Shown here in pieces: positions 1-64,000 of a stretch of DNA of 64,000 nucleotides. The stretch is from Mytilus californianus (taxonomy: Eukaryota): contig NW_026262701.1 in assembly GCF_021869535.1 (NCBI RefSeq), positions 102,796,001 through 102,860,000 on the forward strand, read 5' to 3'. The notes under the pieces were generated by a model that made no database searches, was not told where the DNA came from, and saw nothing but the letters and a program-made list of their open reading frames with translations. Made by a program: the position numbers and the translations under genes. How positions within the stretch are numbered: the stretch's first letter is position 1; the number at the start of each line of letters is the position of its first letter.

Positions 1-362
1 GTATTAAGCATTTTTTCCCTTTTGAACAGGACATATCTAGTGAAATTACATGTATAAAGTGACACCACCCTTATTCGTATATCGATAATATTGAACTTAA
101 ATTCAATGTTTACCTCAGAGTCAATTGGAGATCATGGAAGTGAAGAATAAAAAGAAAAATAGATAATAAGTTGTTCAAATGTTTAATTGTCCAAAAAAAA
201 AATTAATTATATGGTATAAGAAAAATCATTTTAACATATTTTAATAATGCTTAGTTTTCATTGTTCAAATATGTATCATAAGCTTCTATTCAAAAGAGTG
301 ATTGCTTAGTACTTTAATAATTTGTGACAAATGTTTTTATGTTCGTTTAATATACTGTTTTG

Positions 363-625
363 AACAAGAATGTGTCCATAGTACACCGATACCCCACTCA
401 CACTATCATTTTCTATGCTCAGTGTACTGCGAAATTGGGGTCAATACTTTAATTTGGCAATAACATTAGTAAGATCATACCATAGGGAACATGTGTACTA
501 AGTTACAATTTTTTAGGCCTTACAATTCATCAAAAACTACCTACAATTCATCAAAAACTACTTTGACCAAAAACTTTACTTGAAGCAGGACAGACAGACA
601 GAAAAACGAACGGACAAACAAACCA
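363..625 (-). mobile_element. Non-autonomous Helentron/HINE-like element copy (family of 20128-20405)
   Basis: Reverse complement of the 20128-20405 element: aacaagaatgtgtccatag...ccccactc.cactatcattttctatg end and (gaca)n tract. Confidence 0.6.
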
Positions 626-1602
626 ATGCACAATGTTAAAAAAAAAAATAACAAAAATTACAATTCATTACTGTTACAGTGCAGTTGATCTCATATTAGG
701 GTAAATATTTCAATTCTACAGGTTCAGAGAAAAATTTAACAAAAAATGTTTGTTTAAAAAATGGACAAATTGAAGGACAATTTGATTGTAATTTAGCCCA
801 AACTTTTTAATATGTTTTAAAGTTTTTCAAGCCATTAAGGATGTACTTTGGTGAAATTAAAAAAAATCAAGAATTTAAAATTGATACTATTCGTTCGGGA
901 AAGTATTAGTTAAGAAACAAAATAAGCAAAAATATTAATGGGTTATGGAGCTCCTTTTCAAAATATTTGGATTTTTAAAAATTGCTGGAAAGGCGGACTG
1001 GGATTAGGAATGTGTCAAAGAGACAACAATCCGACCAAAGAATACACAACAGCCGAAGTCCACCATATTTTGGTAACTGACATTTAACATGTTTAATGAG
1101 CTATTGAAATCTTATTTGAAAAGAAAAATAGGTGTTGTGGGGCAAAATATTTGACATCTGACACTAATTCCTAGACCTTATTCAAGTACATCCTAAAAGA
1201 CACTAAATGTCATTCAGCTTCTCCACAAATTTTCTTGATCCAAAACCGGTTTTAATAACATGAATAAGTAAATTGCTTAACCAATACACAATATGATGAC
1301 TTATAAGACATGCACACAAAAAAAAATAATCTGCTAAAATAAGCTTAAGATGTGTTTTTTTATTTTTTTTTTAGATATCACTTATAAGTAATAATTACTG
1401 TTAAAAGAAATTTTGCACCATACAAAAAAATCCTAGTTCTTGGTACAAATGGATATGTTTTTTAAATATTTATAAAATTTATGCCAAAATTGTATATTAG
1501 TTAGACTAAAAATTTAAATGTTACCCATTATTCAAAATTATATGACACTGTACATGTAGCCAAACAACAATAACAGGTATAGAATAATAAAAGAGTAAAT
1601 AG

Positions 1603-4600
1603 TTATTGAATATTAGCGATAACAGTTTCCTCATCAATGGCAATTAGAGCTGCAAGAAGATCTTCATCATCAAGTTCAGTCTTCACTAAAGGATTAGGGG
1701 TTCCTTTACTACATAACCTTGAAAAGTAAGAGGTTATCTGACTGGCATTAAGCCAATGATTAATTGGAAACATTTTTTCCCCATTTGAGTTTTTCATCTT
1801 TTTCATTTCTTCTGCAACAGAGGTTGGGTTACACTTTTTTCCTGTTCTATTTCCTTCTTCAAATTTGGCCAATAGAAAGTTTTTAACAGATTCAGGAAAT
1901 CTTGATATTCTCCTGCCTTTCTTTAAAGCCCATCCCATATTACTTGTGGAAAATTCTTTTTCAGTCCCATCTGTTAATGTTGATTTATTTTTGGTTGTAA
2001 AGACCACTTCATTGCACAACTGTGCCCACTGGTGTCTGATTTTATCATAGGTTGTTTCCCGTTGCAATTGTAAAAAATGCTTTCCTATCAGTAGATGGTT
2101 TTCAAGTCCATTTAAGGTAGCAAATCTTTTGACACAGCCAACTACTGTGCAATAGAACAGCATTTGATCAGAACTTTCTGAATGACAAGAGGATAATCTT
2201 GATAAGTCTTCATCATTTTCTATTTCTGTTTCTGGTCCTTCAAGGAGATTAACTGTAGGAACTGTTTTATGTGTTTTGATTTTTCCAGTTATATTAACAG
2301 GTAAATCGAATCCTGATATTACCACACATCCTGATTCATTTTCCTGCTGTTTACCAAAACCCATTTGGTCTAAGGATGCATTAGGAATAAATTTTCCTTT
2401 GCCGATGTTGTAGGCTTTCCTTAGTAGTATACCATCTTCTTCAACTTGCAACTCATTAAAATCATTTATTCCTTTCAACTTGTGTGTTATCAGTTTGTGT
2501 TTTGAGGTGTCTATTACACATTCAGAGACTTGACATCCAGCAACACCTGTGAAAAGAAACAATAATGAGGGGAATTATAAACTAATTCAAAGGTCATGTT
2601 TTCAACTTCAACAAAATGTGTGTACATTATTCGATATGATCTTTTGATGAAAAAAAAGCAATTTTAAAAAAAGTAAAAAAAGTAGTTACATATTTGTTTT
2701 TCGCTCATTTTTAATACATAAATTAGGCCGTTAGTTTTCTCGTTTGAATTGTTTTACATTGTCATTTTTTGGCCTTTTATAGCTGACTATGCGGTATGGG
2801 CTTTGCTCATTGTTGAAGGCCTTATGGTGACCTAAAGTTGTTAATTTCTGTGTCATTTTGGTATCTTCTGGAGAGTTGTCTAATTGGCAATCATACCACA
2901 TCTTCTTTTTATATATTATAAGGAAATTATGAACTAAATTTCCAGCTAATCTGACTAAAACTTTCTACTATGACCAAAAACTTTAACCTGAAAAAAAACC
3001 TGTTTTCACGTTAATTAAATTTCTATAATCAGATAATATGCTTCTAATTTGGCATATAATTTGAAAATATCCCACCATCAAGATCATTTGTACTAAGTTT
3101 CAAGCTGATGTGACTAAAAACTTCAATCAAACTAACTTTGACCAAATAAGAAACAGACAGACAAACGGTCAAGCAGATGGACACACAGACCAGAAAAAAT
3201 TAAGTCAATATAATATCATACATGGGGCTTCAAACAACATGCCATAGATCATTTTAACCAATGCTTTAAAAATTTTCTATTTAATATGGGTGATTTTACA
3301 TGCGTATGTGAGCCTCAGCCTTTTGTTGTTATTTCATGAAGACACTGTTTTTTTAATATAGTCAAGTCTAACATTTTGACATTATCATGTCAGATTTATT
3401 TGTGAAATGAAATTTACTTCTGAGAAACAAACTGTCTCTGAAATTGTGTATTGAACCGGATTTGCTTATCTTAACAGGGCACATTTAGTTCACAGTGGGT
3501 TTGTGTTGTAATTATGTTTTCTGTTTGAACAATGTACATTTTGTTAATTTACCTGTTCCAGAGTCAAGTGCAGTTTTCATATCAGCTGCTGTTACGATGT
3601 TTTTTCCACTTGCAACCCAACTTTTCATCTTTGTGCGCATATGTGCTATCTTTGAATCACAATATGACTTTCCTGCTTGGGCCTCAGAATAGCAATATCC
3701 CTGAATATTGATCCCTATGAAATAAAAGATATTCATTACTTTGCCATAAATTCTGAAGTCTCTTCAATTAAAATATACACAAAATAACTGATTTTTATGT
3801 TAAGTATTGTGTATAAGTTTCATTACATTAGATTGAGGAAAACTACAGCAAGAGAACGAAAATTAAAAATTTAGCAATTTTACCATTTGTAAAGGGGCAT
3901 AACTCTAGAATGGCTAAAGTGACGCCACCAAAATTCAAACTTGATTGTGTTTTGTGGTAATAAGCATTGTGTTTAAGTTTAATTACATTTGGTTAAGGCA
4001 AACTAAAGTTAGAGAACGGACGTACAGTGGTTGTCGTTTGTTTATGTGTTACATATTTGTTTTTCGTTCATTTTTTGTACATAAATTAGGCAGCTAGTTT
4101 TCTCATGTGAATTGTTTTACATTATCATTTTGAGGCCTTTTATAGCTGATTATGAGGTGTGGGCTTTACTCATTGTTGAAGGCCGTACAGTGACCTATAG
4201 TTGTTAATTTATGTGTCATACCACATCTTCTTTTTTATATAGACAAGGGTAAAACTTTAAGCTCCCTCTGCTATGGCAGGGGACATACAATCAGTTTATG
4301 AAACATGTCTAAATAAATAGAATAAGGGCAATAACTCTTCATGTGTTGTCTGATTCATCAGAAAATTTCTTGTTGGATAGCTTTTGTTATGGTGAACAAT
4401 TTTACTACTTTAGTTTTTCCATAACTATAATTATGTTATTTTTTAGATATAGATTGAATGTTATCCCTAGGTTGTTTTTTTCCAAAGCAATGTCTCAAGG
4501 TGCTTATTAAAAATAAAGATTTAGATGAACATTACACTAGTGCCACTAATACTGATATTGTTTTCTCCTATTCTCCTTTTATCTTAGCCCAAATTATTTT

Positions 4601-7600
4601 GTAATATGTTACCTGTTCTTTTACTTATTTCTTGTAAGCATAACCAGATATGTCCACAGTGGTAGCATGCTGCATTATCTGATCGCAGAACTAACTTCTT
4701 AGTTTGAGGGAGTTGATCTTTGATGGTCATTATAACATTTTCAAGAAGTGAAGCCACACAAAACCAATCCTGTTTCACAGATTCTAAAACATGGGTGAAA
4801 GTTCTATGCTGAAAAAGAAATGCACAAGACTTAGTGTATACATACAATTTTTATAAATTTGGATACTGAATTCATTTAAAATAAAAGACTACTTATATAT
4901 TCATTTCATAAGAATCTATTTCATGTATTTCATTAGAATCTTAAACGAACACTGAATAATTTTATTTCTACACTATTTTCACGTTTCACAATTGGTGAGA
5001 GACATATATTTCTTAACACTAATGAAAAATTAGTTCTTAGCAAATAATTGGTTAAAATTTTATCATGATTGATGTCAAATTTTCATGTCAACAATTTTTT
5101 CAAACTTTTTAAAATTGAGCTAATTCTGACATGTAATATTGTTTATATTTGTTGGTTGTTTCAAAATAAAAAGCATATGATTGATATGCATGAAAATTTA
5201 TAAAATACTTCCTTTTCGGTAATTACAGAGTGCATTGGCAATACATGTGTATGCATGAACAATTTGTACATGTCAATAAACAAACGATTTTTTTTTACAT
5301 GTGTGACATAGCATGTAAAATGTATATATCAAGCCACATCTGTAAAATGCATCAATGTATTTTAACCTTGTATTACATACATGTACATATGCACTTACAT
5401 TAATTGATCCATCTTTTTCTCTGTATATACAAACAATCACATGCCAGTTCTTCCCTCTTTGACCAAACCAGTCAGTTTGTTTCTCACGATATTTCAAGGG
5501 TAAAAATTTCATGGCCCAATCCATAACCAGTAAAGCTTTATCTGTTTCAAGATGTTCTATGGTATCCAATCTAAATTGGTCTTGGTTGACAGTTCTTACA
5601 ATGTGTGATTTCCAATCAAATATCACCATCATTGCATCTTCGATCACTTTTGAAAATTCTTCTTTGTCATCTCCATCATTCATGGTATCAACAATGTTGC
5701 ACAATTTAAGATGAACATCTTTCAATAGTTGACATCTATCACATTGCAAGCAATGAATGTGATCACAAGTGTTTTGAAAATGTACATCCTTTGGATCACT
5801 TAAACTCCAGTTTATACAGTGATCTGCACACATATTTGATTGGTTGATATGAAGTTTAAAGTCGGTCTTAAGATAAATACGGGATGCGGTTAAAGTTGTG
5901 GTCAATTCAGTGTGAATATCGGAAGAAATAAAAGATTTTTTTTTCAAATTGTTGACAAATTCATGAAGTGATTGAAAAGCTTCAACACCTTCAGCTGCTA
6001 TATTATCAAGGCCATGAAGATTGGTTCTTTGTGAGGCTGCACAAGCTGTGAGAATTTTGAAAAGTGAGCTATTTCCAAGGGGTTCAAAGTTGAGATCTTT
6101 ACAGTAAGAAAAATACATTTGCACAATTTGTGAATGACAAGATGTTCTCACAACGTCTGGAATTGTCACTTTTTCTCCAGTGTCAAATGACAATTCTCTG
6201 GTACCATATGACACTATCTGTACGAATGATGGATCGAAAAAAAAGTTTAAAGCATGTTGCATTTTCTCCTGATCCATACGCTCTCTAGGTCTCCTTACTT
6301 TTTCTTCAATAACCAAACCAGACCCAGATTTTGATAGCAGTCTTGCTTGGTCTATTTTATATTTTGTTATGTCAGGCAGACGCTGCATAATTTCACCTTT
6401 TGTCATTTTTTGGGAAACAATTGATAGAATTTGTGTTTGAAGTTTGTTGTCTGCTGTTTCTTCATACAGTTTAAAAATGGTATCAGTGAGCTCATCATCT
6501 GTTGGAGGCTTTGTTGGTTCTGACATTATAAGTTTTTTTAACTCCTTTGATTGCCCTGGAGCAATAATGTTAAGTACAGAATCTACAGATTCATCTGCTT
6601 TATGCTTATAATAGCGAATGGTACTGTCCTTCAGGGAAGATATATCAGAAAGTAACTGTCCTCTTAACGGACTTGATTTACAATTTAGTATTTTCAATGT
6701 TGCATTTGCTTGGTCCAAAGTGGTTTCCATTTCATCACTCCAATTAGATATTTGGGACAAAGGCTGCGATAAAGACTGGGACTGCTGTGTCACATCAGAG
6801 TACTGAAATGATAAATGACCTTTTAAATTATAGTAATTTATGTAAAATCTAAATACATTCCAATAAACAGGTGTATATAAATGTAACAAAAAATTAAAAT
6901 AAGAGTTCATTTTCACCTACATCAAATGTTCATTCAAATGGTTTTAACTTTTAACCATGCCCTTGGGAAAATATAAATTTCATTGATGAACAATAAAATT
7001 GAGAATGGAAATTGGATATGTGTCAAAGAGACTACAACCCAACCAAAGAGGGGAAAAGCAGCCAAAGGCCACCAATGGGTTTCAACACAGCGAGAAAATC
7101 CCACACCTGGAGGCGTGCTTCAGCTGTCCCCTAAACAAAAATGTGTACTAGTTTAGTGATAATGGACGTCATACTAAACTCCAAAATATATAAAGGAAAC
7201 TAAAATTATACAAGACTAACAAAGGCCAGAAGCTCCTGACTAGGTACAGGTGCAAAAATTTGGTGAGATTAAACAGGTTTTTTTAGATCTCAACCCTCAA
7301 ATCGTCATATTTCCCATTTATAAACAAAGGCATATCAAGATATGCTGTAGTTTCATAAATTAAAATTTTTTAAATATTGTGATGTTACACTATTGTTTCA
7401 GATAAGGGTGAAGGTTTGGTACCATTAAAACGTTTAAACCCACTGCAATTGTTTGCACCTGTCCTAAGTCAGGAATCTGATGTTCAGTAGTTTGTTGATG
7501 TGGTTCAAAAGTGTTTCTCCTTTTTTATATAGATTAGACCGTTGGTTTTCCCTTTTGAATGGTTTTACAGTAGTAATTTTTGGGGCCCTTTATAACTGCT

Positions 7601-10600
7601 GTTTGAAGTGAGCCAAGGCTCCGTGTTGGAGACCATACTTTGACCTATAATGGTTTACTTTTATAAATTGTGACATGGATGAAGAGTAGTCTCATTGGCA
7701 TTCATACCCCATCTTCTTATATCTATGAATAAAATAATGTGCAATAAAAGTTGCTGCAAGAAATATGGTCAAAGTTCCACAACTCATGAAAAGGATAAAA
7801 TTAAACTAGAACTAGTACTGTGAGTTAACTCACTAAAACATATACCGGTAAACATCAGTTTAATTAGGTCTACAAATAATTGCACACAATCATACAATGG
7901 TTTCTTTTTAAAAAAGCTGTCTCGGAGGACTAGCTCCAATAATATTTGAATACTCTTTGATAGTAACTGCAGCCACTTTTTTCTCTATAAATTAATGAAG
8001 TACTACTCACGTTATCATCAAATTGCTGGATAGGACGTTCTCTCAATTTGTATCCAGATGCATATGTACTTTCTTCTGTATCAACTTGATCAAAGCACTG
8101 AAAAATAAACACAAACGTTTGAAATCTATGGAATATCATTACAACAGCATGAATTAATACATTCCATACATGTATACATTACTGAGTGACAAGAAATATA
8201 ATATACATTTTATATACCAGTCATGTGCATAAAAAATGAATGAAAAATGTAATTTCCCTGTTAGTTCACAAGGTAACAGTGGACAGGAAGCCATGTGACC
8301 CTTTAGATACCCGGAAGCATTATTTTTACTGAAATTGTTCTCACTACTTAGATATATGTAGTATGTGGTAAAAGTAGAAGCAGCACAAATTTCAAAGTCT
8401 TCGGTTTGACCCCTTTATTGAAACCTCAACCTTTGGTTCTCATGGTGAACAAGACGGTTTTAAAATTCAAAAGGAAATGACTATTGAAATTGCTATAATG
8501 AATAAAACTAGGAGTATGACGACAAAAAATCATCCAATGTACTGTCAAATTGTGCTGTAAACGGTCAGATCTGCATAACATCATAAATCAGAATTTTTTT
8601 TCAAATACCATACCTCATTATAACATTCTGGCGTATTAGGAATTAGGTCTTTACACTTTATCTTACATCCATTACAAATTCCTGAAAATATATATAATTA
8701 TTTTTAATGAAAGAAAAATCCTGTGGGATAATGATCCAAATTATAAATAACACCCTGCCCTTGCAAAGTCAGAATATATCAATTAAAGTGTGCATTTGAT
8801 TACATTCAGCATGCTCAGAAAGTAAAATTATACATTTACATAAATATAATGCCCCCTCTACTATTTTTATATACATTGGTGTACTGGGCATTGAACCATA
8901 ACTAGAATTTAGTTTCAATGCGCTGTTTTTGCTAAGGGACACCATTAAAAGACAAAAGTTCAATATAGGATAAAAAACTTAATTCACATAGTTTTTTCAC
9001 TGACACCTCCCCCCCCCCCCCCCCCTTAACTGAATTTGGGAAAAATTGATAGACCATTATGGATATATGTAAAAGTTATGTTGGATAAACAAATTTGCAG
9101 CAATTTTTACCCCCCCCCCCCCCAAAAAAAAAAAACTATTTGATTTAAGTTTTTTATCCTTCATTGATTTTTTAATGTTGTCCCTAAGACATCAGTTAAA
9201 AGATTTTACATTGCACTAAAGTGCAAATATGTGGATTTTCTTCATGACCAGCAATTTAGATATCTTTGCAATAATAAATAATGTTTTACCTGAACCTACA
9301 GGTTGAAGACATCCAAACTTGTTAAGGATAGTTTTGCTCATTAATGGAGTCACTCCTTTTTGTGGCTGCTGATTTCCTTTATGCAACGGGAAGATACACT
9401 TTTTACTTGGTTTCCAATTTATTCCTAGACTGTATCTGTGGTATGGACAAACAGTCATTTCTTGGTCGAACCTTGAAAAAAAGAATGATTTTATTTTTTG
9501 AACTGCTTTTATTTAGGGATGCAAACGAGTACTCGTGTATCACTCGGTTGTACTGAGTATCAATACCAAAATGATACTTGACTAATAGGTCTCCTGTTAG
9601 AAGGTTGTAGTTTTCTTAAGCTTAAACAAAAAATATTTTTATTAAGAGGGCCTCCCGGGAAATTTAATATAAGTTTGGTAAAATTTGTCTCAGTAGTTTC
9701 AGAGCAGAAGACTTTTGTCAAAGATAATGAAACGAAAACGGATGACGGACGCAAAATGATGAGAAACGATCACTTAGCTCTTTGGGCAAGGTGAGCTATA
9801 AATAAGTAGTTTTTGAAAATTAATTTGGAGTTTATTGCAGATTGGGGGCTGACAGACATTGAAAGTTGCTTTAACTTTCATAATGGGATATTGCAGAATG
9901 GAATTGTACAGTATGCAATACAGACGTGCAAATTGCTGCATCACTCGTTTGTGATGGCTGCTTAGATTATGGTTTCACCAAAATGCGTCAGACTATAACA
10001 TGCCGCTCCCAAAACAACATACTGTACATTGTATATAAAAAAATAAAAATTGTATGCAATATTGTAAAATATAAATAGAAGTTTTAAAGTTTAATTTTAA
10101 TATATACATGTATAGTCCAAGCTGGCAGCATACATTTGGAAGTGCAAAAATGTAAGATCATGTAACAATAACGCAATGTAACCGTAGACTCAATTATTAC
10201 TGTTACATTTCCATGTAACCGTAGCCAGTGCCAATTGGGAATGGTGTATGAGCGAAACGACAAAAGGGTGAATGGTTTCATGGCCTAAAAGTCTCAAGAG
10301 CACCACAAGTTGTTGCATAAATTAAATACATTTTGTACATGTACATGTAATCATTTGCACTTTGTAATATTTTACAAAAAAATATATCAAATGAATTGCA
10401 CAGTAAATCTTAAAATGTTTATAACCCATTGGGGAAATTTGTCCCAAGCTAGAGCTTTAACCCTCTTGCTGCCAGAAAATACGACAGCTCAACGTCAGTG
10501 ATGTCTAACAAAATTTGATATATGACGTCACGCCAAAATGACCGTTACATTTAGGAATCATTGAAGAAAACTATAACTATGTTTAATCTCTTGTCTTTTA

Positions 10601-11938
10601 TTTGAAAATGATACAACAATGAGAAGACGCTTGCATAATTTTAAACATGGACATATGTTTCAGAAAAAGGGAGAAGGTTTGGTACCATTAAGACGTTTAA
10701 TCCCGCTGCAAATGTTTGCACCTGTCCTAAGTCAGGAATCTGATGTACAGTAGTTGTCGTTTGTTTATGTAATTTATATGTGTTTCTCGTTTTTTTATAT
10801 AGATTAGACCGTTGGTTTTCCCGTTTGAATGGTTTTACACTAGTAATTTTGGGGTCCTTTATACATTGTAGCTTGTTGTTCGGTGTGAGCCAAGGCTCGG
10901 TGTTGAAGGCCGTACATTGACCTATAATGGTTTACTTTTATAATTGTTTTTTTGATGGAGAGTTGTCTCATTGGCACTCATACCACATCTTCCTATATCT
11001 ATACATGTGCCCCTCCGTCAGTCGGTATGGACACGTGAGTTTCGGGTTTGTGTTCAGATTTTTTCTTTCTTCGTTTTTTTTAAGCAGGATAGGGTAAATA
11101 TTACTATCTACACTGTTCCTAATGATTTGAGGAGATACCATTTGATTTTTATTAGGGGGGGGGGGGGGGGGTGGGGGCGGTAGGATGACATTTGAAAAAA
11201 AGGCAGGACAGAAGTTTTGATTATAAACAAAAATCAGGATGTGCAACCTGTCAAATAAAAAGGCAGGGTGACAACTTATGTAAAAAAAAAAGAAAGGATA
11301 AACTAATTAAAAAATGGCACGACCAAATAAACATGATAGAGTGAAAAATTAAAAGGCAAGACAGAGATAACAAAAAAAAAAATATGCAGGACAAAATTTT
11401 TCATCCTAGCACCACCCCCAACCCCTAAACAATCAAATGATAGTTCCCTAAACAGCTTGATGGATGGGTGTGCTGCATATTTACCAATAAGACTCAAGTT
11501 AAGAACCCAAGTGACTGTGGTTTGTCCGATGGGACTGGGAGGCATAACAAAATACACCTTATGTCATGAATATATCGTCATATGTCATGAATGATGATGT
11601 TTATCATGGATGTTATTACTTATTCTATCTTTGTTGGTATTAGCGGTATTACTTATTTTGAAAACAGAGTGTGGGGACAGAGTCAGCATATTCATTTACC
11701 TGAAAATACCACATCTCAGTGCTATCAACTCTCCTTCACTGCCAACGGCTGGTTCATGTATAGTTTGGTGACCTCCACACAGTCTAAGATCTTGCAAATG
11801 CCGCGTTATGTCTTTGTCACATTCCGCCAGCTTTCTTACACTTTTATCCTGTTTATATACAGGATAATACCCGCATGTGTGGGTTGAAAACAGACTAAGG
11901 CTGCACTTCATGTCGGGCGGGACCGACTCGTCTGCCAT
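1603..11938 (-). CDS. Intact 8-exon DDE transposase-like gene (Sola-like, probably Sola3), 1093 aa, with N-terminal Cys/His-rich region and C-terminal C2H2 finger
   Basis: Hand-spliced exons on minus strand: 11938-11700, 9471-9290, 8681-8614, 8097-8011, 6802-5399, 4808-4613, 3714-3553, 2546-1603. All introns GT-AG, phases match, total 3282 nt = 1093 aa + stop, no internal stop. Acidic motifs LVMDWAMKFLP..REKQTDWFGQRG, LRSDNAACYH and YSEAQAGKSYCD fit a DDE/RNase H-fold triad; C2H2 FYCTVVGCVKRF...NHLLIGKH. Superfamily assignment is from recalled motif similarity. Confidence 0.8.
2690..2918 (+). mobile_element. Retroelement 3' tail fragment (dispersed repeat)
   Basis: Ends gagagttgtctaattggcaatcataccacatcttctttt; near-identical to 4022-4240 and similar to 7385-7726 and 10668-11002. 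Confidence 0.6.
2920..3232 (-). mobile_element. Decayed HINE-like copy
   Basis: Shares gaccaaaaactttaacctgaa and acagacagac..acggtc/cagaccagaaaa blocks with the reverse complement of 20128-20405. Confidence 0.5.
3790..4292 (-). mobile_element. HINE-like copy (160-bp repeat family) interrupted by a retroelement tail at about 4022-4240
   Basis: 3790-4020 is the reverse complement of the 160-bp unit at 42604-43200. 4243-4292 (gacaagggtaaaact...ctccctctgctatggcagggg.cata) is the reverse complement of that element's 5' end. Confidence 0.65.
6992..7300 (-). mobile_element. 3' tail of the same Penelope-like family as 58749-60137
   Basis: Reverse complement aligns by eye to about 59830-60137 (aataaaattgagaatggaa...gtgtcaaagagac...ggccaccaatggg...tactaaactccaaaa). 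Confidence 0.7.
7385..7726 (+). mobile_element. Retroelement 3' tail (dispersed repeat)
   Basis: High identity to 10668-11002 (gaaggtttggtaccatta...cctgtcctaagtcaggaatctgatg...tagattagaccgttggttttccc). Confidence 0.65.
8933..9187. mobile_element. MITE with TAAGGGAC-type terminal inverted repeats
   Basis: Left taagggacaccattaaaa...ggataaaaaacttaattcacatagttttt mirrors right aaaaactatttgatttaagttttttatcc...ttttaatgttgtccctaa; internal poly-C tracts. Confidence 0.7.
9645..9802 (-). mobile_element. HINE-like 5' fragment (family of 18185-19200)
   Basis: Reverse complement tttatagctcaccttgcccaaagagctaagtgatcgtttctcatcattttgcgtccgtc matches the start at about 18185. Confidence 0.55.
10668..11002 (+). 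mobile_element. Retroelement 3' tail (dispersed repeat)
   Basis: Paralog of 7385-7726; ends ggagagttgtctcattggcactcataccacatcttcctatatctat. Confidence 0.65.
11127..11451. mobile_element. MITE with G/C-tract terminal inverted repeats
   Basis: Left gaggagataccatttgattttt..(g)n..taggatga mirrors right tcatcctag..(c)n..aatcaaatgatagttccctaa. Confidence 0.65.
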
Positions 11939-12854
11939 TTGTTATTGTTGTTGTGCAGACTACGCGCCTTTTTTGAAAAGAGGTAACCAAGCAAGGGAGA
12001 TAAACAACACGGTGAATGACGCGTTTCAATTATTTTACTTTAGTGAATAACATTTTTCAAATAAAAATTTCCAAACTTTTTATTCATTAAAAGAGAAGAT
12101 ATGTATCAAATGATTTCAAATATAAAAAAATATGTGTGCTAAGCATCTGCTGTTTACAGAAAATCAATATCGAAGTTGACCTACTTTCAATGCGTTACAC
12201 TGTTGTCTATGCAGACGGCGAATGCATTTTATCTATTTTTTTCTAGACAAATATGGCATACATTGATGTAATACTATGGTTTTGTCACCTTTATTAATGG
12301 ATTACAAAGTTCCCAAAATTTCACCATATTCCGTGTATATGGACTTATCAGTTTTTATTTGATTTGCCTGATTCTTACACGGACCTGTACTTAATTATTA
12401 AATGTTGATTATGTATGATTACTGTTATTTGGTATTTACAAAGCCACATTTGGTATTATTGTTCTGTGTTTTAAAATCATGATTGTTGTTATAACTAGAT
12501 GTTAATACTGCAAGTAGCTAGCTTGGTATGAGTACACTCAATGAAGAATTGGTATCTTCCGCCTTTCTTTTATAGTTTTAGATGAATGAACTTTGTTTTG
12601 ATTATCACTTGGACACCATAATAATATAATATATTGTATAATAGTCCAAGATCATCATGACAATTTTTTAATCATGATTCATTTCGTCAACATAATTAAT
12701 AAAACACTAAAGGAAACCTGTTTACGTTTTTATAATGTCACTTTATTCTGAAACAATAAAAAATACTTATTTTATTTATAGCCAATATAGGAATGCACTA
12801 ACATGACTAACTTAAACACGATTAAATATTTATTCCACACAAAACCCAATAAAA

Positions 12855-12940
12855 AGGGTGCGAACGTGTGGGGTGCGAACGTGAAAGGGGGCGAACATGA
12901 ATGGGAGCGAACGTGATTTTGGGCGTGCGGACCTGGATTT
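12855..12940. repeat. About 15-bp tandem repeat (gggtgcgaacgtg..), subterminal-repeat-like end of a DNA element
   Basis: Four to five copies of ggg(t/g/a)gcgaac(g/a)tg ending in gcggacctggattt. Confidence 0.55.
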
Positions 12941-15900
12941 GGAGGGGGGTCTGGGTCAATTTAAGACTTGTTCCAACCTGTCCTATTCAAACGTATACGA
13001 TCAAGTAGATCTTATTTTCTGTTATTGTCTTTTGATATATTTTTTATGTTTAATACAGTGTTTCGAGTTAAAATAAAAAATCAAATTATTCTTCAATCTT
13101 CAATCTTTGTCGTGATGACAGGGTAATCTCTCTTGTAAATTATCCTCTCTTGTAAAATTTTAATCACTAATGTAGTTTCTCCTTTGTACTTATTCGTGAA
13201 TCCATGGTAATTGTGTAAACTATGCAGACGCTCCGTGGAATTTCTTGGGATTTAAATGACAATGAAGTGCATCGCACTCCCTCACATACCAAAATGTTAA
13301 TCTGCAATTTTTCTTTATAATTTGGTAGTCATCATTATCTTAACTATAAGCTGAGGTCAATTCATGAAGTAAACAAGATTTTTCGTGTTTCGGCGTTCAA
13401 CATTCTTCTCCATAACAGTGCCCCGGATGTACACTGGTACTTTGGTATTTTTTACCTATTTCCCCCTCCCTAGGATCTTCAATTCATGAACAAGTTACCA
13501 GATAAAATAAGATGTGACTGGTTTGTTTCCTCGAGGAACATAGAAAAATATAACCAAATACTAAAAAGTTCTTCAAATTATTAATCACAACGTTCTAAAA
13601 CTAACTACAAAGAACTAAGAAAGTCCTCATCTAACAGTCGACTGATTACCTCAAAAAGAACAAAGTCCTTTTAAGGCAATATAAACTGCATCTATATTTC
13701 AATTGCGCTTATGTTAAACTTATAAAGTCGTAAGTAGGCTCTTTAAGGTACATTGTTGTGCTTTATTTATGTTGAACGATTAAAATTATTTTTATATCTT
13801 ATATGTTTCTGTGAATTAATAATCTTACTAGCACTTTATTAATATTTTTTCGTTCGATTACATCCCTTGGCATTCAACTTCGACTTTTCTTCTTTTCATT
13901 CTTCATTAGATCGTAAAAAATATGGTAATGTGAATATGTTAAATCACAGAGTATCGTGACACAACTAACATAAGCTCTGTTGGTATATGTATTTTAAAGT
14001 GATTATGACACAGGCGCTTGGATAACCCCCCCTTTTTCTTAATAATTGTTATTTTGTGTTTTAATTTTTTATTTAGTTATATCTTTTAACATGTTTAATA
14101 ATGTTACATATTTTCACTTCTTTGATCGAATTAGGTGTGCGAAGCCTGATGAGAGAAGAACTAAAATTTCTAACACAAATTTTCTTGGTGACATTTGTTG
14201 GGTACAAAGACAAAGTATATATAAATTGTAGTGTTACTTAGCCCTGTAATTTGTAAAACCTACATGTATTGTTACACGATGGAGAAAGTCTGCCATGAAG
14301 TTGTCACATATTAAGACTTATAATGAAATAATATTGACGTGCCTGCATGATTAATAAAGGCAGATCTTGGTTTTGTCTGTTCTAATAATTCTTTGCCAAA
14401 ACTTATGTTAAATCTTTTCAGACCAAGTTGAGATGATAGAAGACGAAGTCTTCATTACAGTAGAAAAGTCTAAATAAAGTTAATCAAAATTTTCTATTTT
14501 TTGTCACCACGTCCACATGCACAATTTTGCTTGCCGGGAACATGTATCAGTCAGGGGTATATCTGTTTTTTTTAAGGATTGTCCCCTAACATCATAAATC
14601 ATACTATTTCCTGAAAATATGTATATCCAACATGTCTGATTTATTAATTTATACCACAAAGTATAATGCCAATAGAATAATGTGGACTTCTTACTCTTTC
14701 ACAGGTAACACCTGCCTCATTTAAAGGGACATTAGTTACGAAAACGACCAAAAAATTAAAATTGATGATTTTTTTTTTGTTTCAAATATTTATTAAAGTC
14801 ATGAAAGTGGAATATAGAAATATTTTTTCACAATGAGTAGTCAGTTTGGTTCAATTTAGTCAAAATAAGCCAGAAAAAGCACTGGTGTATTATTGACGTG
14901 CAAGTCAATAATTCAACTCATTTGAATCTGTATTCATGTAATCTTTAATTTGACCTTTAGAGGAGATGTGTTTAGCATGTATTAAGCATGTTCATTCATT
15001 TAAAAGAAAAGTATGTCAACATTAAAAATTGAAACAAGGCAGACTCTAGAAATAACCATTCGTTGACTAACCTGGCCCACAAAAAATCATTTCTATACAG
15101 GTTAATGATTTTCATATATATATAACCTATAACATGAAATCAAACAGACCTCATGGACCTAGAAAAATCTGATTGCACTTGCTTGCTACCTATTTATATT
15201 CATATTTATGTTTGATATCTCAAAAGGAGTTCCATAACCTATCAATATTTTTAGCGTATTGTGTTCATTAACTAATGCTCTTCTGATTTATACTGGTAGT
15301 ATCAATTTTAAATTCCAGATTTTTTTAATTTCACATGACTACATCCTTAAATCATTTTATTCATTTTTACATGTATGTTTTACCATAGATATAATAGCCA
15401 TAGATAAAGTACTGAACCCACATCAAAAGCAGATGATATTTGCCGAAATTTTATCACCCTCTTATTATATACATGTCACGCTTGGTGTTAATTAGCCTTC
15501 ATTGGCAATTGCCGTCTATCAATATCTAATAAATTGTGAATCGGGAGAGTAATATGTCATTCTTCGGACAAGTTCGGTAGTTATCGTTATCTTCCGGTAC
15601 ATCATTTTTTTTTGGAATGTTTATATTACATGCTTAAAATACAAGTCAAGGTGATAGATGTATAATTACATTGTTCTTATAAGTCCTGAATATTCATCAA
15701 ATATTTTCCACCGAACGTTGTGAAATCAACGATCATATAATAAATCACAGTAATAGAAAATACACAACTAGTTTCATACCAAACCAAAGAAGTTATAAAA
15801 ATAAAGTACACAAAAAGTACGTTGACAACTAAACGGGCAGACTTACGGAGGGTTATATAGCCGTATTTTAAATTTATAGTACGAATAACACCCCTAACAC

Positions 15901-17051
15901 AATTCTAAGAAGGATATATATTGTTTACTTCAAAAATGAAATCGACAATCAGATTAAACCATCCGCTATTTAATTGCAAAACAAGCAACAACAAAAATGT
16001 AAGCGGAAAAGTATTATATATATAAAAGAAAAAAAATCAGAGACATGATAATTGTGCTATTTCCCAATTATTTAATGTATTCAGTATGTCCACCACTTAC
16101 GTTTTCTTCACCAAACGGCGTTTTAAAATTTATAATGTATTCATTTTTTTTTTCTCTTTATTTTTCAAAAACTTCGTGTTACCGTTACGACAGAAAGTGT
16201 CAACACTTTTTTTGTGTTCTATATAATAATTTCGTTTTTCTGGTCTAAAATGTGATTATACTGTTTTGAATCTCGATAAAAAAGAATTGTCTTTAACTCG
16301 CCATAGAAAAATTCGACCAGGTTCGACCTCTTAACCACGTATACCATCAGTAGTTGATATGTCTCCTCTTGTCAATCATACAGGTCTTATTTCCCGAGTG
16401 CAACCGATGCAAGTGCTATGTTAATTTAATTTTACATGCCTGTTAAGTCCATTTTCCATAATTTCTCTATTTTATTATTTCAAAAACAGCATAACCTTTT
16501 TATTTGTTGACCGATTTTTTCCAAATAAATTACAATCCGAACAATTTTTACAACCAGACGCTTTTCATTGCTACCGCCTCACGGCATATTTTTACTTGAG
16601 ACAGGTAACGCATATTAATTATCAGCTGATAAGACGCGTGCCCGATAATTTAAATATAATTATGATAAGAAATTAGTCTATTGGGAGGATATCGGCAGAT
16701 ATCATCTACATCACAGGCCACTTCGCGCCGTGCCGTGCGTTTGATATTTCAAAGGAAACTACATGGGGCTCAGTGTGATATACTCTGAGTACTTTATCTA
16801 TGGCTATTATATCTATGGTTTTACCCTCTTTTTAAAACAAATTATAAAATTATTATTTAAACAACAGAAGAATACAGCATGGTGATGTGTAGTCTATTAT
16901 GGTTTTATACATATGTTGTTGACTACACATTCAGTCAAGTCCTTTTGTTTACGCTGATTAATATTTTATTTGATTAATATTTTATTAGAAATTCATTTAC
17001 AATCCTTAATTTTCTAAGTAATCTCATATTTTATATTATATAGATGTAACC

Positions 17052-20000
17052 ATGACAACAGCAGATGTCCAGTTTGAAGCATCAGATGAGTCCTCAGAAA
17101 ATGAATTATTAGAACGTAGTTTATCTGTATGGCATGGCTGGGATGTCAAAGATGAATCATCAATACCTCTAGATCTTCATACAGCCTCTAGTATAGGCCA
17201 TTATGACAGTGTTAAGTCCTTTATATCCAGGTAATCTCAATACCTCTAGATCTTCATACAGCCTCTAGTAAAGGCCATTTTGACAGTGTGAAGTCAATCC
17301 CGATACCTCTAGATCTTCATACAGCCTCTAGTAAAGGCCATTATGAGAGTATTAAGTCAATCTCAATACCTCTATATCTTCATACAGCCTCTAGTATAGT
17401 CCATCATGACAGTGTTAAGCCATTTATATCCAGATAATCTCAATACCTCTAAATCCTCATACAGCCTCTTAGTATAGGCCATTATGACAGTGTTAAGTTG
17501 TTTATATCCAGGTAATTTCAATACCCTGGTACCTCTAGATCTTCATACAGCCTCTAGTAAAGGCTATTATGACAATGTGAAGTCATTTATATTCAGGTAA
17601 TCTCAATACCTCTATATCTTCATACGCCTCTTGTATAGGCCATTCTGACAGTGTTAAGTTGTTTATATTGAGGTAATTTCAATACCTCTAGATTTTCATA
17701 CAGCCTCTAGTGTAGGCCATTATGACAATGTTAAGTCGTTTATATCCAGGTAATTTCAATACCTCTAGATTTACATACAACCTCTATTATAGGTCATTAT
17801 AACAGTGTTAAGTCGTTTATATCCAGGTAATCTCAATACCTCTAGATCTTCATAGATATAACCATTTTGTGTTTGTTTTTGCATAAACTATAGTATGGTA
17901 GATAGATAGAAACTGTAAAAAGCTAAAATTATCAACTGGACACAAACTACAAATCAATCAAACATGCCGGAAATCATCAGTCTACTCCTTACAGGAGTTA
18001 TTGCCCTTGAAAGATGATATTACATATTTTGGTGTTTTTTCTTGAAACTATTTGAAACATTCTCATTGCGTTGTATCAATTTTATGCAAAATTGGCAGGT
18101 GAGCGATATAGGATCCTTGGACCTTCTAGTTTCATTTTTTGTTAACACCAATAAATCATAAAATCTGGCATAAGATTTAGTGTATTTTTAGCTCTCCTGG
18201 CCCAAAAGGCCAAGTATGCTTTTCTCATCACTTATTGTTCTTTGTCGGCATCCGTTAACTTTTACAAAAATCTTCTCTTCTGAAACTACTGGGCTAATTG
18301 GAACCAGAATTTGCCACAATCAACATTTGGGGTATCTAGTTTAAAAAATGTGTCTGATGACCCTGCCTGCCAACCAACATGGCCAAAAGGGCTAAACATA
18401 GGGGTAAAATGCAATGTTTGGCTATTATCTTGAAAACCATTAGAAATAAAGAAAATTTGACATGGCAAAAATGTTCAGAATGATGAGATCTACCTAATGT
18501 TTATTGACATCAAAACTGTCAGACAACTTCTTAGAGGAGTTATTGCCCTTTAACAACAAATTTTACCAATTTTTTCATTTTTGCCCATTATCTTGAAAAT
18601 TATAATAGATAGATAGAAACTTTATATAACAAAAATGATCATCAAGACAAAATCTATAAATAAGATAAAACATGATCAAAATTGTTGGTTGACACTTTAT
18701 AGAAGTTTTTGCCCTTTAATGACGATTATTCCAGGTTTTTTTTGCAATTTTGCTTATTATCTTGAAAACTATAATAGAAAGTATGAAATTTTGAATACCA
18801 GAAATAATCAGCAAGACAAGATCCATAGATAAGTCAGTACGACCAAAGTCGTTGGTCAACTCCTTATTGAAGTCATTTCCCTTTTTTGATGTTTTTTTTT
18901 CCAATATTTCATTTTTGCCTATTATCTTGAAAACTATAATAGATCATGTAGATAGATAGAAACTTTAAAAAGCAAAAATGATCGGCAAGCCAAGGTCTAC
19001 ACATTAGCCATCATTGTCGAAATTTTCAGTCAACTCTTTGTTGGAGTTATTGCCTATAATTTTTACCATTTTGTTTGTTTTTTTTGCCTTTTAAATTGAA
19101 AATTATAATAGATAAATAGAAACTTTAAAAAAGAAAAAAATTATCAGCAGGATAATTTCTACAAATACATCAATATGACTGAAATTGTGAGTTAACTCTT
19201 AATACTGTTATTCCCTTATAAAGATAATTTTTTACAAAAAAGTGGAAATTGTTGAAGATGCAGGCGAGTCTTTAATTTTTTACATCAGTATAACTTGGGA
19301 AATTACATATATATAAATATTAATGATCATTATCTCATATTGATTTGGGCTGCAATATATTCATTTGTATATATGTATGAGTTAAATAGGATGGGAAAAG
19401 TCAGACATACAAATTACATATATCTAAATTTGTTTTATCTTCATTAAGCATGATTAGAAATGCTTAAAGTCAAATGTTTGAAAAGCCAAAGATGTATTGT
19501 ACTTATACTTTGGGGGGTTAAAGTCAAAAGGGGCTTGAATGGAATTTTCTATGGTCAGCAAGAGTTTTATTCTTTGATTTTTGAAACTACAGAATTATCC
19601 ACTAATGGATAAGATAATCTAGATTAAGACCAAAGTACTGTTTTGTAATGAGGGACAGTGTAATATTTTTTGTTCACTTTACATTTACAGAAAGGTTGAT
19701 TTAGACAAGAAGAATAGAGGAGGATGGACACCTTTAATGTATGCATGTTACATTGGGCATGACAATATAGTGAACCTTCTACTAGAAGCCTCTGTTGGTG
19801 TCAATGAACAAAACAATAAAGGACAGACTCCACTCATGTTAGCTGCTAGCTGTGGAAATGAAAGTGTTGCTTACTTTGTTTACCAGGTAACATTAAAATT
19901 AAGATTTGGTAAATTTGGTAAATAAATGCTTCAGAATACATGTGTATAAAAGAATATGTGGGGTAAACCTCAATGACAGCAACCCAAAGACAAAAATATC

Positions 20001-23000
20001 CAAAAGACGTATGGACACGAGACAATGCACTGAAACAACAACATTTCTCATACATGCATTTGTAAATTAAAAAGTTATTGCAATGTTGTAACAGAATTTT
20101 CTTATCATTAAGAAAACGCAATATTTTTATGCCCCACCTAGGGGCATTATGTTTTTCGGTCTGTGCGTCCTTTCATCCGTTCGTCAGTCCGTCTGTCCCG
20201 CTTCAGGTTAAAGTTTTTGGTCAAGGCAATTTTTGATGAAGTTGAAGTCCAATCAACTTGAAACTTAGTACACATGTTCCCCTTTATATGATCTTTCTAA
20301 TTTTAATGCCAAATTAGAGTTTTGACCCCAATTTCACGGTCCATTGAACATAGAAAATGATAGTGCGAGTGGGGCATCTGTGAACTATGGACACATTCTT
20401 GTTTTACATTGTCCCCAGCATGGGCTTTTGCTGTGGGATATACCGTAAGGGTGTTGGTTATATGTACACAACACATTAATACTCAGAGACTGTTTGACAG
20501 AAACCTTGCATACTTGGTAGGAATATTTTCTTGATCATACTATACTGTTAGTTTGATTTGACCATTTTTACAGGAGTTTTGGGACTTTGATTTTTATACG
20601 ACCGCAAAAATTAAAAAAATTTTTGTCGTATATTGGTATCAAGTTGTCGTCGTCGTCGTCCGTCGTCGTCGTCAGCGTTGTCTGAAGACAGATGGTTTCC
20701 GGATAATAACTTTAGTATAAGTAAATAGAAATCAATAAAATTTTAACACAAGGTTTATAAACACTAAAGGAAGGTTGGGATTGATTTTGGGTGTTATGGT
20801 CCCAACTGTTTAGGAATTAGGGGCCAAAAAGGGGCCAAAATAAGCATTTTTGTAGTTTCCAGACAATAACTTGTGTTAAAGTGTATGAATCTCTCTGAAA
20901 TTATACCACAAGTTTCCATACTACAAAGGGATGGTTAGGATTGACTTTGGGGGGCTATGGCTCAAACCAATTAGTAATCAGGGGCAAAAAAAGGGGAAAA
21001 ACAAGGGTTTTTTCTGGTTAAAGGACAAATGAGACAATTTAAAAGCAGTGTAAGGGAGGTAATCCAAATCAATTAAAAGAACACTGTTTGATTACCTCCC
21101 TTACACTGCTTGTAAATTATGTATTAAGAAATGATGATTGTTTTGAGGTGTCAATTTATTTTTAGCAGTTACTATTAATTAATATTAATTTTAGCCATGA
21201 CTATGTATGTCATTTTATATTTTAAAACTTTTATGATGTATTTAAATGGGTAATTATGGTTGCAAACTCCATTAGAAATTTGAATTGAGATACTGACCAT
21301 ATCTTGAGGGAAAGTTTTTTTTTGGAGAATAAGGGAAAGGGGGGAGGTGAAAAAAATTGGAGGGGGGGGGGACAATTTTTCTCATTTCAGATTTCAGAAA
21401 TTAAAAGAAAATTTCTTCAAATATTTTTTTATGGGGGTTAATACTCAACAGCATAGTGTATTGCACAAAAGCAAAAAACCGGGGTAAAATTTTTTTTTTT
21501 TGGGGGTGGGGGGGGGGGGGGGTCAATTTGCAACAGCATAGTGTATTGCTCAAAAGCAAAAATTTGAATATAAATTCAAATCATATAACCAATTTGAAGT
21601 TCTTTGACTACAGTTATTCTGTGTCAGAAACCTATTATGTGTCAAAAATTTAGTTACAATCCAAATTCAGACCTGTATCAAGCGTGAATATTGTGTCCAT
21701 TTTGGCCCCAACTTTTCAGGGTTGGACATCTGCGTTCGTATCCAGCTGTGCTCAGCGAAGCAATTTATTTTTTACTATCCTACCACAATGACACCTTGTG
21801 AAAGCGGCTCCCCTGACACTGTTTGACAGAAAGCTCTCATACTTGGTAGAATTGATTGAGATCATGTGTTATTCACCATATTGTACTGTTCTTATGATTC
21901 CACAATTTAATGGGAGAAATGGGACTTTGCCTATTTTTAAGGCTTTTGTACCATAATGACTCCATAATATATCCACATATAGGGGCCTCGGTGGCCGAGT
22001 GGTCTAAGTAGTTACTACTGTAATCACTAGCCAGTCAACACTGAGGTTGTGAGTTCGAATCCCGCACGGGGCAGGTGCACTCGACTCCAATCTTAATTGA
22101 CTAGGATTGTCAGTTTTCCTATCGAAGGTCTGTGGTTTTCTCCGGGCATTCCGGCTTCCTCCACCAATAAAAACTGGCCGCCATGAAATTGCCCAAAAGC
22201 GTTGCTTAAAAGTGGCTTTAAAATACAAAAAAAAAATTAAAAAAAAAAATATATCCACATAATATTATTCCTTTTTTACACAGAGGCAGGGGACATTTTA
22301 CTATCGCACAGCAATCTTCTCTAGTAATTAGTAACAACTTAGTTTTTTAAATTTAATATTTTAGATGGTTTCCATATGAATTCACAATTATAAATTGTAT
22401 GCATTACCAGCAATTTCTGGCCATAAAAATACTTGAGAGAAAGTCAAATACTGTTAAACAATGGTATTGAAATCCTATTTTATTAATTGATAAGGTTAAG
22501 ATTTACAAATGAATTAGGAATTGAAATTGTTATTTATATGTTACAGCAAGGAGGCGACTTAGAAGCTAGAGACAGAAAAGGATGGACAGCCTTATTTCAT
22601 GCAACATATGCTGGACATCAGAATGTTGTGAAATTTCTTTTAGAACAAGGAGCTCATATCAATGCCGTGTAAGTGTAGGTTGTTACTTCTCCTAGAACAG
22701 GGAGCTCATATTAATGCTGTGTAAGTGTAGGCTGTAACTTCTCCTAGAACAAGGAGCTCATATCAATGCTGTGTAAGTGTAGGCTGTTACTTCTCCTAGA
22801 ACAAGGAGCTCATATCAATGCTGTGTAAGTGTAGGCTGTAACTTCTCCTAGAACAAGGAGCTCATACCAATGCTGTGTAAGTGTAGGTTGTTACTTCTTC
22901 TAGAACAAGGAGCTCATATCAATCCTATGTAAGTGTAGACTGTTACTTCTCCTAGAACAAGGAGCTCATATCAATCCTTTGTAAGTGTAGACTGTTACTT

Positions 23001-26000
23001 CTAGAACAAGGAGCTCATATCAATGCTGTGTATGTGTAGGCTGTTACTTCTCCTAGAACAAGGAGCTCATATCAATGCTGTGTAAGTGTAGGCTGTTACC
23101 TGTCCTAGAATAAGGAGCTCATGTCAATGCTGTATAAGTGTAGGCTGTTACTTCTCCTAGAACAAGGAGCTTTTGTCAATGCTGTTTAAGTGTAGGCTGT
23201 TACATCTCCTAGAACAAGGAACTCATATCAATGCTGTGTAAGTGTAGGCTGTTACTTCTCCTAGAACGAGGAGCTCATATCAATGCTTTGTAAGTGTAGG
23301 TTGTTACTTCTCCTAGAACAAGGAGCTCATATCAATGCTGTGTAAGTATGGGCTGTTACTTCTCCTAGAACAAGCAGCTCATGTCAATTCTGTGTAAGTG
23401 TAGGCTGTTACTACTCTAAAAACAAGGAGCTCATATCAATGCTGTGTATGTGTAGGCTGTTACTGCTCCTAGAACAAGGAGCTCATGTCAATTCTGTGTA
23501 AGTGTAGGCTGTTACTTTTCCTAGAACAAGGAGCTCATGTCAATGCTGTATAAGTGTAGGCTGTTACTTCTCCTAGAACAAGGAGCTCTTGTCAATGCTG
23601 TGTAAGTGTAGGCTGTTACATATCCTGGAACAAGGAGCTCATATCAATGCTGTGTAAGTGTAGGCTGTTACTTCTCCTAGAACGAGGAGCTCATATCAAT
23701 GCTTTGTAAGTGTAGGTTGTTACTTCTCCTAGAACAAGGAGCTCATATCAATGCTGTGTAAGTATGGGCTGTTACTTTTCCTAGAACTAGGAGCTCATGT
23801 CAATCCTATGTAAGTGTAGACTGTTACTTCTCCTTGAACAAGGAGCTCATGTCAATTCTGTGTAAGTGTAGGCTGTTACTTCTCCTAGAACAAGCAGCTC
23901 ATGCCAATGCTATGTAAGTGTTGGTTGCTACTTCTCCTAGAATGAGGAGCTCATGCCAATGCTGTGTAAGTGTAGGCTGTTACTTCTCCTAGAACGAGGA
24001 GCTCATATCAATGCTTTGTAAGTGTAGGTTGTTACTTCTCCTAGAACAAGGAGCTCATATCAATGCTGTGTAAGTATGGGCTGTTACTTTTCCTAGAACT
24101 AGGAGCTCATGTCAATCCTATGTAAGTGTAGACTGTTACTTCTCCTTGAACAAGGAGCTCATGTCAATTCTGTGTAAGTGTAGGCTGTTACTTCTCCTAG
24201 AACAAGCAGCTCATGCCAATGCTATGTAAGTGTTGGTTGCTACTTCTCCTAGAACGAGGAGCTCATGCCAATGCTTTGTAAGTGTAGGTTGTTACTTCTC
24301 CTAGAACAAGGAGCTCATATCAATGCTGTGTAAGTGTATGTTGTTACTTCTCCTAGAACAAGGAGCTCATATCAATGCTGTGTAAGTGTATGTTGTTACT
24401 TCTCCTAGAACAAGGTGCTCATATCAATGCTGTGTAAGTGTATGTTGTTACTTCTCCTAGAACAAGGAGCTCATATCAATGCTGTGTAAGTGTAGGTTGT
24501 TACTTCTCTTAGAACAAGGAGCTCATATCAATGCTGTGTAAGTGTATGTTGTTACTACTCTAAGAACAAGGAGCTCATACCAATGCTGCCTTGGCTGTTC
24601 TCTATTTTGTCCAAAAACTATGTGCAAAATAGCAACTTTTGGTGTGCTTATGACATCATAAGTGAAACCTTTGCTCTAAAGTGTCTATATTATATTACTC
24701 TATTCATTCACTTACACAATTAACATAATTTTGAAAGTATTGAATAATTTTACTATTTTTGCAATTTCTGATGTCAAAAATGGCTTTTAAGCATCATACC
24801 TCCTCCTTTTGCAAAAGCTTCATATATTCCTTATCTTATTTGTTTCTTTACAGAGAACCTATTCATGGATTAACTCCCTTTATGGAGGCTGCAGCTGAAG
24901 GTCATGAAAAGATTGTACAGTTATTTCTCCAACATGTATGTTAGACAGTTAATTACTGCAGATAGGAACACTAATTTGTAAAAGGTTGCATAAACTGGAC
25001 TAACAGAATTATTATAAGCTCTGCTCAAATTCATTGAGAACATAATGTTTAAACCTTGTCCATCTCTATGTCACAAAATTGGTATTCATTTATCTTCAAT
25101 TCTCCATGACTAATTTGTTTAAAATTTTGAAATGCTGTTAGGAAGGAATGAACACAGATTGAGTGTGAATATGACAAATTTCACAAATGTAGTTTCATCA
25201 AAACAATAATTTCCATTGAAAATGGACATATTTCTGGTAAATTTCCAATCTTGACATAGTTCTTGTTCTTATATATTTTCACAACCCTCTCAAAATCTTG
25301 GATCTGCACTTGGTAACAATTATATAGGTCAGGTACTCTTTTCACCAAAAATCTTACGTTTGTAAGTTATACTGAAAAGTGCATGACATACTAGAATTTT
25401 ACTTAAGTAATTTTGTGTAAAAATAGCCACAGGTGTACAAAATGGTATTTTATCTTCCTATAAAAACTAAAATTTATGAAAACAAGTGTACTGACAATTC
25501 TTTTTAGGCATTAATCAATGCTTAGAATAGTCATTAAGGACAGGAATACTTACAATCAAATATACATGAACATTATAACCTTTTTTATGGCTCTGCTTCA
25601 AACACCTTTGGATAATTAATTTCTTGCAGTATAAATTTTACTTCAATATGTTTCAGAGAGCACATATAAATGCCAAGTCCTATAAAAATGAAACAGCGAG
25701 ATCATTAGCACTGGTATATAACCATGTAGCAATCGTCAACTTGATAGATAATGCTCTGCGTCCTGGAGTTTCATTACGTTCAGAGCCAGGTAGGTAGATT
25801 AGACGATGTGTCTTAGAGTTTCTATACGTTCAGAGCCAGGTAACTAAATAAGGCTATGTGTCTTGGAGTTACATTTAGATTAGTGCAAGAAAGGTAGAAA
25901 AAGCTGTGTCCTGGTGTTTCACTTCGTTCAGAGACAGGAAGGTTGACAATGCTATGTCCTGGGGTTTCACTTTGTTCAGAGACAGGTAGGTAGACAATGC

Positions 26001-29000
26001 TATGTCCTGGGGTTTCACTTCGTTCAGAGACAGGAAGGTTGACAATGTTATGTCCTGGGGTTTCACTTTGTTCAGAGACAGGTAGGTAGACAATGCTATG
26101 TCCTGGGGTTTCACTTCGTTCAGAGACAGGTAGGTAGACAATGCTATGTCCTGGGGTTTCACTTCGTTCAGAGACAGGTAGGTAGACAATGCTATGTCCT
26201 GGGGTTTCACTTCATTCAGAGACAGGTAGGTAGACAATGCTATGTCCTGGGGTTTCACTTCGTTCAGAGACGGGAAGGTTGACAATGTTATGTCCTGGGG
26301 TTTCACTTTGTTCAGAGACAGGAAGGTAGACAACGTTATGTCCAGGGGTTTCACTTTGTTCAGAGACAGGTAGGTAGACAATGCTATGTCCTTTTGATTT
26401 CACGTCATTCAGAGACTGGTAGTTAGACAATGTTATGTCCTGGGATTTCACTTCATTCAGAGACTGGTAGTTAGACAATGCTATGTCCTGGGATATCACT
26501 TCATTAAGAGACTGGTAGTTAGACAATGCTATGTCCTGGGATATCACTTCGTTCAGAGACTGGTAGGTAGACAATGCTATGTCCTGGAATATCAATATGT
26601 TCACAGACTGGTAGGTAGACAATGCTATGTCCTGGAGTTTCATTAGGTTTAGAGCCAGGTAGGTTTTTCTTTGTTGCCTGAAATTATTTTTCAACTCCAT
26701 TTTGGTTTCTTGTTCTTTTTCTTTTTCTGTTTAAAGAACACAATGTGCAATTTTTTGGAACATGATGTAATTATTTTATTAAGTTTCCCAAACGAAGTTT
26801 GGGAAGACTTATTGTTTTTGCTCAGTTCTTATTATTATTATTATTCTTCTTCTTCTTCTTCTTCTTCTTCTTCTTCTTCTTCTTCCGCCGCTTTTAAATT
26901 TGAACTTGTCCGCACCCGTTCTCCAAAACCGCATGTCAGATTAACTTAGGGTTTCACAATATGTTAGACTAACATGTCTAGTGGTGCAATCAGGGTTTTG
27001 TTTGTGCAATTGGGTTTATAAAGGGGTACTTTGAGGGGCAAAAAGAAAAGAGGGTTTTACTATAGAACCCTATGGGATTTTATTTTTTAAAATTTTCAAA
27101 TGATTATAAATTGAAAACCGTTTGTGATAGACGCAATCTTTTTAATTGAAAATGTTCTAAATGATAAAGCCCATTAAATGAAATACAGGGTTAGTCCCCA
27201 GGGGTCACCCCCACCCCCTGCCATTTAAGAAAGTTCTAATACCTTGTAAGTGGTCAAGATCCCCACCCCTAAACCATATATATTTTGGTTTGTTATGCTA
27301 AGATGGTTTGAATGATATTCAGGGTTAGTCCCCAGGGGTCACCCCGACCCCCTGCCATTTGAGAAAGTTCTAATATCTTGTAAATGGTCGAGATCCCCAC
27401 CCCTAAACCATATATATTCTGGTTTGTCATGACAAAGCACATCAAATGAAATACAGGGTTAGTCCCCAGGGGTCACCCCCACCCCCTGCCATTTAAGAAA
27501 GTTCTAATACCTTGTAAGTGGTCAAGATCCCCACCCCTAAACCATATATATTCTGGTTTGTCATGCTAAGATGGTTTGAACTATATACAGGGTTAGTCCC
27601 CAGGGGTCATCCCGACCCCCTGCCATTTGAGAAAGTTCTAATATCTTGTAAATGGTCGAGATCCCCACCCCTAAACCATATATATTCTGGTTTGTCATGA
27701 TAAAGCACTTCAAATGAAATACAGGGTTAGTCCCCAGGGGTCACCCCCACCCCCTGCCATTTGAGAAAGTTCTTATATCTTCTAAGTGGTCAAGATCCCC
27801 ACCCCTAAACCATATATATTCTGGTTTGTCATGCTAAGATGGTTTGAATGATATACAGGGTTAGTCCCCAGGGGTCATCCCGACCCCCTGCCATTTGAGA
27901 AAGTTCTAATATCTTGTAAATGGTCGAGATCCCCACCCCTAAACCATATATATTCTGGTTTGTCATGATAAAGCACATCAAATGAAATACAGGGTTAGTC
28001 CCCAGGGGTCACCCCCACCCCCTGCCATTTGAGAAAGTTCTAATATCTTGTAAATGGTTGAGATCTCCACCCCTAAACCATATATATTCCTATTTGTCAT
28101 GTCTCGAACATTTGAATGACGTATACGGTCAGTCCCCAGGGCCCCACCCCCAATGTTCTAATATCTTGTAAATGGTTGAGATCCCCACCCCTAAACCATA
28201 TATATTCTGGTTTGTCATGCCAAGATGATTTGAATGATATACAAGGTTAGTCCCCAGGCATCACTAATGCATATAACTTTACTGGACCAAACCAATTTTC
28301 ACTGGAAGTTGCCCAATGTCAGGCGACCCTGGGAATTATGAATTATGGGAGCTTCGTTTGGGAGACTTCGTAACAGCATCCTGTTACATTCATTTCTTGT
28401 TTGAAAACATTTTGAAAGAAAAATGAAAATTAAGAAAAGCTTGAAAACGGGGTTCAAAATATAGAAATAAAAACACCATAGAAATATTGGTGAGAACTGC
28501 AACCAAAGAACAAGATTTGCCATTCAGAAAGTAGCCATTTTCTGAATATTCTGTTTTAATCTGCCTGGGTCAAATAGAAAAGATGAGACTTGGGCATTGG
28601 CATAGTCTACAAAAAAGCACAAATGGTTAAGCTCAGTCAATTCCTAAATCTAGCATGTCCGATATCATTGCACAGAGGGTTTTTTTTTTTTTTTAATTTC
28701 TATTTATAAATGACCCAATTGGCCTATCATCATACAGTCTATGAAATTTGTGTTTTTTCTGAGTTTTACTACAAAACAGGGTTAGACATATCTCTTTTAA
28801 CTGTTCTACTGAATTAAATTTCTTATTAGAATGTATAAGTTGTAAAATTCATAATATTTTTGTTAAAATATGGAACAGACTTTTAACTAAATAGTATTTT
28901 TCAGGTTTGGATGGAGATTTAAGTTCATCAGATGACAATTTGCCACAGAAGAGAAGACACCAATCAAGAAGGTCTAATAATAAAGGAGGTCCAAGTATTA

Positions 29001-32000
29001 GAGATGGACCAGAAGCAATAGCTAGACTTATAGACAGATCTCGTAATCCTCCAACTAGTACTGGTGGTAGGTACAATTATAGTTTCTGCCATTGTAATAT
29101 ACTGATAGGTCTATTATTGAAAAAAGGGTTAGATACTTGTAGTAGTCCATAGTGTACATGAAGATAGGACTGTAAATTCTCAAAATAATATAACAGAAGT
29201 CTGGTTATTTTCATGTTTTATTTATTTTTTTACACTCCAAGTGATAATAAGTATTCATTTTTTTTTTTAAAGAATTTGGATAAATATATTCAAATCTAAT
29301 ATTTTATTGTCATTTGAACTTTGTTTTATGTTTTGATTTTAGATTTTTACTGACTTCAGCAGGGAATAAGACTAACATTTTCCAACTAGGGGCCCAACCT
29401 GCCACAATGTGAAAATTAACATAACACTATGGGCATTTTAATAAAAAATTTAGGGGCCCAACCCAAATTTTAGTAGCATTGGCTACTGGGCCCCTGCTAA
29501 TCTTTTTCCCTGTTCAGTAGGACTTAAGATTAAGATATGGGTTTTAAGAGTGGTGATATTATGACTTATATTGGCACAGAAGTAAGCATCACCGGGTATT
29601 GTTTCTCAAGTAATTTAATTTTGATGAAAGACTATATGGCTTATTATTGATTTCAACTTGAAATTCATTATAGATACCTGTGTACCAAAAGGTTATGTTA
29701 GTTTTCCTCAGCCTACAGAAGAAACAACACCACAGTTATCATACAGAGATGTAACTTCACCTATCAACATGCAAGATTATGCTCTAGATAGTTCTGGTGG
29801 TAGAGGTAAGATTCATATAATGTTTTTATGAAAGCAGGATTAACTTCTATTAACATGCAAGATTATGCTCTAGATAGTTCTGGTGGTAGAGGTAAGATTC
29901 ATATAATGTTTTTATGAAAGCAGGATTAACTTCTATTAACATGCAAGATTATGCTCTAGATAGTTCTGGTGGTAGAGGTTAGATTCATATAATGTTTTTA
30001 TGAAAGCAGGATTAACTTCTATTAACATGCAAGATTATGCTCTAGATAGTTCTGGTGGTAGAGGTAAGATTCATATAATGTTTTTATGAAAGCAGGATTA
30101 ACTTCACCTATTAACATGCAAGATTATGCTCTAGATAGTTCTGGTGGTAGAGGTAAGATTCATATAATGTTTTTATGAAAGCAGGATTAACTTCACCTAT
30201 TAACATGCAAGATTATGCTCTAGATAGTTCTGGTGGTAGAGGTAAGATTCATATAATGTTTTTATGAAAGCAGGATTAACTTCTATTAACATGCAAGATT
30301 ATGCTCTAGATAGTTCTGGTGGTAGAGGTTAGATTCATATAATGTTTTTATGAAAGCAGGATTAACTTCTATTAACATGCAAGATTATGCTCTAGATAGT
30401 TCTGGTGGTAGAGGTAAGATTCATATAATGTTTTTATGAAAGCAGGATTAACTTCACCTATTAACATGCAAGATTATGCTCTAGATAGTTCTGGTGGTAG
30501 AGGTAAGATTCATATAATGTTTTTATGAAAGCAGGATTAACTTCTCCTATTAACATGCAAGATTATGCTCTAGATAGTTCTGGTAGTAGAGGTAAGATTC
30601 ATATAATGTTTTTATGAAAGCAGGATTAACTTCTCCTATTAACATGCAAGATTATGCTCTAGATAGTTCTGGTGGTAGAGGTAAGATTCATATAATGTGT
30701 TTATGAAAGCAGGATTAACTTCTCCTATTAACATGCAAGATTATGCTCTAGATAGTTCTGGTGGTAGAGGTAAGATTCATATAATGTTTTTATGAAAGCA
30801 GGATTAACTTCTATTAACATGCAAGATTATGCTCTAGATAGTTCTGGTGGTAGAGGTAAGATTCATATAATGTTTTTATGAAAGCAGGATTAACTTCTAT
30901 TAACATGCAAGATTATGCTCTAGATAGTTCTGGTGGTAGAGGTAAGATTCATATAATGTTTTTATGAAAGCAGGATTAACTTCTATCAACATGCAAGATT
31001 ATGCTCTGGATAGTTCTGGTGGTAGAGGTAAGATTCATATAATGTTTTTATGAAAGCAGGATTAACTTCTATCAACATGCAAGATTATGCTCTGGATAGT
31101 TCTGGTGGTAGAGGATAGGTGGATGTTAAACTGTTTTCTTGTGAGCTAACACAACAGGCATGTGTTTCACCCATTATCATGACTGGAGTATGATAATATG
31201 ATATGAATATAAATCCAGCTTTGTACTAGACCGAAACAGTATTAAATTCAGTGATCAGGATGGCATAACTTGTCTATAAAGTTGCAGATCCAGGATTTTA
31301 GGCCAAGGGGTGTGACCATAATATTGTAGTAGAGCAGAACGAGGCAAACAAATTTTATAGGTTTTTTCAAACATTTTTTTTATGATCTTAAGGTGAATAT
31401 ACTGCTGATATACCAACAGACGTACACTTTCTTTGTAAAATTCTGATGAATTGGATGTTACAGATTCATTTAAAATCAAGGTAACAGAAAAATTCTATAT
31501 TTAAAGTGCATCAATGAAATTTTAATTTTCCAGATTCTTGTGATAATGATCCAGATGATGATGGAAATGCGTTCTCAAAGACTGGTGCTCTAACCATAAA
31601 GAGCAGCTCTGGTTCCTCTGGTGGACTCATGTCAGCATTAGGATTAAGTCGGGACAATAGTGTTGACAGTGACGACTATCAGCCTCACAGCAGTATATCA
31701 TCACATGATGGTAGTATAGGGGGTGCTATGGGGAATCTGTCATTAGGTGGAAGCACTGGCAGTTTAAATGGAAGTGCTCTATCACCAGCTTCAAGCATTA
31801 ATTTTGATCTTCAACAGAGTAAAGATGTCAGAACTGCAAATGTACCTCAAGATAACAATGCATATAAAATGACACCTAGTGATATTCTAGCAAATCAGGG
31901 GAAGACAACTCTGGAAAACCGTGGCAATGTTAAGCCTAGGGATATTGGTATAAACTACACCAATCAGAATGTTGTAAACAATGGTGCTACTATTGATGAT

Positions 32001-35000
32001 TATAATAAGAAAGGATTTCCTAACATAGGTGCAGATTTCGGTGCTCAACTTGGGCAGTTATTTCCACAGAATCCTGCTGCCAGGACAGACCAACAATTCT
32101 TCAAGCAAGGGGAGGTAAGTATAATTATGGCACTTCCCAAAATACCTGTACCAGTCAAATTACAATTCTGTGTAGCCATTTAAATTGGTATATTAGCATA
32201 GAAAATAGATATTTAATCAAATTTAAATGGCAACATTGAATGTCTAAATATTGTTTTAACAAAAAATGTACAGTGCTCAAATATATAAACATATAAAATA
32301 TATCAAGCCTCGAATAACCTTAATAGTTTTCTTACTTAACGAGAAAACTATTCCCGCTTACATTTATAAAAAAATACCCGTGCTATTATAATAACAACTG
32401 CTATTACATCACATTGCGGTAAAATACCAACCGATGATATTTATTTTAAAATTAAATAATAAGAAACCTGTTTAATATTACCGGTCACCAATCAGATAAC
32501 TTGTTGGTGACACACAAACACATGATACTTTGTTTGTAAACAAACTTTAAAAACTATAAACATAAAGCATGTGTTCATCTAACGTTAATAAATACATATA
32601 TACACCAGACTCACCCACAGATAAGTCTGATCAAAACAATAACTTTCATGTATTTGGTAATTTCAGGGTAATAACACAGGATATCCAGAAGATTTACATA
32701 CTTTATTAGAACAGTTGAGTCTGACTAAATATTTACCTGTATTTGAAGAACAAGAAATAAATCTGGAAGTGTTCCTGTCTCTTACTGATAATGATCTCAA
32801 AGAAATTGGTATACAGTAAGTATAAACAATGGAAGACATGTTACCTGTCAGGTGCACTTGAACATTGACATTACCAGCAATACATAACAAAAAAGAGAAG
32901 TATAAACAAGGGAAGACATGTTACCTGTCAGGTGCACTTGAACATTGATATTAACAGCAATACATAACAAAAAAGAGTAGAAGTATAAACAAAGGAAGAC
33001 ATGTTACCTATCAGGTGCACTTGAACATTGACATAACCAGCAATACATAACAAAAAAGAGAAGTATAAACAAGGGAAGACATGTTACCTGTCAGGTGCAC
33101 TTTAACATTGATATTAACAGCAATACATTACAAAAAAGAGTAGAAGTATATACAAAGGAAGACATGTTACCTGCCAGGTGCACTTGAACATTGATATTAC
33201 CAGCAATACGTAACAAAAAAGAGTAGAAGTATAAACAAAGGAAGACATGTTACCTGTCAGGTGCACTTGAACATTGACATTACCAGCAATACATAACAAA
33301 AAAGAGAAGTATAAACCAAGGAAAACATGTTACCTGTTAACAAAAAAGAGAAGAAGCATAATACAGTTTATTAAGAGGTAGTACTTATTTTTGTTGCATT
33401 AAAGGTCTTTCACACTTAAAGATATAAAAGAGTCATTTACTTGAATGAGTTAATTAGACCTTTGTCAGTGTTTCAATGGATTTTTTCCTGAGTTATTATA
33501 GAGAGAGGTATTCTTGCTGATATATGTATATGGCAAAGATTTTTTTGTAATAATACTTCATATTTTTGTTGAATTTACATTTTGTTGAATGTAATTGAAA
33601 ATTCTTATCATATGCATAGATCTCTAAATAAAGCCAGATGATTGTACCTGGTGCTTCTTAGTTTTGGGTTAAAGGTATTTGTCACTGACTTTCAATGGAA
33701 TGTATCCTGAGTCACTATACAGAAAGGTATGGAAAAATGCTGATGCATGACAAAAACTTTTGGATAAACATGCAATAATTTTTTTTAAACCCTTATCATA
33801 TACATCCCTGACACCTTGTCTTTTAAGATGTTTTCAAGGATTCAATGTCCTGAGAAAAATAGAAAATCAACAATTACATCAGTGAAAGTCAAGTCATAAA
33901 AAAATCTTAGTAGAAATAATACTTCTAGTTAGTATAACTAACAATCGTTTTAAATATAATAAGATTTATGTGTTGAAAGAGTTGTTGCTTAAGTACTGTA
34001 AAATCTGCATATTTACTGAACCAAATAAACAGCTAAATATTAGATTTTTAGACTCCTTTATTATATTTTTTGATAATGATCCACTGATGTCAGTTATGAA
34101 TTCAATTACTCTTTAAAGCTTTAAAAAAAAACTATATAGGTTGAACCCATTTTTTATACGACCGCAAAAAAATTTTGTGGTCGTATATTGGTATGACGTT
34201 GGCGTCGTCGTCGTCGTCGTCGTCGTCGTCTGGCGTCGTCCGAAGACACATTGGTTTTCGCACTCTAACTTTAGTTTAAGTGAATGGATCTTTTTGAAAT
34301 TTGACCATAAGGTTAAATACCACAAAAGGAAGGTTGGGATTGATTTTGGGGGTTATGGTACCAACAGTTAAGGAATTAGGGGCCAAAAAGGGGCCAAAAA
34401 TAAGCATTTTCTAGTTTCCAGACAATAACTGTGGAACGGTGTATGGATCTCTCTGAAATTATACTACAAGTTTCCATACCACAAAGGGATGGTTAGGATT
34501 TGCTTTGGGGGATTATGGCTCAAACCGTTTAGGAATTAGAGGCAAAAAAGGGGGAAAAACAAGGTTGTCCTGGTTAATGGACAAATACTTTAATACAAAA
34601 CATAATTTAAAGCAGTGTAAGGGAGATAAATCAAATACATCATTGAAATTATCTCCCTTACACTGCTTTTAAATTATGTATAAAGTAATGGTTAATGAAC
34701 AATAAAGATAATTTAAAACAGTGTAAGGGAGGTAATCCAAATACAACGTTTTGGTTACTTCCCTTACACTGCTTTTAAATTATGTTTAAAGAAATGCATA
34801 TTTATAAAGGAAGACCAGTAAAAATATCTGCAAATGTTGCATCTTTTTTTTTACAAAAAAATCCATATGAAAGATTTGACACTATATTTTTAATTCTATT
34901 ATAAAATAGATTAAGTTAGCACTATGGTAAATTTAAATGGGTAATTATGGTTGCCAACTCCATTGGAAATTTGAATTGAGATTATGACCATATCTTGAGG

Positions 35001-38000
35001 GAAAGAATTTTTTGGGGAAAAAAAGGGGGGGGGGGATAAAAAGAAATTGTGGGGGGTCAATTTTTTCTCATTTCAGATTTCAGAAATTAAAAAGAATTAT
35101 TCTTCAAATATTATTTTTTTTTCAAATTTCAAATATTGAAAAATTTCAAGAAGTAATCTTTAATTGCACAGTATGGCACATTAGATTTGTAAAATCTTTG
35201 ATCACATTTATTTATTTGTTATGCCGAATCTAACAGTGTATTTAGATTTTTAATTTTGGGTCCAGTTTTCAAATTGGTCTACATTAAGGTCCAAAGGGTC
35301 CAAAATTAAACTTTGTTTGATTTTAGCAAAAATTGAATATATGAGGTTCTTTGATATGCTGAATCTAAACATGTATTTAGATTTTTGATTTTTGGCCCAG
35401 TTTTCAAGTTGGTCCAAATTGGGGTCCAAAATTAAACTTTGTTTGATTTCAACAAAAATTGAATATATGGGGTTCTTTGATATGCTGAATCTAACCATGT
35501 ATTTAGATTTTTTATTTGTGGACCCCATTATCAAATTGGTTCATATTGAGGTCAAAAGGGTCCAAAATTAAACTTTGTTTGATTTCATCTAAAATTGAAT
35601 TATTGGGGTTCTTTGATATTCCAAATCTAACAGTGTATTTAGATTTTTAATTTTGGGTCCTGTTTTTTAAATTGGTCTACATTAAGATCCAAAGGGTCCA
35701 AAATTAAACTAAGTTTGATTTTAACAAAAATTGAATTTTTGGGGTTCTTTGATATGCTGAATCTAAACATGTGTTTAGATTTTTTATTATGGGCCCAGTT
35801 TTCAAGTTGGTCCAAGATAGGGTCCAGTATTTAAACTTTGTTTGATTTCAACAAAAATTGAATATATGAGGTTCTTTGATATGCTGAATCTAAACATGTA
35901 TTTAGATTTTTGATTATGGGCCCAGTTTTCAAGTTGGTCCAAATTGGGGTCCAAAATTAACTTTGTTTGATTTCATCAAAAATTGAATTATTGGGGTTCT
36001 TTGATATGCCAAATCTAACCGTGTTTTTAGATTTTTAATTTGGGTCCCGTTTTTTAACTTGGTCTTCATTGAGGTCCAAAGGGTCCAAAACTAAACTTAG
36101 TTTGATTTTAGCAAAAATTGAATTCTTGGGGTTCTTTGATATGCTGAATCTAAACATGTGTTTAGATTTTTGATTATGGGCCCAGTTTTCAAGTTTGTCC
36201 AAGTTGGGGTCCAAAATTAAACCTATTTTTGATTTCAACAAAAATTGAATATATGGGGTTCTTTGATATGCTGAATCTAACCATGAATTTAGATTTTTTA
36301 TTTGTGGGCCCGCTATCAAATTGGTTCATATTGAGGTCAAAAGGGTCCAAAATTAAACTTTGTTTGATTTCATCAAAAATTGAATTATTGGGGTTCTTTG
36401 ATATTCCAAATCTAACCGTGTATTTAGATTTTGAATTTTAAGTCCCGTTTTTTAAATTGGTCTACATTAAGGTCCAAAGGGTCCAAAATTAAACTTAGTT
36501 TGATTTTAGCAAAAATTGAATTCTTGGGGTTCTTTGATATGCTGAATCTAAACATGTGTTTAGATTTTTGATTATGGGCCCAGTTTTCAAGTTGGTCCAA
36601 GATAGGGTCCAGTATTTAAATTTTGTTTGATTTCAACAAAAAATGAATATATGAGGTTCTTTGATATGCTGAATCTAAACATGTATTTAGATTTTTGATT
36701 ATGGGCCCAGTTTTCAAGTTGGTCCAAATTGGGGTCCAAAATTAACTTTGTTTGATTTCAACAAAAATTGAATATATGAGGTTCTTTGATATGCTGAATC
36801 TAACCATGTATTTAGATTTTTTATTTGTGGGCCCCGCTATCAAATTGGTTCATATTGAGGTCAAAAGGGAACAAAATTAAACTTTGTTTGATTTCATCAA
36901 AAATTGAATTATTGGGGTTCTTTGATATGCCAAATCTAACCGTGTTTTTAGATTTTTAATTTGGGTCCCGTTTTTTAAATTGGTCTTCATTGAGGTCCAA
37001 AGGGTCCAAAATTAAACTTAGTTTGATTTTAGCAAAAATTGAATTCTTGGGGTTCTTTGATATGCTGAATCTAAACATGTGTTTAGATTTTTGATTATGG
37101 GCCCACTTTTCAAGTTTGTCCAAGTTGGGGTCCAAAATTAAACTTTTTTTGATTTCAACAAAAATTGAATATATGGGGTTCTTTGATATGCTGAATCTAA
37201 CCATGAATTTAGATTTTTTATTTGTGAGCCCGCTATCAAATTGGTTCATATTGAGGTCAAAAGGGTCCAAAATTAAACTTTGTTTGATTTCATCAAAAAT
37301 TGAATTATTGGGGTTCTTTGATATTCCAAATCTAACCGTGTATTTAGATTTTTAATTTTAAGTCCCGTTTTTTAAATTGGTCTACATTAAGGTCCAAAGG
37401 GTCCAAAATTAAACTTAGTTTGATTTTAGCAAAAATTGAATTCTTGGGGTTCTTTGATATGCTGAATCTAAACATGTGTTTAGATTTTTGATTATGGGCC
37501 CAGTTTTCAAGTTTGTCCAAGTTGGGGTCCAAAATTAAACTGTTTGATTTTAACAAAAATTTAATATATGCGGTTCTTTGATATGCTGAATCTAACCATG
37601 TATTTTGATTTTGGACATTGGACCATAATAGGTAAATTAAAAAAATTCAAGTTCTTAGACTACATTCTTTCTGTGTCAGAAACCTATGCTGTGTCAAATA
37701 TTTAATAACAATCCAAATTCAGAGCTGTATCAAGCTTGAATGTTGTGTCCATACTTGCCCCAACTGTTCAGGGTTCGACCTCTGCGGTCGTATCAAGCTG
37801 CGCCCCAGCGAAGCATTTTATTCATCTGGATTTTCAACCCAGTATGTATTACATTGACAGGTTATTTGGACCAAGAAAAAAGTTGACCAATGCAATAGCC
37901 AGATGGCACAGTCAAGCACCTATGGCTATAAGTAACCAGTTAGAACAGGCCTATGCAGATAGGCTGGAGGGACAATTGCAAGAAATGGCTGTGCAGTTAC

Positions 38001-41000
38001 ATAAGGTATTACTATTTGAATTGTTTCACATTTGTCATTCATGTCGGGGCATTTTATAGCTGACTATAGGTATAGGGTTTTCTCATTGTTTTGAATAAAA
38101 TCCAATGATTGCTCCTATTTATTGAAAGGAGCTCAAAGAACATTCTTTGTTGATTTCAAATTGTCTCAAAAGACAGTATCCAGAGCAAAAGGACATGGTT
38201 CACTTTAGGCCAAATATGACCTTGAAATTCCACTTTATCATAAAATATCAAAATGGACATAATTTGGTTCTTAAATGGATCTATTTCAAAAGCCTTACTA
38301 CAAGTTTAAACAAATCTCTTCTATAGAGTACATTCTGTGCTTCAAAGGCAGCATATTTTGGATAAATTGTCAAAAAAAGATGATTTTGTGCATTTTTGGA
38401 CCTACTTTCTTGATCAGGGGTGGCGGCCAAAGTAAATTACGTTAAAACTGTTTAGAATTACTGATAATTTGACCAAAACTGACATTACAACACAAATAGT
38501 GCATACTTTAGCGGTAATTTCTTTGTCATTTTTTAATGTGATGTGCCAAAAAGGAGTTATTTTGTATTAATAGTTATATCACAAGTATTTCTATGTGAAA
38601 TTTGTAGTATTTTGGTCTATTTAAAAAGAAACATGAAATTGTTAGGGCTAATTTTAACCCTTCATGAACTTACTCCTTTGGAAAATATTTTTTTTCTACA
38701 TTTTTGTCGAGCCTGCGACTTTTGTTCCAGAAAGCACGACATAGGGATAGTGATCCGGCTACGGCGGCGGCGGCGTTAGCTAACTTTTTAAAAGCTTTAT
38801 ATTTTAGAAGCTAGAAGACCTGGATGCTTCATACTTTGTATATAGATGCCTTATGTTACGAAGTTTCCGTCTGTCATATGTCCATTGTCCTTGATCTCAT
38901 TTTCATAGTTCAGTGACCACTTGAAAAAAAAGTCAACATTTTTTGTGATGTTAATTTCTTTCTTATTATGAGTAATAGGATAACTATATTTAGTATGTGC
39001 ATACCTTGCAAGGTCCTCATGCCTGTCAGACAATTTTCATTTGACATCGACCTCATTTCATGGATCAGTGAACAAGGTTAAGTTTTCGTGGTCAAGTCCA
39101 TATATCAGATACTATAAGCAGTAGGTCTACTATATTTGATATTTGGAATGATTGTAAGGTGTAGATGTCCAACTGGTAGGTGTCATCTGACCTTGACCTC
39201 ATTTTCATGGTTCAGTGGTCAAAGTTAAGTTTTTGAGTTTTGGTCTTTTTTTCTAATACTATATGCAATAGGTCAACTATATTTGGTGTATGGAATTATT
39301 TTATGATGTACATGTCAGTCTCGCAGGTTTTATTTGACCTTGACCTCATTTTCACGGTTCATTTCTCAGTGTTAAGTTTTTATGTTTTGGTCTGTTTTTC
39401 TTCAACTATAAGCAGTAGATCAACTGTATTTGTTGTATGGAAGGATTGTAAGGTGTATATGTCTGTCTGGCAGGTATCATCTGACCTCAACCTCATTTTC
39501 ACGGTTCATTTCTCAGTGTTAAGTTTTTGTGTTTTGGTCTGTTTTTCTTAAACTATAAGCAATTGATCAACTGTATTTGTTGTATGGAAGGATTGTAAGG
39601 TGTATATGTCTGTCTGGCAAGTATCATCTGACCTTGACCTCATTTTCATGGTTCATTGGTCGATGTTAAGTTTTCATGGTTAAGTTTGTTTCTTAGATAC
39701 TATAAGCAATAGGTCAACTATATTTAATGCATAAATTAATTGTAAGGTGTACATGTCTGTCTGGCATGGTTCATCTGACCTTGACCTCATTTTCACGGTT
39801 CATTGGTCAATGTTAAGTTTTCTTGGTTAAGACTGTTTCTTAGAAACTATAAGCAATAGGTCAACTATGTTTGGTTTATTGGATGATTGTAAGGTGTACA
39901 TGTATTTCTCTATTGGTTTATCTGACCTTGACCTCATTTACTTGGATCATGTTAAGTTTATGTGTTACTTGCAGTAAAGCTTCATATTTAGGACTATCAA
40001 CATAAAATCAATGGTTAGTAAAGAAGGCGAGGCATTTCAGCGTGTGCACTCTTGTTTCAGTATTTTACTGGTAAATGGATTATGTTTTTTTCACAGTGAA
40101 TATTATAATACTGTCTATGGTTAAAGTTTTTCAGACAGCAATAACTTTGTCAAACCTTCATTGAATTTTGCAAAACTTTGACAGATGCTTCTTCATGATC
40201 AATGACAGTATCCAGAGCAAAATTTTGCAAACATTTTTTTCATTTTTCCATTTCACTGATAAAAGGTCTTAGTTTTTTTTGCAGTTAACATTTTGACACA
40301 GTTTGGGGTTAAAGTTTTTTAAACATCAGTAACTTCGAAGTTTATGAAACTTTGGCAGAAGCTTTGTTATGATTATGAGATTATGTCTGATGCTCAATTT
40401 TGAAAATATTTTTATTCCTTTTTCCATTTTTGACTAATAAATGGACTTTTTTTGCGGGGCCTTGGTGACCAAGTCATCTAAATTGTCCAACAATTACACC
40501 TCTAGCCTGTCAATACTGAGGTTATATGTTTAAACCATGCATGTGGCAGGTGCATTCGGCTCCAATCTTAATTTACTAGGATTGTCAGTTTTCCTGCCCA
40601 AGATGGATGATTCTCTTTGGCTTCCTCCACCAATAAAAACTGACCGCCACGAAATAGCTAACAGTGCTAAAAATGGCGTTAAACACCAATCAATTAATCA
40701 ATCAATATTTTTTTTTTGCAGTTGACATTCACATACAGTCTCAAATTTTTAGAACATCAATAACTTTGTAAAACCTTCAAGAATGTTATGAAACTTGAAC
40801 AAAAGCTTCTTCAAGATCAAGAAATAGCATCTGAAGAAGAAAGTTTGATTTTTGTAAAAACAATTATGTATTTTACTAATTAATGGACTTAAATTTTTGG
40901 CAGTCATCATTACACATTTATGCTGACAGCAGCAATATGAGTCTAGACACAGGGTTTGCAGAACCCTTTACAAATTTTTTCATCACATAAGCTATGAATT

Positions 41001-42177
41001 TTATGGTTTAGTTTTATTGTTGTAGGCTTATGAGCAAGTAGAGACGGTGAAAGCTCAGGTTTTACAAGAACAACAGATTCGTAGTGTGACAGAGACGTGT
41101 TTAACTGAAGAAAGAGCTGTCTGGCATCATGTTCAGAGACTTATAGTAGATACTCGCAAAAAATGTGAAGAAATGAAAGAGTCTTTACGGAAATTAAAGT
41201 AGGTTACAGATAAAGATATCAGATCTCCTTGTTTGTTTGAAGTTTTCAAATTGTAGCTTGAAGTAAGAGTATCTCACACTGAATTGAAATCTCAAAACAA
41301 TTTGTTCTATTTGGCAATAGTCTTTCAAAGGGCTAAATGCTCTTTATGTGATATTTTATTTATATAAAGAACTGATTGTTTACACCAAAAAAGTGCCATT
41401 GTCTTTTAAAATTATGATGTATAAAACATTGACTGTTTAAACAATAAAGGGTCATTATCCAGTGTTCTAGCTAGGCTTTCAGGGCAGAGGGGTACAGTTT
41501 TAAGATGAAGGGCATGTAAGTGTGGTTTCTTGTCTAAAAATGGACAACTTGATCATGCTCAATGATAAAAAAAAATTGAAATAATTGAATAAATTGAACC
41601 AAATTTTCACAGTACTTGGTGGTTTGAAAAAACTTTTCATGTAAAACTATTTTCTTGCATTGAAAAGTAATTGTTTTCCTTCAGAAACAGATTTATGAAT
41701 GAATAAAGATTTATTACATATAAGAATTAAATTGTAGAATGTGAAAATTACTGTTTTTATTATAAAAAGAGAAAAGTTTAGAATAATTATTACAAAGTAA
41801 CATGGACCCAAAAAATGTACAAATTTAATTATGATTTAAAATTTTAAATTCATTTGAATAGATGCTATACTCCTTCTTTCAGACATATTCAATGTGATAT
41901 AAAAGCCAAACTTTTACCTGATTGGAGGGATGACAAGAAATCTCAACAATTAGTGAAAAGTGATATAAATTCTAGTGACCAAAGTGCAATAAGAGACAAC
42001 ATTTCATTGGATGACAGAAGTAGAACTTCAACCAATGACAGGGCAAATACTGAACTGTTGATAAAGAAAACAGAACAGTATACTAAAGAACTTCAAAAAT
42101 GTATATCATCAGTTACCATGACAACAGATAGATTACTTGGAAGAACTTCACAAAATAGGGATGGAGGATATACATGA
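17052..42177 (+). CDS. ANKS3: Ankyrin repeat and SAM domain-containing protein 3, 12 coding exons, 789 aa
   Basis: Exons 17052-17230, 19691-19886, 22547-22668, 24854-24935, 25657-25789, 28905-29066, 29674-29805, 31534-32114, 32667-32815, 37861-38005, 41026-41198, 41862-42177. All GT-AG, phases consistent, 2370 nt. Motifs LLERSLSVWHG, PLDLHTASSIG, GWTPLMYACYIGH, GQTPLMLAASCGNESVAYF, DLSSSDD, RDVTSPIN, SAM (LLEQLSLTKYLPVFEEQEI...LKEIGIQLFGPRKKLTNAIARWH) and AYADRLEGQLQEMAVQLHK match vertebrate ANKS3 as recalled. Confidence 0.95.
17160..17853 (+). repeat. Tandem array A: about 10 copies of a 77-bp unit (71 bp exon 1 end + 6 bp donor)
   Basis: Unit starts at 17160, 17237, 17300, 17363, 17440, 17518, 17603, 17679, 17756, 17833; two short 63-bp copies lack the donor. 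Confidence 0.95.
17865..18132 (+). mobile_element. HINE-like 3' fragment
   Basis: Carries units like those at 18560-19200 and ends caggtgagcgatataggatccttggaccttctagttt. Confidence 0.5.
18185..19200 (+). mobile_element. HINE-like element with degenerate internal tandem repeats
   Basis: Start ttttagctctcctggcccaaaaggccaag; recurring ttatcttgaaaactataatagatagatagaaac...gagttattgcc units. Confidence 0.6.
20128..20405 (+). mobile_element. Short HINE-like (non-autonomous Helentron) element
   Basis: 5' ttttatgcccc..ggggcat inverted pair, (tccg/gtcc)n tract, 3' ggggcat subterminal repeat, tgtg..acaca palindrome, ends ttcttgtttt. Confidence 0.7.
20591..21775 (+). mobile_element. HINE-like element without central array (sibling of 34151-37822)
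   Basis: 5' ttttatacgaccgca...gtcgtata, (gtc)n microsatellite, 3' tgcgttcgtatccagctg.gctcagcgaagca. Confidence 0.75.
21980..22247 (+). mobile_element. tRNA-derived SINE (V-domain-like core) with 14-bp TSD
   Basis: A box TGGCCGAGTGG 21992-22002, B box GTTCGAATCC 22053-22062, core gtggttttctccgggcattccggcttcctcc, A-rich tail, TSD AATATATCCACATA at 21966-21979 and 22248-22261. Confidence 0.85.
22641..24588 (+). repeat. Tandem array B: about 37 copies of a 52-bp unit (28 bp exon 3 end + 24 bp intron start)
   Basis: Unit tagaacaaggagctcatatcaatgctgt|gtaagtgtaggctgttacttctcc; first copy is the real exon end. Confidence 0.97.
25759..26665 (+). repeat. Tandem array C: about 19 copies of a 48-bp unit (31 bp exon 5 end + donor)
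   Basis: Unit tgtcctggggtttcacttcgttcagagacag|gtaggtagacaatgcta derived from cgtcctggagtttcattacgttcagagccag|gtaggt. Confidence 0.95.
26778..28400 (+). mobile_element. HINE-like element with (att)n(tct)n microsatellite and central 134-bp array in 268-bp dimers
   Basis: Subterminal IRs aagtttcccaaacgaag / cttcgtttgggagactt, 3' palindrome gtaacag-catc-ctgttac, dimer starts at 27184, 27452, 27720, 27988. Confidence 0.85.
29360..29512. mobile_element. Small MITE-like element with CAGGG ends
   Basis: cagggaataagactaaca / gctaatctttttccctg inverted ends, flanked by ttcag on both sides. Confidence 0.45.
29753..31113 (+). repeat. Tandem array D: 15 full + 1 partial copies of an 86/89-bp unit (exon 7 end + 36 bp intron start)
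   Basis: Unit aacttc(acc)tattaacatgcaagattatgctctagatagttctggtggtagag|gtaagattcatataatgtttttatgaaagcaggatt; copies almost identical. Confidence 0.97.
32818..33350 (+). repeat. Tandem array E: 6 full + 1 partial copies of an 80/83-bp unit starting at +3 of intron 9
   Basis: Unit starts 32818, 32898, 32981, 33061, 33144, 33227, 33307 (aagtataaacaa.ggaagacatgttacctgtcaggtgcacttgaac...). Confidence 0.93.
34151..37822 (+). mobile_element. HINE-like element with expanded central 126/136-bp array (about 35230-37620)
   Basis: Same termini and (gtc)n tract as 20591-21775; array with recurring ggttctttgatatgctgaatctaa; about 921-bp block duplicated (36035 vs 36956). Confidence 0.85.
38701..40056 (+). 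mobile_element. HINE-like element with about 147-bp central repeats
   Basis: Start tttttgtcgagcctgcgac, (ggc)n tract, repeated tgaccttgacctcattttc, end aaggcgaggcatttcagcgtgtgcactcttgttt. Confidence 0.8.
40458..40705 (+). mobile_element. Decayed copy of the 21980-22247 SINE family
   Basis: Shares ggcaggtgca.tcg.ctccaatcttaatt.actaggattgtcagttttcct and cttcctccaccaataaaaactg.ccgcca; (caat)n tail. Confidence 0.7.
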
Positions 42178-42515
42178 CATATCCCCATATGTTTAAAGGG
42201 TAATTAGACATCTTAAGAGAGGGGGTTCTGTTTAATCTCTGTCTTTTTATGTCTTTGTATCTGTCTTCATTACCTACTTTCTTTCTCATTTTTGTTATCT
42301 TGTACATCACATTTTGATGACCTTACGTATATCAGCTTATGTATCTAGGTTAAGTGTACTGTGTAGTGAGAGGTAAATGATATATCGTTAAACAGTTGTA
42401 TCCATCATAGTTATACAGGTTATGTGTAATTTGTTTTTAAGTAGGAGCCACTTACAATGGGTATTATTCCTTAAATATTTGGAATAGTGTTTCATTTAAT
42501 ACATTAGGTGTTCCC

Positions 42516-43275
42516 ATTTTTATGCCCCCGCCGTAGCGGAGGGGGTATTAAGTTTTACCCTTGTCCGTCTGTACGTACGTCAGTCTGTACGTCCCAAAAT
42601 TGGTTTCCGTTCTCTAACTTGAGTTTGCCTCAACCAAATGTTATGAACATATACACAATGCTTATTACCACAAAACACAGATCAAGTGTGAATTTTGGTG
42701 GCGTCACTTTAACCGTTCTAGAGTTATGCCTCTTTATAAATGGAAAAATTGCAAAATTTTTAGTTTCCGTTCTCTAACTTAAGTTTGCCTCAACCAAATG
42801 TTATGAAACTTATACACAATGCTTATTACCACAAAACACAGATCAGGTTTGAATTTTGGTGGCGTCACTTAACCTGTTCTAGAGTTATGCCCCTTTATAA
42901 TGGAAAAATTACTAAATTTTTAGTTTCTGTTCTCTAACTTAAGTTTGCCTCAACCAAATGTTATGAAACTTATACACAATGCTTATTATCACAAAATACA
43001 GATCAAGGGTAAATTTTGGTGGCGTCACTCAAACCTTTCTACAGTAATGCCCCTTTATAAATGGGAAAATTGCAAAACTTTTAGTTTCCGTTCTCTAACT
43101 TAAGTTTGCCCCAACCAAATGTTATGAAACTTATACACAATGCTTATTACCACAAAACACAGATCAAGTTCAAATTTGGGTAGCGTCACTTTTACCGTTC
43201 TTCAGTTATGTCCCTTTATAACTATATGATTTTAAAGCGGGGGCATCATCTGTGTCCACATGTGGACACAATCCA
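42516..43275 (+). mobile_element. HINE-like element with four 160-bp central repeats
   Basis: Start tttttatgcccccgccgtagcggaggggg; units at 42604, 42764, 42924, 43085; end gcgggggcatcatctgtgtcc..ggacaca. Confidence 0.8.
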
Positions 43276-46264
43276 CATTTATTATTAATGCTGCAATGTC
43301 ACAGCCACTCAATCCTGCTTTATTTTACTCTAAACTTTTATGTTCTGAAATAGATCACATATTAATTTTCTGATAAGGTCTGTTGAAGAAAAGTTTTTAT
43401 GATAGGATGCTGATATTTGGAAACTTTTTGCAAGATGATGCCTTATCATTTCTAAGTAGACGAAAAGTCCTAATCACAAGTCATATTTAAGTGTTTTCAA
43501 ATAAATAGTACTATGTGAATTGAAAAATGTACTTTGCAAGGGATTTGCATCCTGCATATATGCACATACTCTCATAGACAATTTGTTGTTTTAAGATTTT
43601 GTAGACGAAAAGGCAAGATAAACCTGTGTTAGTAATACATAACACTGACATAAATGAAATTTTTATATATACCCATTTATTGCTTTTTTAAGGGTTTTTT
43701 TATACTTTTTTTACAGAATAATCAAAATGGTTGTCAGGTGATTATTTTCTAACCCTCTCAATGTTGTTGTTGTATAATGCTCACCTTAAATGTTGGAGGT
43801 TGTGGGTCAAACTAATAAGGACTTGGTATTCTTTATTCATTTGATATTTGCTGCTTTACATTTAAACACACTGTTAGATTTAAAAAAAGTTCCAATATGT
43901 CATTCCAGAGTTATGGAACTTTGACGGTCAAATAAATAAAAGGCATTTATTAAATATCACGCAATAGCTCTTGTATGCTTGGATCAAATTACTACATATG
44001 TAATGAAGTCAGTAAATGGATAAATGAATTTTATTATGTAATTACAAAGTCAAGAATGTTTCTAAAGTTCAAATGTTCAAATGTTCACAAATTGTCTCCA
44101 AAGTTAAAATGTTCGAAAGTTCAATAAATTGTCATACTGACATGTGATCGTATAGTGGTATAACTGTTCAGTCCTGATGGAGTACATTCGGATATTAAGT
44201 GCATTAGTTCCAGCCTACCCACGAGGGGGAAGACTTGATGGAATCTGCAGTTTTAGTCCAAAGCTGGATCTAATATAGTTCAGAGGGTCATCAATCAGCT
44301 TTCAACAATAGCCCATAACTGTCGGTAGTTTATAGAGTAGTCTAGCTATTAAATAATACATGTACTAGGTCAAGCCGTGGACAATGCTATTAACATCTGC
44401 ACAATGCAATTAATGTCTGCAGAATACATGTACAATACATGTCTGCGAGGTACATGTACTTGTATCAATTATGTTAGACTGGAATACACCTTGTTTAATA
44501 TTGTACTCCCCCCAATTGTGTAACACAAACGTAATACTGTTGGTTAGGATTGATAAATGTAGACTCGCTTTTGATTTTGAAATTTTCTGGTTTGTCGTTC
44601 CAGAGTTATGGGACTTTTAACAGTCATATTTGATGCAATATTTATATGCCTAAGAGTATCCTCATGCATATTTTTCTACAGAGCCGTTTTATTGCTTCTG
44701 GTTAAATGCCTTCTTAATATCCCATTTTGTTCTTGCAACAATTTCATTATGTACAATAAGGAAGCATCATGGGATGTTGGTGTAGCTGCTTATTATTTGT
44801 GGTTAATGTTTCCAGGTGTGTTACATACCATAGACAATACATTTTTTGAGGAAAAAGTTGTTGAAAAATAAGAAAAAACTCTTGCAATTAGATATTATCT
44901 ATCAGGTAATGTGTTTTGAACATATTTCTGTTTTTGAGTGCAATTATTGCATAGTATTGATCTGTGTTGATTCCATATAAAACTGATTGGCTGTTGTAAC
45001 AAGAGTCTTTGTAAACATTGACACTAAAATAGCAGATGAGATAAATTTTTATCTTTATCACAAAGTCCAATATACTTTATACATTCTTGCAAGTTGTCAT
45101 ATCTCAGAGCAATTTTCTTTTCTTTTTTACATTTTTGATTTAACCTATATCAATTTGGTAACTCTTAGATTGAATTGTCTGCTTGCAAGAAAAATTAAAT
45201 GACATAGGCCCATTTTTATCATCACATGTTAAACTAGCCGTCCATCTTGTTTTGTTATCTTATTTACTTTTTAGTATTATATCTTTTATATATTTTAATA
45301 TTACAGTTTAATGGGTTTAAAAATCCATTGTTAGAAAAAAAGAATGCATGACTTTTTTCACTGAAGAAAATTTTTTGAAGATACACATTTTATTACATGT
45401 ATCTCATTTTCAACTCTTCAATCATGCTTCACTGTATATGAAGCAAATACCTTGTTAAATGTTGAATTTTATTATCAAGTTAGTTTTTGTTGACTAACTG
45501 AGGGATATCCACTGCTAAATATGTGTAATCCTATGGCTGTGTATCTACAAATGGTATTTCATTTGCTTCAAAGAGGGCAAGACATAATCTATCTGTTAAC
45601 AGTTTTAGAAGCTTTTATTATTTATACATGTTTTATTAGATTGAAAATTATTTTCATCTTTATCAATATACTATTCTAATGTTGTGAATATATTTAAAGA
45701 TACTAGAAGTAATCATTTTGTGCAAATTGCAATACGGCATAATTTTTAATTCAGCAGTTTCAGTCTTCAGAAAACCGCATTTTAATCTCTTGCAAAGAAA
45801 TTTGTTTTAATTCAAAAAAAAATAATGTAAACAGTTATTACCCTTAACATTACACTCTAAAAATATATATATATATTATTAATTCGTATTTTTTAACTAA
45901 TTTGATTCGTTTAGAGATAGTCACATGATAAACTATATTTTCGAAGGTAGAGAGAAAACGGCGGATAGCAAAAAGCATATTGCACAGCAAAAAGCATATT
46001 GCACGGTTATTTTTAGAATATCTAAAAACCGATATACTTTGTGACGTCATGTAATGAATTTCATGATATTGTTAAAAGTTTTATAAAAAAAATATCTATG
46101 ATCGATTATTTGAAGAAAAAAAATCTTCATATACATAAGATGTAAAAAGGTAAATGAAATAACAACTTATATGTTATTGTCTAGGAGACAATATGATATC
46201 TATAAAATTCCAACAAAATCAAAAAATCAAATCAGGATTTTGATACAAATATGGTCGGAAATTA

Positions 46265-46420
46265 ATAATATAACAATTATAGCCTATTGATGAGGTCAAT
46301 ACAGGATATATCGACCCAAAGAAGTATATCGACCTCGGACTTCGTCCTCAGTCAATATACTTCTTTCAGGTCAATATATCCTTGTATCGACCTCATACAA
46401 AGGCTATAATTGTATAATAT
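46265..46420. mobile_element. Fold-back (palindromic) MITE
   Basis: About 70-bp imperfect arms (acaattatagcc..tgaggtc.atac.ggatatat.gacc.aaagaagtatat.gac) around a short central loop. Confidence 0.7.
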
Positions 46421-47289
46421 ATATAACCTACATGCAATAAAACACTTAATAATTTTTTTGTTAATCATGTAATTAAATGCTCCAATTAGACCATGACATC
46501 TTTTTGTATTGTAACCTTGCCAGACTATAGTACACAGAATACACAAACAGAATATGTTTTTTGTATGATGCATTTTTAAACCAGTGTTCCTGTTAATGTG
46601 TTATTGTTTATTATGTAGAATGTTGAATAAAAAGATTAGTGAAAAAACAATTTTTGAAACCATTGTTTAATTTAATGCATTTTTACCAACTGAAACAGAA
46701 TTTAGGAACATATTACTAGTGGTAAGTTCCCTGTTCATGCTTGTGGCAGTATCACCTTCAGATCTTTTGACCATCCTCTCATATATTTTGTATTCTGTTT
46801 GATCATTATTTGGAAACTGATCAAAAAGGATTGATAGTCCATAAGACTTTCATAATGAAATTTTCAGGAAGTCATATGTACCAATAACATTTGGGAAAAT
46901 GTTTCAGCTCACCTGGCCCTATTAGGGAAAGGTAGAAAATTTAAACAGGAAAAATTATCAACAATACAAAAATTTATAATTATATTATTGTGAGGTGAGA
47001 TATTCATGCTCTTAGGAGCCTCTTGTTTTTAAAATACCTCAACAGATAATTTTATATTGAATATTTATAATACAATCACACTTTTTATATACAATATTCT
47101 AGAAGTTATTTTACAAATACTGAGAAAAATCCTATGCCATCCCCTCCCCATCTTTGCCAGAAGAACAGTTGTTACCTTACTTTGAGAGTAGGAGAGGTTT
47201 TTTCCATCCCCAGCTGACTCAAACAAAATTCGTATTTGTACTTCATTGTCAGGTACACAGCATTAAGGAGTGAGAGCAAAGACTGGTTG

Positions 47290-50200
47290 ACTCAAAGACA
47301 AGAATGATGTGTCTTGTTAGGGTGACAGCTCTTCCTGCATACTGTTAAACAAGTTTGTTAAAGATCTGGCTCATTGTGAAGGGTTGTCTCAAAAACAAGA
47401 ATAATGTGTCTTGGTGAAGTGACAGCTCTTCCTGCATACTGTTAAACAAGTTTGTTAAAGATCTGACTCATTGTGAAGGGTTGGCTCAAAGACAAGAATA
47501 ATGTGTCTTGGTGGTGTGACAGCTCTTCCTGCATACTGTTAAACAAGTTTGTTAAAGATCTGACTCATTGTGAAGGGTTGGCTCAAAGACAAGTATAATG
47601 TGTCTTGGTGGTGTGACAGCTCTTCCTGCATACTGTTAAACAAGTTTGTTAAAGATCTGGATCATTGTGAAGGGTTGGCTCAAAGACAAGAATAATGTGT
47701 CTTGGTGGGGTGACAGCTCTTCCTGCATACAGTTAAACAAGTTTGTTAAAGATCGGCTCATTGTGAAGGGTTGGCTCAAAGACAAGAATAATGTGTCTTG
47801 GTGGAGTGACAGTTCTTCCTGCATACTGTTAAACAAGTTTGTTAAAGATCTGGCTCATTGTGAAGGGTTGGCTCAAAGACAAGAATAATGTGTCTTGGTG
47901 GTGTGACAGCTCTTGCTGCATACTGTTAAACAAGTTTGTTAAAGATCTGGCTCATTGTGAAGGGTTGGCTCAAAGACAAGAATAATGTGTCTTGGTGGTG
48001 TGACAGCTCTTGCTGCGTACTCTTAAACAAGTTTGTTAAAGATCTGGCTCATTGTGAAGGGTTGTCTCAAAAACAAGAATAATGTGTCTTGGTGGTGTGA
48101 CAGCTCTTGCTGCATACTGTTAAACAAGTTTGTTAAAGATCTGGCTCATTGTGAAGGGTTGTCTCAAAAACAAGAATAATGTGTCTTGGTGAAGTGACAG
48201 CTCTTCCTGCATACTGTTAATCAAGTTTGTTAAAGATCTGACTCATTGTGAAGGGTTGGCTCAAAGACAAGAATAATGTGTCTTGGTGGTGTGACAGCTC
48301 TTCCTGCATACTGTTAAACAAGTTTGTTAAAGATCTGGATCATTGTGAAGGGTTGGCTCAAAGACAAGAATAATGTGTCTTGGTGGGGTGACAGCTCTTC
48401 CTGCATACAGTTAAACAAGTTTGTTAAAGATCGGCTCATTGTGAAGGGTTGGCTCAAAGACAAGAATAATGTGTCTTGGTGGAGTGACAGTTCTTCCTGC
48501 ATACTGTTAAACAAGTTTGTTAAAGATCTGGCTCATTGTGAAGGGTTGGCTCAAAGACAAGAATAATGTGTCTTGGTGGTGTGACAGCTCTTGCTGCATA
48601 CTGTTAAACAAGTTTGTTAAAGATCTGGCTCATTGTGAAGGGTTGTCTCAAAAACAAGAATAATGTGTCTTGGTGGGGTGACAGCTCTTCCTTCATATTG
48701 TTAAACAAGTTTGTTAAAGATCTGGCTCACTGTGACGGGTTGGCTCAAAGACGAGAATAATGTGTCTTGGTGAAGTGACAGCTCTTTCTGCATACTGTTA
48801 AACAAGTTTGTTAAAGATCTGGATCATTGTGAAGGGTTGGCTCAAAGACAAGAATAATGTGTCTTGGTGGGGTGACAGCTCTTCCTGCATACTGTTAATC
48901 AAGTTTGTTAAAGATCTGGCTCATTGTGAAGGGTTGGCTCAAAGACAAGAATAATGTGTCTTGGTGGGGTGACAGCTCTTCCTGCATACAGTTAAACAAG
49001 TTTGTTAAAGATCTGACTCATTGTGAAGGGTTGGCTCAAAGACAAGAATAATGTGTCTTGGTGGGTTGACAGCTCTTCCTGCATACTGTTAATCAAGTTT
49101 GTTAAAGATCTGGCTCATTGTGAAGGGTTGGCTCAAAGACAAGAATAATGTGTCTTGGTTGGGTGACAGCTCTTCCTGCATACTGTTAATCAAGTTTGTT
49201 AAAGATCTGACTCATTGTGAAGGGTTGGCTCAAAGACAAGAATAATGTGTCTTGGCGGGTTGACAGCTCTTCCTGCATACTGTTAATCAAGTTTGTTAAA
49301 GATCTGACTCATTGTGAAGGGTTGGCTCAAAGACAAGAATAATGTGTCTTGGTGGGTTGACAGCTCTTCCTGCATACTGTTAATCAAGTTTGTTAAAGAT
49401 CTGGCTCATTGTGAAGGGTTGGCTCAAAGACAAGAATAATGTGTCTTGGTGGGGTGACAGCTCTTCCTGCATACTGTTAATCAAGTTTGTTAAAGATCTG
49501 ACTCATTGTGAAGGGTTGGCTCAAAAACAAGAATAATGTGTCTTGGTGGGGTGACAGCTCTTCCTTCATACTGTTAAACAAGTTTGTTAAAGATCTGGAT
49601 CATTGTGAAGGGTTGGCTCAAAGACAAGAATAATGTGTCTTGGTGGTGTGACAACTCTTCCTGCATACTGTTAAACAAGTTTGATAAAGATCTGGCTCAT
49701 TGTGAAGGGTTGGCTCAAAGACAAGAATAATGTGTCTTGGTGGTGTGACAGCTCTTGCTGCATACTGTTAAACAAGTTTGTTAAAGATCTGGCTCATTGT
49801 GAAGGGTTGGCTCAAAGACAAGAATAATGTGTCTTGGTGGTGTGACAGCTCTTGTTGCGTACTCTTAAACAAGTTTGTTAAAGATCTGGCTCATTGTGAA
49901 GGGTTGTCTCAAAAACAAGAATAATGTGTCTTGGTGGGGTGACAGCTCTTCCTTCATATTGTTAAACAAGTTTGTTAAAGATCTGGCTCACTGTGACGGG
50001 TTGGCTCAAAGACGAGAATAATGTGTCTTGGTGAAGTGACAGCTCTTCCTGCATACTGTTAAACAAGTTTGTTAAAGATCTGGATCATTGTGAAGGGTTG
50101 GCTCAAAGACAAGAATAATGTGTCTTGGTGGGGTGACAGCTCTTCCTGCATACTGTTAATCAAGTTTGTTAAAGATCTGGCTCATTGTGAAGGGTTGGCT

Positions 50201-53200
50201 CAAAGACAAGAATAATGTGTCTTGGTGGGGTGACAGCTCTTCCTGCATACAGTTAAACAAGTTTGTTAAAGATCTGACTCATTGTGAAGGGTTGGCTCAA
50301 AGACAAGAATAATGTGTCTTGGTGGGTTGACAGCTCTTCCTGCATACTGTTAATCAAGTTTGTTAAAGATCTGGCTCATTGTGAAGGGTTGGCTCAAAGA
50401 CAAGAATAATGTGTCTTGGTGGGGTGACAGCTCTTCCTGCATACTGTTAATCAAGTTTGTTAAAGATCTGACTCATTGTGAAGGGTTGGCTCAAAGACAA
50501 GAATAATGTGTCTTGGCGGGTTGACAGCTCTTCCTGCATACTGTTAATCAAGTTTGTTAAAGATCTGACTCATTGTGAAGGGTTGGCTCAAAGACAAGAA
50601 TAATGTGTCTTGGTGGGTTGACAGCTCTTCCTGCATACTGTTAATCAAGTTTGTTAAAGATCTGGATCATTGTGAAGGGTTGGCTCAAAGACAAGAATAA
50701 TGTGTCTTGGTGGGGTGACAGCTCTTCCTGCATACTGTTAATCAAGTTTGTTAAAGATCTGGCTCATTGTGAAGGGTTGGCTCAAAGACAAGAATAATGT
50801 GTCTTGGTGGGGTGACAGCTCTTCCTGCATACAGTTAAACAAGTTTGTTAAAGATCTGACTCATTGTGAAGGGTTGGCTCAAAGACAAGAATAATGTGTC
50901 TTGGTGGGTTGACAGCTCTTCCTGCATACTGTTAATCAAGTTTGTTAAAGATCTGGCTCATTGTGAAGGGTTGGCTCAAAGACAAGAATAATGTGTCTTG
51001 GTGGGGTGACAGCTCTTCCTGCATACTGTTAATCAAGTTTGTTAAAGATCTGACTCATTGTGAAGGGTTGGCTCAAAGACAAGAATAATGTGTCTTGGCG
51101 GGTTGACAGCTCTTCCTGCATACTGTTAATCAAGTTTGTTAAAGATCTGACTCATTGTGAAGGGTTGGCTCAAAGACAAGAATAATGTGTCTTGGTGGGT
51201 TGACAGCTCTTCCTGCATACTGTTAATCAAGTTTGTTAAAGATCTGACTCATTGTGAAGGGTTGGCTCAAAGACAAGAATAATGTGTCTTGGTGGGGTGA
51301 CAGCTCTTCCTGCATACTGTTAATCAAGTTTGTTAAAGATCTGGCTCATTGTGAAGGGTTGGCTCAAAGACAAGAATAATGTGTCTTGGTGGGTTGACAG
51401 CTCTTCCTGCATACTGTTAATCAAGTTTGTTAAAGATCTGACTCATTGTGAAGGGTTGGCTCAAAGACAAGAATAATGTGTCTTGGTGGGGTGACAGCTC
51501 TTCCTGCATACTGTTAATCAAGTTTGTTAAAGATCTGGCTCATTGTGAAGGGTTGGCTCAAAGACAAGAATAATGTGTCTTGGTGGGGTGACAGCTCTTC
51601 CTGCATACTGTTAATCAAGTTTGTTAAAGATCTGACTCATTGTGAAGGGTTGGCTCAAAGACAAGAATAATGTGTCTTGGTGGTGTGACAGCTCTTGCTG
51701 CGTACTCTTAAACAAGTTTGTTAAAGATCTGGCTCATTGTGAAGGGTTGTCTCAAAAACAAGAATAATGTGTCTTGGTGGTGTGACAGCTCTTGCTGCAT
51801 ACTGTTAAACAAGTTTGTTAAAGATCTGGCTCATTGTGAAGGGTTGGCTCAAAGACAAGAATAATGTGTCTTGGTGGTGTGACAGCTCTTGCTGCGTACT
51901 CTTAAACAAGTTTGTTAAAGATCTGGCTCATTGTGAAGGGTTGTCTCAAAAACAAGAATAATGTGTCTTGGTGGGGTGACAGCTCTTCCTTCATATTGTT
52001 AAACAAGTTTGTTAAAGATCTGGCTCACTCTGACGGGTTGGCTCAAAGACGAGAATAATGTGTCTTGGTGAAGTGACAGCTCTTCCTGCATACTGTTAAA
52101 CAAGTTTGTTAAAGATCTGGATCATTGTGAAGGGTTGGCTCAAAGACAAGAATAATGTGTCTTGGTGGGGTGACAGCTCTTCCTGCATACTGTTAATCAA
52201 GTTTGTTAAAGATCTGGCTCATTGTGAAGGGTTGGCTCAAAATCAAGAATAATGTGTCTTGGTGGGGTGACAGCTCTTCCTGCATACAGTTAAACAAGTT
52301 TGTTAAAGATCTGACTCATTGTGAAGGGTTGGCTCAAAGACAAGAATAATGTGTCTTGGTGGGTTGACAGCTCTTCCTGCATACTGTTAATCAAGTTTGT
52401 TAAAGATCTGGCTCATTGTGAAGGGTTGGCTCAAAGACAAGAATAATGTGTCTTGGTGGGGTGACAGCTCTTCCTGCATACTGTTAATCAAGTTTGTTAA
52501 AGATCTGACTCATTGTGAAGGGTTGGCTCAAAGACAAGAATAATGTGTCTTGGCGGGTTGACAGCTCTTCCTGCATACTGTTAATCAAGTTTGTTAAAGA
52601 TCTGACTCATTGTGAAGGGTTGGCTCAAAGACAAGAATAATGTGTCTTGGTGGGTTGACAGCTCTTCCTGCATACTGTTAATCAAGTTTGTTAAAGATCT
52701 GACTCATTGTGAAGGGTTGGCTCAAAGACAAGAATAATGTGTCTTGGTGGGGTGACAGCTCTTCCTGCATACTGTTAATCAAGTTTGTTAAAGATCTGGC
52801 TCATTGTGAAGGGTTGGCTCAAAGACAAGAATAATGTGTCTTGGTGGGGTGACAGCTCTTCCTGCATACTGTTAATCAAGTTTGTTAAAGATCTGACTCA
52901 TTGTGAAGGGTTGGCTCAAAAACAAGAATAATGTGTCTTGGTAGGGTGACAGCTCTTCCTGCATACAGTTAAACAAGTTTGTTAAAGATCTGACTCATTG
53001 TGAAGGGTTGGCTCAAAGACAAAAATAATGTGTCTTGGTGGGTTGACAGCTCTTCCTGCATACTGTTAATCAAGTTTGTTAAAGATCTGGCTCATTGTGA
53101 AGGGTTGGCTCAAAGACAAGAATAATGTGTATTGGTGGGGTGACAGCTCTTCCTGCATACTGTTAATCAAGTTTGTTAAAGATCTGACTCATTGTGAAGG

Positions 53201-55420
53201 GTTGGCTCAAAGACAAGAATAATGTGTCTTGGCGGGTTGACAGATCTTCCTGCATACTGTTAATCAAGTTTGTTAAAGATCTGACTCATTGTGAAGGGTT
53301 GGCTCAAAGACAAGAATAATGTGTCTTGGTGGGTTGACAGCTCTTCCTGCATACTCTTAAACAAGTTTGTTAAAGATCTGACTCATTGTGAAGGGTTGGC
53401 TCAAAGACAAGAATAATGTGTCTTGGTGGGGTGACAGCTCTTCCTGCATACTGTTAATCAAGTTTGTTAAAGATCTGGCTCATTGTGAAGGGTTGGCTCA
53501 AAGACAAGAATAATGTGTCTTGGTGGGGTGACAGCTCTTCCTGCATACTGTTAATCAAGTTTGTTAAAGATCTGACTCATTGTGAAGGGTTGGCTCAAAG
53601 ACAAGAATAATGTGTCTTGGTGGGGTGACAGCTCTTCCTTCATATTGTTAAACAAGTTTGTTAAAGATCTGGCTCATTGTGAAGGGTTGGCTCAAAGACA
53701 AGAATAATGTGTCTTGTTAGGGTGACATGTCTTCCTGCATACTGTTAAACAAGTTTGTTAAAGATCTGGCTCATTGTGAAGGGTTGGCTCAAAGACAAGA
53801 ATAATGTGTCTTGGTGGAGTGACAATACCTGCATACTGTTAAACAAGTTTGTTAAAGATCTGGATCATTGTGAAGGGTTGGCTCAAAGACAAGAATAATG
53901 TGTCTTTGTGGTGTGACAACTCTTCCTGCATACTGTTAAACAAGTTTGTTAAAGATCTGGATCATTGTGAAGGGTTGGCTCAAAGACAAGAATAATGTGT
54001 CTTGGTGGAGTGACAGCTCTTCCTGCATACTGTTAAACAAGTTTGTTAAAGATCTGGCTCATTGTGAAGGGTTGGCTCAAAGACAAGAATAATTTGTCTT
54101 GGTGGTGTAACAGCTATTCCTGCATACTGTTAAACAAGTTTGTTAAAGATCTGGCTTATTGTGAAGGGTTGGCTCAAAGACAAGAATAATGTGTCTTGGT
54201 GGGGTGACAGCTCTTGCTGCGTACACTTGAATAAGTTTGTTAAAGATCTGGATCATTGTGAAGGGTTGGCTCAAAGACAAGAATAATGTGTCTTGGTGGA
54301 GTGACAGCTCTTCCTGTATACTGTTAAACAAGTTTGTTAAAGATCTGGATCACTGTGAAGGGTTGGCTCAAAGACGAGAATAATATGTCTTGGTTGACTG
54401 ACAGCTCTTCCTGCATACTGTTAAACAAGTTTGTTTAAGATCTGGCTCGTTGTGAAGGGTTGGCTCAAAGACAAGAATAATGTGTCTTGGTGGGGTGACA
54501 GCTCTTTCTGCATACTGTTAAACAAGTTTGTTAAAGATCTGGCTCATTGTGAAGGGTTGGCTCAAAGACAAGATTAATGTGTCTTGGTGAAGTGACAGCT
54601 CATCCTGCATACTGTTAAACAAGTTTGTTAAAGATCTGGCTCATTGTGAAGGGTTGGCTCAAAGACGAGATTAATGTGTCTTGGTGGGGTGACAGCTCTT
54701 CCTGCATACTGTTAAACAAGTTTGTTAAAGATCTGGCTCATTGTGAAGGGTTGGCTCAAAGACAAGAATAATGTGTCTTGTTAGGGTGACAGCTCTTCCT
54801 GCATACAGTTTAACAAGTTTGTTAAAGATCGGCTCATTGTGAAGGGTTGGCTCAAAGACAAGAATAATGTGTCTTGGTGAAGTGACAGCTATTCCTGCAT
54901 ACTGTTAAACAAGTTTGTTAAAGATCTGGATCATTGTGAAGGGTTGGCTCAAAGACAAGAATAATGTGTCTTGGTGGGGTGACAGCTCTTGCTGCGTACT
55001 CTTAAACAAGTTTGTTAAAGATCTGGCTCATTGTGAAGGGTTGGCTCAAAGACGAGAATAATGTGTCTTGGTGGAGTGACAGCTCTTCCTGCATACTGTT
55101 AATCAAGTTTGTTAAAGATCTGGCTCATTGTGAAGGGTTGGCACAAAAACAAGAATAATGTGTCTTGGTGGGGTGACAGCTCTTCCTTCATATTGTTAAA
55201 CAAGTTTGTTAAAGATCTGGCTCACTGTGACGGGTTGGCTCAAAGACGAGAATAATGTGTCTTGGTGAAGTGACAGCTCTTCCTGCATACTGTTAATCAA
55301 GTTTGTTAAAGATCTGGCTCATTGTGAAGGGTTGGCTCAAAAACAAGAATAATGTGTCTTGGTGGGGTGACAGCTCTTCCTGCATACTGTTAAACTAGTA
55401 GTTTAAGATCTGGCTCAGTG
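47290..55420 (+). repeat. 97-bp satellite, about 84 copies, with higher-order duplications; apparently expanded inside a SINE
   Basis: Unit aaacaagtttgttaaagatctggctcattgtgaagggttggctcaaagacaagaataatgtgtcttggtggggtgacagctcttcctgcatactgtt; period 97 (47347 to 47444). Confidence 0.97.
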
Positions 55421-55799
55421 TCTCTTTCTAGCAGGTTCTATGTACTGCAAATCCTCTTGGGTAAGTAATCGTTGTCTTGCTTTTTTTTTGTTTTGTTAGT
55501 TGTCCTTTGGTTTTGGCTTGGTGCCAATCTGAATAGTCTAGCCTCTTTTCAACTGTTGTCTCGTCTAAATGAAGGCATGCTGTTTCATGGCATTGGCAGC
55601 ATCAACAATTTGTTAAAGTTTGTGGTTAATCAGCTTTAGATGCTCATTTTTTTTGAAGATTATTTGGACATGTCCCGTCAGTCATAGTCCATTGAAACTT
55701 TTGCGTAGTTTACATGTTAAAGTATTGTCATTTTGATTTCAGCATTTGCATTTTACTATCAAAATTACATACAGGCGAGACATCTCTCTATGTCATCAG

Positions 55800-56040
55800 T
55801 TCATTACAGTATTGTGGTACTGTTTCACCATTGTCCCAAGTTAGGGGAGGGTTAAGCGCTAACAAATATGGTTAACTCTGCCAACATTTTGTATGTGCCT
55901 TTCTCAAGCCAGTAATCCAGTGGTTCTGGCATGCCATATACAGTATGAAGTTTGCTCTTGTTGAAACATCCTTGACATTTTGTATTCAACGGTTAGTTGT
56001 CTCATTGGCAATCATACAACATATATTATTCTATATTCAT
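55800..56040 (+). mobile_element. Decayed retroelement 3' tail
   Basis: cattgtcccaagttaggggagggtt...gttgtctcattggcaatcatacaacat, related to the other tail repeats. Confidence 0.5.
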
Positions 56041-57918
56041 ATCCATATCATATTAACAACGTGTATCCTTTTGAATATGTATGCAATATTTGCCGCTGGA
56101 CGTTTAGTAGCCATCAATCAATCAATTTGTGGTCAAGGATTCAGGTCCAAAACTTTTTCAGTTTGATAAAGGAAACACTAACAAATGTGTCAATTTCATC
56201 AAGTTTGTATAGAATATGTAAAGGCGAATTTTCAGATCCTTTTTCATAGAAGTCAAAGGTTAAACTGAAATCAATGATACAAGGTAAAACCTTTGTGAAC
56301 ATGATTTGGATAAAAGAGCTTGTTCAGTCATCATCGCCACATGTTGACATACTCTTCATGAGGACATGATATTTCAAGGTCAAAGGTCAGAGATATGGAA
56401 AACGCCCTTATAGAGTAAATAGTAACTTAACTTTGGAATTTATTTCTATTATTGTTGAATAATTTGAAAAAATACCTAAAACTAGTAGATGATGGAAACT
56501 TGGACATAATATATTGACTTTTTAATTTAGTAAAGTATTCCTAGAAGAAAAAGAGACAAGTCAGAATATAATCTAATACATAATATTTGTTGCAAACCTG
56601 AAGGAAGTCAGTTTAATAAAGTTACTCAAATTTTTTTCAATAGAAAATAATTCCTTATTAATATCAATATAAAGTTGTTTTCAAGATGATCATTTTTATT
56701 TTTTCAGGGGAGGGGTAGCAAATCCCAGGAATGACGGCCTTTTTAGGACATGTCGGGCCGTGTGACCCCTGGCCACAGCAAGTCTCGGACTCGACAATTA
56801 CTTCTGTGTTTTCCCCATTGCGATGTGTTCTTATTTTAGTAAATGCTGCTATAATAAATTAAGCTGAATGGCCGATTGTTTTGTAAATACAGTATTGAAA
56901 TTCCGATCAGCAAAAGATGTATTGTATAAATAGCAATAGAAATTTAGTAATTCAAAATCATATATTTTTTTTCTATTTTCAGATTTTAAAATATTTACTG
57001 AGAATTTGTAAACTAATTTAAAAAAAACCTACAAAAGACTTATCATGCAAGTTGAAAAAAATAATCTCAATAAAAAGATCTGTGCCAATCAAATAAACAT
57101 GTTATTACAAAGTTTTAATATTTTTCGGATTACTTTTATTGGTAGGAATAAGGCAAAGCAATCTGATTAATATCAAATGTTTCACTTTGCAACGTATTTG
57201 TTTGTGGCTCGTGTACATGCCGTGACAAACAAATCTAGAGGAACAAAGTGAAAGATCTGATTTGAATCCTATTGATGGCAAATAATCATCAGTCAGTCAT
57301 AGTCGCAAAGTATGTAACACTAATACAAATTTTCCATACCATTAAAAATGCAAAATGAATTGATCTATTTAAACCAGAGGCCGGTACTAGTGTGAGTGGT
57401 TGTGATTTCACCGATTGAGATATGTGGAGTAATCAGATAGAAGATTTATTCCGACATACAATAAATAACATGGTTTTACTGCTGCATCGAATAGTGAAAC
57501 CAATACGTCATCTTTTCTGAAGATGAATATCAGTTCCACATTAGAAATAGAGACCTATATAGACACAAAGAAATGAGTAAATATATACAAGTGACGAGAT
57601 TTATCGAGATAACAAACAATACTAGACAAAGAGATCATGAGATATTCAACACAACGACAATGTTTTCAATCTAGTCTCCCATATACCGTTGATCCTGCAT
57701 AGTCAATTGTATCACGTTCCACAAGCCTGAGGATATTCAAAACAATACATCCGTCGGAATTCCGAAGGAGGGAAGAATTGAATAATCTTCATGTATTTTT
57801 ATACAGAAAACAAATGCTATTTTAGCAGTTCCATTTTAACCTCAGTAAATTATGAAAACTTTCAGTCAAATCACAAAGATCCATGGAACTTTAAAATATT
57901 GACAGGTGACGTGGTCTG

Positions 57919-58409
57919 TCAATCCAGAAGAGTAATAGATGCAATAGACCTAGGAGAAAAGGTCTGTGCTGGTGCTTTTGATGGTATTATTTGTCCTGTT
58001 GGTATGCCAGACTGTATAAACTTTGTAGTAAATTTCGCCTTCGCTGGGCCTAGCGGTGCTTGAGTGTACATTCCCGCAGCTGATAACATTGTTGGTATCT
58101 TTGCACTCATCTTCCTAAATGAGAGAACACAGACATTTTAAAGATCAAAACAGCTGGTAATATTGCATCACCTAACTAAAAGATACACATATTTCAGTTT
58201 TAAAGACTACCATTTTTTATTTTTTTTTATATATAATTCTGCTTAGTATCACAATTTTTGGCTTATGATAACAGGAAATATTCTACTTTATCAAACACTT
58301 GCTTAATTTAGAGCATGCGTAAGAGTCCAGGGATTGATAGACTTTGTTTAACCTGTCAAAACTTTAATATTTATACCTTAACAACATTTTCTGCTTCTAG
58401 TCCATACAT

Positions 58410-58449
<40 letters not shown>

Positions 58450-61400
58450 CTTAAACGATGACATATTGATCGTGAAAAACATAACCTAACCATAACCTAA
58501 CTATAACAGATTTTCAGTAAAAGATGGATGTGTATAAGACTAACATGGCCGCTAATGCTTTAGTTATACCAACACCAATCCCAGCAATAATGGCTGCTGT
58601 AGCTGCTACACCGGATACTGCGGCAATGTACACGGGTGTGTTATCTGAAACAAAAAAGATGAAATACTCCTATCTCACATCTGACATTCATGCAATAACT
58701 AACAATATCTATTTGTTTTAGTTTGTTGAAAAAGTAAACTGGTCCGCCATTGCGGACCTGTTTCTGTATTGTTATGAGTTACAATTTATGACTAAAATCA
58801 GCAAAGACCCATCGAAACAACATCTAATTCAAAAATTTAATAACACTTTTAGATATTTGGATGATATATTGGCTCTCAATAATGACGACTTCAGTATGTA
58901 CACTAAAGAGATTTATCCTGCCGAACTGACTTTGAATAAAGCTAATACTAACAATGAACACTGCCCATTCCTGGATCTTGATATCTATATCTTTAACGGG
59001 AAGCTTAATACCAAAATTTACGATAAAAGAGATGATTTTTCATTTCCTATTGTTAATTATCCATTTTTAGATGGCGACGTTCCCTTGTCACCATCTTATG
59101 GTGTTTATATATCTCAACTTGTTCGATTCGCTCGTGTATGTAACAGCGTATTTGATTTTAACGAAAGAAATCTCTGTATTACTGAAAAATTATTACACCA
59201 GGGTTTTCGATATCACAAACTAGTCAAAACATTTACTAAATTTTATCATCGGTACAAGGACATCATTCGTAAATATAAATCAACATGCAGACATCTTATA
59301 CGTTCAGGTATTTCACATCCAATCTTTTATGGTAATATTCTTTACAAAGCACAAAAATGTCGGTATTCACCTCAAAAGCTAACCAAACCTTTAAACAGAC
59401 TTATTCAGAAGGGATATAGTTACGATACTGTTGTCAGGTCATTAAGGATTGCATATTTTGGTATTGATATTGATTCACTCATAGGGTCTTTGTATCGGAA
59501 ATAAAAACATTTATTAAAAAACCAGTTGTTAGCATGATACGGGTTATGTTCTTCTCATATATTTTATGATGGTATGATACTTAACCCCTTAAGGGAGGGA
59601 TTGTGCTTGATTTTCATATGATGAAGACATAATCTTTCAATCAGTTTAATTGAGGTCTGGAGCTGGCATGTCAGTAACTGCTAGTAGTCCTTTGTTAATT
59701 TATGTATCATTGTCATTTTGCTTAGTTTCTTTTGTTACCTATTCTGCCATCGGACTCGGACTTCTTTTGAACTCAGTTTTACTGTGCATATTGCTATGTG
59801 TTTCTTTATTCTACATTGGCAAGAGGTATAGGGGGAGGGTTGAGATATCACAAAACATGTTTAACCCTGCCGCATTTTTGCGTCTGTCCCAAGTCAGGAG
59901 CCTCTGGTTTTGTTAGTTTTTTTAATTTTAGTTCATTTATATGTTTTGGAGTTTAGTATGACATCCATTTTCACTGAACTAGTACACATTTTTATTAAGG
60001 GGCCAGCTGAGGCCCACCTCCGGGTGCGGGATTTTCTCGCTGCGTTGAAGACCCATTGGTGGCCTTCGGCTGTTATCTGCTCTTTGGTCGGGTTGTTGTC
60101 ACTTTGAAATATTCCCCATTTCCATTTTCAATTTTATTCCATCTAAATCTCCGCACCGAAGGCGATAAGTGAACACAACAGAGGTCCAGTTTATTTAAAA
60201 AGAGGATACACTCTTGAGTGAATTTTTTTAATATAGCAATCTTTAATCTAATAAAACAAATATAAAGTACGACAATAATTAGAACAAATACGTTGAATCA
60301 ATTTTAATGACATCTAGTCCTAAATGTCCTGGCTAGGTCAGTATAATCTACATGGAGTGGAACCTCTATGCTACCCGAAATATCAACAAATACGAAAAAA
60401 AAATTAACAAATTTAAACAAAGATGAAAGCCAGGTATCGAATGCCAGGTGTAAATTGAGTTTGTTTAAGGAAGTTAGCTTTTAGACTTTGTTATTGGCGA
60501 AAAACACTCACCAACTCCATCGTTTAGCACTAAATTGGCTATTTCAACGTTGTTTCTTTTGAATATGAAGAAATTGTTAACCAAATAATAATGGACTAAT
60601 CATTAAATCTACCTGTACCACTCGTGTCTTCAGTACTGGTGGTATTAAACACCCCACATTTATCTACTGCTGATTCTAACACGTTACTATCTATAAATAA
60701 AATAAATATCGGCATTAGTCAGGAATTTTTATCATTTTACTAAAAATTAAAGGTCACTTTTTCAAGATGGGGCTCCCGTCTTTTTTTTTAAAACAAATCC
60801 TATCAGCAAACAACAAGATTCATAAACGTTTATCATCAATGAACGGTATCCGCGGTATATTATCACATCCGTATATACTGAATAAGGATCTCCCCACAAT
60901 ATATGAACCGAAGTGAACCCCGATTATTATTATCATTCCTATTAGAAATACATGGACAAACATAAACGAGGGTGGTAAAGGGTTATTTTCGTGCAACGTG
61001 TTTTGCCATTTTTATTTCACGTGCAGCCATGAAAAAGGTACGTTATTCACCGTGTTTCGTGAAATCGGTAAAAGGATCAACGTGCAAGAAATTTTTAATT
61101 GTTCGTTCATCGTGAAATGGTAATTTTATTTCGCGTTCTTCCGTGCAGATACCCCCCCTTTACGCCCCTCACAAACGTAGCATACAATTTGATTTTCATT
61201 TATACAGTGAGGGGGACATTTCATTATCGCGTATATATATATAGCTAACTTGTTTTAATAGAAATTGTGTCCAAACACAAACACAATTGCTTGCTAGTAT
61301 CCCAAGTATATATTGACGGCTGTCTCGAAATGTTTTACAGGAGTTGGTATAATGAACAAAATAAAAATTGAAAACGAGATCAAAAAAGATATCCTACTAG

Positions 61401-63444
61401 CTAAAATGACTGGATCACAGCACCTACTATATATGCTTTGATTTTATTTGTCCCTGGCAGTTTGATAATACATGTACATATCATAGTGAATCGTTGTGGT
61501 TTTACTTTATGACAGAAAGAAAAAGGACATAGTCAGGTATATATTTTTTTAAAACAAAATGTAGTTTATTACATGTATATGTCATGAAACAAATTCCGTT
61601 CTGACTTGTATCAATCATAGGAAAATATAATTAAATCATAGTGTAGTTACCGATGTCTGTAACTCAGTGAGTTTTATTATCATTTTCAAAAATACAACTT
61701 TTAATTTACTGTTCTAAAAAAATTATTACCTAACTTTACCACCAATTCTGGTACAAGTAAACACAAATTTGAGAATGTTCCAACTGTGTTAACATAATAC
61801 GAGTCTGGATCTGAAGCAATAGATTCCAGTTCCGTCATTGATGAAGTGACAACTGAACCAATACCAATAGCATACACTTCAATCCCAGCATTTTGTAGTA
61901 TGCCGGCTTGGGTACTCGTTTCGGCCGTCTCGGTGGATATTCCATCTGTTAAAACAACCACGGCTTTTGGCACACCGCTTCGAGAACCGTGGCCTGACGT
62001 AAAGGTTGAACTGTAGCAAAAGTCCAGAGCATCGTGTGTGTATGTCTGGCCGCTTGGTGTTCTTGATTTTACCGCTTCAATGGCATCCAGGAGATCAGTT
62101 TGTGATGTATAGTCGTTCAAATCAAATTCTTCTGTTACTGAATTTGAAAATGTTATCACAGAAATTTGAAGCTCGTCATTGGATGAGCCAATGGTCAACC
62201 ATTTAGTAACATTGTAAAGAAAGTCAACAGCTTCGTAAAAATCTTCGTAATAAATGCTCCCTGATCTATCTAGGACAAACACAACATCTACAAAACAAAG
62301 ATAATTGTTATTGTTTAAAGCCTCAAATAAATAGTACACGCTGCTATATGAGTAACAAACAATGTAAACAACAACAAATATGTTTTTTTTGTGTGTCTGT
62401 ATTTGATTTATGATAAATCGATCCGAGTCTAGTCAAGTTTGGATACATGAAAGGGGTAACATGAATCACAAAAAAAAAATACCAGACACCAAAACAGACC
62501 ACACCAACCTCAAACACCCGACTCCTAAAATATTCAGACTTAAAACTAAAGACAAACAACAATATTCAAACAACACATGGTCCAGAAAGCTTGACTTAAT
62601 AAAAATACAAAAAATGCAATGGGGGTAACACTAGTTTTACCTGTGCACAACCACCCCCTTTTGTCTATCGAGACCATATTTTGTAAAACAAAAACACACA
62701 TTAAAATTCTTGCACAGAGCAACTAAAAACAGGAAATAAAAACGGCAAATACAGTTTGGAAAGCAGGGTCAGAATATTCTCGCTACTACAGGAAGCTAGT
62801 TAGTGGATACATTTGACAGCGACTATATAGATCTGCTATCAACACCGAATTCATAGGGCACGAAGCAGTTGTAACTTAAACAACCACTTCGTGACTAGGA
62901 ACAGACACATCACATGAAATGTGGCTTGGTGAAACTAGTTTTTCTAAGTTCTCAACCCTCTCGCTTTTAATATATATCAGTTGGGTAGTCCTCATAAAAT
63001 TAATTGCCCGGATTTTTTTTTTGGGGGGGGGGGGATTTCTTTTATAAAGTGCACCACTAGGAGTAATCCTAGTTAAAGAATGAAAACATACATAGCTTTT
63101 TGTTTTCTTTGATAAGGCGTTTAGACAAGAAAAAGATACACATACACACACAATGAAAACAACAAAATATTTAACATACAAATATTAAGTCTGCATATAT
63201 ATATCTAGTGTGTGTGTGTGTTTTTTTTATCGAAATATAAAGTGCTTATAGGCTATATTTGGTAAAAGGTTACATTTGAAATACCATACATTATTGTACA
63301 AATCGTTTAACTTTTTTTAAAACGCCGATTATCTAAAGGTAAAGAAAATGACTGAGTTAAATTACCTCTTGTGTCAGCTGCTGTTCTTTGCAAAGAATAT
63401 ATTACAAGAAATATGAAAATTTGACAGATAACATATAATCTCAT
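57919..63444 (-). CDS. Single-VWA type I transmembrane protein, 5 exons, 336 aa
   Basis: Exons 63444-63366 (MRLYVICQIFIFLVIYSLQRTAADTR, signal-peptide-like), 62287-61730 (VWA with MIDAS DRSGS, QTYT, LTDG), 60690-60613 (Ser/Thr linker), 58644-58545 (hydrophobic VYIAAVSGVAATAAIIAGIGVGI), 58114-57919 (tail). All junctions GT-AG and in phase, 1011 nt. Confidence 0.8.
58410..58446. repeat. (GA)n microsatellite
   Basis: Direct reading of gagagaga tract. Confidence 0.9.
58749..60137 (+). mobile_element. 5'-truncated Penelope-like retroelement (RT C-terminal half + 3' tail)
   Basis: Frame open from IADLFLYCYE (58749) through FRYLDD, YPAEL.L, FLDL, YDKRDDFSFPIVNYPFL, YGVYISQLVRFAR to stop at 59504; tail matches the 6992-7300 repeat. 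Confidence 0.8.
60968..61170. mobile_element. Small MITE-like element
   Basis: Inverted ends gagggtggtaaaggg / ccctttacgcccctc; CGTG-rich interior contrasting with flanks. Confidence 0.45.
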
Positions 63445-64000
63445 AACAAAATATGTATAATTCAAATTCCACTACATTACAGTTATACCAGACGGTGCAT
63501 TTTGAAAAACCTGATAATATGAATAAGCCGTTTTAAAGTTTAATCCTTTGTAAGCGAAATTGGTTAAGCGTCTTATAAGGTTAGACAGGGAATGTTTTGT
63601 CATTAAACAATGTCACTTGACCAAAACTTAATCAGTACAAAAAGGACAAGTAAGATACATAGACAATTTCTGTCAGAAAACTTTTACGACCCGTCATCAT
63701 CAAATTTCCCTCTTGTATAAAACCAGTCAATATATATTGATAGAAAATAACAAAAATATGCGTAAAGGCGCTGCAGTATTATTTTTTTTCATAACAATTT
63801 TAAAAAGAAACAGGGTAACTTTAATAAAAAAAAAATAGAATAAAAAACATATGCCGAGTCATTTTGTTACAAGGCATTTACTTTTTTTTTACTTTTCATT
63901 TTTTTCTGGTTCATTATATGTTCCTTGTATGAGCTTTTATGAATTTCACGTAACATTTTGATTACAAAAGTTATTTATACAGCTAATTATTATCGGGCAT

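Follow-up and report, generated by a model that had tools for sequence, protein, structure and literature searches.

The window, a 64-kb stretch of Mytilus californianus DNA, contains an ANKS3-like gene with twelve coding exons:

17052-42177, forward strand, ANKS3-like gene, 12 coding exons
17052-17230, forward strand, exon 1
19691-19886, forward strand, exon 2
22547-22668, forward strand, exon 3
24854-24935, forward strand, exon 4
25657-25789, forward strand, exon 5
28905-29066, forward strand, exon 6
29674-29805, forward strand, exon 7
31534-32114, forward strand, exon 8
32667-32815, forward strand, exon 9
37861-38005, forward strand, exon 10
41026-41198, forward strand, exon 11
41883-42177, forward strand, exon 12

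The model keeps an uninterrupted reading frame through exons 1 to 9. Through tblastn, it was found to be colinear with the ANKS3-like proteins of Mytilus edulis and M. californianus and also with more distant orthologues, and its product carries Ank repeats and a SAM domain in Pfam. The ends of the exons were set by colinearity with the orthologues, and every exon terminates at the first donor. The window showed 100% identity across 29,126 bp with the M. californianus locus L004.

Tandem Repeats Finder (TRF) detected five arrays at the donors of introns 1, 3, 5, 7 and 9 (5 of the 11 introns), with minisatellite-like head-to-tail units of 48-86 bp in 6-37 copies, all within the gene:

17161-17854 (17233-17854 in TRF), forward strand, array A at the intron 1 donor, unit of 77 bp with 63-bp variants, about 9 copies, 83-88% matches
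22641-24588, forward strand, array B at the intron 3 donor, 52 bp x 37.5, 90% matches
25760-26664, forward strand, array C at the intron 5 donor, 48 bp x 18.8, 87% matches
29752-31114, forward strand, array D at the intron 7 donor, units of 86/89 bp x 15.5, 97% matches
32816-33337 (32818-33337 in TRF), forward strand, array E abutting the intron 9 donor, units of 80/83 bp x 6.4, 91% matches

In each case a short piece of DNA lying across an exon-intron boundary (A-D) or directly next to one (E) has been amplified locally and in tandem. The true exon end is the copy continuous with the remainder of the exon; the other copies are intronic, mostly with an intact donor. The first copy of array A is composed of the final 70 nt of exon 1 and 7 intron nt (GTAATCT), that of array B of the final 28 nt of exon 3 and 24 intron nt with a GTAAGT donor, that of array C of the final 30 nt of exon 5 and 18 intron nt, and that of array D of the final 45-52 nt of exon 7 and about 41 intron nt. 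TRF and the gene model thus agree with the first-pass annotation of this DNA, which had described five unrelated arrays at these donors, four of them with a first copy made of exon end plus donor. The same annotation had placed each array exactly at a 5′ splice site. Arrays A-D do span the junction, their edge copy being the authentic exon end, whereas array E merely abuts it: its copies consist of intron sequence alone, begin at intron +1 to +3 and have a weak GT, and with zero exon bases it does not span the boundary as the splice-junction minisatellites called mirages do.

Pairwise comparison of the units of A-E revealed chance matches of 7-8 nt only, as expected from the claim that they share no sequence, and no copy of any unit was found outside its own array in the 64-kb window. 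Other arrays in the ANKS3 introns, with units of 134-169 bp, recur in several places and resemble dispersed families, so that the five arrays could likewise be dispersed satellites derived from transposons and located in these introns by chance, or else artefacts of assembly. However, the copies within the arrays are diverged and not identical, the units reproduce the end of the neighbouring exon, and an independent assembly of M. coruscus has arrays A, B, C and E at the same junctions. Such an origin is extremely improbable, and the assignment to dispersed or transposon-derived satellites was rejected on this match to the exon end and on the missing matches beyond each array within the 64 kb. 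A 97-bp x 84 array at 47285-55421 was considered as a junction array and set aside, since neither edge adjoins an exon. For the 134-169 bp arrays, descent from a hammerhead or retrozyme was also set aside, as an Rfam gathering scan of the window gave no match.

The donor GT is kept in 65 of the 75 decoy copies (5 of 6 in array A, 33 of 36 in array B), and their U1 complementarity is similar to that of the authentic site. Every usable decoy, including all those of array B, leads to a premature stop inside the insert, in agreement with the proposal that the first donor keeps the reading frame. The authentic, first donor is predicted to be the site used, on the basis of orthologue colinearity and of the annotated Mytilus proteins which the first donors match. 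One annotated isoform uses a decoy of array B:

23699-23757, forward strand, stretch of array B encoding the N-terminus of isoform X2/X3 (P0153) as annotated in M. californianus

This segment encodes residues 1-20 of P0153 and runs up to a decoy donor that is connected to exon 4 (gene call at L004 8648-8706); from exon 4 onward the protein matches P0156.

This isoform, together with the strong donors kept by most decoys, would be in keeping with functional arrays. Their rows of U1-binding donors might shield the long, AT-rich and transposon-laden introns from premature polyadenylation, or the units might serve as splicing enhancers, give rise to regulated isoforms or, in array D, form in-frame 54-nt cassette exons; the unit of array D contains an AG acceptor that, in our reading, would yield an open 54-nt exon. 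However, variation in the decoy GT/AG is 3.7% compared with 3.2% in the other columns (p = 0.47), and selection on the decoy sites was dropped because their conservation is neither above nor below that of neighbouring columns. The presence of the arrays is lineage-specific, their copy number lies 20-fold apart in two assemblies of one species, the inserted repeats are not seen in orthologous proteins, and a role of U1 does not suit arrays at acceptors. A function of this kind is very unlikely.

Among the Mytilus species, the amplified ANKS3 junctions comprise the donors of introns 1, 3, 5, 6, 7 (twice, with 86-bp and 35-bp units) and 9, and the acceptors of exons 2 and 9. Array C is present in all five species examined, with degenerate orthologues at the same donor in the other loci. 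Arrays A, B and E are common to M. californianus and M. coruscus, the homologue of E in the latter being an 80-bp array; M. edulis, M. galloprovincialis and M. trossulus lack array A. Array D is confined to M. californianus among the Mytilus examined, and intron 7 of M. coruscus is 435 bp long with no array. In support of the first-pass annotation, the arrays are of local, exonic origin and were born independently and at different times. At the donor of array D, M. trossulus carries a 35-bp array of independent origin, and at the intron 9 donor a 41-bp array with the same start as array E; three Mytilus species have arrays at this last donor that begin at intron +1 to +3. In M. edulis, arrays are located at the neighbouring donors 5 and 6. 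The Logan contig of a close relative (L002) is too short to reveal arrays.

No repeated acceptor junction of the ANKS3-like gene was found in the window, and the earlier statement that acceptors are free of arrays is valid for M. californianus only. It does not extend to M. trossulus, with 9 extra copies at the exon 2 acceptor, to M. edulis and M. galloprovincialis, with 1 to 123 extra copies at the exon 9 acceptor, or to amphioxus; in ANKS3 of these four, both boundaries are amplified. Copy number was compared across assemblies and relatives, as had been suggested at the first pass. Two assemblies of M. galloprovincialis have 123 and 6 extra copies at the exon 9 acceptor, and 7 and 4 copies at the intron 6 donor, indicating an unstable length; for the M. 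californianus arrays the variation is seen between species, with 36 decoy copies in array B versus 24 in M. coruscus.

Beyond Mytilus, ANKS3 has two junction arrays in Pecten, arrays at four consecutive donors (2-5) in Haliotis, and three acceptor arrays and one donor array in Branchiostoma lanceolatum; junction arrays were looked for in ANKS3 of Mya and Saccostrea and none were found. Arrays at different junctions and with different unit edges arose repeatedly in Mytilus and in other invertebrates, acceptors included. The odd-numbered introns of M. californianus are a coincidence, considering the donors 5 and 6 of M. edulis and the donors 2-5 of Haliotis. A preference for intron phase was also dropped: in a post hoc hand calculation, donor arrays of Mytilus occurred in 0 of 4 phase-0 introns and 6 of 7 others (p ~0.015), but in Haliotis donors 2 and 4 carry arrays, and both belong to introns that are phase 0 in Mytilus.

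The protein positions at which exon blocks end in the orthologues of scallop and abalone match those of the mussel gene, indicating that the introns predate the arrays; the amphioxus blocks appear to agree roughly. Intron gain by tandem duplication is reportedly on record in vertebrates, potato and Drosophila (PMC3265369, PMC4974935, PMC2891723). The Rogers model, in which a segment containing AGGT is duplicated in tandem, is discussed in PMC3087553. The ANKS3 arrays resemble it in that duplicated exon-derived sequence creates additional donor or acceptor signals. Unlike that model, they create no new intron, and intron gain was rejected because the introns are not absent from relatives and are older than the arrays.

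The placement of the arrays is far from random, as the first-pass annotation had held. Five donor-anchored arrays were observed in the gene against 0.55-0.60 expected under random placement (P ~1e-4 with all 11 arrays of the gene randomly placed, and 3e-8 for the five local arrays alone). In an enrichment test of one gene at nine loci with generous tolerances, and with some sharing of the Mytilus arrays through common ancestry, junction arrays were 4-8 times commoner than uniform placement predicts, and ANKS3 in six distant species gave 14 junction arrays where 3.4 were expected (P ~5e-6). The arrays at junctions also contain more copies, with a median of 5.6 compared with 2.35 otherwise (p = 0.006).

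A pure selection filter might leave arrays at junctions with no mutational bias, if duplications arose uniformly, exonic ones were purged and those including a junction survived through restoration of the mRNA by the exon-proximal site. The position of the junction within the unit is as expected from random end points: the exonic fraction of the unit spans 0 to 0.91, in line with uniformity (KS p = 0.71). Decoy GT/AG varies no differently from the remaining columns, the cost would be low since use of a decoy would yield premature stops, and the choice of the first site was demonstrated in human F7. However, wholly intronic duplications would be at least as harmless, and their target is 10-20 times larger. 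The 4-8-fold excess at junctions, together with the larger junction arrays, shows that tolerance alone is insufficient, and we find a filter without mutational bias doubtful.

The main proposal of the first-pass annotation was a mechanism acting exactly at U1-bound 5′ splice sites, where pausing or R-loops would be followed by slippage or rolling-circle amplification. Donor arrays do exceed acceptor arrays (roughly 19 versus 5 among the listed junction arrays), the start of the intron 9 arrays close to the donor in three Mytilus species is suggestive, and 6 of the 40 intron-internal arrays begin at most 100 nt downstream of a donor. However, a process that targets donors does not account for the amplified acceptors of M. 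trossulus, M. edulis, M. galloprovincialis and amphioxus. A break or pause at the U1-bound donor would put the unit edge at the junction, but the edges lie off it and the junction may be anywhere within the unit, so that a break exactly at this site is not supported. The TRF output also contained multi-unit periods of 153, 350 and 163-246 bp, and array B contained a 6-unit higher-order block present twice. Such blocks indicate unequal exchange and speak against rolling circles. Overall, a mechanism fixed at U1-bound donors seems quite unlikely.

We prefer a mirage-type reading, in which local duplication and unequal exchange are tolerated through use of the exon-proximal site, and as a whole we consider it very probable. 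The first duplication would have arisen at short direct repeats, by slippage or by unequal exchange between them; microhomology at the unit edges is modest, with 4-7 nt in A, B and D, and is not clear-cut in C. The arrays might then grow and shrink through unequal sister-chromatid or allelic exchange, which would homogenise the interior copies and leave the edge copies nearer to the ancestral state. In array C, the terminal copy is closer to the exon copy than the interior copies are, and in both C and D, states lost from the interior copies survive in the first and last copies alike. The spliceosome would take the exon-proximal site, which is the first donor (as in human F7 intron 7) or the last acceptor, and transcripts using a decoy would carry a premature stop and might be removed by nonsense-mediated decay. 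In addition, we favour the conjecture of a regional bias, by which segments holding splice sites would be more unstable or expand more readily. We might tentatively speculate, as a possibility below an even chance, that a process coupled to splicing or transcription in mussels, scallops, abalone and amphioxus preferentially creates or expands tandem duplications that hold a junction. If this were true, mirages would be more than tolerated accidents and would mark the action of a separate mutational pathway, common to several lineages of marine invertebrates, and ANKS3 would record at least nine independent events within a single genus.

The original paper on amphioxus mirages is reportedly that of Canestro et al. 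(2002) in Nucleic Acids Research. Amphioxus mirages are minisatellite-like tandem duplications of exon-intron boundaries, found in Adh3, the globins BflGb6 and BflGb9, troponin C and PGBD5, and they occur at both 5′ and 3′ boundaries with units from tens of bp to ~160 bp and AG/GT kept in many copies; the mRNA is apparently normal, the length is unstable, interior copies are concerted and edge copies escape homogenisation (PMC3087553, PMC3902484). Somatic instability is also reported for Adh3. The mussel arrays are similar in keeping GT in many copies, in the unstable length of ANKS3 (M. galloprovincialis) and in edge copies that escape homogenisation (C and D). They differ in the mollusc host, in affecting 5 of the 11 introns in one gene, in their copy number (at most 37, with 123 in a congener) and in that, in M. 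californianus, donors alone are affected.

Human minisatellites with an edge unit that crosses from exon into intron are located in F7 intron 7 (37 bp), IFI6 (6-16), CBS intron 13, LMNB2 and PDGFA intron 4, and for F7 intron 7 it was experimentally shown that the most upstream donor alone is used, via 5′-to-3′ scanning (PMC1557585). The mussel gene shares with this group an authentic donor with identical or near-identical pseudo-donors lined up downstream of it. Unlike the mussel arrays, the human ones are isolated, one per gene, and rare in the genome; splicing was assayed there, and for the mussel gene it is predicted from sequence and annotated proteins. The serial donor pattern had been thought undescribed, but the human F7 group (PMC1557585) and the amphioxus mirages (PMC3087553, PMC3902484) precede it. 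The ANKS3 arrays are a real, non-random case of an already described kind, 'mirage'-type splice-junction minisatellites, here unusually dense and recurring across molluscs. Our literature search found no report of such minisatellites in molluscs.

The 75 decoys beside five real donors provide a natural test of 5′ splice-site choice outside mammals, and the repeated, datable births of arrays in closely related mussels form a clean system for the birth of minisatellites. Their preference for boundaries, a question left from the description of amphioxus mirages, can be approached in mussels. The arrays also mislead gene prediction, as the RefSeq isoform with its N-terminus encoded inside array B demonstrates. 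Hypervariable arrays adjacent to exons could be considered as markers, given the 20-fold gap in copy number between the two M. galloprovincialis assemblies, and the arrays are raw material for new exons or introns.

An array 3′ end located at the junction was considered as a general rule and dropped, because arrays A and E and those of other species do not fit. Relative to the last-copy junction, arrays B, C and D terminate at -1, +6 and +1 nt, and such ends are not predicted by simple duplication.

The host gene of the arrays was modelled from open segments and splice signals on the + strand of the window. From the ATG at 17052, exons 1-9 kept an unbroken frame of 578 residues that includes ankyrin repeats and the beginning of a SAM domain, and the model continued with three further exons:

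37861-38005, +, further exon of the ANKS3-like gene
41026-41198, +, further exon of the ANKS3-like gene
41883-42177, +, further exon of the ANKS3-like gene

The exon 8 translation was compared with protein representatives, and a subsequent homologue search led to mollusc ANKS3-like proteins, which were colinear with the window in tblastn. In all cases the tblastn blocks ended at the first donor (5′ splice site) of an array, for every array, and picked up again at the next exon. Pfam confirmed the Ank and SAM domains, and the window was 100% identical to the annotated M. californianus ANKS3-like locus across 29,126 bp.

Tandem Repeats Finder detected five arrays at 17.2-33.3 kb with units of 63/77, 52, 48, 86 and 83 bp, 6 to 37 copies each and 83% to 97% matches. 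Each array started where the + strand open reading frame meets GT. The arrays were cut into units in register with the exon copy.

Donor-anchored arrays of the ANKS3-like gene
17161-17854, +, array A, donor 1: 70 nt of exon 1 end plus 7 intron nt
22641-24588, +, array B, donor 3: 28 exon nt plus 24 intron nt
25760-26664, +, array C, donor 5: 30 exon nt plus 18 intron nt
29752-31114, +, array D, donor 7: 45 exon nt plus 41 intron nt
32816-33337, +, array E, donor 9: no exon bases, copies starting at intron +1 to +3

The first-pass annotation had described five unrelated arrays, each anchored exactly at a donor. Their existence and unrelatedness were borne out, as was the unit of exon end, donor and intron bases in arrays A-D; array E abuts its junction and does not span it. 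Between the five units only matches of 7-8 nt were found, which is the chance level, and no unit had copies outside its own array within the 64-kb window, so the arrays arose locally and do not belong to a dispersed element. As read directly from the sequence, they originated from the adjoining exon end, and the exon-joined copy is the authentic end. The last copy of arrays B, C and D is partial, ending at 24586, 26664 and 31114 (-1, +6 and +1 nt from its exon-intron junction), which gives the structure of exon end plus intron start repeated n times, then one extra exon end. This terminal extra exon end is not predicted by simple tandem duplication.

Introns 1, 5, 9 and 10 and the sequence 3′ of the gene held arrays with longer units (134-169 bp):

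18561-18943, array of 134-169 bp units
27161-28258, array of 134-169 bp units
35215-37612, array of 134-169 bp units
39036-39939, array of 134-169 bp units
42603-43221, array of 134-169 bp units

ANKS3 introns elsewhere in Mytilus also held units of similar length, and the longer-unit arrays therefore look like dispersed satellite families.

The junction placement of the five arrays is strongly non-random. Under random placement over the 25.1-kb span of the gene, 0.55-0.60 donor-anchored arrays were expected vs 5 observed, with P ~1e-4 for all eleven arrays of the gene and ~3e-8 for the five local arrays alone. That the copies are recognisable as adjoining exon ends is a point beyond what position statistics capture. 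In ANKS3 of six distant species pooled, where exon ends of non-Mytilus loci are accurate only to a few bases, 14/45 arrays spanned a junction vs 3.4 expected (P ~5e-6). The median copy number was 5.6 for junction arrays vs 2.35 for intron-internal ones (p = 0.006). The enrichment refers to one gene at nine loci, with the Mytilus arrays partly shared by descent.

Exons were mapped in the loci of M. edulis, M. coruscus, M. galloprovincialis (two assemblies) and M. trossulus, and a 30-nt probe for each junction was used to count copies in the intron next to it.

Amplified junctions in Mytilus ANKS3
Donors 1, 3 and 9: M. californianus and M. coruscus, shared by descent
Donor 9: M. trossulus, separate 41-bp array
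Donor 5: all five species, degenerate array
Donor 6: M. edulis and M. galloprovincialis, 94-bp unit, with no counterpart in the window
Donor 7 (array D): restricted to M. californianus
Donor 7: M. trossulus, independent 35-bp array with other unit edges
Exon 2 acceptor: M. trossulus, ten copies of a 74-bp unit (58 nt of intron, 16 nt of exon)
Exon 9 acceptor: M. edulis and M. galloprovincialis, 83-bp unit (13 nt of intron, 70 nt of exon)

Array C is thus old, being degenerate and present in all five species. Amplification recurred at different junctions with different unit edges, as had been proposed from differences in divergence, and the independent donor 7 arrays are an example. Copy number, which the annotation had suggested comparing among relatives, proved hypervariable: extra exon 9 acceptor copies numbered 1 in M. 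edulis and 123 vs 6 in the two M. galloprovincialis assemblies, whose intron 8 measured 15.1 kb (L006) vs 4.8 kb (L007). The whole acceptor array there comprised ~125 copies (>10 kb; L006 15672-27085) vs ~10 (L007 14927-15779). M. trossulus intron 6 also held a 7.5-kb array (~330 x 25 bp; locus L008, 9697-17250) beginning 47 nt past the exon 6 donor, its source being intron sequence that occurs once in M. californianus.

Among other taxa, the scallop Pecten maximus had arrays across two donors, and the abalone Haliotis rufescens (locus L013, 3570-7397) had an own junction-spanning array at each of four consecutive donors, exons 2-5 (34 bp x 29, 62 bp x 20, 31 bp x 3.7 and 127 bp x 3). In the same abalone gene a 19-bp x 145 array begins 13 nt past the exon 10 donor. 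Branchiostoma lanceolatum had three acceptor arrays and one donor array, and the ANKS3 loci of Mya arenaria and Saccostrea echinata were without junction arrays. Two regularities, the odd-intron spacing of the arrays and an apparent lack of arrays at phase-0 introns in Mytilus, were contradicted by the arrays of M. edulis and Haliotis.

A mechanism specific to donors, as first suggested, is not supported, since acceptors are also amplified and the junction may lie anywhere in the unit: the exonic fraction ranged from 0 to 0.91 and fitted a uniform distribution (KS p = 0.71), which lends no support to a break tied to the splice site. The unit edges showed 4-7 nt of microhomology in A, B and D. 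The first duplication may have arisen by slippage between short direct repeats; tolerance of the arrays would rest on use of the exon-proximal site, with mis-spliced products eliminated through the stops they carry. A pure filter acting on duplications that arise uniformly does not explain the pattern, since harmless intron-internal arrays should then be far more numerous than observed. We therefore favour, as a conjecture, a regional bias by which units holding a splice site arise or expand more readily.

GT was retained in 65/75 decoy junction copies (intronic copies of the donor) of A-D, and their match to the U1 consensus resembled that of the authentic donor. Any GT-bearing decoy, if used, leads to a stop codon within the inserted sequence. 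Decoy GT/AG varied like other columns (3.7% vs 3.2%, p = 0.47), which argues against selection either for or against individual decoys. Inside array B, 23699-23757 codes the 20-residue N-terminus of P0153 (annotated isoform X2/X3, 636 aa), with exon 4 joined on at a decoy donor; the decoy may truly be used in some transcripts, or else the array misled the gene predictor.

Unequal-exchange signatures were also observed. Multi-unit periods of 153, 350 and 163-246 bp (Tandem Repeats Finder) and a six-unit block occurring twice in B point to growth by exchange of unit blocks. In arrays C and D, states common to the first and last copies were replaced in interior copies; this is the usual sign of array edges escaping homogenisation.

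The pattern had been thought undescribed, but comparable cases are published. In human IFI6, CBS, LMNB2, PDGFA and F7, the first minisatellite monomer spans an exon-intron boundary, and the pseudo-donors of F7 intron 7 are functional yet silent because 5′-to-3′ scanning picks the most upstream site (Borensztajn et al. 2006, PMC1557585). In amphioxus, splice-junction minisatellites are called mirages, a term credited to work on Adh3; they affect both 5′ and 3′ boundaries without disturbing splicing, are unstable in length with edge copies escaping homogenisation, and their mechanism was called unclear (Ebner et al., PMC3087553). The PGBD5 paper added troponin C and PGBD5 (PMC3902484). Our literature search turned up no mirages or comparable arrays in Mytilus or in bivalves at large. 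This kind of array is thus already known, and its occurrence in molluscs appears unreported in the literature searched; the five-array set is an unusually dense case of it.

The remainder of the window held these features:

47285-55421, 8.1-kb array of 97-bp units (84 copies, 94% matches, GC skew ~+0.25), with no exon abutting either edge
58722-59501, +, 260-residue open frame with a YLDD-like motif and no Pfam match
61704-62432, -, exon coding a von Willebrand factor type A domain (E = 2e-40)

An Rfam scan of the window detected neither ribozymes nor other RNA families. The minus-strand exon indicates a neighbouring gene on the opposite strand.
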